A stretch of 64,000 bases of DNA, taken from positions 53,010,001 to 53,074,000 of the forward strand of contig CM059437.1 of NCBI GenBank assembly GCA_030390025.1. Reading direction: 5' to 3'. Both the position numbers and the translations under genes were made by a program. Shown here in pieces: positions 1-64,000 of the stretch; positions within the stretch are counted from its first letter, which is position 1; the number at the start of each line of letters is the position of its first letter. The stretch is from Squalus acanthias. Taxonomy: Eukaryota. Under the pieces are notes generated by a model that was given only the letters and a program-made list of their open reading frames with translations, was not told the DNA's origin and searched no databases.

Positions 1-417
1 GTGCTTTCGATCAGAGAGCTCCAGTACAGAATGCCTAATATTAGCATGTGAGACCATGGTCCCGAAATGATTTTCTTAGGTGCACGTTTCAGGTGGAATA
101 TTTCTTTTCCTTCTCCCTTGGTATCTAAAATGGTCACGAATATTATGATATAAGTTAGGAAAGTGTTTTCAGTTATAACAGGACTATGAGACTGCACAGA
201 ACAATATGCAATTTAAATGAAAAATGTTACGGATTGCGTCAAATTGGATACCAAGAAAAGTATGAGGTAAATTATTCTTAATTCTATTTTTTAAAATGAT
301 TCAAAATATGCAGAATCAACAAAACACGAATACCATCCCTCACCTTCCTGGTAGATTGCGATTAATTTGACACAAAGTAAGAATCTGGCAGTTTCTGATT
401 GGCGTCAAGGTGCAGCC

Positions 418-427
418 TGATTTGCAC
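418..427 (+). promoter_or_regulatory. Ig light-chain promoter decamer/octamer variant TGATTTGCAC of the orphan VJ gene
   Basis: One mismatch to ATTTGCAT, about 120 bp upstream of ATG 547. It is preceded by ATTGG (398-402) and followed by TTCATAA (about 463), the same layout as the other two V promoters. Confidence 0.75.
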
Positions 428-546
428 AAATGTGAAGCATGTCGCAACACCTCTTCACACGGTTCATAAGAAAAGTTGGAGAGGAACTTTAGAACCCACT
501 TCATCGGGAAACTATCGGTGTGTCTGAGCTCCTTTAATTCGTTACA

Positions 547-1069
547 ATGTCTTACTGGTTCCGTGTTATCAGTGTGTTGGTGTTTTGCGTAGTTGGTGAG
601 TATTTTGCTTTCACTGCCTGATTAGATTTCACCTTTAAGATCATGAACTGCAAAACTTCTCACCCCATTTTAATTGCAAAATTATTGCTCTCACTGTCCT
701 GCCTCTTTCCTGACTTTGCTCCTTATTTTCAGATTTAAACGCGCAAGAATCAGCCGCTTTCGATGTCAACTTCTCCGGGAAAGGACATCCAAATAAGTTG
801 TACCCTGTCTGGTGCCAATTTAGGAAGAGATACTGTCTCCTGGTTCCAGCAGATTCCTGGGAACACGCCCCGGCTTCTAGTCTACTATTGGTCGGGAAGC
901 AGCATTTGCAGAGGCCCGGGTATTTCAGAACGTTTCTCCGGCTCCGTATCAGGCAACACGGGAACTTTTACCGTGTCTAATGTGCAATCAGAGGACGCTG
1001 CGGACTATTACTGTGCTATGTGGTCTAGCGGTTTAATCTTCGGTAAAGGGACGAGACTAAGTGTTGGCA
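547..1069 (+). pseudogene. Germline-joined Ig lambda-like (type II) L-VJ pseudogene with no associated C exon
   Basis: Leader exon 547-595 (MSYWFRVISVLVFCVV), donor GTGAGT at 596, acceptor TTTTCAG ending 732, VJ exon 733-1069 with C-W-YYC and FGKGTRL, donor GTAAGT at 1070. The spliced leader reads DLNAQ and is then one base out of frame with NQPLSMSTSPGK (extra G747), ending at TAA 978-980. Confidence 0.88.
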
Positions 1070-3404
1070 GTAAGTAAAATCACTTCATTTGTAGAGTTCT
1101 ATGTTTTGTTTATCTTAAAGCCAAATATTTAAGTTGCTTAATGATTTATTTGGCTCAATTCAATTGCTTTTCAAAGTGAGATTTTCGAAATAATCTGATT
1201 TTTTTACCGAGTCTCCCTTGGCACCTCAGTTGGAAGTAACACATCCTAAATGGGCGATGACGGTCCAGTTTCAGAAGTTTTCACCTGTTGTTACTTCAGG
1301 TTGCATCCCCACTTGGTGCTGAATTGACTTATCCCAAACCAGGATAAGAATTGGACTCCAAATCGCCGAGTTACGCAATGGGAATGATCAATCAATGTTC
1401 GCTTCCTAGTGATTGTGTTCGAAGTTGCGTTGACTGCATCTCAGGTGACAGAGGCGAGCCATGGAATGATGCTCGGTCACAAACCCGACTAACAGCCAGT
1501 GTCTAGGCTCGCATGAGAAGTACGGGAGAGCGACTGGCGCCCGTGCAACCACAGTCCCGTGGACGCCAACGCTTTTAAGAGAAGAATGCAAATTGGAAGG
1601 AATCAAATTCTACAACGTATCTTAAATTCTGTTTCCAATGAAATACCCTGTAATATCTCTAAACGCACTTACTTGAATTAATTACCGTGGTCCTGAACTG
1701 CTTTAGCATTGATTTGATCGGCCTGGCATTAATCATAATAATAAGACTCAAATTTGTTTAATAATACGAGATTTGATTTTATATTTCTGAAATGGTATTC
1801 GTTTTCAACAGCGACAGCGTAGAGGATTAGTAATCGATAGAGAGATATGCTCTCGCAATGTGTTAGATACGTGAGAACAGGTTCGTTCGAGTGCTCTTAC
1901 AGTTTCCCTTAAATAGCCATCACAGTGAAGCTTCCTGCAACGGTTACGACGTGACTAATACATGGAGATTGGAGGCAATCCCTTTTCTACTAATTAAAGT
2001 TATTGCAGCTGTCTTGCCCCTATAGCTCAGTAAAGTAATGGGAATGCTGGAAATTATTCTAGTCCTGCTTTTAGCGACATCATGCGAAATAGTGAACAAT
2101 TTCTAAAGAGAATATACCATCCAGAGGAACTGAATGAGTGAATGAAAGAACGAATAGACGCATTCAGACTGCGGCTATCTCAGAGCGATTCTTTCCGGCG
2201 TTGAACTAGTACCGTGCGATTTCCTGATAGGATCGACTTGTATCTTCATCGTTGATTTGTTTGATGTTTAAAATGAGAGTAACCACTTTAGTTAAAACTG
2301 TTTAATGCTTTTGTTAAAATACGGAAGAATTTCACAGCTTTTCTACAGCGCGTTGATACATTAATATCTCAGAGACCAGTTTTAATCTGGATGCCGTTTT
2401 AAGCCAAACGTGGGCAGTGCACAAAATATAGAGCCTTTCGAACAATAAGGACACGATTTATTGAAGTTGAATTCTGCCATGATTATTATTCTGTGCGTTT
2501 AAACCTTTCATATGTTGGCTTGGATATTTCTCTCCAAACTACCTGATCACTACTTGGTGGTCGGTAGTTACCCGAATAGTGTGACCTGTAGCTTCCTATC
2601 CTTCATCTCAATTCATACGGGTTGATGATCGTTGTCTGCTGAATGTGAATTTTGTAGTTTATTTGCAATTTTTAAAATTGCGATGCTTATGGGGTACGAT
2701 GTGAGATAATAAAACGCGCGCTCACATTCTCAGTGTATGGAATGTGAATAACCTGTAGTGAAATAAATTGTGGAATGAATCACGGGGTAAGCGCAATAAA
2801 AACATGTAAACATGTAAAAACCTATAAGTAAAACTAAAGTGCGTGTTTAATATGAGATCAGCACCAACCCGTATTAAAACAGTTGTAAATCTGCTTGAAG
2901 TATTACAATAGAAAGACTAGATTGTTCTGCCCAAATAACGAAAGGTGCAAGATTCGCAGTTCCACCGCAGAAATCTGAGCTGAGTTATCTGTTTTAATGC
3001 ACAAATTAGTATTTCGAAAAAGCGTATAACGTTAATCTTTTGAAATCCGATAAAAAATTGAGTTTACCCTGCAAGTTTAGTGTTGGCGCCATGCGATTGC
3101 TGGTTGCCAGTGACTAAGGCGCCGAGAATTTAAAGCGCCAAGATGTTTTATCTGCATTACATTGCCTTTGTGCCTGTACATGAAGGACATTATGTCCCTA
3201 TATTCATAAAATACATAAATGATATGTCGGTCTCTCCTCTTGATGACTTAACAGCTGAACCATGTGTACGCATCACAATGGGTGCTGTAAAACGCTGGAT
3301 TGACAATCATCTGAAAATAGGCGGCAGTAATTTCAATACAATTTATAAACAGAAGGCCACTAAACCAGTAAGCTGATACTACTATCAATGTAAGTGCCTT
3401 ATTC

Positions 3405-3506
3405 ATTCCTCTGAAGAAAGGTCTCCGATCTGAAACGTTAAACTTGTTTCTCTCTCCACGGATGCTGCCTGGCCTGCTGAGTGTTTCCAGCATTTTCTGT
3501 TGTTAT
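3405..3506 (+). mobile_element. Short Penelope-like (family B) terminal-repeat fragment with a hammerhead core, present only in duplication copy 1
   Basis: CTGAAGA-A-AGGTC-TCC-GATCT-GAAA-CGTT followed by GATGCTGCCTGGCCTGCTGAG, shared with 31319-31745 and 38911-39333. Imperfect TSD TGCCTT(A/C)TTC at 3395/3507. Absent at about 49250. Confidence 0.75.
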
Positions 3507-4081
3507 TGCCTTCTTCCTTTCTTTGAAGGCTTCGAAAACTAATTGAAATAACTCAATTTGCTATTTTTCTGGCAAATCATGCCATTAAATTAAATTAAAA
3601 ATCTATTTCCAGTTCAATCTGAGAAGATACGACAAATAGTAGGAATTTTCATTATTGTGATTACTCGGATTTTTAACACGAAATGACAAAATATATAAGT
3701 GTTGACATAGACTCCAATTGTACTCTCACTGTGTATACATTTAAGTGTACGTTTTCATAATGCTGTTTTAATTTATGTTGGAGTTAAATCAAAAGTGTTA
3801 AATGCAAACTCACTGCTTATTAGAAAAAAGTGTTGACATTAATTGTGTGAAAAATTGAGGACTAAATTATTTCGATGTTCGATTTCTGCTTGTGCTAGCT
3901 ATTTACTGAAATGTAATAACGATTATACATCAAGTTAAATTGGATGTAAAAGATGGAGCTCGTGAGCGCAATGCATTTACAACGCTATAAATGTTATCAA
4001 TGGCTATCAGTGCTAAACTGAATCGCTAAACCCCAACACTGACTCACAAAACACACCGCAACTAATACATGTATATCATTC

Positions 4082-4087
4082 TTTATT
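4082..4087 (-). terminator. Polyadenylation signal of C exon, copy 1
   Basis: AATAAA on the - strand about 190 nt after the stop codon; conserved in copy 2. Confidence 0.7.
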
Positions 4088-4274
4088 ATACAAATGTTTC
4101 TACCTCACAATTACAAGGTTAAAGGTTTTTGCCACAATGTGAATAGATTTAAATCACTATTATAGGTCAGGCGCATGAAAATAGAAAGAAATGCATTGTC
4201 AATAACTAAACCCCGAATTCGTGCATGAACGCGCGATGAATAACAGTTTGCACCGAGTGGGCGGGTTTTCTCTT

Positions 4275-4604
4275 TCACTCGCAGCCTGATCTCTTGATGC
4301 TTTGCTTGAGTTGAGACCCGAGAGACTCATGTGTAACCCCGCAGGTGTACACTTCGTGTGAGTTCCACTCGGTGGCGGACAGGGTCAGATAACTGCTCAC
4401 ACTGTACGTCTGGTCGGTGTCCCGTACGGTCTGAGTTGTCTGGACACCAGTGTCCGTGATCTGGCCGTCTACGCTCCACGAAACATCCACCGAACCAGGA
4501 AAAAAGTTATTCACCAAACACACCAGGTTCGCCGCCTTTGCTGCAGAGATCTGATCGGACGCTGGCGGGGAGAAGGGACACCGAAGGGCTGGACAACTCT
4601 CTGG
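4275..4604 (-). pseudogene. Ig lambda-like constant exon, frameshifted
   Basis: Acceptor CATTACAG. C1-set sequence ...CLVNNFFPGSVDVSW...YTCGVTHESL...SGCE*. It has GGGG at 4567-4570 where the intact paralog has GGG, a +1 frameshift (330 vs 329 nt). Confidence 0.93.
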
Positions 4605-4679
4605 CTGTAATGAAAAGGATTGTGTTTATTACAGAATGATACTGCAATCGTGTAATATATACTACACACATGTACAACG

Positions 4680-5950
4680 ACAACAACAACACCTTTATTT
4701 ATATAGCGCCTTTAACGTAGTAAAACGTCCCAATGCGCCTCCCAGGAATCTTATAAGTCAAAAAACTGACACCAAGCCACATAAGAAGAAATTCGGACAG
4801 AGGACCAAAAGCTTGGTCAAAGATGTAGGGTTCAAGGAGCGTCTTAAAGGAGAAAAGAGAGGTAGAGAGGTGGAGAGGTTTAGGGAGGGAGTTCCAGGGC
4901 TTAGGGCCTAGGCAGATGAAGACACGGACACCGATGGTTGAGCGATTATAATCAAGGATGCTGAAGGGGGCATAATTTGAGGAGTGCAGATATCTCGGGG
5001 GATTGTGGAGCTGAAGGAGATTACAGAGATAGGGAGGGGTGAGGCCATGGAGGAATTTGAAAACAAGGGCGAGAATTTTGAAATCGAGGCGTTGCTTAAC
5101 TGGGAGCCAATGGAGGTCAGCGAGCACAGGGGTGGTGGGTGAACAGAACTTGGTGCGAGTTAGGACACTGGCAGCCGAATTTTGGATGACCTCAAGTTTA
5201 CGTAGGGTAGAATGTGGGAGGCCTGCCAGGGGTACGTTGGAACAGTCAAGTCTAGAGGTAACAAAGGCATGGATGACGGTTTCAGCAGCAGATGAGCTGA
5301 GGCAGGTGCGGAGACGGGCGATGTTACGGAGGTGGAAATAGGCCGTCTTAGTTCTGCTGTGGCTATGTGGTCAGAAGCTCATTTCAGGGTCAAATATGGC
5401 ACCAATGCTGTGATCAGTCTGCTTCAGCCTCAGACAGATGCTCGGGAGAGGGATGGAGTCAATGCCTAGGGAACGGAGATTGTGGCGAGGACTGAAGACA
5501 ATGGATTCGGTCATCCCAATATTTAATTGGAGAAAATGTCTGCTCATCCTGTACTGGATATCGGACAACCGATGCAGATGATTTTCTGGCTATGACTAGA
5601 TAGACCAAGCAAGTGCAGTCCCACCCAGCTGGACGATGGTAGAGAGGCGTTGGAGGACGATGGAGTGGTCAACCGTGTCAAAGGCTACAGCCAGGTGGAG
5701 AAGGACGAGGAGGGATAGTTTACCTTTGTCACAGTCACAAAGGATGTCATTTGTGACTTTGATGAGAGGCATTTCGGTATTGTGGCAGGGGCAGAAATTG
5801 TATTGGAGGGAATCAAACATGGAGTTCTGGGAAAGATGGGCACGGATTTGGGAGGCGACAACAGCTTCAAGGACTTTGGAGAAGAAAGGGAGGTTGGAGA
5901 TGGGGCATCAGTTTGCAAGGACGGTGGGGTTAAGGGTTGTTTTTTTTAGG
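4680..5950 (-). mobile_element. L2-type LINE 3' fragment in the J-C intron
   Basis: Broken RT and C-terminal ORFs (LLHLAVAFDTVDH; LADLHWLPVKQRLDFKIL) and a (TTG)n tail. Confidence 0.85.
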
Positions 5951-5965
5951 AGTAATGAAACTCCT

Positions 5966-6405
5966 TGCTCAGTGGTTGCACACTCGGTCTCTGAGTCAGA
6001 AGGTTGTGGGCTCAAGCCCCACGCCAAAGACTTGAGCAGAAAATGTAGGCTGACACTCCAGTGCAGGAATGAGGGAGTGCTGCACTGGCCGAGGTGCAGT
6101 CTTTAAGATGAGACGTAAAACTGTCGTTAGGCAGCCGTCTCAGGTGGCTGTAAAAGATCCCATAGCACTTTTTGAAGAAGAGCAGGGGAGTTCTCTCTGA
6201 TGTCCTAGCCAATATTATTCCTCAACCAACATCAGTAAAACAGATTATCTGGTCATTATCACATTGCAAATTGTGGGACCTTGCTGTGCCCAAATCGGCT
6301 GCCACAATTCCAAATTACAACAATGACAATAATGCAAAAGTACTTCATTTGCCGTAAAGCATTTCCCTGAGGTCGTGAAAGGCGCTATATAAATGCAAGT
6401 TCTTT
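5966..6405 (+). mobile_element. tRNA-derived SINE (Deu-domain/SacSINE-like)
   Basis: tRNA-like head GCTCAGTGG...GGCTCAAGCCCC and an L2-like tail GTCGTGAAAGGCGCTATATAAATGCAAG. The family name is from recognition, not a search. Confidence 0.7.
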
Positions 6406-6819
6406 ATTTCATTTTCTTCCTAAATCACAGCAATGTAATCTAAAACTAAACACATCGTTTGACTCGAATGGCCAGACCCTTTACCGTCAATTTGACGTCT
6501 TTCTATGGAACAAACCGAAAATCTCTATTCCCAGTATCAAACTGGGTAAAACCTCTCTTTAGAAAGGGATTTACTATTTCATTACATATAGTACACCGAG
6601 GAAATGTTCTCACATGGGGAGCAAATTAACATTTAATTTCTGAAGAATAATAATCTTTAAATATTTACTAACATGTGGTTGTAAAATAACTCGAGGATGG
6701 TGTTCACATACGGAGCAGTAAAATGCTTGCTACCTTGAAGAATAACACATTAACAACATGTAAATCTGGAAAAATAGCCTTTACGCCGTTTCTGCCAATG
6801 GTCCCTCAAGAAATTCGGG

Positions 6820-6873
6820 GGGAAATTCAGTTTAAATCCTATCCCTTCGTGTTTACCATGCTAAGATTTGCAT
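6820..6873. promoter_or_regulatory. Candidate J-C intronic enhancer (kB-like site plus octamer), copy 1
   Basis: GGGAAATTCA at 6820-6829 and a perfect ATTTGCAT at 6866-6873, both conserved in copy 2. Function is inferred. Confidence 0.4.
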
Positions 6874-7849
6874 ACAGACCTGTAACTTTTGGTTGAAATC
6901 AAAATTATTTTTTGACACCGAAGCCAAAGGCAGAAAACAGATATTTCCAACAGTATTCTAGTTAATAGCTTTACGGTATGAATGGGCGTCAATCCAGCCT
7001 CTCCATATCAGGTATTGCACGTACCTGTGCATACTTGCACTCAAATTATATATAAATTCGCAAGCGTAAAATCTCAGCAGACAATTGTATATCGAAATAT
7101 CAACTAGCAAAAAACAACGGAAAGTTGCCGACTTCAGATTAACCTATAGAAGAGTTTTCTCTCTGAACTCTAGATGTAATGAAATCACAACCCTCTGTTT
7201 ACAAAAGAAATTCGTTGCACATAGCGAATCTTTCACGGTGAGAAATAGTACCTGTTATCGAAAGTATGTCTTGAGCTCGGTGTTATTTTGGAATATTGGA
7301 CAAGCTCCTGGTGATTATTACCCTCCTCATACGAAATTAACATCTGTTAAAATTTCTCAGTCCACCAGAAATTAAGGGAGGCACCGATATGATTTCTCTC
7401 TCTCGCACTCTCTATCTATCTACCCCTCTCTATTTCTCTTTGTCTTTATCTCTGTCTCTATCTATCTATCTACCTGTCTCTCCTGCTGTCTCTTTGACTC
7501 GCTCTGTTTTTGCATATTTGCTATTTGTCCGACACTTTAAATGATGTTTTTAAACACCGATTTTTACAATCTATGAAATGCTTCTATTGTTCACTATCTC
7601 GGGTCCAAGGGTGAAACTAATCATACAATAAATGTCATTGTTTCCTTTATGGTTTGAAAATGTGATTGTTTTATGTCCCTAATAAACCAATCACCCGTTT
7701 CAAACTTGGTTGTAACCTACAGCACCAATTGTTTCATCTACCTCATATTATATTAATAATCCAAATGAGAATGCATTTGACTATTTGTTGCATAAAAGAA
7801 AAAAAGAAAATTTCCATTGAACAGAATGAATCTAGTAATAGTTACTTAC

Positions 7850-8359
7850 TCAGAACTGTCAGCTTGGTGCCTCCACCGAAGCCGTTGGACCCCCAACCAC
7901 AATGATAATCGGCGTCCTCGGGTTGAACACCGCTGATGGTTAAATATGCGGCGTTGCTGGACGATTGACTCCTTCCAGAGAATCGATCAGGAATCCCGGA
8001 ACCCTTGGTTTCACCGTTAAGATCATGCTAGAGTAGAAATCGAGGAGCATTCCCGGGTTTCTGCTGGTACCATCCTATGTCAGAGTTTCCCAAATTACCC
8101 CCAGACACGCTGCAGCTTATTTTAACCGTTCCTTGCGGCGCGATGGATAACGATTGCGGTTGAGTTAATGTAATCAGCTCGTTTGAACCTATAAAAAGAT
8201 GGAGCAATATTAGAGGCTGGGCTTCATATGATTAATATCGTCACTTTATATCGCTACACAACAAAAGATTATTCACAATGAATCCAACGCAAAGCTTGCT
8301 GAATACTTACAGACTGCGCAAATTATCAGCGTTGTGATGACACGCACCCACACGGACAT
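7850..8359 (-). pseudogene. Germline-joined Ig lambda-like L-VJ pseudogene (partner of C at 4275-4604)
   Basis: Leader 8359-8311 (MSVWVRVITTLIICAV), VJ exon 8188-7850, canonical splice sites. In-frame TAG at 8030-8028 (TAT in the paralog), a 3-nt deletion and YYC>YHC (EDADYHC). CDR3-J reads [17 protein letters not shown]. Confidence 0.93.
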
Positions 8360-8480
8360 CGTGTATTCAGTTAGGCTCAGAAACCTCGGCAGTTTGCAGG
8401 CAGAAGGTTTTAATATTTACCAGGCTCCCCTTCTCTTATCAATGTTATGAATGAGGGCGTATTACCACGTGTCCATAACT

Positions 8481-8488
8481 ATGCAAAT
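8481..8488 (-). promoter_or_regulatory. Ig promoter octamer ATTTGCAT
   Basis: Perfect octamer in light-chain orientation about 120 bp upstream of ATG 8359. Confidence 0.85.
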
Positions 8489-9194
8489 GACCGTGACGTT
8501 CCGAATGCCAATTGAACATCTTTGATCAGGCTCCACGTCACAAGCATTCCAAACTGGAGAAGAGGACATTGGAAAACAGATCCGAACTACAGTGTGATGT
8601 TGCACATCACGCGCATGACTTATTGATAAGTACAGTAACGTGTTGAGATTTATAATTGTGTAAACAGCATAAAGAAGTCATTATTTTGACAAATTCACTA
8701 AGGTATATATTTTTAATCTTTCCTTTTACGCTTGTCAGATGTACGCATTAGGAAGCAACTTTAATCGATATTTGCGATCCCTGTAAAGGCAGTGCTGTTC
8801 TAACTGTGCAATGTATAACTACAATCTTCATACACTTAGGAACGTTCCATACAAATTCAGCTACAACTCTACAAAGTATAACTTGATGATATATGATCTT
8901 TAAAATGAATTACCTTCTTATGAATAACTCAAAGATGTTAGCACACTGCGGTTTATTTGAGCCTTCTCTACGAGGTGCATTTACGCGAGAATATCTTAAA
9001 GTGAAAGCTTTAACCTAATTTATACCACATATTAATAACTGTTTTCTTAAATACAAACATCAGATAATTTAGCAGGAAAAAATATATTTTGACACTGACG
9101 TTATTTTTCTTTTAAATATTCCAACAATTGGCTTATTTTTGAGATTGTTATACTTTGTGCGATTTGAAATTACATCGAAATGAAATCATTCGTA

Positions 9195-9940
9195 TTAGGA
9201 TGGAGAAATGGGCAGATACATGGTAGATTACATTTAACGCAGCCAAGTGTGAAGTTATTCATTTATGTAGGAAGTATAAGGAGACACAATAGAAACTAAA
9301 TGGTACAAATTTAAAGCGGGTGCAGGAACAGAGAGAGCTGGGGATGTATTTATACAAGTCTTTGAAGGTGGCGGGACAAGTTAAAAGGCTATTAAAAAGA
9401 CATACGGGATTATTGGCTTCAGAAATAGAGGCATAGAGTACAAAATCAAGGGAGTATAAAACACTGGTTAGACCCCAGCTGGAATATTGTGGCCAATTCT
9501 GGGCACCACACTTTAGGAAAAATGTCAAGGCCTTAGAGTAGGTGCAGTGGAGGCTTAATAGAATGGCGCCAGGAATGAAAGACTTCAATTACGTGGAGTG
9601 ACTTGAGAAACCGGTGTTGTTCGCCTTAGAGCAGAGAAGGTTAAGCGGGATTTGTAGAAGTGTTCAAAATCATGAAGGGTTTTTATACAGTAATTAAGGA
9701 GAAACTGTTTCCAGTGGCAGAAGGGTCGGTAACCAGAGGACTCAAATTTAAAGTAATTGGCAAAGGAACTAGAGGTGACATGAGAAAGAAAAATCACGTA
9801 GCAAGCTGTTATAATCTGGAATGCACTGCCTGAAAGGGTGGTGGAAGCAGATTCAATAGTAACTTTCAAGATGGAATTGGATAAAAACTTGAAGTGGGAA
9901 TATGTGCAGGGTTATGGCCTCCTTCTTTGCTGTATCATTC
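9195..9940 (+). mobile_element. CR1 LINE 3' fragment (degenerate)
   Basis: Remnants of [13 protein letters not shown] and WNALPERVVEA. Confidence 0.85.
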
Positions 9941-11239
9941 TGTATCCGTCTAAAAGCACAGGTTTCTTTACATAACGGCTTCATTCAACTCATTCGAGTC
10001 CTCTGGTTACAAAATTTGTCACACAGGTATCTTTGCCTTTATTGGTTGATTCACACATAAGGTGGAAGGTTCCATGCCAATCAACCGGCTGAAAGCAAAA
10101 AAAAGCATTATTCAGTTCACACTGCCGTTTCTTCTTTTTAGCACCTGTTCACATCTTTACAGTTTATTTAAATATTCATATCACAAATATATCTGAATCT
10201 GCAGAGAATTGCACATTGAAAATGCAGATCTGAGGTATAAGTTTGTTGCAGCAGGATTAAAAAACAATGATAATAATGTACACATCCTGGGAATATTTCC
10301 CAGATTTAGACCCTATGGTATTTTGCTTGTACGTCATTTGTTGTACCAGAAATGTAACCTCACACAGACCCGCTTTATATAAAAAGTATCAGCAGCTACA
10401 ACTATGTCCACCGACCATTAATAAAGCAGTACCTCGCATGGGTATTCGCCATTCCAAAATTTATGTGAGGCATGAGAGGTTCATCGGTCTTTCTTTATCA
10501 ACTGTCAATTATCCGATGAACACCTGAAACTACAGTTACCATTGCCGTTCGGTTCACAATTGGATGAGGATGAATTAGAAATTCGCTTTTACCTTTAATT
10601 TATCACAAATTGGGTAACTAATCAATATGGGTAGTACGTTTCAGGATTTCCTTTCAGCCAATTTTACACAGAAAGAATTCAATATCTAAAGCAAAGTGTA
10701 GCCATACAAGTTTAAAAAAAGAGAGGGATGGTAATCGATATGGTAATATCTAGTCTTTAAGATTGCATTCCCCAAACATCACAGACAACAAACAATTCTT
10801 TCGCATATATCTGCAATCAATACAAACCTCACACACATTTTGTTGGGAAATCCCGGTCCAGGGTGCCTAAAAGCGGTTGTCTGATCTTTCCCTTCCATCT
10901 GTTAACTTGGATTTAGATAACACAGAAACAGATACCGATAATCAAATGCTTCAACCGAAAGTTGTGATGGAAAACTTTCACCTGGCACAAAAGGTTGAAA
11001 TGCAGGAAGACAGGTAGAAGTCATTTTGCTTAAGTCAAGCAGAATTGCCCACTCATGTATTATAACATGAAGAAATGTTGTGCTGATTAAATCAAGTGAG
11101 ACTAATCCTCACTGTTACACTGTATGTTCGCTTTTTATCAAATAAAACAGTATATGAAATCGTTTATGCTCTCATCTTTTTTCTTCGTTCTCTGGATATG
11201 GCCATCGCTGGCAAGGCTAGCATTTATAGCCAACCAACA

Positions 11240-13550
11240 ACAACAACAACTTGCAATTATATAGCACCTTTAAAGTCGTAAAACGTCAAAAGACGCTTCA
11301 CAAGAGCTTTATCAAGATTTGACACCTAGCCACATAAAGAGAAATTAGGACAACCGACCAAAACCTTGGTCAAAGAGGTAGGTTTTAAAGGAGGAGAGAG
11401 TGGTATGGAGGGGGAGAAGTTTCGGGAGGGAATTCCAGTGCTTGGGGCCCAGGCAGCAAAAGGTACGGCCGCCAATAGTAGAGCGATTAAAATCTAGAGG
11501 AGGAGCAAGAGGCCAGCATTTAATGTAGGGAATTCCAGAGCTTAGAGCCTAGGGATCTGTGGGGTATGGCTGGCAGTGGTGGGGCGATGGAAATCCTGGA
11601 TGCGCAAGAGGCCAGAATTGGGGAATGCAAAGATCTCGGATGATTGTAGGGCTGTAGGAGATTACAGATATTGGGAGGGGCGAGGCCATGGAGGGATTTG
11701 GAAACAAGAATCAGAAATTTAAAATAGAGGCGTTGCCACACCGGGAGCAAATGTAAGTCAGCAAGCACAAAGGTAATGCGTGAATGGGACTTTGTGCAAG
11801 TTAGGATATGAGCAGCAGAGTTTCGGAGGAGCTCAAGTATATGGATGGTGGAAGAAGGGAGGCCAACCAGAAGAGCATTGGAATAGTCAAGTAGAGTGGT
11901 AACAAAGGCAAGGATTACAGTTTAGCAGCAGAAGAACTAAGGTGAGGTGGAGCCAGGCAATGTTACGGAGGTGGAAGTAGGCGGTTTTGGTGATGGAGTG
12001 GATATGTGGTCATCTCACGGTCAACTGATACACCAAGGATGCGAATGATCTGGTTTAGCCTCAGGCAGTTGCCAGGGAGAGTGCTGGAGTCGGTGGCTAG
12101 GGAATGGAGTTTGTGGCGGGGATCAAAGACAATCTTTTTTGAGTCTTCCCAATTTTTAGTTGGAGGAAATTTCTGTTCCTCCACTACTTGATGTCGGACA
12201 AGCAGTGTGATAATTTAGAGACAGTGGAGGGGTCGAGGGAGCTGGTGGTGAGGTAGAGCTGGCTGTCATCAATGTACATGTGGAAACTGACATTGGCCCA
12301 TATTTTCCGATGCCTACGGGTGTGTACGAGCTGTGTACACACCCTTATAATCCTCCTGACAGATTGCACGCCTGCCCTGGAGAAGGGGCCCTGCGGGTGG
12401 AGTGTTCGGCTTTCTGCAGAACCTCCGCCCGCTGAAATCCCTTAAAAAACTTACGCCTGGTAAAAGTTTTTACCAGCAAAAGCGTTTAAAAAGTTAAAAA
12501 AAAATTCACGCATTTATAATGTAAAAATACTTTTTAAAAAGGTAAGTTTCTTTTTAGCCCGGTAAAAAATTGAATTTTTTTTTCAAAAAAATAAATTTTT
12601 GTTGAAAATATTTAATTTCATGTAATTTTAACTCATTTTAAAAACATAATTCTTTATTTAATTTATTTAATGTTGTAGTGTCTTTTTTCAGTGATCCCCA
12701 TTCATACGTTTAACAGGTCATACCATTGACTCGCCTGGCCCACGTGAACCCAGGGACGCTTGCGAACTGCCTGCGCCCCTGGGATCCCTTGGCCTTGGTG
12801 CGTGCGCACCACGAGAGGCACAGGAGTGGAAGAGTCCCGACCTCGGGAGCCCTCAGGTAAGGGCCTAGATTTTTTCCCGATAGGAGGCATCCGCACTCAG
12901 GATGCTTCCTATCGGAAATTACGGGCCAATTTTCGTATGATGTTGCCAAGGGGCAACATGTGGATGAAAAATGGTAGGGAACCAAGCATAGACGTTTGGG
13001 GAACTCCAGAGGTAACGGTGCAGGACCAGGAAAAGAAGCCATTGCAGGTGATTCTCTGGCTACGAATTGATAGATAAGAATGGAACCAGGCGAGGGCAGC
13101 TCGACGATGGAGGAGAGGCATTGGAGGAGGATGGTGTGGTCAATCATGACAAAAACTGCAGAAAGATCGAGAACGATGAGGAGGGATAGGTTAACATGAT
13201 CACAATCATATAGGCAGTAATTTATGACTTTCATAAGGTTCTGTTTCAGTACGGTGGCGGTGCGGATCCCTGATTGGAGGGATTCAAACATACATAATCG
13301 GGAAAGATGGGCACAGATTTGCGAGGTAAAAAGAGAGATTGGAGATGGGATGGGGTGGTAGTTTGGAAGGACAGAGGGATCAAGGGTGGGGGGGGGTTTC
13401 AGGTGAGGGGAGTTGACGGCAGATTTGAAGGGGGGAGCACAGTAGCTGAGGAGAGGAAACCTTTAATAATATTAAACAAATATTGGGGCCAGAAAGGGAA
13501 GTTTGATAGGAATAGAGACCAGGGAGCAGGAGGTGAGTCTCATGAAATAT
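11240..13550 (-). mobile_element. L2-type LINE fragment, interrupted by a MITE; continues at about 16240-17200 beyond the CR1
   Basis: Remnants LADLHLLPV, HMYIDDSQLYL and LDLSAVF..IDH. Confidence 0.8.
12295..12927. mobile_element. PIF/Harbinger-type MITE
   Basis: TIRs GGCCCATATTTTCCGAT / GGCCCGTAATTTCCGAT, flanks ATT/AAT, AT-rich core. It splits the L2 RT. Confidence 0.8.
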
Positions 13551-13557
13551 GATAGGG

Positions 13558-16238
13558 CATAGAATTCAAAGGTTACAACACAGAAGGAGGCCATTCGGCC
13601 CGTCGAGCCCATGCCAGCTGTCTACAAGAGCACTTTAATAGTCCCACTTCCCCGCCCTTTCCTCGTACCACTGCAAACTTTTTTCCTTCAGTTATTTATG
13701 CAAGTCCCTTTTGAAAGCCACGGTTCAATCTGCCTCCACCACCCTCTCAGGCAATGCATTCCAGATCATAACCATTCGCTGTGTAAAAAGGTTTTTCCTC
13801 ATGTCGCTTTTGGTTCTTCTGCCAATCACCTTAAATCTGTGTCCTCTGGTTCTTGACCCTTTCGACAATGGGAACAGATTCTCTCTATCTACTCTGTCTA
13901 AACCACTCATGATTTTGAACGAAACTCCTCTCAACCTTCTCTGCTCGAGGAAGAACAACCCCAGCTTCTCCAGTCTCTCCACATAACTGAAGCCCCACAT
14001 CCCTGCAACCATTCTTGTGCATCTTTTCTGCATCCTCTCCAAAGCTTTCACATCCTTCCTAAAGTGCGTTGCCCAGAATTGGACACAATACCCCAGTTGA
14101 GGCCGAGCCAGTGTTTTAGAAATGTTCAACATAAACCTTGCTTTTGTACTCTGTGACTCTATTTATGAAGCCGAGGGTCCTGTATGATTTTTAATTGCTT
14201 TCTGAAACTGCATTGCCACCTTCAAAGATTTGTGCACATATACCCGCAGGTCTCTCTGTTCATGCAGCCCCTTTAGAATTGTATCCTTCAGTTTATATTG
14301 CCTCTCCTCATTCTTCCTAACAGAGTGCATCACTTTGCACTTTTCTGCGTTAAATTTAATCTGGCACGTGTCCGCGCATTCCACCAACCTGTCTATGTCC
14401 TCTTGAAGTCTATCACTATGCTCCTCACTGTTCACTATACTTCCAAGCTTTGTGTCATCTGCAAATTTTGAAATTCTGCCCTGTACGCCCAATTCCAGGT
14501 CATTAATATATGTCAAGAAAAGCGGTGGTACTAGTACCGACCCCTAGGGAACACCACTGCCTTACTTCCTCCAGTCCGATAAACAACCGTTCACCACTAC
14601 TCTCTGTTTCCTGTCACTTGGACAATTTTGTATCCATGCTGCCACTGTCCCTTTTATTCCATGGGCTTCAACTTTGCTGCAAACCTATTATGTGGCACTT
14701 TATCAAACGCCTTTTGGAAGCTCATGTACACCACATCAACCGCATTGCCCTCATCAACCCTCTGTTACCGCATCAAAAATCTCAATCAATTTAGTTAAAC
14801 ACGATTTGCCTTTAACAAATCTGTGCTGACTTTCCTTACTTAATCCATCCTTGTCCAAGTGACTGTTAATTTTGTCCCTGATTATCGTTTCTAAAAACTT
14901 CCCCACTACGAGTTTAAACTGACTGTAGTTGCTGGGTTTATCCTTGCACCCTTTTTTGAACAAAGGTGTAACATTTGCAATTCTCCAGTCCTCTGGCACT
15001 ACTCCCGTATCTAAGGAGGATTGGAAGATTATCGCCAGTACCTCCACAATTTCCATTTTTACTTCCCTCAGCATCCTTGGATGCATCCCATCCGGTCCTG
15101 GTGACTTATCTGCTTTAAGTACAGCCGGTATTTCCAGTGCCTCCTCTTTATCAATATTTGTCCTATCCAGGATCTCAACTACCTCCTCTTTCACTATGAC
15201 TTTGGCAGCATCCTATTCCTTGGTAAAGACTGATGCAAAGTGTTCATTTATTACCTCAGCCATGCCCTCTGCCTCCATGTGTAGGACTCCATTTGGTCCC
15301 TAATTGGCCCCACCCTCCTCTTACTACCCGTTTATTATTTATATGCCTATAGAAGACTTTTGGATTCCCTTTTATGTTAGCTGCCAATCTATTCGCAGAC
15401 TCTCTCTTTGCCCCTGGTATTTCCTTTTTCACTTCCCCTCTGAACTTTCTATATTCAACCTGCTTCTCACTTGTATTCTCAACCTGACATCTGTCATACC
15501 GCCCCTTTTCTGCTTCATCATACTCTATCTCTTTCGTCATCCAGGGAGCTCTGCCTTTGGTTGCTCTACCTTACCCCTTGTAGGAATGTACCTCGATGAT
15601 ACCCAAACTATCTCCTCTTTAAAGGCAGCCCTTTGTTCGATTACAGATTTACCTGCTAATTTTTGATTCCGCTTTACCCGAGCCAGATCCATTCTCAACC
15701 CTCTGAAATTTGCCGTCCTCCAATTAAGTAGTTTTACACTAGATTGCTACCTGTCCTTTCCCATAGCTAATCTAAACGGTATGATACTATGATCACTGCT
15801 CCCTAAATGTTCCCCTGCTGACACTTGCTCCACTTGACCCACCTCATGCCCCAGAACCAGTTCCAGCAATGCCTCCTTCCACATTGGGTCAGAAATGCAC
15901 TGACCAAGAAAGTGCTCCTGAACACACTTCAGAAATTAGTCCCCCTCTCTGCCCTTTACACTATTACTATCCCAGTCCATATTAGGATAGTTGAAGTCTC
16001 CCATTATCTCAACTCTATCGTTGTTACACCTCTCTGATATTTCCCTGCAACTTTGCTCTTGTATATCCTTCCCACTAGTTGGTGGCCTATAGAATACACC
16101 TAGTAGTGTAATGGCACCTCTATTGTTTCTTAACTCTAACCAAATAGATTATGTCCTTGACCCCTCCAGGATATCCGCTCTCTCCAGCACTGTAATATCC
16201 TCCTTAATCAATACTGCCACCCCACATCCTTTCTTTCC
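13558..16238 (-). mobile_element. CR1 LINE, about 2.7 kb of disrupted ORF2 (APE endonuclease plus RT)
   Basis: KSPGPDGMHPR, DWRIANVTPLFKKG, KFADDTKL, RPQLGYCVQFW. Confidence 0.92.
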
Positions 16239-16554
16239 ATAAGGGAGGATAGTAGAGCAACGAGTAAAATATGCGAGTTCAGGGGTAAGGCAGGGGGGAA
16301 CCTAAGAGGAAGTTTGGCCCGGTGGGCTAGGAAGTGGCAGAGGCATCTGAATGGATGGTCTCAATCTTAGTGACTAAGAAGTCCATCAGCTCCTCGCTCT
16401 TGTCATTGAAGATGAAGGTGGAGGAGGCAGAGGAGTGTGGTTTAAGAAGGCACTTGGAGTGTAGAATGGGGCAATTTTTGTTGCTGCTCATAAGGAGACA
16501 GCGAAGAGTGCCTCGATGGGCTCTTCAGAGGGTGCCAAGAGAGGCACAAAGAAT

Positions 16555-16985
16555 GGGGCAACACGGTGGCATAGTGGTTAGCACTGGTGCCTCACAGCGC
16601 CAGAGACCCGGGTTCGAATCTGACCTCGGGTGACTGTCTGTGTGGAGTTTGCACATTCTCCCCGTGTCTGCGTGGGTTTCCTCCGGGTGCTCTGGTTTCC
16701 TCCCACAGTCCAAAAATGTGCGGGTTAGGTTGATTTGGCTATGATAAATTGACCCTTAGTGTTAGGGGGGGGATTAAATATGTAGGGTTATGGGGATAGG
16801 ATGGGATATGTTAGGGGGAATTAAATACGTGGGGTTACGGGGGTAGGGTGGGATATGTGTACTGTGGGGATTAAAGCAGGGACAGGGTACTGGATTTGGA
16901 TGATCAGCCATGATCGTATTGAATGGTGGAGCAGGCTTGACGGGCCGAATGGCCTACTCCTGCTCCTAGATTCTATGTTTCTATG
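16555..16985 (+). mobile_element. HE1/V-SINE-like tRNA-derived SINE, present only in copy 1
   Basis: A box TGGCATAGTGG, B box GGTTCGAATC, central TGTGTGGAGTTTGCACATTCTCCCCGTG domain and a CR1-derived 3' tail. Empty site at about 62738. Confidence 0.85.
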
Positions 16986-17224
16986 TACCTGTCGACTTAC
17001 CTAAAAGGCTGTCCAGGCTGGGATGTCGGCAGGAGAGTAGCAAGTTCGTGGAGTCCTGAAGGGTTGGGTAGGTATTTGGGAGGACAGATTATCCGAGAAG
17101 GGAGGAATTAAGGAAGGCACGATGACAGGAGAAAGGGGCCTAAGAGGGGTAAACAGAAAAGAAGAAAAAGGTGGAGTAAAAAGGGGGAATATAAGTGATG
17201 GGCTCGGGACCGGAGCAGCAGCCC

Positions 17225-18606
17225 GTCCACTAAAGGCAGGACAAATCCAATCCAGCTAATTACCAGCGCAGGAGTCCACTCTCAATCATCAGCAAAGTAG
17301 TGGAAGGTGTCGTTGACTGTGCTACAAAGCGACACTTACTCACCAAAGACCTGCTCACCGATGCACTGTATGGTTCCGCCAGGACCACTCTTTGCCGAAC
17401 TTGGTACAAACATGGGCAACAGAGCTCACTTTCAGAGGTGAGGTTCGAGTGACTGGCCTTACATCAAGGCAGCATTTGACCAAGTGTGGCATCAAGGAGT
17501 CCTAGTAAAATTGAAGTCAATGGGAATCAGGGGGAATGTTCTCCACTGGCTGGAGTCATTTCTAGCATAAAGGAAGATGGTTGTGGTTGTTGAAGGCCAA
17601 CAGCCCCAAGAAATCGCTGCAGGAGTTCCTCAGGGCAATGCCCTAGGCCCAACCATCTTCAGCTGCTGCATCAATTACCTTCCTTCCGTCATAACATCAG
17701 CCGAGGCGATGTTCGCGGATGATTGCACAGTGTTCAGTTCCATTCACAACTCCTCAGATAACGAAGCAGTTCATGCCCGCATTCAACAAGACCTGGACGG
17801 CATTCAGGCTTGGGCTGATAAGTGGCAAGTAATATTCGTGCCACACAACTGCCAGGCAATGACTATCTCCAGCAAGAGAACGTCTATCCACCGCCCCTTG
17901 ACATTCAACGGGATTACCATCACCGAATCCCCCACCGTCAATAACCTTGGATTCACCGTTGACCAGAAACTTAACTGGACCAGTCAAATAAATACTGTAG
18001 CTGAAAGAGAAGGTCAGAGGCTGGGAATTCTGCGACGAGTGTCTCACATCCTGCCTCAGCAAAGCCTTTCCACCATCTACAAGGCACAAGTCATGAGTGT
18101 GATGGAATACTCTCCACTTGCCTGGATGAGTGCAGCGCCAACAACACTCAAGCAGCTCGACACCATCCAGGACAAAGCAGCCCACTTGATTGGCACCCAA
18201 TTCACCACCTTAAACATTCACTCCCTCCACCACTGCCACACCGTGTCTACTGTGTGTACCATCTACAAGATGCACTGCAGCAACTTGCCAAGGCTTCTTT
18301 GCCAGCACCTCCCAAACCCACGACATCTACCACCTAGAAGGACAAGGGCAGAAGACGCATAGGAGCATCACCTCCTCCAAGTTACACACCATCCAGACGT
18401 GGAAGTATATCGCCGTTCCTTCATCGTCGCTGGGTCAAAATTCGGGAACTCCCTCCCTAACAGCACTGTGGGAGTACCTTGACCACATGGACTGCAGAGG
18501 TTCATGAATGCGGCTCACCACCACCTTTTCAAGGGCAAGTAGCGATGGGGGCAATAAATGCTGGCCTTGCCAGCGACGCCCACATCGCAGGAACGAATAA
18601 AAAAAT
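17225..18606 (+). mobile_element. Non-LTR retrotransposon RT 3' part (CR1/L2-group family distinct from the main CR1)
   Basis: ORF 17577-18362 with GVPQGNALGP and MFADDCTVF; the 3' end carries AATAAA and an A-rich tail. Confidence 0.85.
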
Positions 18607-18729
18607 TGAAGTCTAAAAGGACGCAGCATCAATTAGGCTGTTTATATCGTTTGTCCATATTTAATCCATAGAGTCAGGGTTGCTCTTTTTAAGAGGGGTC
18701 AGATAACTGAATGTTGCGCTAAATATAAT

Positions 18730-19105
18730 AAAAAAGAAAGTTCTTACACTTATATAGCACCTTCCACAACCCCGGAAATGTTAAAGTGCTTCACAGGCAT
18801 AAAGTACTTTAGAAATGTAATCACTTTAAAATGCTGCAGCCAAGTTGCACACAGTAAGACCCCACTAACTACAAGGAAATAAATAATCCCTTTTTCGTCC
18901 TGTTGGTTGATGGATAAAGATTCGCCAGGATACCAGAAAAATCACCCGACGTATCTTCAAGAAGTGTCCCGTGAGAGGGCAGATGGGGCATTGGTTTGAC
19001 CCCATCCAAAAGACTGAACCTCTGACAATACAGCCCTCTCTTACTACTGCACTGAGGCGTTTCAACACACAACCTCCCAGTTCAGAGGTCAGAATCCTAC
19101 TACTG
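18730..19105 (-). mobile_element. Degenerate tRNA/Deu-type SINE
   Basis: Reverse-complement similarity to the head and tail of 5966-6405. Confidence 0.55.
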
Positions 19106-19123
19106 AACCAAGGTTGACACTAT

Positions 19124-19284
19124 GGGGTAGATCTTGCCTTTGTGCAATAGTGTGAAAAGAGCAATAGCAAATCGGGAGCCAGTTTCAAGTCTCTCACGAA
19201 TTTTATTTCAATTGAAGTTAATTGAAATAAAAATCAGGAGAGATGCAAAACGGTCGGCCGACTCGCTGTTGCTCGAATTACCCC
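19124..19284. mobile_element. Small hairpin MITE
   Basis: Ends GGGGTAGAT / AATTACCCC; central perfect 15-bp inverted repeat ATTTTTATTTCAATT-6nt-AATTGAAATAAAAAT. Confidence 0.55.
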
Positions 19285-19689
19285 TGAGTCCTTGTATTAA
19301 GGCCCTAAAACAATGATTAGTGAGGTGGACACAGACAGTAAGGGCGTGAGTTAAGGTGATGCCGTATTATTAAGAGGATGAAAGACAGCTTGCTTTAAGT
19401 GTTACTCCAGCGGGATGTCAGTGGTAGAATTTAGCGATGAGAACGCCAAATTACCTGGAATTTTAGGAAGATCGGAATAAATGTCAGAAAGTAAATGATC
19501 TCCACAAAGTCATTAATGTTTCAGCGAGAGATTATTCGTTTTTTTCGTGATTGCTTTTATTAACAGGTCGTTCCGTCATTTTATTGAGCCATTTTATAGG
19601 AGCAAGACAAATGCCCTGTGAACACAGTGGGAGTGTGTGCTGGATTATTTAATTTCCTTACAGCCTCAATGGACTTCGTCTCCACAATG

Positions 19690-21330
19690 ACTATGCGCTG
19701 GTCACTGCTACACAATGCTGTCATGGAGAGATGCATCTGCGACAGGTAGATTGGTGAGGACGAGGTCAATTAGGCTTTTCCATCATGTTGGTTCTCTCAC
19801 CACCTGTCGCAGGCCTAGACTGGCAGTTATGTCCTTCAGGACTCGGCCAGCTCGGTCAGTAGTGGTGCTACCAAGCCACTCTTGGTGATGGACATTGAAG
19901 TCCCCCAGAAGTAAATTCAGTGCCCTTGCTACTGTCAGTGCTTCTTCCAAGTGGTGTTCAACATGGAGGACTACTGATTCATCAGCGGAGGGAGGGTGGT
20001 AGGTAGTAATCAGCAGGTTTACTTGCCCATGCCTGACCTGAAGCCATGAGACTTCATGGGGTACGGAGTCAATCTTGAGGACTCCCAGGGCCACTCCTTC
20101 CCGAATGTAAACCACTGTTGCTTGAATAGTCTGTGGGACAGCTCTCCCAATTTTGGCACAAGTCCCCAGATGTTGGTGAGGAGGACTTTGCAGGGTCGAC
20201 TGGCCTGGGTGTGCCGTTGCCGTTTCAGTAGCCGGTGCCGAGGTCGATGCTGGGTGGTCCATCCGGTTTCATCTTATTGGCCCAAAAATTCGTGAGTGAG
20301 CCTTCGTGCGAGGGTAAGGCCTCCCCGCGATCTCTCAATGCGCGCTGGCTTTTTCAGTCCGAGCTCGCACGAACTTGATGTTCTGCACAGCAGCTGTGCA
20401 GGGCTTTCGTATCCCACAGGCGTAGTTAATTCGTGCGAGCTGTGGGATCACGTGATTCAGTTAGAGCCAATGGCAGCACACCATCTTTCATTCATAGCTT
20501 TCACATAAGTGCTGTGAAAGCTATGAATCTATACCCCCCAAAAGAACAGCTAAACCTCAATTAAATTTAAAAAAAAAACATCACATTAATAAAATAAGTA
20601 TAGTTAATTAAATTAACCATTTTAAACAAAAAATTAAATTTTTGAAAAAATTTAAAATCTTTTAAAAAGTTATAAAAATAAACTTACCTGTCTTTAAAGT
20701 CTCTAAAAAAGATATACCTGTAAAAAAAATTTAAAAATAATACTTAATTAACTACTTACCTTGTTAAAAGAGGGTCTTACGCCTCCTTTCTTTATGTCTA
20801 AAATCTTCCATGCTTACCTGCGCGTCCAAAGCACTAAGTGCACTGCATGCGCGCAGCCTGTAGCACGCACACGGTTCACCTAGGAACCGCCCACTTTTGA
20901 ATTCACCAAGTGCCGGTTTTCAGCGCATGAGCAGTACATGCAGAAAACCAGCAATTGGAGACAGAATACGCGAGAGTACACAGTGCGTACTCTCGCGTAG
21001 CGGCACTAATTTTTGGGCCATTATGTTTCGTGGCGGTTAGTTACAACTGAGAGGGCAGGTAAGAGTCAACCACATTGCTGTGGGTCTGGAGTCACATATA
21101 GGCCAGACCAGGTAAGGACGGCAGATTTCCTTCCCTAAAGGCCATTAGTGAACAAGATGGATTTTTACGACAATCCAATAGATTCAATGGTTACCATTAC
21201 TGATACTAACTTTTTATTCCATATTTATTTAATTAACTGAATTTAAATTCCCCAGCTGCCATCTCTGGATCATTAGTCCAGGCCTCTGGATTACTAACCC
21301 AGTGATATTACCACTACGCTACCGTTCCTC
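19690..21330 (-). mobile_element. LINE 5' region (APE endonuclease fragment), split by a MITE
   Basis: LLITTYHPPSADE...LLGDFNVHHQEWLG in ORF 19783-20262. Confidence 0.75.
20279..21019. mobile_element. PIF/Harbinger-type MITE
   Basis: Perfect 12-bp TIR GGCCCAAAAATT and 3-bp TSD ATT (20276-20278 / 21020-21022). Inverted relative of 45192-45934. Confidence 0.9.
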
Positions 21331-21399
21331 TCTGTGAGAGAGCATAATAGAGGAGATCACTGATGCCTTGGAAGCCCCCAATCTAATCTGTGTACGATT

Positions 21400-21775
21400 T
21401 TTTCGAAATCGGTCAAGATGCTCGCGGCAAGAATTGATTGGATAGATGTATAAATTTGGATTGGAAAGATTGCTTTGTGGTGGCTTTTATTGCAGCATTG
21501 TGGCCAAGAGGACGCTGTGATGGTCAGTAACAGAGGGAAGGTAAGGTGTGGCACGAATGTTGAGAAGTGAATTGGGGTTGTGGCCACTGGTACCGCAGGC
21601 GGTTGATTCCATCTCAGTTATCCCAGCCAGAAAGGGGCTGTCTGGGTTGCATCCTTCCTTCTGCTTCCTCGTCTTCTGCTTCCTCCTCTTATGCTTCCTC
21701 CTCTTCTGCTTCCTCCTCTTCTGCTTCCTCTTCTTCTGTTTCTTCCTCTTTTGTGTCTTCCACTTCCCTCTGTGA
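21400..21775 (-). mobile_element. Harbinger-like transposase 3'-end fragment with a 15-bp tandem repeat
   Basis: Inverted homolog of 41995-42250. (CTTCCTCCTCTTCTG)n at about 21660-21770 reads as an acidic EEEEA tract on the - strand, followed by AATAAA. Confidence 0.5.
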
Positions 21776-23189
21776 GAGAATTCTATAAATCTGAAATGAC
21801 ATCATAAAATGCTGGAAATACTCAGCAGATCAGACAGCATCTTGACCTGAGACGTGAACTCTGTTTCTCTCTCCACGGATGTTGCAAGACCTACTGAGTA
21901 TTTGCAGCATTTTCTGTCTTCTCAGTGGTATCCGTTTACCACACGAGGCCTTGCAAGCATCCAGCAGCATGGCCTACACACTTAAAAAACTTTTAACATC
22001 TATTGCAGCAAGCCACTACTTCAGTAAAATCAAAAAACCCCAGTCCAAAAGCATAAATGCAAACATACCTGAAAGATGGGTGTGTCCTTTTAAGAGGTGC
22101 TGACAGCACCACTGTCAGTCTGCTTGCACGCTGCATTTACCTGGTTTGTTTGGAACCCAGCGATGAACTCAGCGCTAGGATCGAAGTTCACTGTGGTGAC
22201 ATTAAGTCGGCATTGCACGCCGACTGATGTCACCACACCGTCATTTTTCTTTGCAGGGTGATAACTCTTAACGGCAGTGCTACCGGGCCCACGAAAATGC
22301 AGGATGCCTTGGGGCTCGCCATCTTCTGGTGGAAGAGTGGCTGCCGCTGCTTTTTCAACATTACGCCACGCTGACAGGTGTCGAAAACCACCCGAATTTC
22401 AATGCTGCAGGTTCTAAACCAAGAAGTATAAATTAGAATATTTAATTCATTGTAAAATAATGTACAGAATGCAAAATAAAAAAGGGAAAGAAAGATGGGA
22501 TTTAGAGAGAGAGAGATAAAAGAGACAGAAAGAAAAAGTATTGGCCTGGAATTTGCAGTGGGTAGTAACAGTGCATTCGCTGTTATTACCCCTTTGAAAC
22601 TGAACGCAAATTCAGGATTTAGTGCCTGCACATCCTAAAGTCGAAATCCTGAAGTTGCGGTCAGTTATTCACTGCTCCGACACTGGCTGTGCTGTGCCCT
22701 CCCGCCCCCACCCCACCCCCCGCCACAACCCTATAGCCAACAATAAGGGAAATCAGTGAAACTGATGAAAACTTGGGCTTTTCAATGCTAATATTAATTC
22801 CATTAAAGTGGGAAACAGGGAAATAGCAGCGATTTTGAACAAATATTTTGTACCGGTCTTCATGGTAGAAGACACTAAAATCATCCCAATAATAATTGAT
22901 AATCAAGGGGCTATTGGGAGGGAGGAACTTCAAACAATGACTATCACTAGAGAAAAAGTACTAGACAAACTAATGGGACCACAGACTGACAAGTCCACTG
23001 ACCTGATGGCCTACATCCTAGGGTCTTAAAAGAAGTGGCTGCAGAGATAGTGGATGCGTTGGTTGCAATCTACTAAAAATCCCTGGATTCTGGAGAGGTC
23101 ATGATGCGGAGATGCCGGTGTTGGACTGGGGTGGACAAAATTGAGAGGTCGCACAACACCAGGTTATAGTCCAACAGTTTTATTTGAAA

Positions 23190-23227
23190 TCACAAGCTTT
23201 CGGAACTATCGCTCCTTCCTCAGGTGA
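23190..23227 (-). ncRNA. Minimal type I hammerhead ribozyme motif
   Basis: Exact mirror of 24803-24840. Confidence 0.8.
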
Positions 23228-24802
23228 AGTAAATTGGATACAGAATCGTCAGAGCATATATAGATGGAAAAAAAAGCATGTGTACTTTACAATTGCAGAC
23301 CAATAAATTAAATCATCCTGACTATCTGCCGAGGTGTGATAAAGTTAATTAAGTCAGCCAGGAAGGTACCACATCAAAAGACATAGCAAGATACAACTGA
23401 GACAATGAGGTGAAGTCGCAGGGGTTCTAACGTGTCAAAAGCTGCCGTCTGTATGTAAAACGAAAAGCTTTAAAAAAAAAAAAAAAAAAATTTACTTTTT
23501 TACTGGGAAAATTTTTACTTTTTTACTGGGAATCACATCTGTGAACAAGCTAACGACGACTCGAGTCCGGATCACGTCATGTATCGTGACATAAACCCAA
23601 GATCCCGATTGAGACCGTCTTCATGAGTGCAGAACTTGGCTATCAGTTTCTGCTCGATGATTTTGCGTTGTCGTGTGTTTCTAAGGTTGCCTTGGAGAAC
23701 GCTTACCCGCAGATCCGAGGCTGAATGTCCTTGACTGCTGAAGTGTTCCCCGACTGGGAGGTAACAATCCTGCCTGGTGATTGTTGCGCGGTGCTCGTTC
23801 ATACGTTGTCTCAGTGTCTGCATGGTCTCGCCGATGTACCATGCCGCGGTGCATTCTTTCCTGCAACGTATGAGGTAGACAACGTTGGCCGAGTCACATG
23901 AGTATGTACCATGTACCTGGTGGGTAGTGTCCTCACGTGTGATGGTGGTATCTGTGTTGATGATCTGGCATGTCTTGCAGAGTTTGCCATGGCAGGGTTG
24001 TGTGGTGTCGTGGTGACCACGACACCACACAACCCTGCCATGGCAAACTCTGCAAGACATGCCAGATCATCAACACAGATACCACCATCACACGTGAGGA
24101 CACTACCCACCAGGTACATGGTACATACTCATGTGACTCGGCCAACGTTGTCTACCTCATACGTTGCAGGAAAGAATGCACCGCGGCATGGTACATCGGC
24201 GAGACCATGCAGACACTGAGACAACGTATGAACGAGCACCGCGCAACAATCGCCAGGCAGGATTGTTACCTCCCAGTCGGGGAACACTTCAGCAGTCAAG
24301 GACATTCAGCCTCGGATCTGCGGGTAAGCGTTCTCCAAGGCAACCTTAGAAACACACGACAACGCAAAATCATCGAGCAGAAACTGATAGCCAAGTTCTG
24401 CACTCATGAAGACGGTCTCAATCGGGATCTTGGGTTTATGTCACGATACATGACGTGATCCGGACTCGAGTCGTCGTTAGCTTGTTCACAGATGTGATTC
24501 CCAGTAAAAAAGTAAAAATTTTCCCAGTAAAAAAGTAAATTTTTTTTTTTTTTTTTTTAAAGCTTTTCGTTTTACATACAGACGGCAGCTTTTGACACGT
24601 TAGAACCCCTGCGACTTCACCTCATTGTCTCAGTTGTATCTTGCTATGTCTTTTGATGTGGTACCTTCCTGGCTGACTTAATTAACTTTATCACACCTCG
24701 GCAGATAGTCAGGATGATTTAATTTATTGGTCTGCAATTGTAAAGTACACATGCTTTTTTTTCCATCTATATATGCTCTGACGATTCTGTATCCAATTTA
24801 CT

Positions 24803-24840
24803 TCACCTGAGGAAGGAGCGATAGTTCCGAAAGCTTGTGA
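24803..24840 (+). ncRNA. Minimal type I hammerhead ribozyme motif
   Basis: UCAC-CUGAGGA-A-GGAGC-GAUA-GUUCC-GAAA-GCU-U-GUGA: stem I UCAC/GUGA, CUGAnGA and GAAA boxes, 5-bp stem II, palindromic AGCU in place of stem III. Confidence 0.8.
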
Positions 24841-25493
24841 TTTCAAATAAAACTGTTGGACTATAACCTGGTGTTGTGCGACCTCTCAATTCTGGAGAGG
24901 TCCCAGCGGATTGGAAAACCGCAAATGTAATGCTTCTATTCAAGAAAGGAGGGAGGCAAAAAACAGGAAACTATAGGCCAGTTAGCCTAACATCTGTCAT
25001 TGGAAAAAAGCTGCAATCCATTATTAAGGAAGTAACAGCAGGACATTTAGAAAATCATAATACAATCAAGCAGAGTCAACATGGTTTATGAAAGGGAAAT
25101 CGTGTTTGACAAATTTACTAGAGTTCTTTGAGGATGTAACGAGCAGCGTGGATAAAGGGGTTCCAGTAGATGTAGTGTATTTGGATTTCCAGAAACCATT
25201 TGATAAAGTGCCACATAAAAGGTTACTGCACAAGATAAGAGCTCACGGGGTTGGGGTAATATATTAGCATGGATAGAGAATTGGCTAACTAACAGAAAAC
25301 AAAGAGTCAGGATAAATGGGTCATTTTCCGGGTGGCAAACTGTAACTAGTGGGGTGCCAGAGGGATCAGTGCTGGAGCCTCAACTATTTACAATCTATAT
25401 TAATGACTTTGAAGAAGGGACCGTGTGTACTGTCAACAAATTTGCTTATGATAGAAAGACAGGTGGGAAAGCAAGTTCTGAGGAGGACACAAA

Positions 25494-26344
25494 GGGGGGA
25501 ATTTTGCCGGCGCTCAGTGGGCAAGTTTGGAGGTCGGACGGCTGGCAAAATTACAAAGATTGAAAGCGGGTCCCGAACCCACTGTCAACCCGCCTCCATA
25601 CAATCTTCCCAAGTGTCGGGTCCCCGATTTGCACAGGGACCCGCCACCTAGGGGCGAGAAGAGGATTATAGGCACTTAACTGTCTGTTAACAGGTAGTTA
25701 ACAGGCAGTTAAGAGGCTTTTTTTCAATTTTGCCAGATCGACTGCGGGCTTCCCGACGTCCAGATACCACGCCAGGGTAAGTGTGGCGTGCTGTGGGTCT
25801 ACTGTAAGGTTTGTGCATTGATGACAGAAGTGGTGTGAAGGATCCAATGGTATACTGGTGAGTTTCAGAGGTAAGAAAATGTTGGGGAAATCATTTTTAA
25901 TCTATTTAGACTTTTCTGTAGGTGATAAGGTTTGAAGTATTTGTGTAGTCCCACCTCTTTGGGAGAACTTCTCTCACCAGTGACAGATCGCTTCTGTAAA
26001 CTCACCTGCAGCTGCCATCTGTTTTATCCTAAGGAGAGAGTCTCTGGAGAGCCTGTCTGCAAGGGATCACCTTTGTACAGTGAATGGCAGTGTTTACAGC
26101 ACCTCAATGCTGTCCAACACTGAAAAATCATCTGTCAAAAAAATGAGCATGTCCCCTTTAAGAAAACCGGCAGATGACGCGTCATCAACTGACGTCATCT
26201 GACACCGGCTTTCTCTGAATTGGCCGGCAAGCCCGCCGGGCGGGCTTAACAAGGCCAATTGCGTCGGGCGTCGTTGGGGCGGGATCGGAACCCGCAAGTC
26301 AGCTGACCCACTCCCAACTCGCAATGAAAGGTAAGATCGCGCCC
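25494..26344. mobile_element. Harbinger-type MITE inside CR1
   Basis: TSD AAA/AAA; imperfect TIRs GGGGGGAATTTTGCC / GGGCGCGATCTTACC. Removing it restores the CR1 frame. Confidence 0.8.
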
Positions 26345-28469
26345 AAAGAGTCTGCAAAGGGATGTAGATTGATTAAGTGAGTGGGCAAAAATTTGGCAGA
26401 TGGAGTATAATGTGGGAAAATGTGAGGTTATCCACTTTGGTAGGAAAAATAAAAAAGCAAATTATTATTTAAATGGAGAGAGACTTCACAATGCTGCGGT
26501 ACAGAAGGATCTTGGGGTCCTCGTAGATGAAATACAAAGAGTTAGCATGCAGGTACAGCAAGTAATTAGGAAGGCAAATGGAATGTTGGCCTTTACTGCA
26601 AGGGGGATGGTATATAAAAGTTGGGAAGTCTTGCTACAACGGTACAGGGCGCTGGTGAGACCACACCTGGAGTACTGCGTGCAGATTTGGTCTCCTAATT
26701 TAAGGAGAGATATACTTGCATTGGATGCAGTTCAGGGAATGTTCACTAGGTTAATTCCTGAGATAAAGGGGTTGTCTTATGAAGAAAGGTTGAGCAGGTT
26801 GGGCCTATACTCATTGGAGTTTAGAAGAATGAGAGGTGATCTTCTTGAAACATATAAGTTTCTGAGGGGGCTTGAAAGGGTAAATGCAGGGAGGATGTTT
26901 CCCCTCGTGGGGGAATCTAGAACTAGGGGGCACACTTTCAGGATAAGGGGTCGCCCATTCAAAACTGAGATGAGGAGGAATTTCTTCTCTCAGATGGTCG
27001 TGAATCTTTGGAATTCTCCACCCCAGCGAGCTGCGGAGGCGGTGTCATTGAATATATTCAAGGCGGAGATAGACATATATTTGAGCTACAGGGGAGTCAA
27101 GGGTTATGGTGAGCGGCCGGGAAAGTAGAGTTGAGGCCAAGATCAGATCAGCCATGATATTATTGAATGGCGGGGCAGGCCCGAGGGGCCGAATGGCCTA
27201 TTCCTGCTCTTCCTTCTTATGTTCTTATATAATATCGCTGTTAAATACCCCATTAAAAGTTAGACCTTGTTGGATTAGGTTAACTGGGGTTTTAAAATCA
27301 TATTGACTTCTAAACATACATTATGGCCCATAAAAAGCTTTTCCTCCATTATATTAAAAATTACAACTTTTAAGATACTTCAAAAAAATTATATTTTTTA
27401 ATGCTTGTTGATATTTATTTCAGGTTTAACTTTTCCAATGTGAGAGCCCCAATCTTTGCTTTACACGCTGTAACATTTTTAAATAGTCAGGATAAAAGGA
27501 GCTTCTTCACTTCCTGGTTCCCTGTCTGTGAGAATTCTGCCTTGTGAGTGGCTGCTTAGAGAGCTTGTTGACGTCACAGCAGGTGGGGTTAGGAATTCCC
27601 CACTATACTGCAATGATCTCAATTGCAAGCCGAAAAACCCAAACTTCTCGCAACAGAGATTGCGTGATCTTTGTGAGCAGCTTTCTTCGGGGCCAATGCC
27701 GAATGACTTTGCTTCACCGCTGACCACAAATTATGGGACAGATTTTTTTTTAACGTGTAAGAAGTCTCCAACAATAATTAAATTCTGAAGGAATTAGATG
27801 TCACACTTGTAAAATTTAATTTTCAATGCTAGGGAGGTTGTTTCGCAGTATCACACCATTAAAAAAAACCTCATAAATGAATGCACCAGTCCTAACATTT
27901 TCTGGCGTGCTTAGTGGGAAAGTGCAGCAACTTCACGCCCTCACATGGATTTCAATGCCGAGTCTATCGGCGAGGTACAGTTGTAGCAAAGCTTGAGGAG
28001 GAGCAGGGCACATTGGACAGCAACTGCCGGATTTCCACTTTTAATTGCGTTTTTGCGGACTCCAGAAGTTGCTGGCCAGTTTACTCCATAATAGCGGTGA
28101 GCGCTGTTAGCCTCACTGTTATTCTGAACACAAAATCCGGGCCATTGCGTATAAGCTGGACTTAAAGCATAGAATGTTACAACGTCACTCGCAGTGGGGC
28201 TGGACACACTCAGGTGATTGCAAGGCACATCGAGTTTGATCACCTTGTTAATGTTAATCAGTTTGTATCTCAATACCTTATGTACTATGTTATGACTGTT
28301 CCCTTTGTACCTTAACATATTTTCTTCTTGTATTGTAGCTTCTTTTATAACTGTAATAAACATATATACGTTGGACCAAAGCTAACTCTAGTCTTGGAGT
28401 ACCAAAGACCCAATCTAATATAAGTTTCACATAAGTGGCAGGTGTAAGAGGCCAGATTTAGGATCATAG

Positions 28470-30870
28470 CAGCATAGGAACAAAATAGGCCATTCAGCCC
28501 CTCCAGCCTGTTCTGTCATTCAGTGAGATCATGTCTGATCTGTAGCTTAACTCCATCCACTTGCCTTGGCTCAATATGGGGGCCAGAAATTCAGCTTTCA
28601 GGCTTCCTGCGGGTTCGAGCATCGCACGCGTACTTGCCTACCGCGCCTGCAGTTGTGCTTTGGGCCCACGAGGACTTCGGGTCCTGGGCCTCCTCCAGCT
28701 GCCGGCGCCCAGTGCTTGTGTATCCCAGGGGCGCAGTTAGTTCGAAGCGTCCCCTGTGATCACGTGGGCCATGGAGAGCCAATCCTAGCAGGGCATTTTC
28801 ATTCATAGATTTAACAGGAAAACCGATCAAATCTATGATTAGAGATCGGCCCCAAAATCACACTTAAACTTCAAATTTTTTTTAAAAAACATCACATTTT
28901 TAAAATAACTATCAGTTAAATAAATTAACTACTTAAAACAAAAATGTAAATTTTTGAAAAAATTATTTATACTTTTTAACGGTGCAAAAATAAACTTACC
29001 TTTCTTTATAGCATCTAAAAAAGATAAACCTGTTGAAAAAAAATTTAAATTGTAATTAATTAACCACTTACCTTGTTAAAAACAGGCCTTGCGCCTCCTT
29101 TTTAAAAGTGCAGCTTCTTCATACTTACCTTCCCGGAGAAACCTGAAAATAAACCTGAAGTTCGCTGCGTGCGCGCAGCCTCTCCCGCGCACGCGTTCGA
29201 CTTCTGAACACCTCCCTTCAGGGGAATGGAAGTTCCGGTTTCCCGCACATGCACAGTGCATGCAGGAAACCGGCACTTCAGGTGGCCTTACGGGTGAGTA
29301 CGCGCGTACTCACCCGACAACAGCCGAATTTAACCTTGTCTAGCAAAAATCTATTGAACTCCAATTTAAAATTATTAATTCAGCCAACACCTAATGCTTT
29401 TTGTTCGAGAGAGTTTCACACTTCTACCACCTTTGCGTGAAGAATTGTTTCCTAACTTCTCTCCTGAATGGCCTGGCTCTGTTTTTTAAGACTATCTTCC
29501 CTTGTCCCAGATTCCCACACAAGTGAAAAAACTTTTTCTCTACCTACCCTATTAATTCCTTTCAAAATCCTAAAACCTCAATCAAATCACCCCTGAACCT
29601 TTTATTTTCCCGGGAATACAAGCCTAATGTATGTAATCTCTCCTCATAATCTAACCCTTGCAGCCGTGGTAACATTCTGGAGTTTACGTGCTGCAATCCT
29701 TCCATGGTCAAAATTTGCAGGGCTACGGGGAAAGGGGTGGGGGAGTGGGATTGGTGAAGTGCTCTTGCAGAGAGCTGGCACGGGCTCGCCACATGGCCTC
29801 CTTCTGTGCTGTAACCATTCTATCATTCTATGATATCCGTCCTAAGGTGCGGTGCCAAGAAATGTCTACTACTTTAGATACTTCCTAAAATTTCTCTAAG
29901 TGCTGAATCTCGCTGTTCTTAATTATAGAGGCCAATAACTTCCCCACAACAGATGTTAGACTAACATGTCTTTAATTTCCATTTTTCTCTCTCATAATTT
30001 TTAAATAATGGAGTTACATTTGCAATTTTTCAATCTAAAGTGACAATTCTGGAATCGAGAGAGCTTTGGAGATTATGGCTAAAGCATCTGCAATTTCCTC
30101 CCTTTGAAACGTTTGGGTGGAATATATCAGGACCTATAATTTGTCAGTCTTTTGTGCTTTTATTTTTCCTAATACTGTTTTCTTGCTTATGTTAACTTTA
30201 GTGAGCTCCAGTCCATAATTCATTATTAATTGCCCTGTAATGCCAGCCATATTATTCTCTTCCAGTACGGTGAAGATAAGCCACAGTGCCCTTGCCTTGA
30301 CTACCTTTATTTTCTAAAATAATTGTAAAATCAATTTGTGTTAGTCTTGATATCCCACGCAAGTTTCTTTTTGCAATCCTTTTTGCAGCTGTTACTATCT
30401 TTTTTGTATCCATTTGCTGTTCCTTACATCTCTCCAAAATCCCCTGAATTTCACTATTCATTGCACATTTATATGCTCTTTCCTTCAGATTTATGTTATC
30501 TCTCACCTGTTTTGCGACCATGGCTGTTTTATTTGGTCAGTGGAGCTCTTTCCCCCTTGGGCAGTATATTGGACCTGTAGTAAGCTAAATTCATTGTGGA
30601 ACGCTTCCCACTGTTCATCTGTAGTTTGACCCGATAACAGTTTTGAACAGTTTGCTGTCGTCAATCTCTGTCTCAGCCCATAAAAGTTAGCCCTATCCAA
30701 ATGTAAAATCTGAGTCATTGTGTTAAGTCTCCCCTTCTCAAACCTAACATTGAATTCGATCATATTATGATCATTGTTAGATAAGTGTTCCCTTACTGTT
30801 AGATTATTAACTAATTCTGGTTCATTACTCATTACTAAATCTAGTATGGCCTGCTCTCTCAACATTAACC
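28470..30870 (-). mobile_element. Old CR1 LINE fragments (several pieces)
   Basis: EQAILDLVMSNEPELV..DHNMIEF endonuclease remnant, YEERLHTLGLYS and a CR1 3' UTR. Confidence 0.75.
28578..29335. mobile_element. Harbinger-type MITE
   Basis: Left end GGGGGCCAGAAATTC; internal similarity to 20279-21019 and (inverted) to 31879-32420. The right TIR is degenerate. Confidence 0.75.
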
Positions 30871-31318
30871 TTTCATACCTGCATCTCCCACAAAGCAACT
30901 TCAGCTTCAGTGGACCTCGGAACAATGATAACTCTTATGTAGTGTTTCATGTGCAGCTCAACATTCTCAAAATGCCATCACTTAATATTTGTCTCTCCTC
31001 CAGGGTCACCACATAAAGATCAAGAGCCCCTGATGGGAAAGGACGAAGACTCCTCAGAGGAACTAATACCTACTGAGGATGCACCGTCACGTGACACAAG
31101 TGTTGTCGGCACCAGCGCAGATACCAGTACCTTGGTTGGTCCTCACAGGCAGGTAGATTATACTGCACTTGATTACTCTTCTGGCACAAGTGAGCAAGAG
31201 CAGAGAACAGTGGAAGGGACACCTGGTGAGATTATGTGACAGACGTCGCCATCCTCTCGAAGGTCTGCTGATCAGGACAGCGATGCAGAACCCTTCAGGC
31301 CAGCACTGAAAAGGAGAA

Positions 31319-31745
31319 ATAACAACAGAAAACGCTGGAAAAACTCAGCAGGCCAGGCAGCATCCGTGGAGAGAAAAACAGAGTTAACGTTTCAGGTCGA
31401 AGACCTTTCGTCAGAACTGGAAAAAAGCAGGAAAGGGAATAGATTTAAAGCAAGTATAATGCTGGGAAAAGGAGGAGGGGATGAAAGAACAAAAGGCAAG
31501 GTCAGTGGTGGGATAGAATGCAGGAGAGATTAAGAGACATAAAGAGATGATCAAGGCAAGAGGAGGTGGTAATGTGACAGGTAGAGGCTAGATGAAGTGT
31601 GAACTGGGCTGGCAAAATGAAGGACAGCTGCAAGCTTCTGGGATGGGGAAAAAAATGCCAAACAAAAGGGTGGATGAAAAAATAAAATTAAAAAAATATA
31701 TATATGTGATAGGGGCCAAGGTTATGATCTGAAATTGTTGAACTC
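31319..31745 (-). mobile_element. Penelope-like family B 3' fragment
   Basis: 10-bp TSD AAAAGGAGAA (31309-31318 / 31746-31755). Inverted homolog of 38911-39333; contains a hammerhead motif. Confidence 0.8.
31382..31418 (-). ncRNA. Minimal type I hammerhead ribozyme motif (family B)
   Basis: AGUU-CUGACGA-A-AGGUC-UUC-GACCU-GAAA-CGU-U-AACU: perfect stems I and II, palindromic ACGU. Confidence 0.8.
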
Positions 31746-32423
31746 AAAAGGAGAATTCTGGAGGCACGGCAGCATCTGTCTAAGATATTGGAAGGCCTGC
31801 CAGGCACACTGTCCACTGTGGCAGAGAAGATGGAGCAGTCGAATTCGAACACATGTGGAGCGATGTCGCGGAGCTTATGGGGCAGAAATTCGGGTCTCTA
31901 CGGGTGAGTACGCACTGCGTAATCACCCGTAGGCCCAACGAAAGTGCCGGTTTCTTGCATGCACTGCGCATGCGCGGGAAACTGGCACTTCCGTTCCCCT
32001 GAAGGAAGGGGTTCAGAGGTCGAATGCACATGCCGAAGGGCCAGCGTGTTCGCCTCGCACTTCGGTTTTTTTTACAGGTTCCTCCGTGAGGGTAAGCACG
32101 GAGAAGATGCACATTGAAAAAGGAGGCACAAGGCTTTCTTTTAAAAAGGTAAGTGTTGATTTTATTAAAATTTTAACATTATTTTCACAGATTTTCCTTT
32201 TTTAATTACTTTAAAGAAAGGTAAGTTTAGTTTTAGCCCCGTTAAAAAGTGAAATTTAATTTTTTCAAAAATTTAAATTTTTGTTTAAAATAGTTAATTC
32301 ATGTAATTTATAGTTATTTTAAAAATGTGATGCTTTTTTTAAATTTATTTGTAGTTTTAGGGATGTTTTGGGGCCGATCTGTATTCATAGATTTGACAGG
32401 TCTTTCCTGTCAAATCTATGAAT

Positions 32424-34092
32424 ATGAGAAGTCGCACAACACCAGGTTATACTCCAACAGTTTTATTTGAAATCACAAGCTTTCGGAGTGCTGCTCCTTC
32501 GTCAGGTGAAGTGAAGAGATGTATATAGGCACAGCATATATAGTCAGAGAACACTGCCAGATGATTACAGTTAATCTTTCTAACTGCCCTTTATCACACC
32601 TCGGCAGAGAGATAATCACGGCAATCAAAGGTGTGGATGGTGTCCAAACAGGTCAGTCAGGAAAACATTACATCGAAGACAATGAGGTGGGGTCACAAGG
32701 GGTCAAATGTGGCAGATGCTGGGGTCTGTATGGAAAACAACATTCTTTTTTTGCTGCAAATCACAGCAGGTCCGGCCGCATCTGTGTAGAGAGAACAAGC
32801 CAACGACGACTCGAGTCTGGGTGACTCTATGTCAGGTGGGGTTACATGTAGCGTGACATGAACCCAGGATCCCGGTTGAGGCAGTCCTCATGTGTGCAGA
32901 ACTTGGCTATCAGTTTCTGCTCGATGATTTTGCGTTGTCGTGTGTCTCGAAGGCCGCCTTGTAGAACGCTTACCCGAAGATCGGCGGCTGAATGTCCTTG
33001 ACTGCTGAAGTGTTCCCCGACTGGGAGGGAATACTCCTGCCTGGCGATTGTTGCGCGGTGTCTGTTCATACGTTGTTGCAGTGTCTGCATGGTCTCGCCG
33101 ATGTACCATGCTCCGGGGCATCCTTTCCTGCAATGTATGAGGGAGACAACGTTGGCCGAGTCACATGAGTTTGTTCCATGTACCTGGTGGGTGGTGTCCT
33201 CACATGTGATGATGGTATCTGTGTTGAGGATCTGGCATGTCTTGCAGAGGTTGCCGTGGCAGGGTTGTGTGGTGTCGTGGTCGCTGTTCTCCTGAAAGAT
33301 GGGTAATTTGCTGTGAACGATGGTCTGTTTGAGGTTAGGCGGCTGTTTGAAGGCGAGTAGTGGAGGCGTGGGGATGGCCTTAGCGAGGTGTTCGTCATCA
33401 TCGATGACATGCTGAAGGCTGCGAAGAACATAGCGTAGTTTCTCCGCTCCACTGAAGTACTGGAAGACGTAGGGTACTCTGTTGGTTGTGTCCCGTGCAA
33501 CAATCGCCAGGCAGGAGTGTTCCCTCCCAGTTGGGGAACACTTCAGCAGTCAAGGACATTCAGCCTCCGATCTTCGGGTAAGCGTTCTCCAAGGCGGCCT
33601 TCGATAACATCAACAAGTTACATCCCACCATCAAACTCACCATGGACTACTCCTCAGAATTGGTTTCATTCTTGGACACACGAATCTGCATCAAAGATGG
33701 ACACTTCAGCACTTCACTCTACCGCAAGCCCACGGACAACGTCACGATGCTCCAATTCTCCAGCTTCCAGCCTAACCACGTTAAAGAAGCCATCCCCTAT
33801 GGACAACCCTGCGAATACACAGGATCTGCTCAGACGAGGAGGAACGTGATGGACACCTACAGACGCTGAAAGACGTCCTCGTAAGAATGGGATATGAAGC
33901 TCGACTCGTCAATCGACAGTTCCGACGGGCCACGGCAAAAAATCACATAGACCTCCTCAGAAGACGAACACGGGACACAACCAACAGAGTACCCTACGTC
34001 GTCCAGTACTTCCCCAGAGCGGAGAAACTACGCCATGTTCTTCGCAGCCTTCAACATGTCATCGATGACGATGAACACCTCGCTAAGGCCAC
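32424..34092. mobile_element. Rearranged Penelope-like element (family A)
   Basis: - strand terminal repeat and GIY-YIG region at 32424-33496, then a + strand GIY-YIG piece (33497-33604) and RT C-terminus (33605-34092; VSFLDTRI..LYRKPTD). Confidence 0.88.
32473..32509 (-). ncRNA. Minimal hammerhead ribozyme motif (family A)
   Basis: UCAC-CUGACGA-A-GGAG-CAGCA-CUCC-GAAA-GCU-U-GUGA. Confidence 0.78.
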
Positions 34093-34375
34093 GCGTAGGG
34101 GAGTCACGCCCTCAAAAGTTGTATTTGCATAGGCCACGCCCCCGGTTTATTTCAACACTTCAGAAGCATTCGAAACTGAAAGTAGCTGGCAAACTGCCTG
34201 GTAAGTTGTTTCTTTATAGTTTTTTGAATCTTTTGCAAACTTTTAGAAACTTTTAAAGACTTTTACATGGATTTGAAGAATCTTAAATAGTTTGAAAGTG
34301 ATTTGAAGCAATTTAAAGAGTTTTAAAAGCACTGAAAACATTTTTTCATTCATTTTAATTAATCAGCAAAGTGAA

Positions 34376-36024
34376 ATGGAAGGAATGAGCACAATTCACA
34401 TCATTAAGAGAGCTCAGAATTACAGTGATGATGACATCAGCACACTCCTCAATGAGGTTGAGGCTAAGCTCCTGCGGATCCTTGGGAATGAGAAGTCCAG
34501 GGTGCCACGCAAAGGACAGATGACAGCTTGGTCAGAAGTTGCCCAGGCTGTCAGGAGCGAACTCCACCATTCCACAGACAGCGGAACAAAACCGCAAAAA
34601 ACCTAATGATTTAATGCGATCTGCCAAGGTTTGTACAGTTATTAGAAAAGTCGACTGTAATATTTCTTTAAGCTTAACAGAACTAGTATTAAAAAGCTCT
34701 TAGATGCACGTGTGTTGTCAAGTGACTTCATTGTCCAAGCATGTGAGCTTGCCATTAAAGTTTATGGCTTTGGGGCCAGCTCAGGGTCATCCATTGTGCT
34801 CTTATCTTGATTCCACAGGTTTGAGTTGTAAAATTTCAATTAGTGAGTGAAAAAAACCCTGTCTCCAAAGCAGGTTCTGTCCCTGTCTCAAAGGCACGTG
34901 GGTGGTCTCTGCAGAAAAAACTGCAGTTTCATGACGATTCATATTTTCTGTTTTCATTTCAAGTAAAATTGTTAACAACGCCAGAGAACATGCACTGACA
35001 GGCAGTGGTGTTGTCACGCTGAGGGATTTATCCGAGCATGAGGAAAGGGTCGAGCAGCTGCTTGGAATTAGTAGTGGCCGTACAGTGCCTGCTGCCCAAT
35101 CAGACATTGGGATAAGGAAAGGTGAGTTGGTCTGGCCGCTATATGTTTAAAAATGTTAAGTGTGTGTTGAATATCAACTTCTGTGATGTGGCAGGTCATG
35201 CTTTACCTTTGCAAATGTTTACTGTTTCCTTTCCACAGGGGGACAGCATACTTCTCACACACGGGATGAACAGTGTGTTGAATCTGAGGCCGCAGAGGGC
35301 ATTGGGGAAGGGGTTACAGATGCAGTGGGAGCAGTAAGTGAGGTGGTGGAGGAGGAGGAGGAATTTGCACTTTGTCAGCTAGTGGAAGAGGAGGGTATGG
35401 ACCCTGGGTGGCTGCACAGTACATCTCCATCTACTGGCCCCCCTGCCTCTGTGCGAGGCACAGATGACTGTCGTTCCACAGCCAGACGCCAACCTGATAC
35501 TGCAGAGCAGGTGGGAGAAGCAGAAAGACGTTCAACACTACGGAATGACATAGAAGCTCAGGGGCAACAGATTGAAGGGTTGAGGCAAGAGTTGTGTACT
35601 CTTCATGGGAAGAAAATTGACTCTCTTGCCTCCATCAGGCAGGGAATTGATGTTCTTGGTAAAGATGTTACTATGTCGCTTAATCAGATACTGTTGCAGT
35701 TGCAAAAACCAGATCATGTTACTATGGCGCTTAATCAGATACTATTGCAGTTGCAAAAAGCAGTTCATGTTACTATGGTGCTGAATCAGATAAATGAGTC
35801 TCTCGTTCCACTCTTGCAGTTGCTTGAAACAGGTTCTGCTGCCATTACTTTGCTCCTGCAGAACCGCCCTTACCTGCTCCCAGCGCAGAAACAGTGCAGC
35901 CCATGAGACAGCAGCTCCGCCAGTCCTGATGCAAGCAAACGGTGCCTTTCAGCAGCAGCGGCAGCAGCAGCAGCAACCCTATCAGGAGGCAATTGCTGAA
36001 GGGCAAGAGATGGCACACAGGGGC
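34376..36024 (+). pseudogene. Harbinger Myb/SANT-like DNA-binding protein gene, about 3 exons, disrupted
   Basis: KRAQNYSDDDISTLLNEVE...AWSEVAQAV, frameshift near 34555, then TAEQNRKKPNDLMRSAK|GT (34628). Exon 2 at about 34962-35121 (NNARE..TGSG). Exon 3 from 35239 is acidic and coiled-coil-like. Confidence 0.78.
35664..35792 (+). repeat. Coding 51-bp tandem repeat, about 2.5 copies
   Basis: DVTMSLNQILLQLQKPD / HVTMALNQILLQLQKAV / HVTMVLNQI. Confidence 0.85.
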
Positions 36025-36611
36025 CTTTCAATTGGCAGCAGAGGACTCCAGTCATGGGGAAGGGGAAAGCGCAGGAGACAGTAGGTTGTCACCTTTTGCA
36101 CAATCCACCTCCTTTGACTCTCAGGCACAGATGCGAGGGGGCAAATCGTCAATTCTTTAATGTTTCGTTTTATTTAAATGTTAAATGTTGTCGTTGCTTT
36201 TTTTATTGAAATATATATTTGTGACTGAAAGTGTATGTAACCTTTTCGTTTAAAAAGTACAGCCTCCAGTCACTTTGAAAAAAATTCAACTTTTTTATTT
36301 GCAGAAATATTTAAAATTACAACTGTTTGAAAATTAGAAAATAGCTAGTTTCCATCTTGAATGTCTTTATTGCACTAAGAAACCAAAAAAGTCACTTTAA
36401 ACTGTTTACAAATTTTATTCAAAAAAATTATATTTGCGAATGTTTGAAAAGTAGAAAATAGCTAGTTAACATTTAAAAGTTAAAAACTAAGAACATCAAA
36501 ACTGAACCTCAAAAGTCTTTGATGCTGCAATAAAAGTTCACTGTCTCACTTTAAATTGTGTCTGTTCCTTTCTTTGCCTTGCTGGGGGAGGGGTGGTACA
36601 AGGCAACACTA

Positions 36612-39600
36612 TCAATATTCAGGAAAGATAGGCAAAAAGGAAAGGGAGGTGGGGTAGCATTGCTGGTAAAAGAGGGGATTAACACAATTGTAAGGAAGGA
36701 TATCAGCTCTCTTGATGTGGATTCTGTATGGGTAGAACTGAGAAATACCAAGGAGCAGAAAACGTTAGTGGAAGTGGTTTATAGACCTCCAAACAGTAAT
36801 GCAGAGGTTGGGGTTGGCATTAATAGGGAAATTAGAGAAGCGTGCAATAAGGGCACAGCAGTCATCATGCGTGACCTTAATCTGCATATAGATTGGGCTA
36901 ACCAAATTAGTAACAATATTGTGGAAGAGGAATTGCTGGAGTGTTTACGGGATGGTTTCCTGGACCAATATGTCGAGGAACCAACCAGAGATCAAGCCAT
37001 CTTAGATTGGGTATTATGTAATGAGAAAGGATTAATTAGCAATCTTGTTATACGAGGCCCCTTGGGTCGGAGCGATCATAATATGATAGAATTCTTCATT
37101 AAGATGGAGAATGAAGTAGTTGACTCAGAGACGAGGGTCCTGAATTTAAATAAAGGAAACTACAATTGTATGAGGCGCGAGTTGGGTAGGATTGATTGGG
37201 GAATGTCACTCAAAGGGTTGACGGTGGATAGGCAATGGCAAACATTCAAAGACCGCAATGGATGAACTACAGAATTTGTTCATCCCAGTTTGGCATAAGA
37301 ATAAAACAAAGAAGGAGACTCAACCGTGGCTAACAAAGGAAATTAGGGCTAGCATAAGATCCAAAGAGAGGACAAATAAAATAGCCAGAAAAAGCAGTAA
37401 ACCTGAGAATTCGGAGCAGTTTAGGATTCAATAAAGGAAGACAAAGGGATTAATTAAGAAGGTGAAAATAGAATATGAGAGGAAGCTGCAGGGAACATAA
37501 AAACTGACTGTAAAAATTTTTATAGATATGTGAAGAGAAAAAGATTGATGAAGTCAAGCGTAGGTCCCTTGCAGTCAGAATCAGGGGAACTTATAATGGG
37601 GAACAAAGAAATGGCTGACCAATTAAATACATATTTTGGTTCTGTCTTCACAAAGGAGGACACAAATAACCTCCCAGAGATGTCAGGGAACATAGGGTCT
37701 GATGAAAGGGAGGAACTGAAAGAAATCAGTATTTGTAGGGAAATGGTGTTCAGGAAATTGACGGGATTGAAGGCCGATAAATCGCCAGGGCCTGATAATC
37801 TACATCCTAGGGTACTTAAGGAAGTGGCCCTAGAAATAGTAGATGCATTGCTGATCATCGTCCAACATTCGATGGAATCTGGAACAATACCCACGGATTG
37901 GAGGGTTGCTAATGTTACCCCTCGATTCAAAAACGGTGGTAGAGAGAAAATGGGGAATTACATCGGTAGTGGGGAAAATGCTAGAGTCCATTATAAAAGA
38001 TGTAATAGCAGAGCACTTGGAATACACTGACAGGATCGGACAAAGTCAACATGGATTTACAAAAGGTAAATCGTGCTTGACTAATCTACTGGAATTTTTT
38101 GAGGATGTAACTGGTAAAATAGATAAGGGAGAACCAGTGGATGTGGTGTATTTGGACTTTCAAAAGGCTTTCGATAAGGTCCCGCATAAGAGAATAGCGT
38201 GTAAAGTTATGGCACATGGGATTGGGGGCAAAGTATTGACTTGGATAGAGAACTGGTTAGCAGACAGAAAGCAAAGAGTTGGAATAAACGGGTCTTTGTC
38301 CGAGTGGCAGGCAGTGACTAGTGGGGTACTGCAGGGATCGGTCCTTGGACCCCAGCTATTCACAATATATATTAATAATCTAGAAAAGAGAACTAGATGT
38401 AATATCTCCAAGTTTGAAGACGACACAAAGCTGGGTGGGCGTGTGTGTTGTGAGGAGGATGCCGAGAAACTCCAGGATGATTTGGACAGGTTGGCTGATT
38501 GGGCAGCAGCATGCCAGATGCAATATAACGTGGATAAATGCGAGGTTATCCACTTTGGTGTCAAAAACAGGAAGGCAGATTATTATCTGAATGGCAATAG
38601 ATTGGGAGAAGGGGAAGTGCAACGAGACCTGGGTGTCCTTGTGTACCAGTCGCTGAAGGTAAGCATGCAGGTGCAGCAGGCGGTTAAGAAGGTAAATGGT
38701 ATGTTGGCCTTCGTAGCGAGAGGGTTTGAGTACAGGAACAAGGATGTCTTGCTGCAGTTGTACAGGACCTTGGTGAGACCACATCTTGAGTATTGTGTGC
38801 AGTTTTGGTCGCCATATCTGAGGAAGGAGGTTCTTGCCATGGAAGGAGTTCAGCGAAGATTCACCAGGCTGATACCTGGGATGGCAGGAATGACGTATGA
38901 GGCGAGATTATCATAACCTCAGCTCCAATCACATTTATATTTTATTTTATCCACCCTTTTATTTGTCCCCCCCCCCCACCTTTTTTTTCCTCCTAGAAGC
39001 TGGCAGCTGTCCTTCATTCTGCCAGTGGATTTCACACTTCATTCAGCCTTAATCTGTCACATTAACACCACCTCTAGCCTTGCATATCTCTTAATGTCTC
39101 TTAATGTCTCTTCATCTCTCCTTTTGTTCCTTTATCCCCTCCCCCTTTTCCCAGCTTTACCCTGGCCTTAAATCTATTTGATTTCCGGCTCTTCCCAGTT
39201 TTGATGAAAGGTCATCGACATGAAACGTTAACTCTCTTTCTCTCTCCACGGATGCTGCCTGGCCTGCTGAGTTTTTCCAGCGTTTTCTGTTGTTATTTCG
39301 GATTTCCAGCATCCGCAGTATTTTGCTATCGTATTGGGTCGATTGGGCTTATACTCGCTGGAGTTTAGAAGAATGGGAGGGGATCTCATTGAAACTTATA
39401 AAATTCTGACAGGACTGGACAGACTAGATGCAGGAAGGATGTTCCCGATGGTCGGGGAGTCCAGAACCAGGGGTCACAGTCTAAGGATAAGGGGTAAGCC
39501 ATTTAGGACAGAAATGAAGAGGAATTTCTTCACCCAGAGAGTGGTGAACCTGTGGAATTCTCTACCACAGAAGGCAGTAGAGGCCAATTCATTAAATATA

Positions 39601-39776
39601 TTCAAGAAGGAGTTGGATATATTTCTTAAAGCTAAAGGGACCAAGGGATATGGGGAGAAAGCAGGGACAGGGGTCTGAATTTGGATGATCAGCCATGACC
39701 GCATTGAATGGCGGAGCAGGCTCGAGGGGCCGAATGGACTACTCCTGCTCCTATCTTCTATGTTTCTATGTTTCTA
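36612..39776 (+). mobile_element. CR1 LINE with nearly complete but disrupted ORF2, inserted between the two Harbinger genes
   Basis: APE (VVYRPPNS, SDHNMIEF), RT (YLDFQKAFDKVPH, KFEDDTKL) and a (TTTCTATG)n tail. Confidence 0.93.
38911..39333 (+). mobile_element. Penelope-like family B 3' fragment inside CR1, with a mutated hammerhead core (39197-39233)
   Basis: Interrupts YEARL|GRLGLYSLEF. Motif AGUU-UUGAUGA-A-AGGUC-AUC-GACAU-GAAA-CGUU-AACU. Confidence 0.8.
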
Positions 39777-39779
39777 TCA

Positions 39780-40927
39780 TCACCTCGTGAAGGTGTTAGC
39801 TACTAGCAGTTCCTGAGCAGCCTTACTTCCGGCAGCACTTGGATCCTCCCCATCAGGCCTGGCCACAGGCACATTGGCATCGTCCATGACCTCCATTTCA
39901 GTAGGGAGCTCCTCTGCAGGGTTAAGGGTCAGTCCTTCCCGCAGGGCAAAGTTATGCAAAGCACAACAGGCCACCACAATCCTTGTCACTTTCAGAGGAG
40001 AATACTGCAAGGTCCCCCCTGACCTGTCCAGGCAGGGGAAGCATGATTTCAGAGCCCCAATTGTCCTCTCCACCACTTGCCGTGTGGACACGTGTGCCTG
40101 GTTGTATCTCTCTGAGCCTCATTATTGGTCTTGCGGTAATGAGTCATCAGCCATGGTCTTAGCGGGTAGCCCTTGTCGCCAAATATCCATGCGGATCCTG
40201 GAAGCAATGTGCTGAGGGTGCCATATAAGTCCGAGTTACGGAGGACGAAGGAGTCATGAGCACTTCCCTGGTGATCTGCATTCACGGTTTGAATCCTGAC
40301 GTGCGCATCACAGACCATCATGACATTCAATGAATGAAACCCCTTCCTGTTGATGTATGTCACAGGTGCATCCAGTGATGCCTTCAATGCAACATGGGTT
40401 CCATTGACGGCCCCAATCACTTTGGGGAATCCAGCAATGCTATAAAATGCAAGGGCCATCCCCTTTTGATGGTGAGTGGACAAGTCAAAGTCTATGAACT
40501 CTGAAGCCCTACGGAAAATGGCATCTGTGACCTGGTGAATGCAGGCCAAGGCAGCACTCTGGGAGATGTTGGAAATGTCACCGGTGCTTGCCTGAAATGA
40601 CACACTTGCAAAGAAGTTCAATGCTGTGGTTACCTTCATGATCACTGACAAGGCAGTGCGGATCTTCGAGCATGTTTGAAGGTCCTCCTTTAACATGTCA
40701 CATAGTCGGCTGATTGCCTCTTTACTGAAGCGCAGCCTCCTCACACACAACTCCTCCGACAGCATCTCAAATGACAGCCTCTCCCTGTACACTCTCTGGG
40801 GTGGGTAGTAGTTCCTCCTGATCAGGAGATGGTGATGGTTCCTCAGTCTTCTTTGTTGTTCTCTGGTGTTTCCAGTTCTCTGATGCACAATCGCACCGAG
40901 GATCAGGGCAACATCGTCAAAGGGCAT
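39780..40927 (-). pseudogene. Harbinger DDE transposase (HARBI1-like), inactivated
   Basis: FPKVIGAVNGTHV (first catalytic D replaced by N), YINRKGFHSLNV, GSAHDS, GDKGYP; frameshift near 40100; then RQVVERTIGALKSCFPCLD. Confidence 0.92.
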
Positions 40928-41749
40928 GTTTCTGCCTCACAGGCTTCCTCTTTAAACAGATGAAGTACTTGTAAGGAAAAAATGGAAAGAGTTGTAAAAG
41001 TAATTTTAATAAAGTGAGTGGCAAGAAAATCACGTCGGGCTATGGTGGGAAACGTGCGGTATCGGAATGGGAAAACGTCATACGCGCCTGATGAATATCA
41101 CGGCCCGAGATGATTTTCTAAGAGTTTAACATTTTCACAAAGTCATACATACAATTTTTAAAGGGCATGAAAAAGTTAACATGTAACTAATTGATACTTT
41201 CTGGCATAATTTTTAAAAACTTCAGTAAATGTTAAATCATTCTTTTTTAAACAGTCATTTTCATATTTAAGAAAATGAAATCTAATTCAATAGACCTTGC
41301 ACACAGCAAGAGCTGCTCTTTATAACTACACTACTCAAAACAAGATTCAAAACCGTTTTTAACAAATTAAAGTTGATAAAAACTTACCTCAGGCTTTCTA
41401 CAAAGAACTTTGCTCACTTTCACAATTAAAAATGTTCCGTTTCCAAGCCCACTGCTGAAAGAGTTCTTCTTCCTGCAGCTTCTTCCGGTAGAATGCATGC
41501 TGTATGCCTGCTTTTACTAGGCGCAGCTGTTTCGGACGTACCTGCACTGAAGCATTTGAGAAAAAATCGGAACTTTTATCCGGTAGCGCTGCCTATACTG
41601 CGCATGCGTTTGATCTCTCAAGCCCTTTCTTGACAGATCGGAAATGCCGGTTTCCAGCGCATGCGCTGTGCATGCCTGAAACCGGCATTTCCGATGTCCC
41701 AACGGGTGAGTACAAAGCGCGTACCCGTAGGGATCGGAATATCCGGGCC

Positions 41750-41992
41750 AATAAGAATGAAACCGGACCGACCACCCGGCATTGACCTTGGCACCGGCTA
41801 TGAACACTGCAATGGCACACCCAGCCCAGTCAACCCTGCAAAGTAACAGCACTGTGGGAGTACCTTCACCACACGGATTGCAGCGGTTCAAGAAGGCGGC
41901 TCACCACCACCTTCTCAAGGGCAACTAGTGATGGGCAATAAATGCTGGCCTTGCCAGCGACGCCCAGATCCCATAAGCGAATTTAAAAAAAA
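41750..41992 (+). mobile_element. Internally deleted LINE derivative (5' piece fused to 3' end)
   Basis: 41750-41800 matches the reverse complement of 20230-20278; 41845-41990 matches the 3' end at 18458-18605. Confidence 0.7.
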
Positions 41993-41994
41993 GG

Positions 41995-42540
41995 GAGGAA
42001 GCAGAAGAAGAAGGAAGGATGCAACCGAGACAGCCCCTTTCTGGCCAGGATATCTGAGATCGAATTAACCGCCTGCGGTACAAGTGACCACAACCCCAAT
42101 TTCCCTTTCAACATAGCGACACACCTTACCCTCCCTTCTGTACAGACCATCACAGCGTCCTCTTGGCCACAATGCTGCAATAAAAGCCACCACAAAACAT
42201 TCTTTTCAATTCAACTTTATACATCTATTCATCCAATATGACAGCAAGAAATCAACTGATCATCTATATGCATTCTCTTTTTGTCTGTCTTGTGTGTGCC
42301 TTTGCCTATCCTACTGATGTCACACTGTGCTACCCCAGTGGCTGCAGCATGACTGGTGGAAGGCTGCTGAATTTCAATTAGGGGAAACTGCAAATGGCCT
42401 TGCTGGTCGCCCTTGAGGAGCTGGTGGCTGAGTGTGTCGCTTTGAGTAATGCAGTTTCTTCTTCCTCTTCTTCTTGTTCTTCTTCACTCTCCTCTCCCTC
42501 TTCTTGGTCAACCACTGGCTGTCAGGCTGGAATTCCTGGG
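41995..42540. mobile_element. Probable Harbinger internal fragment
   Basis: The first 250 bp is the inverted homolog of about 21440-21670. The family assignment is inferred. Confidence 0.45.
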
Positions 42541-42571
42541 GGTGTGAACGGAGGAAGGCACAAGTGTGGAT

Positions 42572-43834
42572 TTGTGGTGAGGGGAGGGCGGGAAAGAAGG
42601 GGTGCATGCCAGAAGTAGTTAACATACTTCTGGCATACCATAATCTTGTATCCTTTCCGCAGTTGCTTGACCTGTTCACACACGCAACAGCTCCCCCGCA
42701 GAAGGCACTGTGCTGGACCAGGTGTCCGATGCAGGACGATATCAATAAATTAGCCAACTGGGCAGAACAGTGGCAAATGGAATTCAATCCGGAAAATTGT
42801 GAGGTAATGCATTTGGGGAGGGCTAACAAGGAAAGGGAATACACGTTAAATGGTAGGATACTGAGTAGTGTAGAGGAACAAAGTGACCTTGGAGTGCATG
42901 TTCACAGATCCCTGAAGGTAGCAGGCCAGGTAGATAAGGTGGTTAAGAAGGCATATGGAATGCTAGCCTTTATTAGCCGTGGGTTATGCTTCAACTGTAT
43001 AAAACACTAGTTAGGCCTCAGCTAGAGTACTGCGTGCAGTTCTGGTCACCACATTACAGGGAAGATGTGATTGCACTAGAGAGGTGCAGAGGAGATTTAC
43101 AAGGAAAGTTACCAGGAGTAGAGAATATTAGCTATGAGGAAAGATTGGATAGGCTGGGTCTGTTTTCCTTGGAACGGAGGAGGCTGAGGGGGACCTTATT
43201 GAGGTGTATAAAATTATGAGGGGCATAGATAAAGTGGATAGAAAAGACCTATTTCTCTTAGCAGAGGGGTCAAAATCCAGGGGGCACAGATGTAAAGTAA
43301 TTGGTGGATGGTTTAGAGGGGATTTGAGGGGAAATGTCTTCACCCAGAGGGTTGTGGGGGTCTGGAACTCACTGCCTGAAAGGGTGGTACAGGCAGGAAC
43401 CCTAATCACATTTAATAAGTACTTGGATGTGCAGTTGGGATGCTCTTGCCTGCAGGGCTACGGACCAAGAGCTGGGAAGTGGGATTAGGTTGGACAGCTC
43501 TTCGTTGGCCGGCGCAGACCCGATGGGCCGAAATGGCCTCCTTCCGTGCTGTAACTTACTATGATTCTATGATTCTCTGAACAATTTGCCACTCAAAAGC
43601 CCGCAAAAGGTCTGTGGGCATCTGTTGTGGTGAGGGGAGGGGGTTAAAGCAAGGGGTGCATGCCAGAAGTAGAATAACATACTTCTGGCATGCCAGCATC
43701 TTGTATCCTTTCCGCTGTTGCTTGACCTGCTCACACACGCAATAGTTTCCCTGCAGAAGGCACTGTGCTGGACCAGACGCCCGATGACAACAATTTGCCA
43801 CTCAAAAACCCGCAAAAAGTCTGAGGGCATCTGA
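42572..43834. repeat. Tandem repeat of about 209 bp (2 copies) with an internal hairpin; the first copy is split by CR1
   Basis: 42572-42731 plus 43580-43625 matches 43626-43834. Stem GCATGCCAGAAGTA / TACTTCTGGCATGC. Confidence 0.8.
42732..43578 (+). mobile_element. CR1 LINE 3' fragment
   Basis: [35 protein letters not shown] and an (ATTCTATG)n tail. Confidence 0.9.
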
Positions 43835-44489
43835 AAGAATGATGAAAGGCGAGTGTTGTTCCTTCGTCATTAACTTCAAAATCTGGGCCATTAATCATTC
43901 ATTACATTAAAGAACCTTGAGGCTGCTTTTGGGCCAGCATGTCAATCAATCTCAATGTCTCCAGCCAAGCGGCTAACTGACAACTTCCACAATAGGCAGA
44001 AACAGCCAACTAACGGTTTTCCCATGCAATGAACACATAAACATAGATAACCAATGGAGATAGTGTACCTTCCCACTTGAGTTTACCAAGGAGAGTTCAA
44101 GAACTGCTGATAATAACAACTTTGAATCAAAAGACCTATTCTACAGAAAAGCCTAAATTGAGTTATTTTCTTATACCAATTCCTTCGCTCCACCACTGGC
44201 GTCCGTGCCTTCAGCCATACAGGCCTATGTTCTGTAATTCCTTCGCCCACCTCCCCGCAAAACCTCTTTGCATCTATAACTCACTCTCCTCCTTGAAGAC
44301 CCTGCTTAAAACCTACCTCTTTGATCAAATGTTTGGTCGCCTGTCCTAAAGCATCCTTCTCTGGTTTGGTGTCAATGTTTGACTGATTGCCCTCTCGTGG
44401 CGTGTATTTGGACATTTTACTACATTAAAGGAGCTAAATAAATGCAAATTCTTCTCGTTATCTTGTGCTATGTTATGTTACATCTTGTT

Positions 44490-47400
44490 TCTAGCCTTTT
44501 GTAGCAAATGATTGTATCTACAGCATGAGGGCGTTTGTGGAGAGCAGCATTAGCCCAGGCAACCACATCTGCAGTAAGTGTCTGCAACTCGAGGAACATC
44601 ACTTCAGAGTTGTTGAGCTGGAGTCCCAGGTGCAGACATTCCGATGAATCAGGGAGGGTAGGAAGATACCTGGACATTTTGACCCAGGAGGCAGTCACAC
44701 CCCTTAGGTTCGGTAGTGATTTAGAGTTGGTTAGTGGTCAACAGGAGGATGTGACTGCGAATCAGGCAGGAAATAGGACATCAGATGCAGTGGGGGAGGA
44801 CTCTCAGCCTTTGCACTTGTCCAACAGGTACGACTTACTTGCTACTGGTGTGGATGAGAACAAAGACTGCAGGGAGGATGGTGAATTGAACACGGCACAT
44901 TGGTACAGGAGGCCATTCCATTAGGGGGAGCGAAAAGGAACGTGATCGTCGATACTATATTCAGGGAAACAGATACTGTTCTCTGCAGCCAATACCGGGA
45001 GTCTCGGAGGCTATGTTGCCTGTCTGGTGTCAGGGTTCATGTCAACTCCTCGCAGCTGGAGAACAGCTTGGAGCAGGAGGGGGAGGATCCTGTTGTTGTG
45101 GTCCATGTAGGAACCAACGACACAGCTAGAACTAGGATTGACGTTCTGCTGAGGGAGTTTGAGGAGCAAAACCTCTAAGGTTCTAAATAATGGGCCAAAA
45201 ATTCATCCCGCGACGCGAGAGTACGCAGTGCGTACTCTCGCGTATTCTCTCTCCAATTGCCGGTTTTCTGCATGCCCTGCGCATGCGCTGAAAACCGGCA
45301 CTTGGTCTTTTGAAAAGGGGGTGGTTCCTCGGTGCATCGCGTGCGCGCTGCAGGCTGCGCGCACGCTGTGCACTTCATGCTTTGGACGCGCAGGTAAGTA
45401 CGGAAGATTTTAGAAATGGAAAAAGGAGGAGTAAGACCCACTTTTAACAAGGTAAGTAGTGAATTAAGTATTTTTTTGATTTTTTTTTAACAGGTATATC
45501 TTTTTTAGAGACTTTAAAGACAGGTAAGTTTATTTTTATAACTTTTTAAAAGGTTTTAAATTTTTTCAAAAATTTAATTTTTTATTTAAAATGGTTAAAT
45601 TATTTAACTATACTTATTTTGTTAATGTGATGGTTTTTTTTTTAATTTAATTGAGGTTTAGCTGTTATTTTGGGGGGGTGTAAGATTCATAGATTTCACA
45701 GCCCTGCTGTGAAACTTATGAATGGAAGATGGTGTGCTGCCATTGGCTCTAACTGAGTCACGTGATCCCACAGCTCGCACGAATTCACTACGCCGGTGGG
45801 ATACGCAAGCACTGCCCAGCTGATGTCTGCAACATCAAGTTCGTGCGAGCTGGATCTGAAAAAGCACAAGCTGAGTGAGAGATCGCGGGGAAGACTTACC
45901 CCCGCGGGAACAGAGCGAGATCAATTTCTGGGCCGCCTCTGGGTTATTGCCGCACCAAATTTGCATAGGGAGAAACAGAAGAGAGGTTTAATGCGTGGCT
46001 GAAAGATGGTGTGCGTGACAGAGGGTTTAATTCATGGAGCAGTGGCACCAGTACTGTGGAAAGAGGGAGTGGTTCCGTTGGAACTGACTACACTAAAACT
46101 GGGCTGGAAACAGTGTCCTGACAAATCGAATAACTGGTGTGGTAGACAGGGCTTTAAACGAATAATAGAGAGTGGGGGGGGGCGGTTCAGGTAAGGATAA
46201 ATTTATAAATCTAAAGAGAAAAGTCAAGGCTGTAGAGTAGAGTAGCGATTTGGGTAAAATCAAGCAGAGTGTGTCAGGAAGGGACAGAGCGTTTAACAAC
46301 GGTAATAGGCATTAGCGACTGAGGCCACATCAGGGAAAATTAGTAAAAAGTTAAAATTAAAGGTGCTGTATCTGAATGCACGAAGCATTCATAACAAGAT
46401 AGATGAATTAATGGCACATATAGAGTAAAATTGGTTTGATCTAATAGCCATTATTGAGCCGTGGTTCCAGGGTGACCAATGTTGGGAACTAAATATTCCA
46501 GCGTGTTTGAATTTTAGAAAAGATAGGCAAAATGGAAAAGCAGATGGATAGCAATGATAATAAATGAAGAGATAAAAACAGTAGTGAGAAAGAATCTTAG
46601 CGCAGAAAATCAGGATGTAAAATCACTATGGATGGAGCTAAGAAATGACAAAGGGCAGCAAACACTGGTGGGACTAGATTATAGACCCCATAAGATTAGT
46701 TATTGTGTTGGACAGAGTAGGTCCCTTAGGGGCACAGACAGAAGAAATTACAATGGGGAATAAGGAAATAGCAGAGACATTAAACACATATTTTCTATCT
46801 GTCTCACGGTATAAGACACAAAAACAGAATGGAAATTGTGGAGAACCAAAGTAATGATGAGAGTGAGGAACTCCAATTAATTAATATTTGTGAAGAAAAA
46901 GTACTGGAGTAATTAATGGGATTAAAAGTCGACAAGTATCCTGATGGCCTTCATCATAGGATTTCAAAAGAGGTGGCAGCAGAGATGTTGGATGCCTGGT
47001 TTTATTCTTCCAGGATTCCCTAGATTCTTGACCAGTCCCCGTGGATTGGAAGGTAGGAAATATAACCCCACTATTCAAGAAAGAAGGGAGAGGGAAAACT
47101 GGGAACTATAGGCCAGTTAGCCTGACATCAGTAGTAGGGAAAATGCTAGAATCTATTACAAGGGACGGGGTAACAGGGCAATTAGCAATCATAATATGAT
47201 TAGGCAGAGTCAACACTATTTAATGAAAGGGAAATCGTGTTTGACAAATCAATCAGAGTTTTTTGAGGGTGTAACCGACAGGGCAGATAAGGGGAAACCA
47301 GTGGTTGTAGTATATTTGGATTTTGAGACGGCATTTGATAAGCTGCCACACAAGAGGTTGTTACACAAGATTATAGCTCATGGGATTAGGAGTAATATAT

Positions 47401-48455
47401 TAGCATGGATTGCGGATTGGTTAGTGGGGAGAAAAAGAGTGGGAATAATTTTGGGGTTGGCAAGTTGTAACTAGCTGTGTGCCGCAAGGATCAGTGCTTG
47501 GATCTCAGCTATTTACAATCTGAGGGGACTGAGTGTAATGTGTCCAAGTTTGCTGATGACGTAAAACTAGGCGGGAAAATAAGCTGGAAGGGGAATGCGA
47601 TTAGGCTACAAAGGGATATAAACCAGTTAATAATTGGGCAAGAAGGTGGCAGATGAAATATAATGAGGGGAAATGTGAAATTATCCACTTTGGTAAGAAT
47701 AGAAAAGTTGAATATATTTTAAAAGTTGAGAGACTAGTTAATGTTGGTATTCAGAAGGATTTGTGTATTCTTGTACACGAATCACAGAAAGTTAACATGC
47801 AGATACAGCAAACAATTAGGAAGGCAAATGGCATGATAGCCTTTATTGCAAGGGATTGGAGTATAAGAGTAAGGAAGTCATGCTGCAATTATATAGGTCT
47901 TTGGTGAGACCGCACCTGTGTACACTTTTTTCCCTTTACCTAAGGAATTATATACTTGACTTAGAGAGGTTGCGCCGAAGGTTCACTAGGTTGATTTCTG
48001 GGATGAGAGGGCTGTCCAATGAGGAGAGATTGAGTAGAATATATTCTCTGGAGTTTAAAAGAATGAGAGGTGATCTCATTGAAAATATATAATTCTTGAA
48101 GGGCTTGACAGGGTAGTTGCTGAGAGGCTCTTTCCCCAGGCTGGAGAGCGTAGAACTTGTGGTCATAGTCTCAGCGTATGGGGTCGGCCATTTAGGACTG
48201 AGATGAGGAGAGATTTCTTCACTCAGACGGTTGTGAATCTTTGGAATTCTCTATCCCCAGAGGGCTGTGGATGCTCAGTCGTTGAGTATATTCAAGACTG
48301 AGATCAATAGATTTTTGTGCACTGATGCAATCAAGGGATATTGGGATAGGGCGGGAAAGTGGAGTGAACTAGAAGATCATCCATGATCTTATTGATTGGC
48401 GGAGCAGGCTGGAGGAGCAGCATGGCCTACTCGTGCTCTTCTTTCTCATGTTCTT
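44490..48455 (+). mobile_element. Near full-length degenerate CR1 (ORF1 SGNH-esterase-like plus ORF2), split by a MITE
   Basis: LHLSNRYDLL and VVVHVGTND (ORF1); YLNARS, YLDFETAFDKLPH and the 3' UTR (ORF2). Confidence 0.85.
45192..45934. mobile_element. Harbinger-type MITE
   Basis: Ends GGGCCAAAAATT / AATTTCTGGGCC; reverse-complement homolog of 20279-21019. Confidence 0.85.
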
Positions 48456-49794
48456 TGGTATTTTAGATGGCTTTCCCAAGATGAGGGAAGACATGGAGCC
48501 GGGAATTAACGAGTATTAAGGGACGCTCTGTGTTCCTCCAAATCTGGACACTTGTGCATCGCCCACTTCATTCACTCCAGCATTGGCGGTCCCGTTTTGA
48601 GCCGTATAGACTCTAAGCTTTGAATTTCCCTCCCTATATGTCTCCACCTCTCCGCGCCTTTCTCCTGCCTTAAAACAGAGCCTCGCGCACAGTGGGGAAG
48701 CCTATCGAACATCGCGAGAAAGGCACAGCGATTTTCTGATATGACACCCGTTATCTGGGAGACACCATTGATGGTGACGACTAACGAGCCCGATATTTAA
48801 TGCAGAACTGCCTGCCGTTTGGGTGGAAGGCTTGAACCTACACAGCGAAGAAAAGTCCCACAGTATGCCAATCTGAAAGGTGAACTGGAATGCGGGTATG
48901 AGGATTATCAGGTGCTGCAGTTGGAAATACGATGAAGTATCTGTTTCCACGCCTTGCTTCAACTTTTCCTTCAGTAGTTTGGAGTCATGGTTAAGAATGC
49001 AGGGCGTGCTGTATGAATGAGAAGCTGTATTGTTTTGGGCATCAATGTAACATAGGAGGTAAGGCAGCCAACCTCACGTCCTAACATGGGACCCACTTCT
49101 GGGACAAGTGGTCTACTGCTGGTGATTTCGGCGAGGGAGAGTTGAGTACGTGAGAAGCTGGAGTTACTACCATGTGAGAACAGACAGTAATTTCAATACA
49201 ATTTATACACAGATGGGCAGTCAGCTGACACTTCTATAAATGTAAGTTACTTCTTGCTTTCTTTGAAGGCTTCAACCACCACTGAAATATTGTAACTTTC
49301 TGCTTTTTGAGCTAATCCCACCATTAAACTAAATTACAAAACCATTTCCAACTCAATCTGGGAGTTAGATTGTGATTAATAGTATTTTTAACACTAGATC
49401 ATCAAATATGTAAGTGTTGACATATACTCAAATTGTACTCTCACTGTCTATACATTTATGTCTAGATTTTCTAAATGCTGCTTTAATCCATGTTGAAATT
49501 AACTCAAAAGTGTTAAATGCAAACTCAGTGTGAAGTAAAAAAAAATTGACGTTACATGTGTGAAGAAGGTGAGGACTAAATTATTTCGATGTTCGATTTT
49601 TGCTTGTGCTAGTTATTTACCGAAATGTAATAACGATTATACATCAAGTCAAATTGGATGCAAAAGAAGGGGTCATGAACGCAATGCATTTACAAAGCTA
49701 TTATTGTTATCAATGGCTTACAGTGATAAATTGAATCGCTTATCCCCAACACACACACACAAAACACACCGCAGCTAACACATGTATATCATTC

Positions 49795-49800
49795 TTTATT
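49795..49800 (-). terminator. Polyadenylation signal of the intact light-chain gene
   Basis: AATAAA on the - strand about 190 nt past the stop at 49986. Confidence 0.7.
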
Positions 49801-49985
49801 AAACAAATATTTCTACGTCACAATTGCAAGGTTAAAGGTTTCTGCCACAATGTGAATAGATTTAAATCACTATTATAGGTCAGGCGCATGAAAATAGAAA
49901 GAAATGCATTGTCAATAACTAAACCCCGTCTTCGAGCATGAACGCTGTGAATAACAGTTTGCACCGAGTGGGCGGGTTTTCTCTT

Positions 49986-50314
49986 TCATTCGCAGCCTGA
50001 TCTCTTGATGCTTTGCTTGAGTTGAGATCCGAGAGACTCATGTGTAACCCCGCAGGTGTACACTTCGTGTGAGTTCCACTCGGTGGCGGACAGGGTCAGA
50101 TAACTGCTCACACTGTACGTCTGGTCGGTGTCCCGTACGGCCCGAGTTGTCTGGACACCAGTGTCCGTGATCTGGCCGTCTACGCTCCATGAAACTTGCA
50201 CCGAACCCGGAAAAAAGTTATTCACCAAACACACCAGGGTCGCCGCCTTTCCTGCAGAGATCTGATCGGACGCTGGCGGGAGAAGCGACACCGAAGGGCT
50301 GGACGACTCTCTGG
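49986..50314 (-). CDS. Ig lambda-like light chain constant exon (exon 3 of the intact gene)
   Basis: Phase-1 acceptor CATTACAG. (T)RESSSPSVSLLPPASDQ...ATLVCLV...W...YTCGVTH...RSGCE*, with both domain cysteines and the penultimate inter-chain cysteine. Confidence 0.96.
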
Positions 50315-50384
50315 CTGTAATGAAAAGGATTGTGTTTATTAAAGAACGATACTGCAATCGTGTAATATATACTACACACATGTA

Positions 50385-51270
50385 CAACAACAACAACACC
50401 TTTATTTATATAGCACCTTTAACGTAGTAAAACGTCCCAAAGCGCTTCATAGGAGCCTTATAAGACAAAAAATTGACACCAAGCCACAAAAGAAGAAATT
50501 AGGGCAGATGACCAAAAGCTTGGTCCAAGATGTAGGTTTTAAGGAGGGCAGCCAGGGGTGCGTTGGAACAGTCAAGTCTGGAGGTAACAAAGGCATGGAT
50601 GAGGGTTTCAGCAGCAGATGAGCTGAGGCAGGTGCGGAGACGGGCGATGTTACGGAGGTGGAAATAGGCCGTCTTAGTTCTGCTGTGGCTATGTGGTCGG
50701 AAGCTCATTTCACGGTCAAATATGGCACCAATGCTGTGATCAGTCTGCTTCAGCCTCAGACAGATGCTCGGGAGAGGGATGGAGTCAGTGCCTAGGGAAC
50801 GGAGATTGTGGCGAGGACTGAAGACAATGGCTTCGGTCAACCCATTATTTAATTGGAGAAAATGTCTGCTCATCCTGTACTGGATATCGGACAACCGTTG
50901 CAGATGATTTTCTGGCTATGATTAGATAGACCAAGCAAGTGCAGTCCCACCCAGCTGGACGATGGTGGAGAGGCGTTGGAGGAGGATGGAGTGGTCAACC
51001 GTGTCAAAGGCTACAGCCAGGTGGAGAAGGACGAGGAGGGAACAGTTACCTTTGTCACAGTCACAAAGGATGTCATTTGTGACTTTGATGAGAGCCATTT
51101 CGGTATTGTGGCAGGGGCAGAAATTATATTGGAGGGATTCAAACATGGAGTTCTGGGAAAGATGGGCACGGAATTGAGAGGCGACAACAGGTTCAAGGAC
51201 TTTGGAGATAAAGGGAGGTTGGAGATGGGGCAGTTGCTTGCAAGGACGGAGGGGTTAAGGGTAGTTTTTT
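50385..51270 (-). mobile_element. L2-type LINE fragment (paralog of 4680-5950) with an internal deletion of about 380 bp
   Basis: Same RT remnants; the deletion joins two GGAG microhomologies (copy 1 4836-4839 and 5217-5220). Confidence 0.85.
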
Positions 51271-51289
51271 CAGGAGTAAAGAAACTCAT

Positions 51290-51730
51290 TGCTCAGTGGT
51301 TGCACTCTCGGTCTCTGAGTCAGAAGGTTGTGGGCTCAAGCCCCACGCCAAAGACTTGAGCAGAAAATGTCGGCTGACACTCCAGCGCAGTAATGAGGGA
51401 GTGCTGCACTGGCCGAGGTGCAGTCTTTAAGATGAGACGTAAAACTGTCGTAAGGCAGCGATCTCAGGTGACTGTAAAAGATCCGATAGCATTTTTTGAA
51501 AAAGAGCAGGGGCGTTCTCTCTGATGTCCTAGTCAATAGTATTCCTCAACCAACATCAGTAAAACAGATTATCTGGTCATTATAACATTGCAAATTGTGG
51601 GACCTTGCTGTGCCCAAATCGGCTGCAACAATTCCAAATTACAACAGTGCCTACAATGCAAAAGTACTTCATTTGCCGTAAAGCATTTCCCCGAGGTCGT
51701 GAAAGGCGCTGTATAAATGCAAGTTCTTTA
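51290..51730 (+). mobile_element. tRNA/Deu-type SINE (paralog of 5966-6405)
   Basis: Direct sequence match. Confidence 0.7.
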
Positions 51731-52144
51731 TTTCATTTTCTTCCTAAATCACAGCAATGTAATCTAAAACTAAACACAACGTTTGACCCGAATGGCCAGA
51801 CCCTTTACCGTCAATTTGACGTCTTTCCATGGAACAAACCGAAAATCTCTATTCCCAGTATCAAACTGGGTAAAACCTCTCTTTACAAAGGGATTTACTA
51901 TTTCATTACATTTAGTACACCGAGGAAATGTTCTCACATGGGGAGCAAATTAACGTTTAATTTCTGAAGATTAATAATCTTTAAATATTGACTAACATGT
52001 GGTTGTAAGATTACTCGAGGATGGTGTTCACATACCGTGCAGTAAAATGCTTGCTACCTTGAAGAATATTACATTAACAATATGTAAATCTGGAAAAAAT
52101 ATCCTTTACGCCGTTTCTGCTAATGGTCCCTCAAGAAATTCGGG

Positions 52145-52198
52145 GGGAAATTCAGTTTAAATCCTATCCCTTTGTGTATACCATGCTAAGATTTGCAT
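52145..52198. promoter_or_regulatory. Candidate J-C intronic enhancer (kB-like site plus octamer), copy 2
   Basis: GGGAAATTCA at 52145-52154 and ATTTGCAT at 52191-52198. Confidence 0.4.
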
Positions 52199-53138
52199 AC
52201 AGACCTGTAACGTTTGGTTGAAATCAAAATTATTTTGTGACACCGAAGCCAAAGGCAGAAAACAGATGTTTCCAACAGTATTCTACTTAATAGCTTTACG
52301 GTATGAATGGGCATCAATCCAGCCTCTCCATATCAGGTATTGCATGTACCTGTGCATACTTGCACTCAAATTATATATAAATTCGCAACCGTAAAATCTC
52401 AGCAGACAATTGTATATCGAAATATCAACTAGTATAAAAACAACGGAAAGTTGCCGACTTCAGATTAACGTATAGAAGAGTTTTCTCTCTGAACTCTAGA
52501 TTTAATGAAATCACAACCCTCTGTTTACAAAAGAAATGGTACCTGTTATCGAAAGTATGTCTTGAGCTCGGTGTTATTTTGGGATATTGGAAAAGCTCCT
52601 GGTGATTATTACCCTCCTCATACGAAATTAACATCTGCTAAAATTTCTCAGTGCACAAGAAATTAAGGGAGGCACCGATATGCTTTTTCTCTCTCGCACT
52701 CTATCTATCTACCACTCTCTATTTCTCTTTGTCTTTATCTCTGTCTCTATTTATTTATCTACCTATCTCTCCGGCTGTCTCTTTGACTCGCTCTGTTTTT
52801 GCATATTTGCTATTAGTGCGACACTTTAAATGATGTTTTTAAACACCGATTTTTACAATATATGAAGTGCTTCTATTGTTCACTATCTCGGCTCCAAGGG
52901 TGAAACTAATCATACAATAAATGTCATTGTTTCCTTTATGGTTTGAAAATGTGATTGTTTTATGTCCCTAATAAACCAATCACCCGTTTCAACCTTGGTT
53001 GTAACCTACAGCGCCAATTGTTTCATCTACCTCATATTATATTAATAATCCAAATGAGTATGCATTTGACTATTTGTTGCATAAAAGAAAAAAAGAATAT
53101 TTCCATTGAACAGAATGAATCTAGTAAAAGTTACTTAC

Positions 53139-53480
53139 TCAGAACAGTCAGCTTGGTGCCTCCACCGAAGCCGTTAGTCCCCCAACCACAATAATAATCG
53201 GCGTCGTCCTCGGGTTGAACACCGCTGATGGTTAAATATGCGGCGTTGGTTGACGATTGACTCCTTCCAGAGAATCGATCAGGAATCCCGGAACCCTTAA
53301 CCTCACGGCTAAGATCATGATAGAGTAGAAATCGAGGAGCATTCCCGGGTTTCTGCTGGTACCATCCTACGTCACTGTTTCCCAAATTGCCCCCAGACAC
53401 GGTGCAGCTTATTTTCACCGTTCCTTGCGGCGCGATGGATAACGATTGCGGTTGCGTTAATGTAATCAGTGCGTTTGAAC
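53139..53480 (-). CDS. Germline-joined V-J exon of an intact Ig lambda-like light chain (exon 2)
   Basis: 342 nt, phase 1 at both ends. [25 protein letters not shown]...WYQQKPG...[20 protein letters not shown]. Donor GTAAGT; no RSS. Confidence 0.96.
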
Positions 53481-53602
53481 CTATAAAAAGATGGAGCAAT
53501 ATTAGAGGCTGGGCTTCATATGATTAATATCGTCACTTTATATCGCTACACAACAAAAGATTATTCACAATGAATCCAACGAAAAGCTTGCTGAATACTT
53601 AC

Positions 53603-53651
53603 AGACTGCGCAAATTATCAGCGTTGTGATGACACGCACCCACTCGGACAT
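53603..53651 (-). CDS. Leader exon of the intact light-chain gene (exon 1)
   Basis: ATG 53651, MSEWVRVITTLIICAV plus T, donor GTAAGT; splices in frame to the VJ exon. Confidence 0.92.
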
Positions 53652-53773
53652 CGTGAATTCAGTTAGACTCTGAAACCTCGGCAGTTTGCAGGCAGAAGAT
53701 TTTAATGTTTACTTGGCTCGCCTTCTCTTATCAATGTTATGAATGAGGGCGTATTACCACGTGTTCCTTAATT

Positions 53774-53781
53774 ATGCAAAT
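53774..53781 (-). promoter_or_regulatory. Ig promoter octamer ATTTGCAT
   Basis: Perfect octamer about 120 bp upstream of the ATG, with TGACGT (53787) and CCAAT (53801) nearby. Confidence 0.87.
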
Positions 53782-54494
53782 GACCGTGACGTTACGAATC
53801 CCAATTGAGCATCTATGATCGGGCTTCCACGTCACAAGACTTCCAAACAGGAGAAGGGGACATTGGAAAACAGAACCGAACTATAGTGTGATGTTGCACA
53901 TCACGCGTAGGACTTATTGATAAGTACAGTAACGTGTTGAAATTTATTTTTGTCCAAACAGCATAAAGAAGTCATTATTTTTGACAAATTCACTAAGGTA
54001 TATATTTTTAATCTTTCCTTTTACGCGTGTCAGATGTACGCATTAGGAAGCAACTGTAATCGATATTTGCGCCCCTGGAAAAACAGTGCTGTTCTAACTG
54101 TGCAATGTATAACTACAATCTTCATACACTTAGGGATCGTTCCATAGAAATTCAGCTACAACTCTACAAAGTATAGCTTGATGATATATGATCTTTAAAA
54201 TGAATTACCTTCTTATGAATAACTCAAAGATGTTGGCACACTGCGGTTTATTTGAGCCTTCTCTACCAGGTGCACTTACGCGAGAATATCTTAAAGTGAA
54301 AGCTTTAACCTAATTTATACCACATATTAATAACTGTTTTCTTAAATACAAACATCAGATAATTTAGCAGGAAAAAAATATATTTTGACACTGACGTTAT
54401 TTTTCTTTTAAATATTCTAATAATTGGCTTATTTTTGAGATTGTTATACTTTGTGCGATTTGAAATTACATCGAAATGAAATTATTCGTATTAG

Positions 54495-55240
54495 GATGAA
54501 GAAATGGGCAGATACATGGTAGATTACATTTAACGCAACCAAGTGTGAAGTTATTCATTTATGTAGGAAGAATAAGAAGACGCAACAGAAACTAAATGGT
54601 ACAAATTTAAAGCGGGTGCAGGAAGAGAGAGAGCTGGGGATGTATTTCTACAAGTCTTTGAAGGTGGCGGGACAAGTTGAAAAGGCTATTAAAAAGGCAT
54701 ACGGGATTATTGTATTCAGAAATAAAGGCATAGAGTACAAAATCAAGGGAGTATAAAACACTGGTTAGACCCCCAGCTGGAATATTGTGGCCAATTCTGT
54801 GCACCACACTTTAGGAAAAATGTCAAGGCCTTAGAGTAGGTGCAGTGGAGGCTTAATAGAATGGCACCAGGGATGAAAGACTTCAATTACGTGGAGTGAC
54901 TTGAGAAACCGGTGTTGTTCTCCTTAGAGCAGAGAAGGTTAAGCGGGATTTGATAGAAGTGTTCAAAATCATGAAGGGTTTTTATACAGTAATTAAGGAG
55001 AAACTGTTTCCAGTGGCAGAAGGGTCGGTAACCAGAGGACTCAAATTTAAAGTAATTGGCAAAAGAACTAGAGGTGACATGAGAAAGAAAAATAACGTAG
55101 CAAGCTGTTATAATCTGGAATGCACTGCCTGAAAGGGTGGCGGAAGCAGATTCAATAGTAACTTTCAAGATGGAATTGGACAAAAACTTGAAGTGGGAAT
55201 ATGTGCAGGGCTATGGCCTCCTTCTTTGCTGTATCATTCT
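54495..55240 (+). mobile_element. CR1 3' fragment (paralog of 9195-9940)
   Basis: Direct sequence match. Confidence 0.85.
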
Positions 55241-56384
55241 GTATCCGTCTAAAAGCACAGGTTTCTTTACATAACGGCTTCATTCAACTCATTCGAGTCC
55301 CCTGGTTACAACATTTGTCACACAAGTATCTTTGCCTTTATTGCTTGATTCACACATAAGGCGGAAGGTTCCATGCCAATCAACCGGCTGAAAGCAAAAA
55401 AAAAGCATTATTCAGTTCACACTGCCGTTTCTTCTTATTAGCAACTGTTCACATCTTTACAGTTTATTTAAATATTCATATCACAAATATATCTGAATCT
55501 GCGGAGAATTGCACATTGAAAATGCAGATCTGAGGTATACGTTTGTTGCACCAGGATTAAAAAACAATTATAATAATGTACACATGCTGGGAATATTTCC
55601 CAGATTTAGACCCTATGGTATTTTGCTTGTACTTCATTTGTTGTACCAGAAATGTAACCCGCTTTATACAAAAAGTATCAGCAGCTACAACTATGTCCAC
55701 CGACCATTAATAAAGCAGTACCTCGCATGGGTATTCTCCATTCCAAACTTTATGTGAGGAATGAGAGATTCATAGGTCTTTCTTTATCACTTGTCAATTA
55801 TCCGATGAACACCTGAAACTACAGTTACCATTGCCGTTCGGTTCACAATTGGATGAGGATGAATTAGAAATTCGCTTTTACCTTTAATTTATCATAAATT
55901 GGGTAACTAATCAATATGGGTAGTACGTTTCAGGATTTCCTTTCAGCCAATTTTACACAGAAATAATTCAATATCTAAAGCAAAGTGTAGCCATATAAGT
56001 TTAAAAAAAGAGAGCGATGGTAATCGATATTGTAATATCTAGTCTTAAGATTGCATTCCCCAAACATCATAGACAACAAACAATTCTTTCGCCTATATCT
56101 GGAATCAATACAAACCTCACACAGATTGTGTTGGGAAATCCCGGTCCAGGGTGCCTAAAAGCGGTTGTCTGATCTTTCCCTTCCATCTGTTAACTTGGAT
56201 TTAGATAACACAGAAACAGATACCGATAATCAAATGCTTCAACCGAAAGTTGTGATGGAAAACTTTCACCTGGCACAAAAGGTTGAAATGCAGGAAGACA
56301 GGTAGAAGTCATTTTGCTTAAGTCAAGCAGAATTGGCCACTCATGTATTATAACATGAAGAAATGTTGTGCTGATTAAATCAAG

Positions 56385-56600
56385 ATGCGGAGATGCCGGC
56401 GTTGGACTGGGGTGGACAAAAATGAGAAGTCGCACAACACCAGGTTATAGTCCAACAGATTTATTTAAAATTACAAGCTATCGGAGCTGTCGCCCCTTCC
56501 TCAGGTAACTTTACCTGAGGAAGGGGCGACAGCTCCGAAAGCTTGTAATTTTAAATAAATCTGTTGCACTATAACCTGGTGTTGTGGGACTTCCCATTTT
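56385..56600. mobile_element. 216-bp non-coding hairpin Penelope (family A) derivative, present only in copy 2
   Basis: 13-bp TSD TGATTAAATCAAG (56372-56384 / 56601-56613); empty site at 11084-11096. It has the same GATGCGGAGATGCCGG tail as 23101 followed by inverted arms of about 91 bp. Confidence 0.92.
56511..56548 (+). ncRNA. Minimal hammerhead ribozyme motif (family A)
   Basis: UUAC-CUGAGGA-A-GGGGC-GACA-GCUCC-GAAA-GCU-U-GUAA. The mirror copy at 56471-56508(-) has GAAA changed to GAUA. Confidence 0.8.
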
Positions 56601-56749
56601 TGATTAAATCAAGTGAGACTGATCCTCACTGTTACACTGTATGTTCGCTTTTTATCAAATAAAACAGTATATGAATTTGTTTCTGCTCTCATCTTTTTTC
56701 TTCGTTTTCTGGATATGGCCATCGCTGGCAAGGCTAGCATTTATTGCCA

Positions 56750-59720
56750 AACAACAACAACAACAACTTGCAATTATATAGCACCTTTAAAGTAGTAAAA
56801 CGTCAAAAGACGCTTCACAAGAGCTTTATCAAGATTTGACAACTAGCCACATAAGGAGAAATTAGGACAACTGACCTTAAGCTTGGTCAAAGAGGTAGGT
56901 TTTAAAGGAGGAGAGAGAGGTATGGAGGGGGAGAAGTTTCGGGAGGGAATTCCAGTGCTTGGGGCCTAGGCAGCAAAAGGTACGGACGCCAATAGTAGAG
57001 CGATTCAAATCTAGAGGAGGAGCAAGAGGCCAGCATTTAATGTAGGGAATTCCAGAGCTTAGAGCCTAGGGATCTGGAGGTATGGCTGGCAGTGGTGGGG
57101 CGATGGAAATCGTGGATGCGCAAGAGGCCAGAATTGGGGAATGCAGAGATCTCGGATGATTGTTGGGCTGGATGAGGTTACAGAGATTGGGAGGGGCGAG
57201 GCCATGGAGGGATTTGGAAATAAGAATCAGAAATTTAAAATAGAGGCGTTGCCACACCGGGAGCAAATGTAAGTCAGCAAGCACAAAGGTAATGCGTGAA
57301 TGGGACGTTGTGCAATTTAGGATATGCGCAGCAGAGTTTCGGAAGAGCTCAAGTTTATGGAAGGTGGAAGAAGGGAGGCCAACCAGAAGAGCATTGGAAT
57401 AGTCATGTAGAGTGGTAACAAAGGCAAGGATGACAGTTTAGCAGCAGAAGAACTAAGGTGAGGTGGAGCCAGGCAATGTTATGGAGGTGGAAGTAGGCGG
57501 TTTTGGTGATGGAGTGGATATGTGGTCATCTCACGGTCAACTGATACACCAAGGATGCGAATGGTCTGGTTTAGCCTCAGGCAGTTGCCAGGGAGAGTGC
57601 TGGAGTCGGTGGCTAGGGAATGGAGTTTGTGGCGGGGATCGAAGACAATCTTTTTGAGTCTTCCCAAATTTTTAGTTGGAGGACATTTCTGTTCCTCCAC
57701 TACTAGATGTCGGACAAGCAGTGTGATAATTTAGAGACACTGGAGGGGTCGAGAGAGCTGGTGGTGAGGTAGAGCTGGCTGTCATCAATGTACATGTGGA
57801 ACCTGACATCGGCCCATATTTTCCGATGCCTACGGGTGTGTACGAGCTGTGTACACACCCTTAGAATCCTCTTGACAGATTGCACGCCTGCCCTGGAGAA
57901 GGGGCTCTGCGGGTGGAGTGTTCGGCTTTCTGCAGATCCTCCGCCGCTGAAATCCTTTAAAAAACTTACGCCTGGTAAAAGCTTTTACCAGCAAAAGAGT
58001 TGAAAAAGTAAAAAAAAAATTCACGCATTTATAATGTAAAATTACTTTTAAAAAAGGTAAGTTTCTTTTTAGCCCCGTAAAAAACGTGAATTATTTTTTT
58101 CAAAAAATTAAATTTTTGTTTATAATATTGAATTTAATGTAATTTTAACTCATTTTAAAAACATCATTCTTTTTTTAATTTATTTAATGTGGTCGTGTCT
58201 TTTTTCAGTGATCCCCATTCATACTTTTGACAGGTCATACCATTGACTCGCCTGGCCCACGTGATACCAGGGACGCTTGCGAACTGCCTGCGCCCCTGGG
58301 ATCCCTGGGTCTTGGTGCGTGCGCACCACGAGAGGCCCAGGAGCAGAAGAGTCCAGACATCGGGAGCCCTCAGGTAAGGGCGTAGATTTTTTCCCGATAG
58401 GAGGCATCCGCACGTAGGATGCTTCCTATCGGAAATTACGGGCCAATTTTCGTATGATGTTGCCAAGGGGCAACATGTGCATGAGTAATGGTCGGGAATC
58501 ACTCTCGAGGCAGTGCAAAAAAGGTTCACTCGGTTAATCCCGGGGATGAGGGGGTGGTCATATGAGGAGAGGTTGGGTAGATTGGGACTCTACTCATTGG
58601 AGTTCAGAAGAATGAGAGGCGATCTTATTGAAACATATAAGATTGTGAAGGGGTTGGATCGGGTGGATGCGGGGAGGATGTTCCCGATGACGGGTGAGAC
58701 GAGAACTAGGGGACATAGTCTTAGAATAAGGGGCTGCTCTTTCAAAACTGAGATGAGGAGGAACTACTTCACTCAGAGGGTGGTAGGTCCATGGAATATG
58801 CTGCCACAAAAAGCTGTAGAAGCTACAACATTAATTAAATTTAAAACAGAAATAGACAGTTTCCTAGAAGTAAAGGGCATTAAGGGTTACGGGGAGCGGG
58901 CAGGAATTTGGACATGAGTCTAGGTTCGGATCGGTCATGGCCCTGTGGGTAGTGGAGCGGGCCCAGGGACTGTGTAGCCTGATTCTGCTCCTATTTCGTG
59001 TGTGCAATTCTGTTAGATGCAGGAGATGGTTCTGTGATAGATAGTAGATTGGCGGTTAGGATCAGATCAGCCATGATCTTATTGAATGGCGGAGCAGGCT
59101 CGAGGGGCCGATTGGCCTACTCCTGCTCCTATTTCTTATGTTCTTATGTTCTTATATCAAGCATAGACCTTTGGGGGACTCCAGAGGTAACGGTGCAGGA
59201 CCAGGAAAAGAAGCCCTTGCAGGTGATTCTCTGGCTAAGAATTGATAGACAAGAATGGAACCAGGCGAGGGCAGCTCGACGATGGAGGAGAGGCATTGGA
59301 GGAGGATGGTGTGGTCAATCATGTCAAAAACCGCAGAAAGATCGAGAACGATGAGGAGGGATAGGTTAACATGATCACAATCATATAGGCAGTAATTTAT
59401 GACTTTCATAAGGTTCTGTTTCAGTACGGTGGCGGGGCGGAACCCTGATTGGAGGGATTCAAACATACATAATCGGGAAAGATGGGCACAGATTTGCGAG
59501 GTAAAAAGAGAGATTGGAGATGGGGGTGGTAGTTTGGAAGGACAGAGGGATCAAGGGTGGGTTTTTTTCAGGTGAGGGGAGTTGACGGCCGATTTGAAGG
59601 GGGGAGGACAGTAGCTGAGGAGAGGAAACCTTTAACAATATTCAGCTAATATGGGGGCCAGAAAGGGAAGTTTGATAGGAATAGAGACCAGGGAGCAGGT
59701 GGTGAGTCACATGAAATATG
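56750..59720 (-). mobile_element. L2-type LINE fragment (paralog of 11240-13550), containing MITE 57811-58444
   Basis: Direct match to copy 1, including the MITE TIRs. Confidence 0.8.
58502..59155 (+). mobile_element. CR1 3' fragment present only in copy 2
   Basis: ORF 58513-58917 (SYEERLGRLGLYSLEFRR), (TTCTTATG)n tail and flanking ATCA duplication. Empty site at about 12980. Confidence 0.9.
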
Positions 59721-59726
59721 ATAGGG

Positions 59727-62410
59727 CATAGAATTGAATGGTTACAGCACAGAAGGAGGCCATTCGGCCAGTCGAGCCCATGCCAACTCTCTACAAGAGC
59801 ACTTTAGCTAGTCCCACTCCCCCGCCCTTTCCTCGTACCACTGCAAACTTTTTTCCTTCAGCTATTTATGCAAGTCCCTTTTGAAAGCCACGATTGAATC
59901 TGCCTCCACCACCCTCTCAGGCAGTGCATTCCAGATCAGAACCATTCGCTGTGTAAAAAAGTTTTTCCTCATGTCGCTTTTGGTTCTTCTGCCAATCACC
60001 TTAAATCTGTGTCCTCTGGTTCTTGACCCTTTCGACAATGGGAACAGTTTCTCTCTATCTACTCTGTCTAAACCACTCATGATTTTGAACGAAACTCCTC
60101 TCAACCTTCTCTGCTCGAGGAAGAACAACCCCAGCTTCTCCAGTCTCTCCACATAACTGAAGCCCCACATCCCTGCGACCATTCTTGTACTTCTTTTCTG
60201 CATCCTCTCCAAAGCTTTCACATCCTTCCTAAAGTGCGTTGCCCAGAATTGGACACAATACCCCAGTTGAGGCCGAGCCAGTGTTTTAGAAATGTTCAAC
60301 ATAAATTCCTTGCTTTTGTACTCTGTGACTCTATTTATGAAGCCCAAGGTCCTGTATGATTTTTAATTGCTTTCTCAAACTGCATTGCCACCTTCAACGA
60401 TTTGTGCACATATACCCGCAGGTCTCTCTGTTCATGCAGCCCCTTTAGAATTGTATACTTCAGTTTATATTGCCTCTCCTCATTCTTCCTAACAGAGTGC
60501 ATCACTTTGCACTTTTCTGCTTTAAATTTCATCTGGCACGTGTCCGCACATTCCACCAACCTGTCTATGTCCTCTTGAAGTCTATCACTATGCTCCTCAC
60601 TGTTCACTATACTTCCAAGCTTTGTGTCATCTGCGAATTTTGAAATTCTGCCCTGTACACCCAATTCCAGGTCATTAATATATGTCAAGAAAAGCGGTGG
60701 TACTAGTACCGACCCCTGGGGAACACCACTGCCTACCTTCCTCCAGTCCGATAAACAACCGTTCACCACTACTCTCTGTTTCCTGTCACTTGGACAATTT
60801 TGTATCCATGCTGCAACTCTCCCTTTTATTCCATGGGCTTCAACTTTGCTGGCAAACCTATTATGTGGCACTTTATCAAACGCCTTTTGGAAGCTCATGT
60901 ACATCACATCAACCTCATTGCCCTCATCAACCCTCTGTTACCGCATCAAAAATCTCAATCAATTTAGTTAAACACGATTTGCCTTTAACAAATCTGTGCT
61001 GACTTTCCTTACTTAATCCATCCTTGTCCAAGTGACTGTTAATTTTGTCCCTGATTATCGTTTCTAAAAGCTTCCTCACTACGAGGTTAAACTGACTGTA
61101 GTTGCTGGGTTTATCCTTGCACCCTTTTTTGAACAAAGGTGTAACATTTGCAATTCTCCAGTCCTCTGGCACCACTCCCGTATCTAAGGAGGATTGGAAG
61201 ATTATCGCCAGTACCTCCACAATTTCCATTTTTACTTCCCTCAGCATCCTTGGATGCATCCCATCCGGTCCTGGTGACTTATCTGCTTTAAGTGCAGCCG
61301 GTATTTCCAGTGCCTCCTCTTTATCAATATTTATCCTATCCAGGGTCTCAACTACCTCCTCTTTCACTATGACTTTGGCAGCATCCTATTCCTTGGTAAA
61401 GACTGATGCAAAGTGTTCATTTATTACCTCAGCCATGCCCGCTGCCTCCATGTGTAGGTCTCCATTTGGTCCCTAATTGGCTCCACCTCTCCTCTTACTA
61501 CCCGTTTATTATTTCTTTGCCTATAGAAGACTTTTGGATTCCCTTTTATGTTAGCTGCCAATCTATTCACATACTCTCTCTTTGCCCCTGGTATTTCCTT
61601 TTTCACTTCCCCTCTGAACTTTCTATATTCAACCTGGTTCTCACTTGTATTCTCAATCTGACATCTGTCATACCGCCCCTTTTTCTGCTTCATCATACTC
61701 TATCTCTTTCGTCATCCAGGGAGCTCTGACTTTGGTTGCTCTACCTTACCCCTTGTGGGAATGTACCTCGATGATACCCAAACTATCTCCTCTTTAAAGG
61801 CAGCCCTTTGTTCGATTACAGATTTGCCTGCTAATTTTTGATTCCGATTTACCCGAGCCAGATCCATTCTCAACCCTCTGAAATTTGTCGTCCTCCAATT
61901 AAGTAGTTTTCATCTAGATTACTCCCTGTCCTTTTCTATCGCTAATCTAAACGTTATGATACTATGATCACTGCTCCCTAAATGTTCCCCTGCTGACACT
62001 TGCTCCACTTGACCCACCTCATGCCCAAGAACCAGTTCCAGCAATGCCTCATTCCGCATTGGGCGGGAAACGTACTGACCAAGAAAGTGCTCCTGAACGC
62101 ACTTCAGAAATTCGTCCCCTTCTCTGCCCTTTACACTATTACTATCCCAGTCTATATTAGGATAGTTGAAATCTCCCATTATCTCCCTCTATAGTTCTTA
62201 CACCGCTCTGATATTTACCAGCAAATTTGCTCCTCTATTTCCTTCCCACTAGTTGGTGGCCTATAGAATACACCTAGTAGTGTAATGCCACCTCTATTGT
62301 TTCTTAACTCTAACCAAATAGATTCAGGCCTTGACCCCTCCAGGATATCCGCTCTCTACAGCACTGTAATAATCTCCTTTATCAATACTGCCACCCCACA
62401 TCCTTTCTTT
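59727..62410 (-). mobile_element. CR1 LINE (paralog of 13558-16238)
   Basis: MGDFNYPNIDW, FQKAFDKVPH, KFADDTKL. Confidence 0.92.
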
Positions 62411-62969
62411 AATGCGGGAGGATAGCAGAGCAACGAGTAAAATATGCGAGTTCAGGGGTAAGGCAGGGCGGAAACTAAGGGGATGTTTGACCCGGTGGGC
62501 TAGGGGAAGGCAGCGAAGCGGCAGAGGCATCTGAATGGATGGTCTCAATCTTAGTGACGAAGAAGTCCATGAGCTCCTCGTTCTTGTCGTTGAAGATGAG
62601 GGTGGAGGAGGCAGAGGAGTGTGGTTTCAGAAGACACGTGGAGTGTAGGATGGGGCAATTTTTGTTGCTGCTCATAAGGAATCAGCGAAGAGTGCCTCGA
62701 TGTGCTCTTCAGAGGGTGCCAAGAGAGGCACAGAGAATACCTATAGGCTTACCTAAAAGGCTGTCCAGGCTGGGATGTCGGCAGGAGAGTAGCAAGTTCG
62801 TGGAGTCCTGAAGGGTTGGGTAGGTATTTGGGAGGACAGATTATCCGAGAAGGGAGGAATTAAGGAAGGCACGATGACAGGAGAAAGAGGCCTAAGAGGG
62901 GTAAACAGAAAAGAAGAAAAAGGGGGAGAAAAAAGGGGGAATATAAGTGATGGGCTCGGGACCGGCGCA

Positions 62970-64000
62970 GCAGCCCGTCCACAAAAGGCAGGACAAATCC
63001 ACTCCAGTTAATTATCAGCCCAGGAGTCTACTCTCAATCATCAGCAAAGTAGTGGAAGGTGTCGTTGACTGTGCTACAAAGCGACATTTACTCACCAAAG
63101 ACCTGCTCACCGATGCTCTGTATGGTTCCGCCAGCACCACCCTTCTCCCGACCTGAGTACAGCCTTCGTCCAAACATGGGCAAAAGAGCTGACTTTCAGA
63201 GGTGAGGTTCGAGTGACTGGCCTTACATCAAGGCAGCATTTGACCGAGTGTGGCATCAAGGAGTCCTAGTAAAGTTGAAGTCAATGGGAATCAGGGGGAA
63301 TGTTCTCCACTGGCTGGAGTCATATCTAGCACAAAGGAAGATGGTTGTGGTTGTTGAAGGCCAACTGCCCCAGGAAATCGCTGCAGGAGTTCCTCAGGGC
63401 AGTGCCCTAGGCCCAACCATCTTCAGCTGCTTCATCAATTACCTTCCTTCCATCATAACATCAGCCGTGGCGATGTTCGCGGATGATTGCACAGTGTTCA
63501 GGCACAGTGTTCAGTTCCATTCACAACTCCTCAGATAACGAAGCAGTTCATGCCCGCATTCAACAAGACCTGGACGGCATTCAGGCTTGGGCTGATAAGT
63601 GGCAAGTAACATTCGTGCCACACAAGTGCCAGGCAATGACTATCTCCAGCAAGAGAACGTCTAACCACCGCCCCTTGACATTCAACGGGATTACCATCGC
63701 CGAAACCCCCACCATCAATAACCTGGGATTCACCGTTGACCAGAAACATAACTGGACCAGTCAAATAAATACTGTAGCTACAAGAGCAGGTCAGAGGCTG
63801 GGAATTCTGCGACGAGTGTCTCACATCCTGCCTCACCAAAGTCTTTCCACCATCTACAAGGCACAAGTCAGGAGTGTGATGGAATACTCTCCACTTGCCT
63901 GGATGAGTGCAGCGCCAACAACACTCAAGCAGCTCGACACCATCCAGGACAAAGCAGCCCACTTGATTGGCACCCAATTCACCACCTTAAACATTCACTC
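62970..64000 (+). mobile_element. LINE RT fragment (paralog of 17225-18223)
   Basis: GVPQGSALGP, MFADDCTVF. Confidence 0.85.

Follow-up and report, generated by a model that had tools for sequence, protein, structure and literature searches.

A 1753-bp near-perfect palindrome in Squalus acanthias, brought in by one integration and almost certainly formed by a Penelope-like element

RESULTS

The locus described here lies in a 64,000-nucleotide stretch of contig CM059437.1 of the Squalus acanthias assembly GCA_030390025.1 (positions 53,010,001 to 53,074,000 of the forward strand). This whole stretch is referred to as the window, and all positions are given within it. A decayed LINE is interrupted here by a palindrome that spans 1753 bp (23139-24891), and the features of the locus and of its relatives in the window are collected in Table 1. 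When the sequence was mirrored about 24015 and compared base by base, 875 of the 876 arm positions were complementary and there were no indels, with the symmetry breaking at 23138/24892. The runs A19 (23472-23490) and T19 (24540-24558) are equal in length, and the sole arm mismatch, 23778 T / 24252 G, is of the CpG C>T class. Among the 73 inverted pairs in the window, the pair centred on 24015 is the longest, and no other long pair has a 1-nt centre; by chance, 64 kb would be expected to contain arms of ~10 bp at most. We confirm that the palindrome is real, and our mirror test agrees with the initial annotation in its description of two 876-bp arms around one central G, one mismatch, no indels, matching homopolymer runs and an unpaired 38-nt tail on one side.

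Table 1. Positions of the palindromic insertion, its target and related copies in the window
Feature	Position	Strand	Remarks
LINE, left flank (decayed, taken to be CR1-type)	22802..23100	+	Insertion target; RT-bearing LINE remnant
TSD, left copy	23087..23100	+	14 bp at most, starts with ATT
PLE 'tail'	23101..23138	-	38 nt, natural 3' extension of the element, one side only
Left arm	23139..24014	-	876 bp; 3' part of a putative Neptune-type PLE (endonuclease C-terminus, 3' UTR, pLTR), outward-facing
Minimal type-I hammerhead motif, left arm	23190..23227	-	Own descriptor
Arm mismatch	23778	+	Derived T at a CpG, partner 24252; older copy at 33040-33050 retains C
Central G	24015	+	Opens an Asp codon of the right (tail-less) arm; family sense sequence
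ORF remnant	24015..24458	+	147 uninterrupted codons; CX4CxxC linker, GIY-YIG with two internal Cys, stop codon
Right arm, tail-less	24016..24891	+	876 bp; end 55 nt past the hammerhead cut position
Minimal type-I hammerhead motif, right arm	24803..24840	+	Own descriptor
TSD, right copy	24889..24902	+	First 3 nt common to the right arm
LINE, right flank	24889..25396	+	Collinear with the left flank in the copy at 46700-47530
Third copy	32425..34144		Older, rearranged, 87-88% identical; proxy for the donor beyond the truncation point
Second insertion, same layout	56372..56613		TSD 56372-56384 / 56601-56613, 2-nt centre
Second insertion, tail	56385-56416		32 nt, one side only
Second insertion, arms	56417-56508 and 56511-56602		92 bp, 88/92 complementary
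Empty paralogous site of the second insertion	11084..11096	+	Single copy of the target; duplicated Ig cluster

The two arms are arranged head-to-head with their 3' ends facing outward, and our data show that the insert entered the older LINE in one integration, as had been proposed: a TSD surrounds the whole insert, and when the insert is removed in silico the flanking LINE reads on in one frame across the empty site. A different copy of this LINE (46700-47530) can be aligned collinearly to both flanks, with 70% and 74% identity. The LINE is presumably of the CR1 type, a label that we take over from the initial annotation. The 14-bp direct repeat is found in only two places in the window, on either side of the insert, and had been described as a 14-bp TSD; the repeat itself stands, but its length as a TSD is not fixed at 14 bp, because the right arm ends with the 3 bases that open the repeat (24889-24891), and it is therefore counted as 11-14 bp. 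The right-arm end thus has a 3-nt microhomology with the target. ATT is found at the start of the TSDs of this and of the smaller insertion described below, or 2 nt inside.

A DNA transposon, a foldback element or a MITE was considered and rejected, as one end of the insert is an unpaired tail and the arms consist of retroelement coding sequence and pLTR. The ORF remnant in the right arm carries its CX4CxxC linker ahead of the endonuclease, which matches the Pfam GIY-YIG model weakly (E 2.5e-4, 21.7 bits, slightly below the cut-off of 22.6). The pair of cysteines between GIY and YIG (CCHH motif) was seen by eye in the translation, and a stricter regular expression did not match. A protein search with the remnant gave 33 relatives among 103 candidates. 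The four best are shark proteins (Heptranchias, Scyliorhinus, Mustelus) with 80-87% identity, and the best of all bears an RT domain and is 87% identical over 99% of the remnant, which aligns at its C-terminus. The DKG motif of PLE-type RTs is absent from the truncated 876-bp copy; it is found in the best homologue and partly in the third copy. Linkers of the form CX2-5CxxC have been described as a mark of Neptune and Nematis that is missing from Penelope/Poseidon (Craig et al. 2021, PMC8557442 / bioRxiv 2021.04.23.441226). Since the linker Zn-finger is present, the element appears to be Neptune-type and to lie outside the Penelope/Poseidon clade, so that the term Penelope insertion used initially holds for a Penelope-like element (PLE) and not for the clade. 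This probable assignment is based on the linker and the C-terminal endonuclease, and we take the vertebrate host as a reason to prefer Neptune over Nematis. The report of Neptune in fishes likewise supports this choice (Cervera and De la Pena 2014, PMC4209133). Overall, the insert is almost certainly a PLE insertion, namely a young, 5'-truncated, dead-on-arrival copy, probably Neptune-type, in a known layout.

The window contains three insertions of this family, and the mirror layout is seen in two of the three. The TSD of the second insertion is 11-13 bp, and its two hammerhead motifs are less than 20 nt apart. A duplication of ~45.5 kb is present in the window. The site at 11084, which is paralogous to that of the second insertion, is empty. 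This shows directly that one insertion leaves the tail, the mirror and the TSD together; because the layout is the same, the large copy too is unlikely to be an assembly artefact. The position paralogous to the large insertion would be at ~68.9 kb and hence outside the window. Measured from the hammerhead cut position, the tail-bearing and tail-less ends are at 93 and 55 nt in the large copy and at 90 and 58 nt in the second, and the tail-less end of the third copy is at 52 nt. We infer that the outer end of the 38-nt tail marks an outer RT start site and the right-arm end an inner one. The layout had been presented as unusual, which does not hold, as the second example is only 32 kb away (56372-56613) and the features are typical of PLEs in the literature. 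A 26-nt pLTR pattern had 0 matches in a collection of bacterial and archaeal genomes.

The hammerhead motifs were identified with our own descriptor, which recognized a hammerhead in 4 of the 5 pLTR copies of the family, the fifth having a core substitution. It also matched one hammerhead motif of another repeat family in the window, and this second hammerhead-bearing family has no mirror layout in its 4 other matches. An Rfam scan of the whole window returned no hammerhead family; all 9 matches at E<=5 were below gathering, and those at both palindrome centres were to generic hairpin models. The hammerhead stems are paired in 40/40 cells with one compensatory pair, which given the few sequences is not above the shuffle control (52/500), and folding of the pLTR and tail recovered the stems of the hammerhead together with a stem-loop that spans the inner end, with z-scores of -0.1 to -1.2, not beyond shuffles. 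While the minimal motifs predicted for both arms in the initial annotation are found with the descriptor, the idea of a hairpin transcript displaying a sense hammerhead is not upheld, since all 38/38 hammerhead bases would pair with the opposite arm (predicted -75.5 kcal/mol versus -10.5 kcal/mol for the ribozyme fold); in such a modelled hairpin the hammerheads would be locked inside. Single minimal hammerhead motifs have been found to be inactive in vitro (Cervera and De la Pena 2014, PMC4209133).

The origin of the central bases could be followed at two junctions (n=2), those of the large and the second insertion of the window, with the donor reconstructed from the 88% identical copy. The sense strand of the third copy encodes Ser-Asp-His at this place, and the equivalent of G24015 starts the Asp codon. 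Out of the 33 homologues returned, 12 align at this codon, with 7 Asp, 3 Val and 2 Ile, and 10/12 support a sense G because Asp and Val codons begin with G. G24015 is hence not a foreign spacer; it extends the sense sequence of the right arm by one base. The central CT of the second insertion is likewise sense sequence, which both remaining copies have immediately 5' of the hammerhead. The centre therefore consists of sense bases of the tail-less arm in 2/2 cases (G; CT), for which the odds, by post hoc arithmetic, are ~1 in 64 if the centres are untemplated and all bases equally likely.

The arms have diverged by 0.11% in the large copy (95% interval 0.003-0.64%) and by 4.3% (1.2-11%; 4 differences in 92 bp) in the second, and the duplicated clusters by 3.9% (229/5828 aligned bases). 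It is safe to conclude that the large copy is much younger than the second, and the near-perfect symmetry of its arms reflects this youth. Polishing may have erased some true arm differences. At the mutation rate reported for the epaulette shark, 7e-10 per base per generation (PMC10587355), one mismatch would correspond to ~0.02-4.5 million generations, a figure that is void given RT error, CpGs (38 per 876-bp arm), conversion or polishing. The initial annotation also considered the palindrome to be of a usually unstable kind. Long arms and a zero spacer do increase the risk of instability, and human palindromes that break are AT-rich (PMC7999016); the centre of the large palindrome, however, has a GC content of 61-64%, and the second palindrome, with its 2-nt centre, has survived to gather its 4/92 arm differences and has persisted over roughly the time since the clusters began to diverge.

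DISCUSSION

In this study, we analysed a long palindromic insertion whose layout is already known for PLEs; its length and its exactly co-terminal arms make it, at most, a clean case of that layout. The typical Penelope structure has been described as having an adjacent inverted pLTR, a one-sided tail of 31 bp and a TSD of 8-10 bp (Arkhipova et al. 2013, PMC3846280). In the inverted-pLTR insertions of EN+ PLEs (PMC3846280; PMC8557442 / bioRxiv 2021.04.23.441226), as in the shark insertions, a 5'-truncated inverted copy is adjacent at the 5' end in head-to-head orientation, with a tail of 30-40 bp at one end, an outer TSD and a palindrome at the junction. The shark insertions have one-sided tails of 38 and 32 nt, inverted truncated copies and TSDs of 11-14 and 11-13 bp. 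However, the published cases usually carry an extra longer tandem or full-length copy, whereas the shark arms are the whole insert, and the published junction palindromes (PMC3846280) measure 18-38 bp or the length of a pLTR, whereas the arms of the large shark copy measure 876 bp and are co-terminal within 1 nt. With the Neptune clade the element shares a C-terminal GIY-YIG with an internal Cys pair, an upstream CX2-5CxxC linker and a minimal hammerhead in the pLTR; a microsatellite target bias has been proposed for Neptune (PMC8557442), but neither the large nor the small shark insertion has a microsatellite as its target. An unpaired base 5' of stem II, a 4-bp stem I and a palindromic rudimentary helix III are shared with the minimal hammerheads of metazoan PLEs (PMC4209133). 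In Schistosoma, pairs of hammerheads on opposite strands are 100-700 bp apart (Cervera and De la Pena 2014, PMC4209133), in contrast to the shark pair, which is ~1.6 kb apart and tied to a TSD-bounded palindrome.

The biochemistry of a PLE protein from the anole has been described recently. This protein, a predicted dimer with a preference for ATT, both cleaves and extends the two strands of the target, and two RT start sites bound the tail; the main start is 111-118 nt into the ORF and the ribozyme cut is at 26, which places them 85-92 nt apart (Frangieh et al. 2024, PMC11167929). Tail-spaced ends, an outer end ~90 nt from the hammerhead cut, an ATT target and an AC-rich tail are common to the shark insertions and this element (PAc; Poseidon, Anolis carolinensis, in vitro; PMC11167929). 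PAc differs in that it is a Poseidon element, the linker Zn-finger being absent from Penelope/Poseidon, and in that the shark junctions show short microhomologies. The portions of Frangieh et al. 2024 (PMC11167929) that were consulted contain no discussion of inverted products, and those of 10.64898/2026.07.22.740005 and PMC12910113 no mention of inverted insertions.

The geometry with its TSD, the continuity of the LINE, the fixed end distances, ATT at the targets and the centre test lead us to favour, with moderate confidence, a model in which RT was primed from both target strands, using the two start sites already known, and the resulting co-terminal cDNAs were linked head-to-head. According to this model, staggered nicks 11-14 nt apart would leave two 3'-OH ends. 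Priming by the top strand would take place at the outer site and give a cDNA with the tail; priming by the bottom strand, aided by the 3-nt microhomology, would take place at the inner site and give one without it. Both cDNAs would be copied from the same 5'-broken RNA, and their end points would thus differ by no more than 1 nt. A template jump or end joining could then connect the two 3' ends, and each cDNA would be copied into the second strand of the other. The expected outcome is a mirror of the whole cDNA, with the extra base of the longer cDNA at its centre. This recalls twin priming of L1, where both target nicks prime cDNA and an inversion arises within one TSD. In L1 inversions, however, different parts of the RNA are copied with little overlap, whereas both shark cDNAs would begin close to the 3' end and yield two copies of one sequence.

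The closest alternative also begins with priming of both strands, but here only the tail-less cDNA (or an antisense template) becomes long, folds back and primes itself, after which the new sense strand changes template to a short cDNA that carries the tail and sits on the opposite target end. Its prediction for the centre is the same and agrees with 2/2 junctions, and it accounts for identical arms and for the A19/T19 runs without one shared RNA end. Moreover, in the second copy a 2-nt loop is available, with 1 base that pairs, and self-priming on an antisense template is how the frequent head-to-head junction palindromes of PLEs have been interpreted (Arkhipova et al. 2013, PMC3846280). We nevertheless think this rather unlikely, as it demands an extra template switch and, in the large copy, a 1-nt loop without a templated stem, which is hard to form within one strand: a hairpin loop requires ~4-6 nt, and the repeats used for fold-back priming in yeast measure 5-9 bp and their spacers 3-12 bp (review, PMC7999016). 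Joined cDNAs are preferred because a 1-nt loop without a stem is a poor intramolecular primer. In the snap-back second-strand synthesis suggested by the initial annotation, there is only one cDNA, the one with the tail. It folds back on itself, copying runs until 38 nt before the cDNA start, and the product is joined to the opposite end of the target. This provides a simple account of the symmetry and of the one TSD, and a second strand annealing to the target would agree with the 3-nt microhomology of the right junction. It predicts, however, an antisense (C; AG) or untemplated centre, where sense G and CT are found, and it gives no reason for an inner stop shared by 3/3 family members (52-58 nt from the cut), which makes it improbable.

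Fold-back inverted duplications at breaks are known (PMC7999016), and host repair could have duplicated a single arm in inverted orientation at a later break, or conversion could have homogenized the arms and masked their age. The mirror, though, ends exactly at the inner end of the element beside the TSD with no flanking DNA mirrored, and the second copy has the same ends and arms as diverged (4/92) as the cluster paralogues (229/5828); we regard such repair as very unlikely. Near-identical arms with equal homopolymers do have the look of a fold-back chimera, and inverted PLE structures are known to hamper assemblies (Craig et al. 2021, PMC8557442). An artefact of reads or assembly would not, however, break off where the tail meets the arm, leave a matching TSD and let the LINE carry on in frame; in addition, the mismatch is a CpG transition and the same layout is proven real by the empty paralogue at 11084. 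The doubt entertained in the initial annotation that the palindrome might be a fold-back artefact, against which it had itself argued, can be all but set aside.

Several points weigh against the model of two joined cDNAs that we favour. It is drawn from only 2 junctions, at which 1-2 central bases may have been lost later, and fold-back of a tail-less cDNA predicts identical central bases. One substitution at a CpG just upstream would give a natural micro-stem of 2 bp. The biochemistry of two start sites and both strands comes from Poseidon, another clade, and the start site of the anole PLE shows no strand difference (Frangieh et al. 2024, PMC11167929). Furthermore, both junctions have a microhomology of 2-3 nt, whereas homology-free initiation is stressed for the anole protein (PMC11167929). 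The second copy is truncated just 5' of the hammerhead, where independent cDNAs may have stopped alike. A more specific form of the model, which we put forward tentatively, is that an enzyme dimer working on a single RNA primes both target strands, each at its own start site, and that the cDNAs, run off at the shared RNA 5' end, are fused head-to-head, giving the tail, the TSD, the inverted copy and the palindromic junction in one reaction without snap-back. The family might then be a steady source of long zero-spacer palindromes that are tolerated in the germ line of a vertebrate.

The locus itself is of little weight, being a dead insertion within a dead LINE. Its junctions, however, bear on how PLEs complete their insertion and form inverted structures, a question left unresolved in what we consulted of PMC8557442 and PMC11167929. 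Clean insertions with a tail, a mirror and a TSD reveal the arm from which the central bases come, and counting them would separate snap-back from joined cDNAs. They would also provide a natural series of zero-spacer palindromes, graded in length and age, for the study of their decay in a slowly mutating vertebrate. Should the more specific, single-RNA form of the model hold, the shark insertions would be relics of the second half of the PLE cycle, which is still missing.

The location between two Ig clusters given in the initial annotation was found to be correct, and these are probably light-chain clusters, yet the nearest Ig exons are 14.9 kb (a V exon) and 25.1 kb (the next C exon) from the insert. 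In Pfam scans of 150/199 long frames and of 6 more near the insert, the only matches were Ig exons (V and C1) and remnants of transposons. A search of the PDB with the Ig C exon confirmed an Ig constant domain and did not resolve the chain type, and a search of the window for RSS patterns found nothing. A role of the insert in Ig regulation, for which there is no evidence, was rejected, as was the reading of the hairpin as a host gene, microRNA or sRNA, and no host function is indicated. A top-strand read-through transcript is predicted to pair at 875/876 arm positions, with the 23778/24252 mismatch forming a U-G pair.

Copies of the Penelope-like element family

The third insertion of the Penelope-like element (PLE) family in the window is an older copy that begins with an antisense part, corresponding to residues 427-643 of the homologous protein together with the pLTR, the terminal part bearing the hammerhead, and including the tail-less end. 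This is followed by a short EN piece and an RT-thumb part (residues 300-479), both in sense orientation. Because its two main parts overlap by about 50 codons, this copy is asymmetric, unlike the large, mirror-image insertion and the small copy. A 19 bp inverted repeat with a 5-nt loop immediately adjoins its tail-less end.

The small copy belongs to the same family as the large copy and has the layout of tail, mirror and TSD; its empty paralogous site lies within the other unit of a duplication (see below). Relative to the large copy, a compensatory change is present in stem I of its hammerhead. In the 3' UTR of the large copy, a short tandem duplication comes after a run of 19 A residues (A19), and since both are identical between the two arms, they were already present in the donor, the source element from which the insertion was copied.

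Coordinates of repeats and duplicated features (window positions)
Feature	Position	Orientation
Older PLE family copy	32425-34144	mixed
Inverted repeat	32382-32424	
Small PLE copy	56372-56613	
Empty site of small copy	11084-11096	
A19 run and tandem duplication, large copy	23472-23532, mirrored at 24498-24558	
Second hammerhead-bearing repeat family	31300-31740, 38910-39299, 3410-3507, 21793-21917	
DDE_Tnp_4 transposase remnants and weak Myb/SANT-like match	39783-40936, 34307-34603	
Tandem duplication	3510-18223 vs 49250-64000	
Divergent joined V-J exon	739-1085	plus

Other repeats

In a second hammerhead-bearing repeat family, the copy at 31414 is the only one that meets our descriptor for minimal hammerhead motifs, and the matches at 21793-21917 lie side by side in opposite orientations. 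The DDE_Tnp_4 remnants are accompanied by a weak Myb/SANT-like match, a combination known from PIF/Harbinger-type transposons.

Duplicated immunoglobulin clusters

The two units of the tandem duplication are about 95% identical, with a period of 45.3-46.2 kb, and each carries, on the minus strand, one C1 exon and a V exon that is directly continuous with a J-like motif (germline-joined). These are putative lambda/type II light chain clusters. An in-frame stop is present in V near 7.8-8.2 kb, and a third, divergent joined V-J exon runs in the direction opposite to the adjacent cluster.

Follow-up and report, generated by a model that had tools for sequence, protein, structure and literature searches.

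Minimal hammerhead motifs in the pLTRs of two families of Penelope-like elements of Squalus acanthias

Results

The 64-kb stretch of Squalus acanthias DNA analyzed here (the window) contains eight hammerhead motifs that, judged by their sequence, represent the minimal form of type I hammerheads, lie in the pseudo-LTRs (pLTRs) of two families (A and B) of Penelope-like elements (PLEs), and thus belong to a class known since 2014. We consider it very probable that these motifs mark the pLTR ends of two PLE families, likely of the Neptune clade, that their predicted cleavage requires pairs of motifs, and that they are probably silent in the six truncated copies in the window. A preliminary description of the window listed eight motif strings, and a direct check of the sequence located all of them at the coordinates and on the strands given below; however, they represent six insertions and not eight independent events, because two of the insertions are palindromic and bear a motif in each arm, on opposite strands (A1/A2 and A4/A5).

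Positions within the motifs are numbered according to the standard hammerhead scheme. The core CUGANGA ... GAAA ... NUH is intact in six of the eight motifs, and A5 and B3 have one core change each. The descriptor applied to the window (hammerhead core plus a stem II of at least 4 bp) matched six true motifs (A1-A4, B1 and B2) and one unrelated U3-A8 sequence at position 5057; the core and stem II alone were found at a mean of 0.43 per shuffle in 100 dinucleotide shuffles of the window. Complete motifs, which also have the palindrome and a stem I of at least 4 bp, number five in the window versus a mean of 0.0 in 100 such shuffles. The sequence at 5057 (+) is a recurrent repeat word, found also in L076, L077, L079 and L084, that passes the loose U3-A8 core and stem II filter; it was rejected as a hammerhead since it is devoid of U16.1, H17 and stem I.

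Most of the structural details proposed earlier are borne out. The extra A downstream of CUGAnGA is present in all eight motifs, the predicted cleavage triplets (CUU in family A, GUU in family B) follow from the hammerhead numbering, and the core of A5 is indeed changed from GAAA to GAUA, so that this motif fails the core descriptor. For B3, the reported C3>U change is correct, but stem II of this motif (GACAU) has a second lesion, a G·A mismatch, that had been missed. The claim of three stem II forms needs correction because A3 has a fourth, 4-bp form (GGAG/CUCC). The claim of stem covariation holds with a qualification: pairing is kept, but each stem II change within family A alters one side of the pair (A-U/G·U/G-C), and a single stem I pair is the sole case in the window in which both partners changed within a family. 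The remaining covariation is the contrast between A and B. In an alignment of the seven distinct rows, which omits A1 (identical to A2) and in which MAFFT misplaces one stem II pair in four rows, 94.5% of the paired cells hold, compared to 67.8% in shuffled and 21-43% in slid alignments. The covariance-model check that had been proposed gave a negative result, as no hammerhead family was reported by an Rfam search of the window at E<=10.

One family A insertion (23101-24888) is a palindromic, head-to-head copy of a 5'-truncated PLE, with arms at 23136-24014 and 24016-24894 that differ by two mismatches over 879 nt. Motif A2 (24803-24840, + strand), with the predicted cut between 24836 and 24837, and the identical A1 (23190-23227, - strand) lie in opposite arms. 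The left arm has a tail of ~37 nt (23101-23135), and the insertion is flanked by a target-site duplication (TSD) of 14 bp (left copy 23087-23100, + strand; right copy 24889-24902). The A2 arm starts with the final 147 codons of an endonuclease of the GIY-YIG type. This part of the PLE reading frame, its 3' end, comprises a CX4CxxC linker and the GIY-YIG domain, spans 24016-24458 (+) and is mirrored at 23572-24014 (-). The domain was detected with Pfam PF01541 at E 2.5e-4 and 21.7 bits, slightly below the cut-off of 22.6. This insertion sits inside a LINE, and a LINE reverse transcriptase (RT) fragment follows at 25219.

A short palindromic family A insertion (56385-56600) contains A5 (56471-56508, - strand, A14 changed) and A4 (56511-56548, + strand), in arms with four mismatches over 92 nt and a tail on the left arm. 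Its TSD is 13 bp long (left copy 56372-56384, + strand; right copy 56601-56613), and the empty target site, with a single copy of the 13-mer, is found at 11084-11096 (+) in the paralogous copy of a duplication of ~14 kb and ~95% identity. This direct duplication joins ~3510-18223 and ~49250-64000, which are ~95% identical and 45-46 kb apart; its two copies differ by insertions, A4/A5 among them. The third family A insertion (32425-34144, - strand) includes motif A3 (32473-32509, -), the end of the open reading frame (32845-33497, -) and an inverted piece of this frame (33546-34144, +).

The family B copies are 3' ends. B1 (31382-31418) lies in a PLE 3' end at 31317-31742 (- strand) that is 90% identical over 437 nt to the 3' end of a family B element elsewhere in the genome (L085). 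B2 (3407-3443) belongs to a copy at 3410-3507 (+), 92% identical to L085, which is truncated at the core; the earlier observation that B2 has no stem I is explained by this 5' truncation at 3410. The decayed B3 (39197-39233) lies in a copy at 38910-39299 (+) with 80% identity. A ninth copy, absent from the earlier list, is an older palindromic family B fragment without a core (21787-21917, no strand assigned). The pair at 10.1-11.1 is A-U or G·U, rarely G-C, in family B, and G10.1-C11.1 in family A. In L065 and L066 (G000:C1:6986000-7059900), a local duplication contains family B 3' ends in head-to-tail order, separated by a ~35-nt minisatellite; these tandem motifs were rejected as an intact element because the 3' ends are interleaved with the minisatellite.

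The claim that the motifs belong to two Penelope families is well founded: each family is tied to PLE frames encoding RT and GIY-YIG domains and fits the published minimal hammerhead consensus, as given in the part of PMC4209133 that we consulted. The near-full-length family A element L031, to which the family A arm in the window is 95% identical, has the organization motif - 877-codon frame - motif, with the motifs 3,136 nt apart, that is, in both pLTRs. Its frame matches RVT_1 (E 2e-9) and diverges from the protein in the window near its end; the start of GIY-YIG is visible, but this domain was not reported by Pfam. In family A, ~125 nt separate the motif from the ATG downstream. In the family B element L085, the region encoding RT and GIY-YIG, 34% identical to family A, ends ~350 nt upstream of the motif, which is found in the 3' pLTR only; upstream matches also occur in L044/L086, L045, L049 and L050. 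Proteins of both families have CX4CxxC before GIY-YIG. A CX2-5CxxC linker in this position is a mark of Neptune/Nematis in the consulted part of PMC8557442, and the families are therefore likely to belong to the Neptune clade, an assignment by a linker motif that Nematis also has.

We then counted pattern matches in the whole genome (3.7 Gb), with the reversed pattern as the control. The family-free core pattern has 142,949 matches versus 818 for the reversed control, i.e., a density of ~39 per Mb; the exact family patterns retrieved 57,394 copies of A and 26,438 copies of B, with zero matches in the reversed control. In a sample of 35 stretches of 10 kb, chosen at round coordinates, there were 14 matches (40 per Mb), in agreement with the genome total; the window has six. 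The genome-wide check of covariation that had been suggested supports it at stem I pair 2.3-1.3 of family A. Among 64,283 copies, this pair is C-G in 40,158 (by subtraction), U-A in 21,691, U·G in 2,030 and C·A in 404, so that C-G or U-A account for 96%. The C·A state is far below the 13,942 copies expected under independence, and the U·G intermediate is five times commoner than C·A. These counts, which refer to copies and not to events, show a linked double change; the swap may represent one or a few events.

A sample of variants (62 variants in 120 contexts) was enriched for loci selected by pattern, and the core was part of the filter. In this sample, 166 of 170 pair cells hold in the 17 variants seen at least twice, N7 takes all four bases, loop II has seven forms, H17 is U or C and never G (62/62), and the unpaired A between A9 and 10.1 is always present (62/62). 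The palindrome at 15.2-16.2 is GC or CG in 59 of the 62 variants and of the G·U type in three, with no stem III. Taken together, the copies in the window and in the genome indicate that helices I and II are kept by compensatory change, with few independent events.

The distribution of 5' ends does not support a pile-up of truncations at the hammerhead cut. Of 43,180 copies, 187 have their 5' end at the predicted cut, compared with 121 and 134 at the control offsets +2 and -2, a raw excess of 1.4-1.5-fold that becomes ~2.4-fold after a rough correction for pattern degeneracy. When 30 of the cut-starting copies were inspected by eye, microhomology with the antisense arm accounted for at least eight, and two were small insertions, so that the small excess is partly microhomology. 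Nearest-neighbor energies, from a model that omits the tertiary contacts of the core, are -18.5 kcal/mol for the double hammerhead of A2 versus 2 x -10.5 for the monomers and -23.4 for another dimer; for B1, the double hammerhead has -9.7 versus 2 x -9.1 for the monomers. The modeled energies disfavor the double hammerhead over two monomers and are consistent with slow or assisted cutting.

The 3' ends of family A are bimodal: of 62 distinct ends, 32 fall at unit positions 120-137, 28 at 158-172 and two elsewhere, with the ATG at 161. Palindromic insertions combine one long and one short end in 77 of 78 cases (20/20, 19/19 and 38/39 in three sets; one of 21 rows, a distant second copy without a TSD, was dropped from the first set, and L145 is absent from the set of 19 pairs). 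TSDs in head-to-head pairs are mostly 12-14 bp long. Independent insertions with identical TSD sequences were observed twice, at 23087-23100 of the window and L031 (within the LINE RT region) and at L005 and L033 (inside another repeat), which suggests insertion hot spots. In L145 (G000:C1:13373070-13373920), both palindrome arms enter identical foreign sequence 24 nt past the cut site; this locus is a larger inverted structure or contains a second element.

In some palindromic insertions, a single TSD encloses arms with hammerheads of different subfamilies (L135-L140 and L144, G000:C1:8052260-8053100 and others; L196). Ten insertions picked by eye have one TSD, one long and one short arm, and motifs that differ between the arms; in seven of these (L135-L140, L144), the arms differ by 2-4 linked changes, each matching variants that recur elsewhere. 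L196 is a further case, from a set of 60 loci chosen for discordant stem I. Mixed-arm insertions are a minority of palindromic insertions: three were counted by eye among about 27 pairs in one listing, and no loop swap between arms was found among 12 unpicked pairs with both motifs. The ten hand-picked pairs suggested RNA exchange or an RT jump exactly at the hammerhead cut. This possibility was rejected on the 60 discordant loci because differences between the arms occur upstream as well as downstream of the cut, the latter at positions such as +3, +8, +10 and +16 (L161, L177, L194, L206, L210, L214), and because several U·G copies have identical arms and thus represent a real subfamily.

Discussion

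The results are compatible with the following scenario. Two copies of the motif, either in tandem in one source transcript or on two separate RNAs, would pair through their AGCU or ACGU palindromes and both stems I to form a double hammerhead. This is the dimer model invoked in the preliminary description, and it corresponds to the published one in the consulted part of PMC4209133; stem III of the monomer, with a loop of 2 nt, cannot be closed. By analogy with the element of the anole, the double hammerhead would cut after CUU or GUU, probably slowly and with the help of the protein of the element. Reverse transcription would start at either of two sites, which lie ~50 and ~90 nt beyond the cut. 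Because both starts would be 3' of the cut, the motif would be copied into almost every insertion, however truncated, and a huge copy number would therefore arise without selection on individual copies. The copied template would be uncut at the predicted site or re-joined, possibly as circular RNA, because so few copies begin at the predicted cut. For motifs of this kind, weak cleavage has been reported for dimers and none for monomers (PMC4209133; review PMC6765202), and the anole motif has been reported to cleave only with the protein present, its core mutants still being inserted (PMC11167929), according to the portions of these sources consulted.

The copies in the window are probably inactive. 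None has a same-strand tandem partner, and the two closest pairs cannot dimerize in cis because they are on opposite strands. In both palindromes, transcription passes through the antisense arm first, and all 38 nt of the motif pair with this arm, so that read-through RNA would bury the whole motif in a duplex.

The absence of a 5'-end pile-up at the cut also bears on another reading, compatible with the one preferred here, in which the motif owes its conservation chiefly to a structural role (as a site of RNA-RNA pairing, or as a protein-binding or folding signal for the RT-endonuclease) and cleavage is rare or incidental. The anole element, whose core mutants insert and for which unprocessed RNA is the main substrate in the consulted part of PMC11167929, and the single insertions with arms from different subfamilies also agree with it. 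However, a pairing signal by itself would not need the whole catalytic core, a free N7 and a non-G H17, all of which are conserved in both families and across animals, and cleavage followed by circularization or re-joining would likewise leave intact motifs in the cDNA. We regard this reading as rather unlikely.

The mixed arms point to two templates, or to two different pLTRs on one RNA, because a fold-back copy of one cDNA gives identical arms. Gene conversion or template switching within an arm is another possible source, and the evidence leaves two templates per insertion evenly poised. A stronger version appears improbable, namely that each palindromic insertion is made from two RNA templates by an RT-endonuclease dimer, which primes at a pair of nicks spaced by 12-14 bp (with a long and a short start), the hammerhead palindrome and the stems I formed in trans serving as the dimerization signal that joins the templates. 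Mixed arms within one TSD would argue against simple fold-back self-priming, as proposed in the consulted part of PMC3846280, and for two priming events, in agreement with the extension of both strands in vitro for the anole element (PMC11167929, consulted part). If the reading of two templates joined by hammerhead pairing were true, tens of thousands of young pairs would make the mechanism of PLE integration testable from sequence alone.

It is very unlikely that the motifs are non-autonomous retrozymes or SINE-like tandem units and not PLE ends. Short copies (about 100-220 nt) do hold little beyond the motif, and retrozymes derive from PLE pLTRs and are present in a chondrichthyan (bioRxiv 10.64898/2026.07.22.740005). 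Conversely, head-to-tail tandems of short units are absent from the window, where copies are dispersed or head-to-head, and the copies have variable 5' ends and continue into the PLE 3' UTR and open reading frame; by sequence, colinearity with L031 and L085 largely refutes this explanation. Equally doubtful is the co-option of individual copies to cut host transcripts, which the genome-wide density of ~39 motifs per Mb might favor. Sequence of the pLTR end is also abundant in contigs of public runs guessed to be RNA (n=19; assembled contigs only, from which molecule ends are unreadable). Against co-option, A5 and B3 are decaying, the window copies have no same-strand tandem partners of their own family nearby, and the antisense arms described above would sequester the motif. 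Chance matches, which the negative Rfam search might favor, are refuted by the zero complete motifs in 100 shuffles and by the excess of 142,949 over 818 matches, and their probability is negligible.

The motifs resemble the minimal hammerheads of metazoan PLE pLTRs (Cervera & De la Pena 2014, PMC4209133, which uses the same position numbering) in several respects, as far as the consulted part of that source goes: (i) the CUGANGAH core with the extra base, GAAA and NUH; (ii) a 4-nt palindrome that replaces helix III and a helix I of 3-5 bp; (iii) U-rich 5' and AU-rich 3' flanks (consensus in Figure S3); (iv) the pLTR location and opposite-strand pairs. Family A has the AGCU-U end of the painted-turtle motif and the UCAC/GUGA stem I of the lamprey motif, and family B has ACGU-U, as in many rows. 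The A-U or G·U pair of family B departs from the G10.1-C11.1 consensus, which is above 80% and not absolute, with exceptions in the published alignment, one coelacanth row among them. The 142,949 pattern matches found here compare with ~4,000 copies in coelacanth and ~9,000 in Xenopus, obtained with another descriptor and older assemblies. The searched part of the supplement has no shark rows. Our literature search, in sources consulted in part, found no report of minimal hammerheads in sharks or of two-template PLE insertion.

A hammerhead at the pLTR end is also found in the Poseidon element PAc of Anolis carolinensis (Frangieh et al. 2024, PMC11167929, consulted in part), in which two RT start sites a tail-length apart match the two family A 3' ends, both strands are nicked and extended, and, as here, nothing points to RNA ends at the cut. 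Unlike PAc, the elements described here have the Neptune/Nematis cysteine linker, and the family A motif precedes the ATG instead of lying over it, with the long end at the ATG. With the Neptune-clade PLEs, in the consulted parts of PMC8557442 and PMC3846280, they have in common the CX2-5CxxC before GIY-YIG, TSDs, partial tandems, an inverted 5'-truncated copy and a tail of 30-40 bp at one end. In contrast, TSDs are 12-14 bp long here and 8-10 bp in rotifers, and those parts make no mention of arms from two subfamilies.

As a ribozyme find, this work adds two families to the known class. Its value is as a resource: the genome offers about 140,000 motifs, together with numerous insertions that are young and datable, which allow compensatory states to be counted and the formation of inverted PLE insertions to be studied, and which show that inserted cDNA almost never starts at the cut site. 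The window also contains a fragment of a DDE_Tnp_4 (Harbinger-type) transposase at 40049-40936 on the - strand (Pfam E 4e-19), and LINE endonuclease and RT fragments at 36555-38916, 25219-27128 and 17571-18362.

Follow-up and report, generated by a model that had tools for sequence, protein, structure and literature searches.

A 216-bp hammerhead-bearing hairpin in a Squalus acanthias light-chain cluster is one of thousands of short, separately made insertions of a Penelope-like element

The window, meaning the whole stretch of 64,000 nucleotides from Squalus acanthias that was analysed (contig CM059437.1), is a cluster of immunoglobulin light-chain genes in which V and J are joined. Three of these are located at 739-1077 (+), 7842-8230 (-) and 53131-53523 (-), with the first on the opposite strand. 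The paralogous gene near 7842-8230 (-) contains an in-frame stop. The leader ATG of the intact gene lies near 53651 on the minus strand, 2.7 kb from a 216-bp insertion. The window also contains two other insertions of a Penelope-like element (PLE), and a 295-aa frame at 40049-40936 (-) that resembles, by its motif, a Harbinger/HARBI1-type DDE nuclease. The features are as follows.

11084..11096 (+): empty paralogous target site with one TGATTAAATCAAG, from sequence comparison
23089..24903 (no strand assigned): 1.75-kb palindromic insertion of a sister subfamily, with tail, arms, 13-14-bp duplication and GIY-YIG-like coding stretch
32420..34091 (no strand assigned): third PLE insertion of the window, asymmetric and rearranged, from sequence comparison
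53131..53651 (-): intact germline-joined V-J immunoglobulin light-chain gene (V-set E 2.6e-18), context only
56372..56384 (+): target-site duplication, left copy, 13 bp, present as a single copy in five paralogs
56385..56416 (-): PLE tail, 32 nt, found on just one of the arms; the start codon of the ORF marks its end in full-length copies
56417..56508 (-): tail-side arm (pLTR / predicted 5′-UTR segment), from inverted-repeat and sequence comparison
56471..56508 (-): minimal type I hammerhead motif whose core is disrupted, reading GATA instead of GAAA, from sequence
56505..56514 (+): junction GTAA-CT-TTAC, equal to the parent sense sequence on the strand of the tail-less arm, with 4-nt microhomology
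56511..56548 (+): putative intact minimal type I hammerhead motif, from sequence, fold and the features in the text available from PMC4209133
56511..56600 (+): tail-less arm, stopping about 32-34 nt short of the tail end, from sequence comparison
56601..56613 (+): target-site duplication, right copy, from sequence comparison

The insert occupies 56385-56600 (216 bp) and is bounded by two copies of TGATTAAATCAAG, a sequence with three matches within the window and 0 in 100 shuffles. A search with the empty site yielded five paralogous cluster sites on the same contig, all of which (5/5) were empty, with 81-96% flank likeness; their left flanks were 96, 96, 93, 84 and 84% alike to that of the filled unit. 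Because five paralogs are empty, the filled state is derived and the event was an insertion; precise excision at a paralog is ruled out. The two arms differ at 4/92 positions, which agrees with the divergence of roughly 4% seen against the nearest paralogs, and the four differences are private to this copy. The preliminary description had proposed a 216-bp insertion with a long target-site duplication (TSD), placed 2.7 kb from an intact gene and later than the cluster duplication, and with 11084-11096 as its empty site, and all of this was confirmed. The target site itself (56373-56383, also 11085-11095) is nearly palindromic, reading TGATT-A-AATCA. Elsewhere in the genome, recurring CR1-like sites were hit by several hairpin copies, for example TTGAATATACTC in L058, L075 and L087.

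The arms form an inverted repeat of 92 nt each (56417-56508 versus 56511-56602), which are 96% complementary and separated by a 2-nt CT loop. In the centre, GTAA-CT-TTAC, hammerhead stem I has the TTAC as its 5′ strand, so that the fold-back point indeed lies at the 5′ edge of this stem, as described before. In the tail-less arm the motif consists of stem I TTAC/GTAA, CTGAGGA, an extra A, stem II GGGGC/GCTCC, GAAA and GCT, with T as H17. Judged by the features in the available text of PMC4209133, namely a CUGANGA and GAAA core, an extra base after A9, G10.1-C11.1, a palindromic stem III and NUH, it is a minimal type I hammerhead motif. The short stem I, the palindromic 15.2-16.2 positions and the high variability are likewise shared with the PLE hammerheads of that text. 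The tail arm has lost A14 and reads GATA in place of GAAA, a private change. Thus two back-to-back motifs are present, as had been claimed, but only that of the tail-less arm has an intact core. Rfam hammerhead models gave 0 matches in the window at gathering score, and in folding tests neither the hammerhead (z-score -0.88) nor the 5′ segment (z-score -0.05) was significant. A 3′ splice site at the junction was considered and rejected, since the AG is not conserved among copies (CAG, TAG, TTG, CTG, CAA).

The arms match the ends of the two other PLE insertions of the window, both of which contain GIY-YIG-like coding sequence, and the plan of the 216-bp insert is that of the 1.75-kb palindrome, as had been recognized. 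Long genomic copies contain an 814-aa frame with a reverse transcriptase (RT), a C-x4-C-x2-C linker and a GIY-YIG-like end. RVT_1 was found above cut-off on the long copy L094 (E 1e-8). For GIY-YIG, only the copy in the window gave a score, just below the cut-off (E 2.5e-4, 21.7 against 22.6 bits); the Pfam model was not called on L094 or L095, where the motif is visible and the preceding C-x4-C-x2-C could be read by eye. Among 30 loci found with the 5′ part of the ORF, six carried hammerhead and tail directly before the ATG, with the hammerhead 397 nt before the query and the tail ending ...CCGCATC ATG, and three more carried the tail alone. The same segment is present before and after the ORF, so that the pLTR is in partial tandem. 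Judged by its sequence, the parent is an abundant endonuclease-positive PLE, with RT, GIY-YIG, pLTR tandem, inverted copy with tail, and TSD. Its linker suggests that it is of Neptune type; the passage of PMC8557442 available on this criterion names Neptune and Nematis. Each arm is the pLTR end of the element together with its predicted 5′ UTR, with the tail ending at the ATG, and the 216-bp locus is an ordinary dead PLE insertion. Close relatives of the hammerhead-tail segment (L150:975-1500) were observed in sequence runs X1-X4 from two organisms of other studies.

A 36-mer from one arm had 9,012 exact genomic matches. By hand count, 27 head-to-head pairs were present among the first 100 of these, with spacings from 29 to 4,392 nt, so that hairpin lengths form a continuum. 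Tail-anchored hairpins numbered 574 at spacings of 58-88, 899 at 89-119, 2,630 at 120-150, 695 at 151-181 and 325 at 182-212; these figures depend on exact anchor matches, score two-tailed copies double and contain some asymmetric cases. They amount to 5,123 short hairpins, 2,630 of which fold near the hammerhead 5′ edge. The density peaks at ~130 per nt at spacings of 129-138, versus 10-40 on the flanks (scaled from the first 100 matches per bin), and the 216-bp copy lies at the mode with a spacing of 134. A duplication of 10-19 bp was found in 83 of 90 hairpins, and in 60 it measured 12-13 bp. A plot of fold-back positions had been suggested as a check for a sharp peak: a peak at the hammerhead 5′ edge is indeed obtained, but it is broad, about 25 nt in summed length. 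The tail anchor was observed on both arms in a few hairpins (L117/L118, G000:C1:32122923-32123165; and G000:C2:5890563-5890783). At the centre of another PLE palindrome (L093, G000:C1:23693100-23697900) a near-intact CR1-like LINE with an 881-aa frame was located.

Assignment to MITEs was rejected. These have a fixed length, terminal inverted repeats at both ends and a DNA-transposon parent, whereas here the tail is unpaired, lengths are continuous and the parent is a retroelement. The earlier view of a recurrent retrotransposition product that resembles a MITE only in looks is borne out by the PLE parent, the tail, the TSD and the thousands of hairpins with a fold-back peak at the hammerhead. 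It is concluded that the 216-bp insert is one of thousands of hairpins made separately and not a self-copying MITE.

To locate the inner ends, 101 arms were taken from the first matches of the arm 36-mer, chosen regardless of fold-back. Ten of the 101 ended at -10..-14 from the hammerhead core, a 6.1-fold excess relative to background (p 8e-6, or about 2e-4 when 25 windows are allowed for); of 12 short non-inverted arms, 6 also ended there. In the end mapping of hairpins, where each locus was left out of its own comparison library, arm ends peaked at -4, -7, -10 and -13. Most subfamilies have an Inr-like TCA at -13 and a TATA-like stretch about 30 nt further upstream, and the end position at -13 had been predicted ahead of the end-mapping data. 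TATA and Inr-like motifs are also described for rotifer pLTRs in the text available from PMC3846280. We infer that the pile-up 10-14 nt upstream of the core corresponds to the transcription start predicted from these motifs. By a weighted estimate about 28% of the hairpin arms stop within the hammerhead. Ends also gather in a second cluster at -45..-55, a little past the TATA-like motif, to which 8 of 101 arms contribute, mostly from three symmetric hairpins (loci L046/L047, L107, L108, L051 and L312). The RNA data comprised 11 runs, all assembled contigs and one of them on record as RNA; four were compared, and no start or end was called.

In the parents, GTAACTTTAC stands shortly before the hammerhead core and forms a 4-nt self-complement, and this built-in self-complement explains that the same junction recurs. 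The exact junction of the 216-bp copy was found at 32 sites belonging to several subfamilies, of which 31 were scored: L276 was left out as its tail is missing and its orientation not assignable. L118 and L117 are one site, so that L118 was not counted. At other junctions (L120, L122, L123, L178 and L275) locally repeated or templated extra bases were seen.

The origin of the arms could be followed by their stem-II types. Among 47 hairpins with recurrent types on both arms, 36 were of the same type and 11 were mixed, whereas random pairing within class would give 16.8 same-type and about 30 mixed hairpins. Under a looser rule 17 of 69 hairpins were mixed (71 two-arm hairpins, two of them unparsed), and mixed arms were also present in 3 of the 31 exact-junction copies. 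A single TSD was found in 17 of the 18 mixed candidates checked. No mixed hairpin (0 cases) had arms differing in downstream class; the differences are confined to the hammerhead. Sister masters active together would account for this, as would a template switch or a conversion restricted to that module. The mixed-arm hairpins L065, L071, L073, L077-L079, L229 and L267 could mean that hammerhead modules are shuffled between subfamilies. The two arms of the 216-bp copy are of one type, so that the evidence for two templates comes from other hairpins. The loop of the 31 copies reads CT in 19, including the 216-bp copy, and AG in 12; in L020 and L028 both orientations are kept end to end. Both the mixed arms and the orientation of the loop speak for two priming events in at least some copies.

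The preferred reading, with a probability of roughly 0.65, is that the insert consists of two head-to-head PLE ends, each reaching from hammerhead to start codon, for which both nicks of a staggered cut primed reverse transcription on element RNA, giving short cDNAs whose synthesis is predicted to end by run-off at the 5′ end of the RNA and which would be joined via the GTAA/TTAC microhomology. The parent has the RT and GIY-YIG-like domain, with hammerhead and tail directly before its ATG, and the 12-13-bp duplication that flanks most copies would result from the staggered cut. From the two fixed outer ends and the initiation sites in the available text of PMC11167929, one cDNA would start at the start codon, where the tail ends, and the other about 32 nt upstream. 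The inner ends 10-14 nt upstream of the core would represent run-off at the transcription start, with TCA at -13. In about a quarter of the scored hairpins the arms are of two different template types. The cDNA ends would then be trimmed to microhomology and joined by host repair. Extra locally repeated or templated bases at junctions are expected of microhomology-mediated repair.

Self-priming is considered an unlikely alternative for the insert. Here, one cDNA would stop at the hammerhead or close to the 5′ end of the RNA, fold on GTAA/TTAC and copy itself back to the second nick, a route proposed for inverted PLE junctions in PMC3846280, as far as its available text goes. The parent does contain the 4-bp self-complement, and a shared source or snap-back explains many of the same-type hairpins (36/47). 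Moreover, near-symmetric long palindromes with 1-8-nt loops exist (L101, L108, L096 and the 1.75-kb copy), and such near-perfect structures fit snap-back better than two priming events. However, snap-back of one cDNA is impossible as the source of hairpins with different stem-II types on the two arms (11/47, and 3/31 with the exact junction). The parent sense strand reads CT, and therefore a tail-primed cDNA that folds back leaves only AG on the tail strand, yet CT is found in the majority, and at many junctions the arm ends are unequal or extra bases are present. Snap-back, hammerhead-limited template switching or conversion may contribute alongside the two priming events of the preferred reading.

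That the ribozyme sets the length, either by stalling RT at its fold or by self-cleavage that makes the RNA 5′ end, is improbable. The spacing peak brackets the hammerhead 5′ edge, and stem I covaries among 178 arms, which are related and not independent (TAC/GTA 128, CAC/GTG 15, wobble 13). Minimal hammerheads are also thought to act as dimers and could hold two RNAs together (PMC4209133, in the text available). Cleavage after H17, however, would give a spacing of about 64 nt, where no peak is seen: the bin holds 574 hairpins versus 2,630 at the mode, with 6 of the first 100 at 64, and cleavage-defined ends were rejected on this ground. RT stalling would be expected at entry into the fold, yet the ends peak 6-10 nt beyond stem I, near the TATA/Inr-like site. 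In the available text of PMC11167929, hammerhead mutants of the Anolis element left insertion in vitro unchanged. The proposal in the preliminary description of RT stalling with a structure-defined snap-back fares weakly at best, given also the breadth of the peak (about 25 nt) and the arms of some hairpins, which derive from two templates.

A self-propagating non-autonomous family (MITE-, SINE- or retrozyme-like), also raised earlier, is most improbable and largely refuted by the arm comparison of 31 copies: although the 40 candidates scored, out of 438, all (40/40) match nearly the whole 216 bp at 90-100% and the exact junction is common to 32 sites, these sites make up only a minor fraction of the hairpins, which exceed 5,000 and vary continuously in length, the two arms mirror each other at the free N7 base in 31 of 32 sites across three states (15, 9 and 7), at least 8 stem-II types occur among the 31 oriented copies, some with mirrored insertions, the arm differences of the 216-bp copy are private, and the shared arm-asymmetric changes that had been proposed as a check were limited, among the 31 copies, to one CpG change in 2.

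The architecture is the one described for endonuclease-positive PLEs, for which insertions with inverted pLTR and tail are known (PMC3846280, PMC8557442, in the text available from both), and the 216-bp insert belongs to this known class. The shared pattern consists of an inverted copy that is truncated at its 5′ end and placed head-to-head, a one-sided tail of 30-40 nt, a TSD and a palindrome or overlap at the junction. Different from what these texts describe, the shark insert is without any ORF and present in thousands of copies, and for at least some of these copies the mixed arms and the loop orientation suggest two primings where the 2013 paper (PMC3846280) proposes self-priming. Pairs of hammerheads on opposite strands, 100-700 bp apart, were noted in 2014 in the available text of PMC4209133, which gives no explanation for them.

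In Anolis carolinensis, the Poseidon element PAc cuts one strand of its target and then the other, extends both and is predicted to act as a dimer, according to the text covered of PMC11167929. In PAc and, by prediction, in the shark element, RT initiates internally at two sites on either side of the tail, and insertion does not need the hammerhead. The ORF of PAc begins within the hammerhead, with RT initiation 111-118 nt into the ORF, whereas the shark tail ends at the ATG; the C-x4-C-x2-C linker of the shark parent suggests Neptune. The text covered of PMC11167929 does not tie both-strand extension to inverted repeats.

Non-LTR retrozymes (bioRxiv 10.64898/2026.07.22.740005, as far as its available text goes) are likewise non-coding, hammerhead-bearing and derived from a PLE pLTR, but they form head-to-tail tandem arrays, whereas the shark insert is a head-to-head pair made anew per insertion. 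Assignment to retrozymes was rejected, since a head-to-head pair between TSDs is found here instead of head-to-tail tandem units. In L1 twin priming, both target nicks prime cDNA and the products join by microhomology. L1 primes two parts of one RNA, which gives an inversion, whereas the shark primers would copy the same segment, which gives a palindrome, sometimes from two RNA types.

The way in which PLEs make inverted repeats is described as undefined in the available text of PMC8557442, and in the limited literature covered no paper describing two-template priming for these repeats was found. A more general reading, to which we give even odds, is that PLEs insert as a complex of two enzymes and two RNAs with reverse transcription from both nicks at once, that their inverted repeats would be two independent cDNAs joined end to end, and that the commonest product would be a strong-stop-like cDNA pair reaching from start codon to transcription start; mixed-arm hairpins would record this process, which would replace self-priming. 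For repeat annotators the hairpins hold a warning, as they can be misfiled as MITEs. They link the 2024 in vitro result, in which both strands are extended and two start sites are used (PMC11167929, text covered), to a genomic product, and as the arms of the short hairpins, thousands in number, are marked by subfamily, a single assembly allows both two-template priming and the site of the RNA start to be tested.
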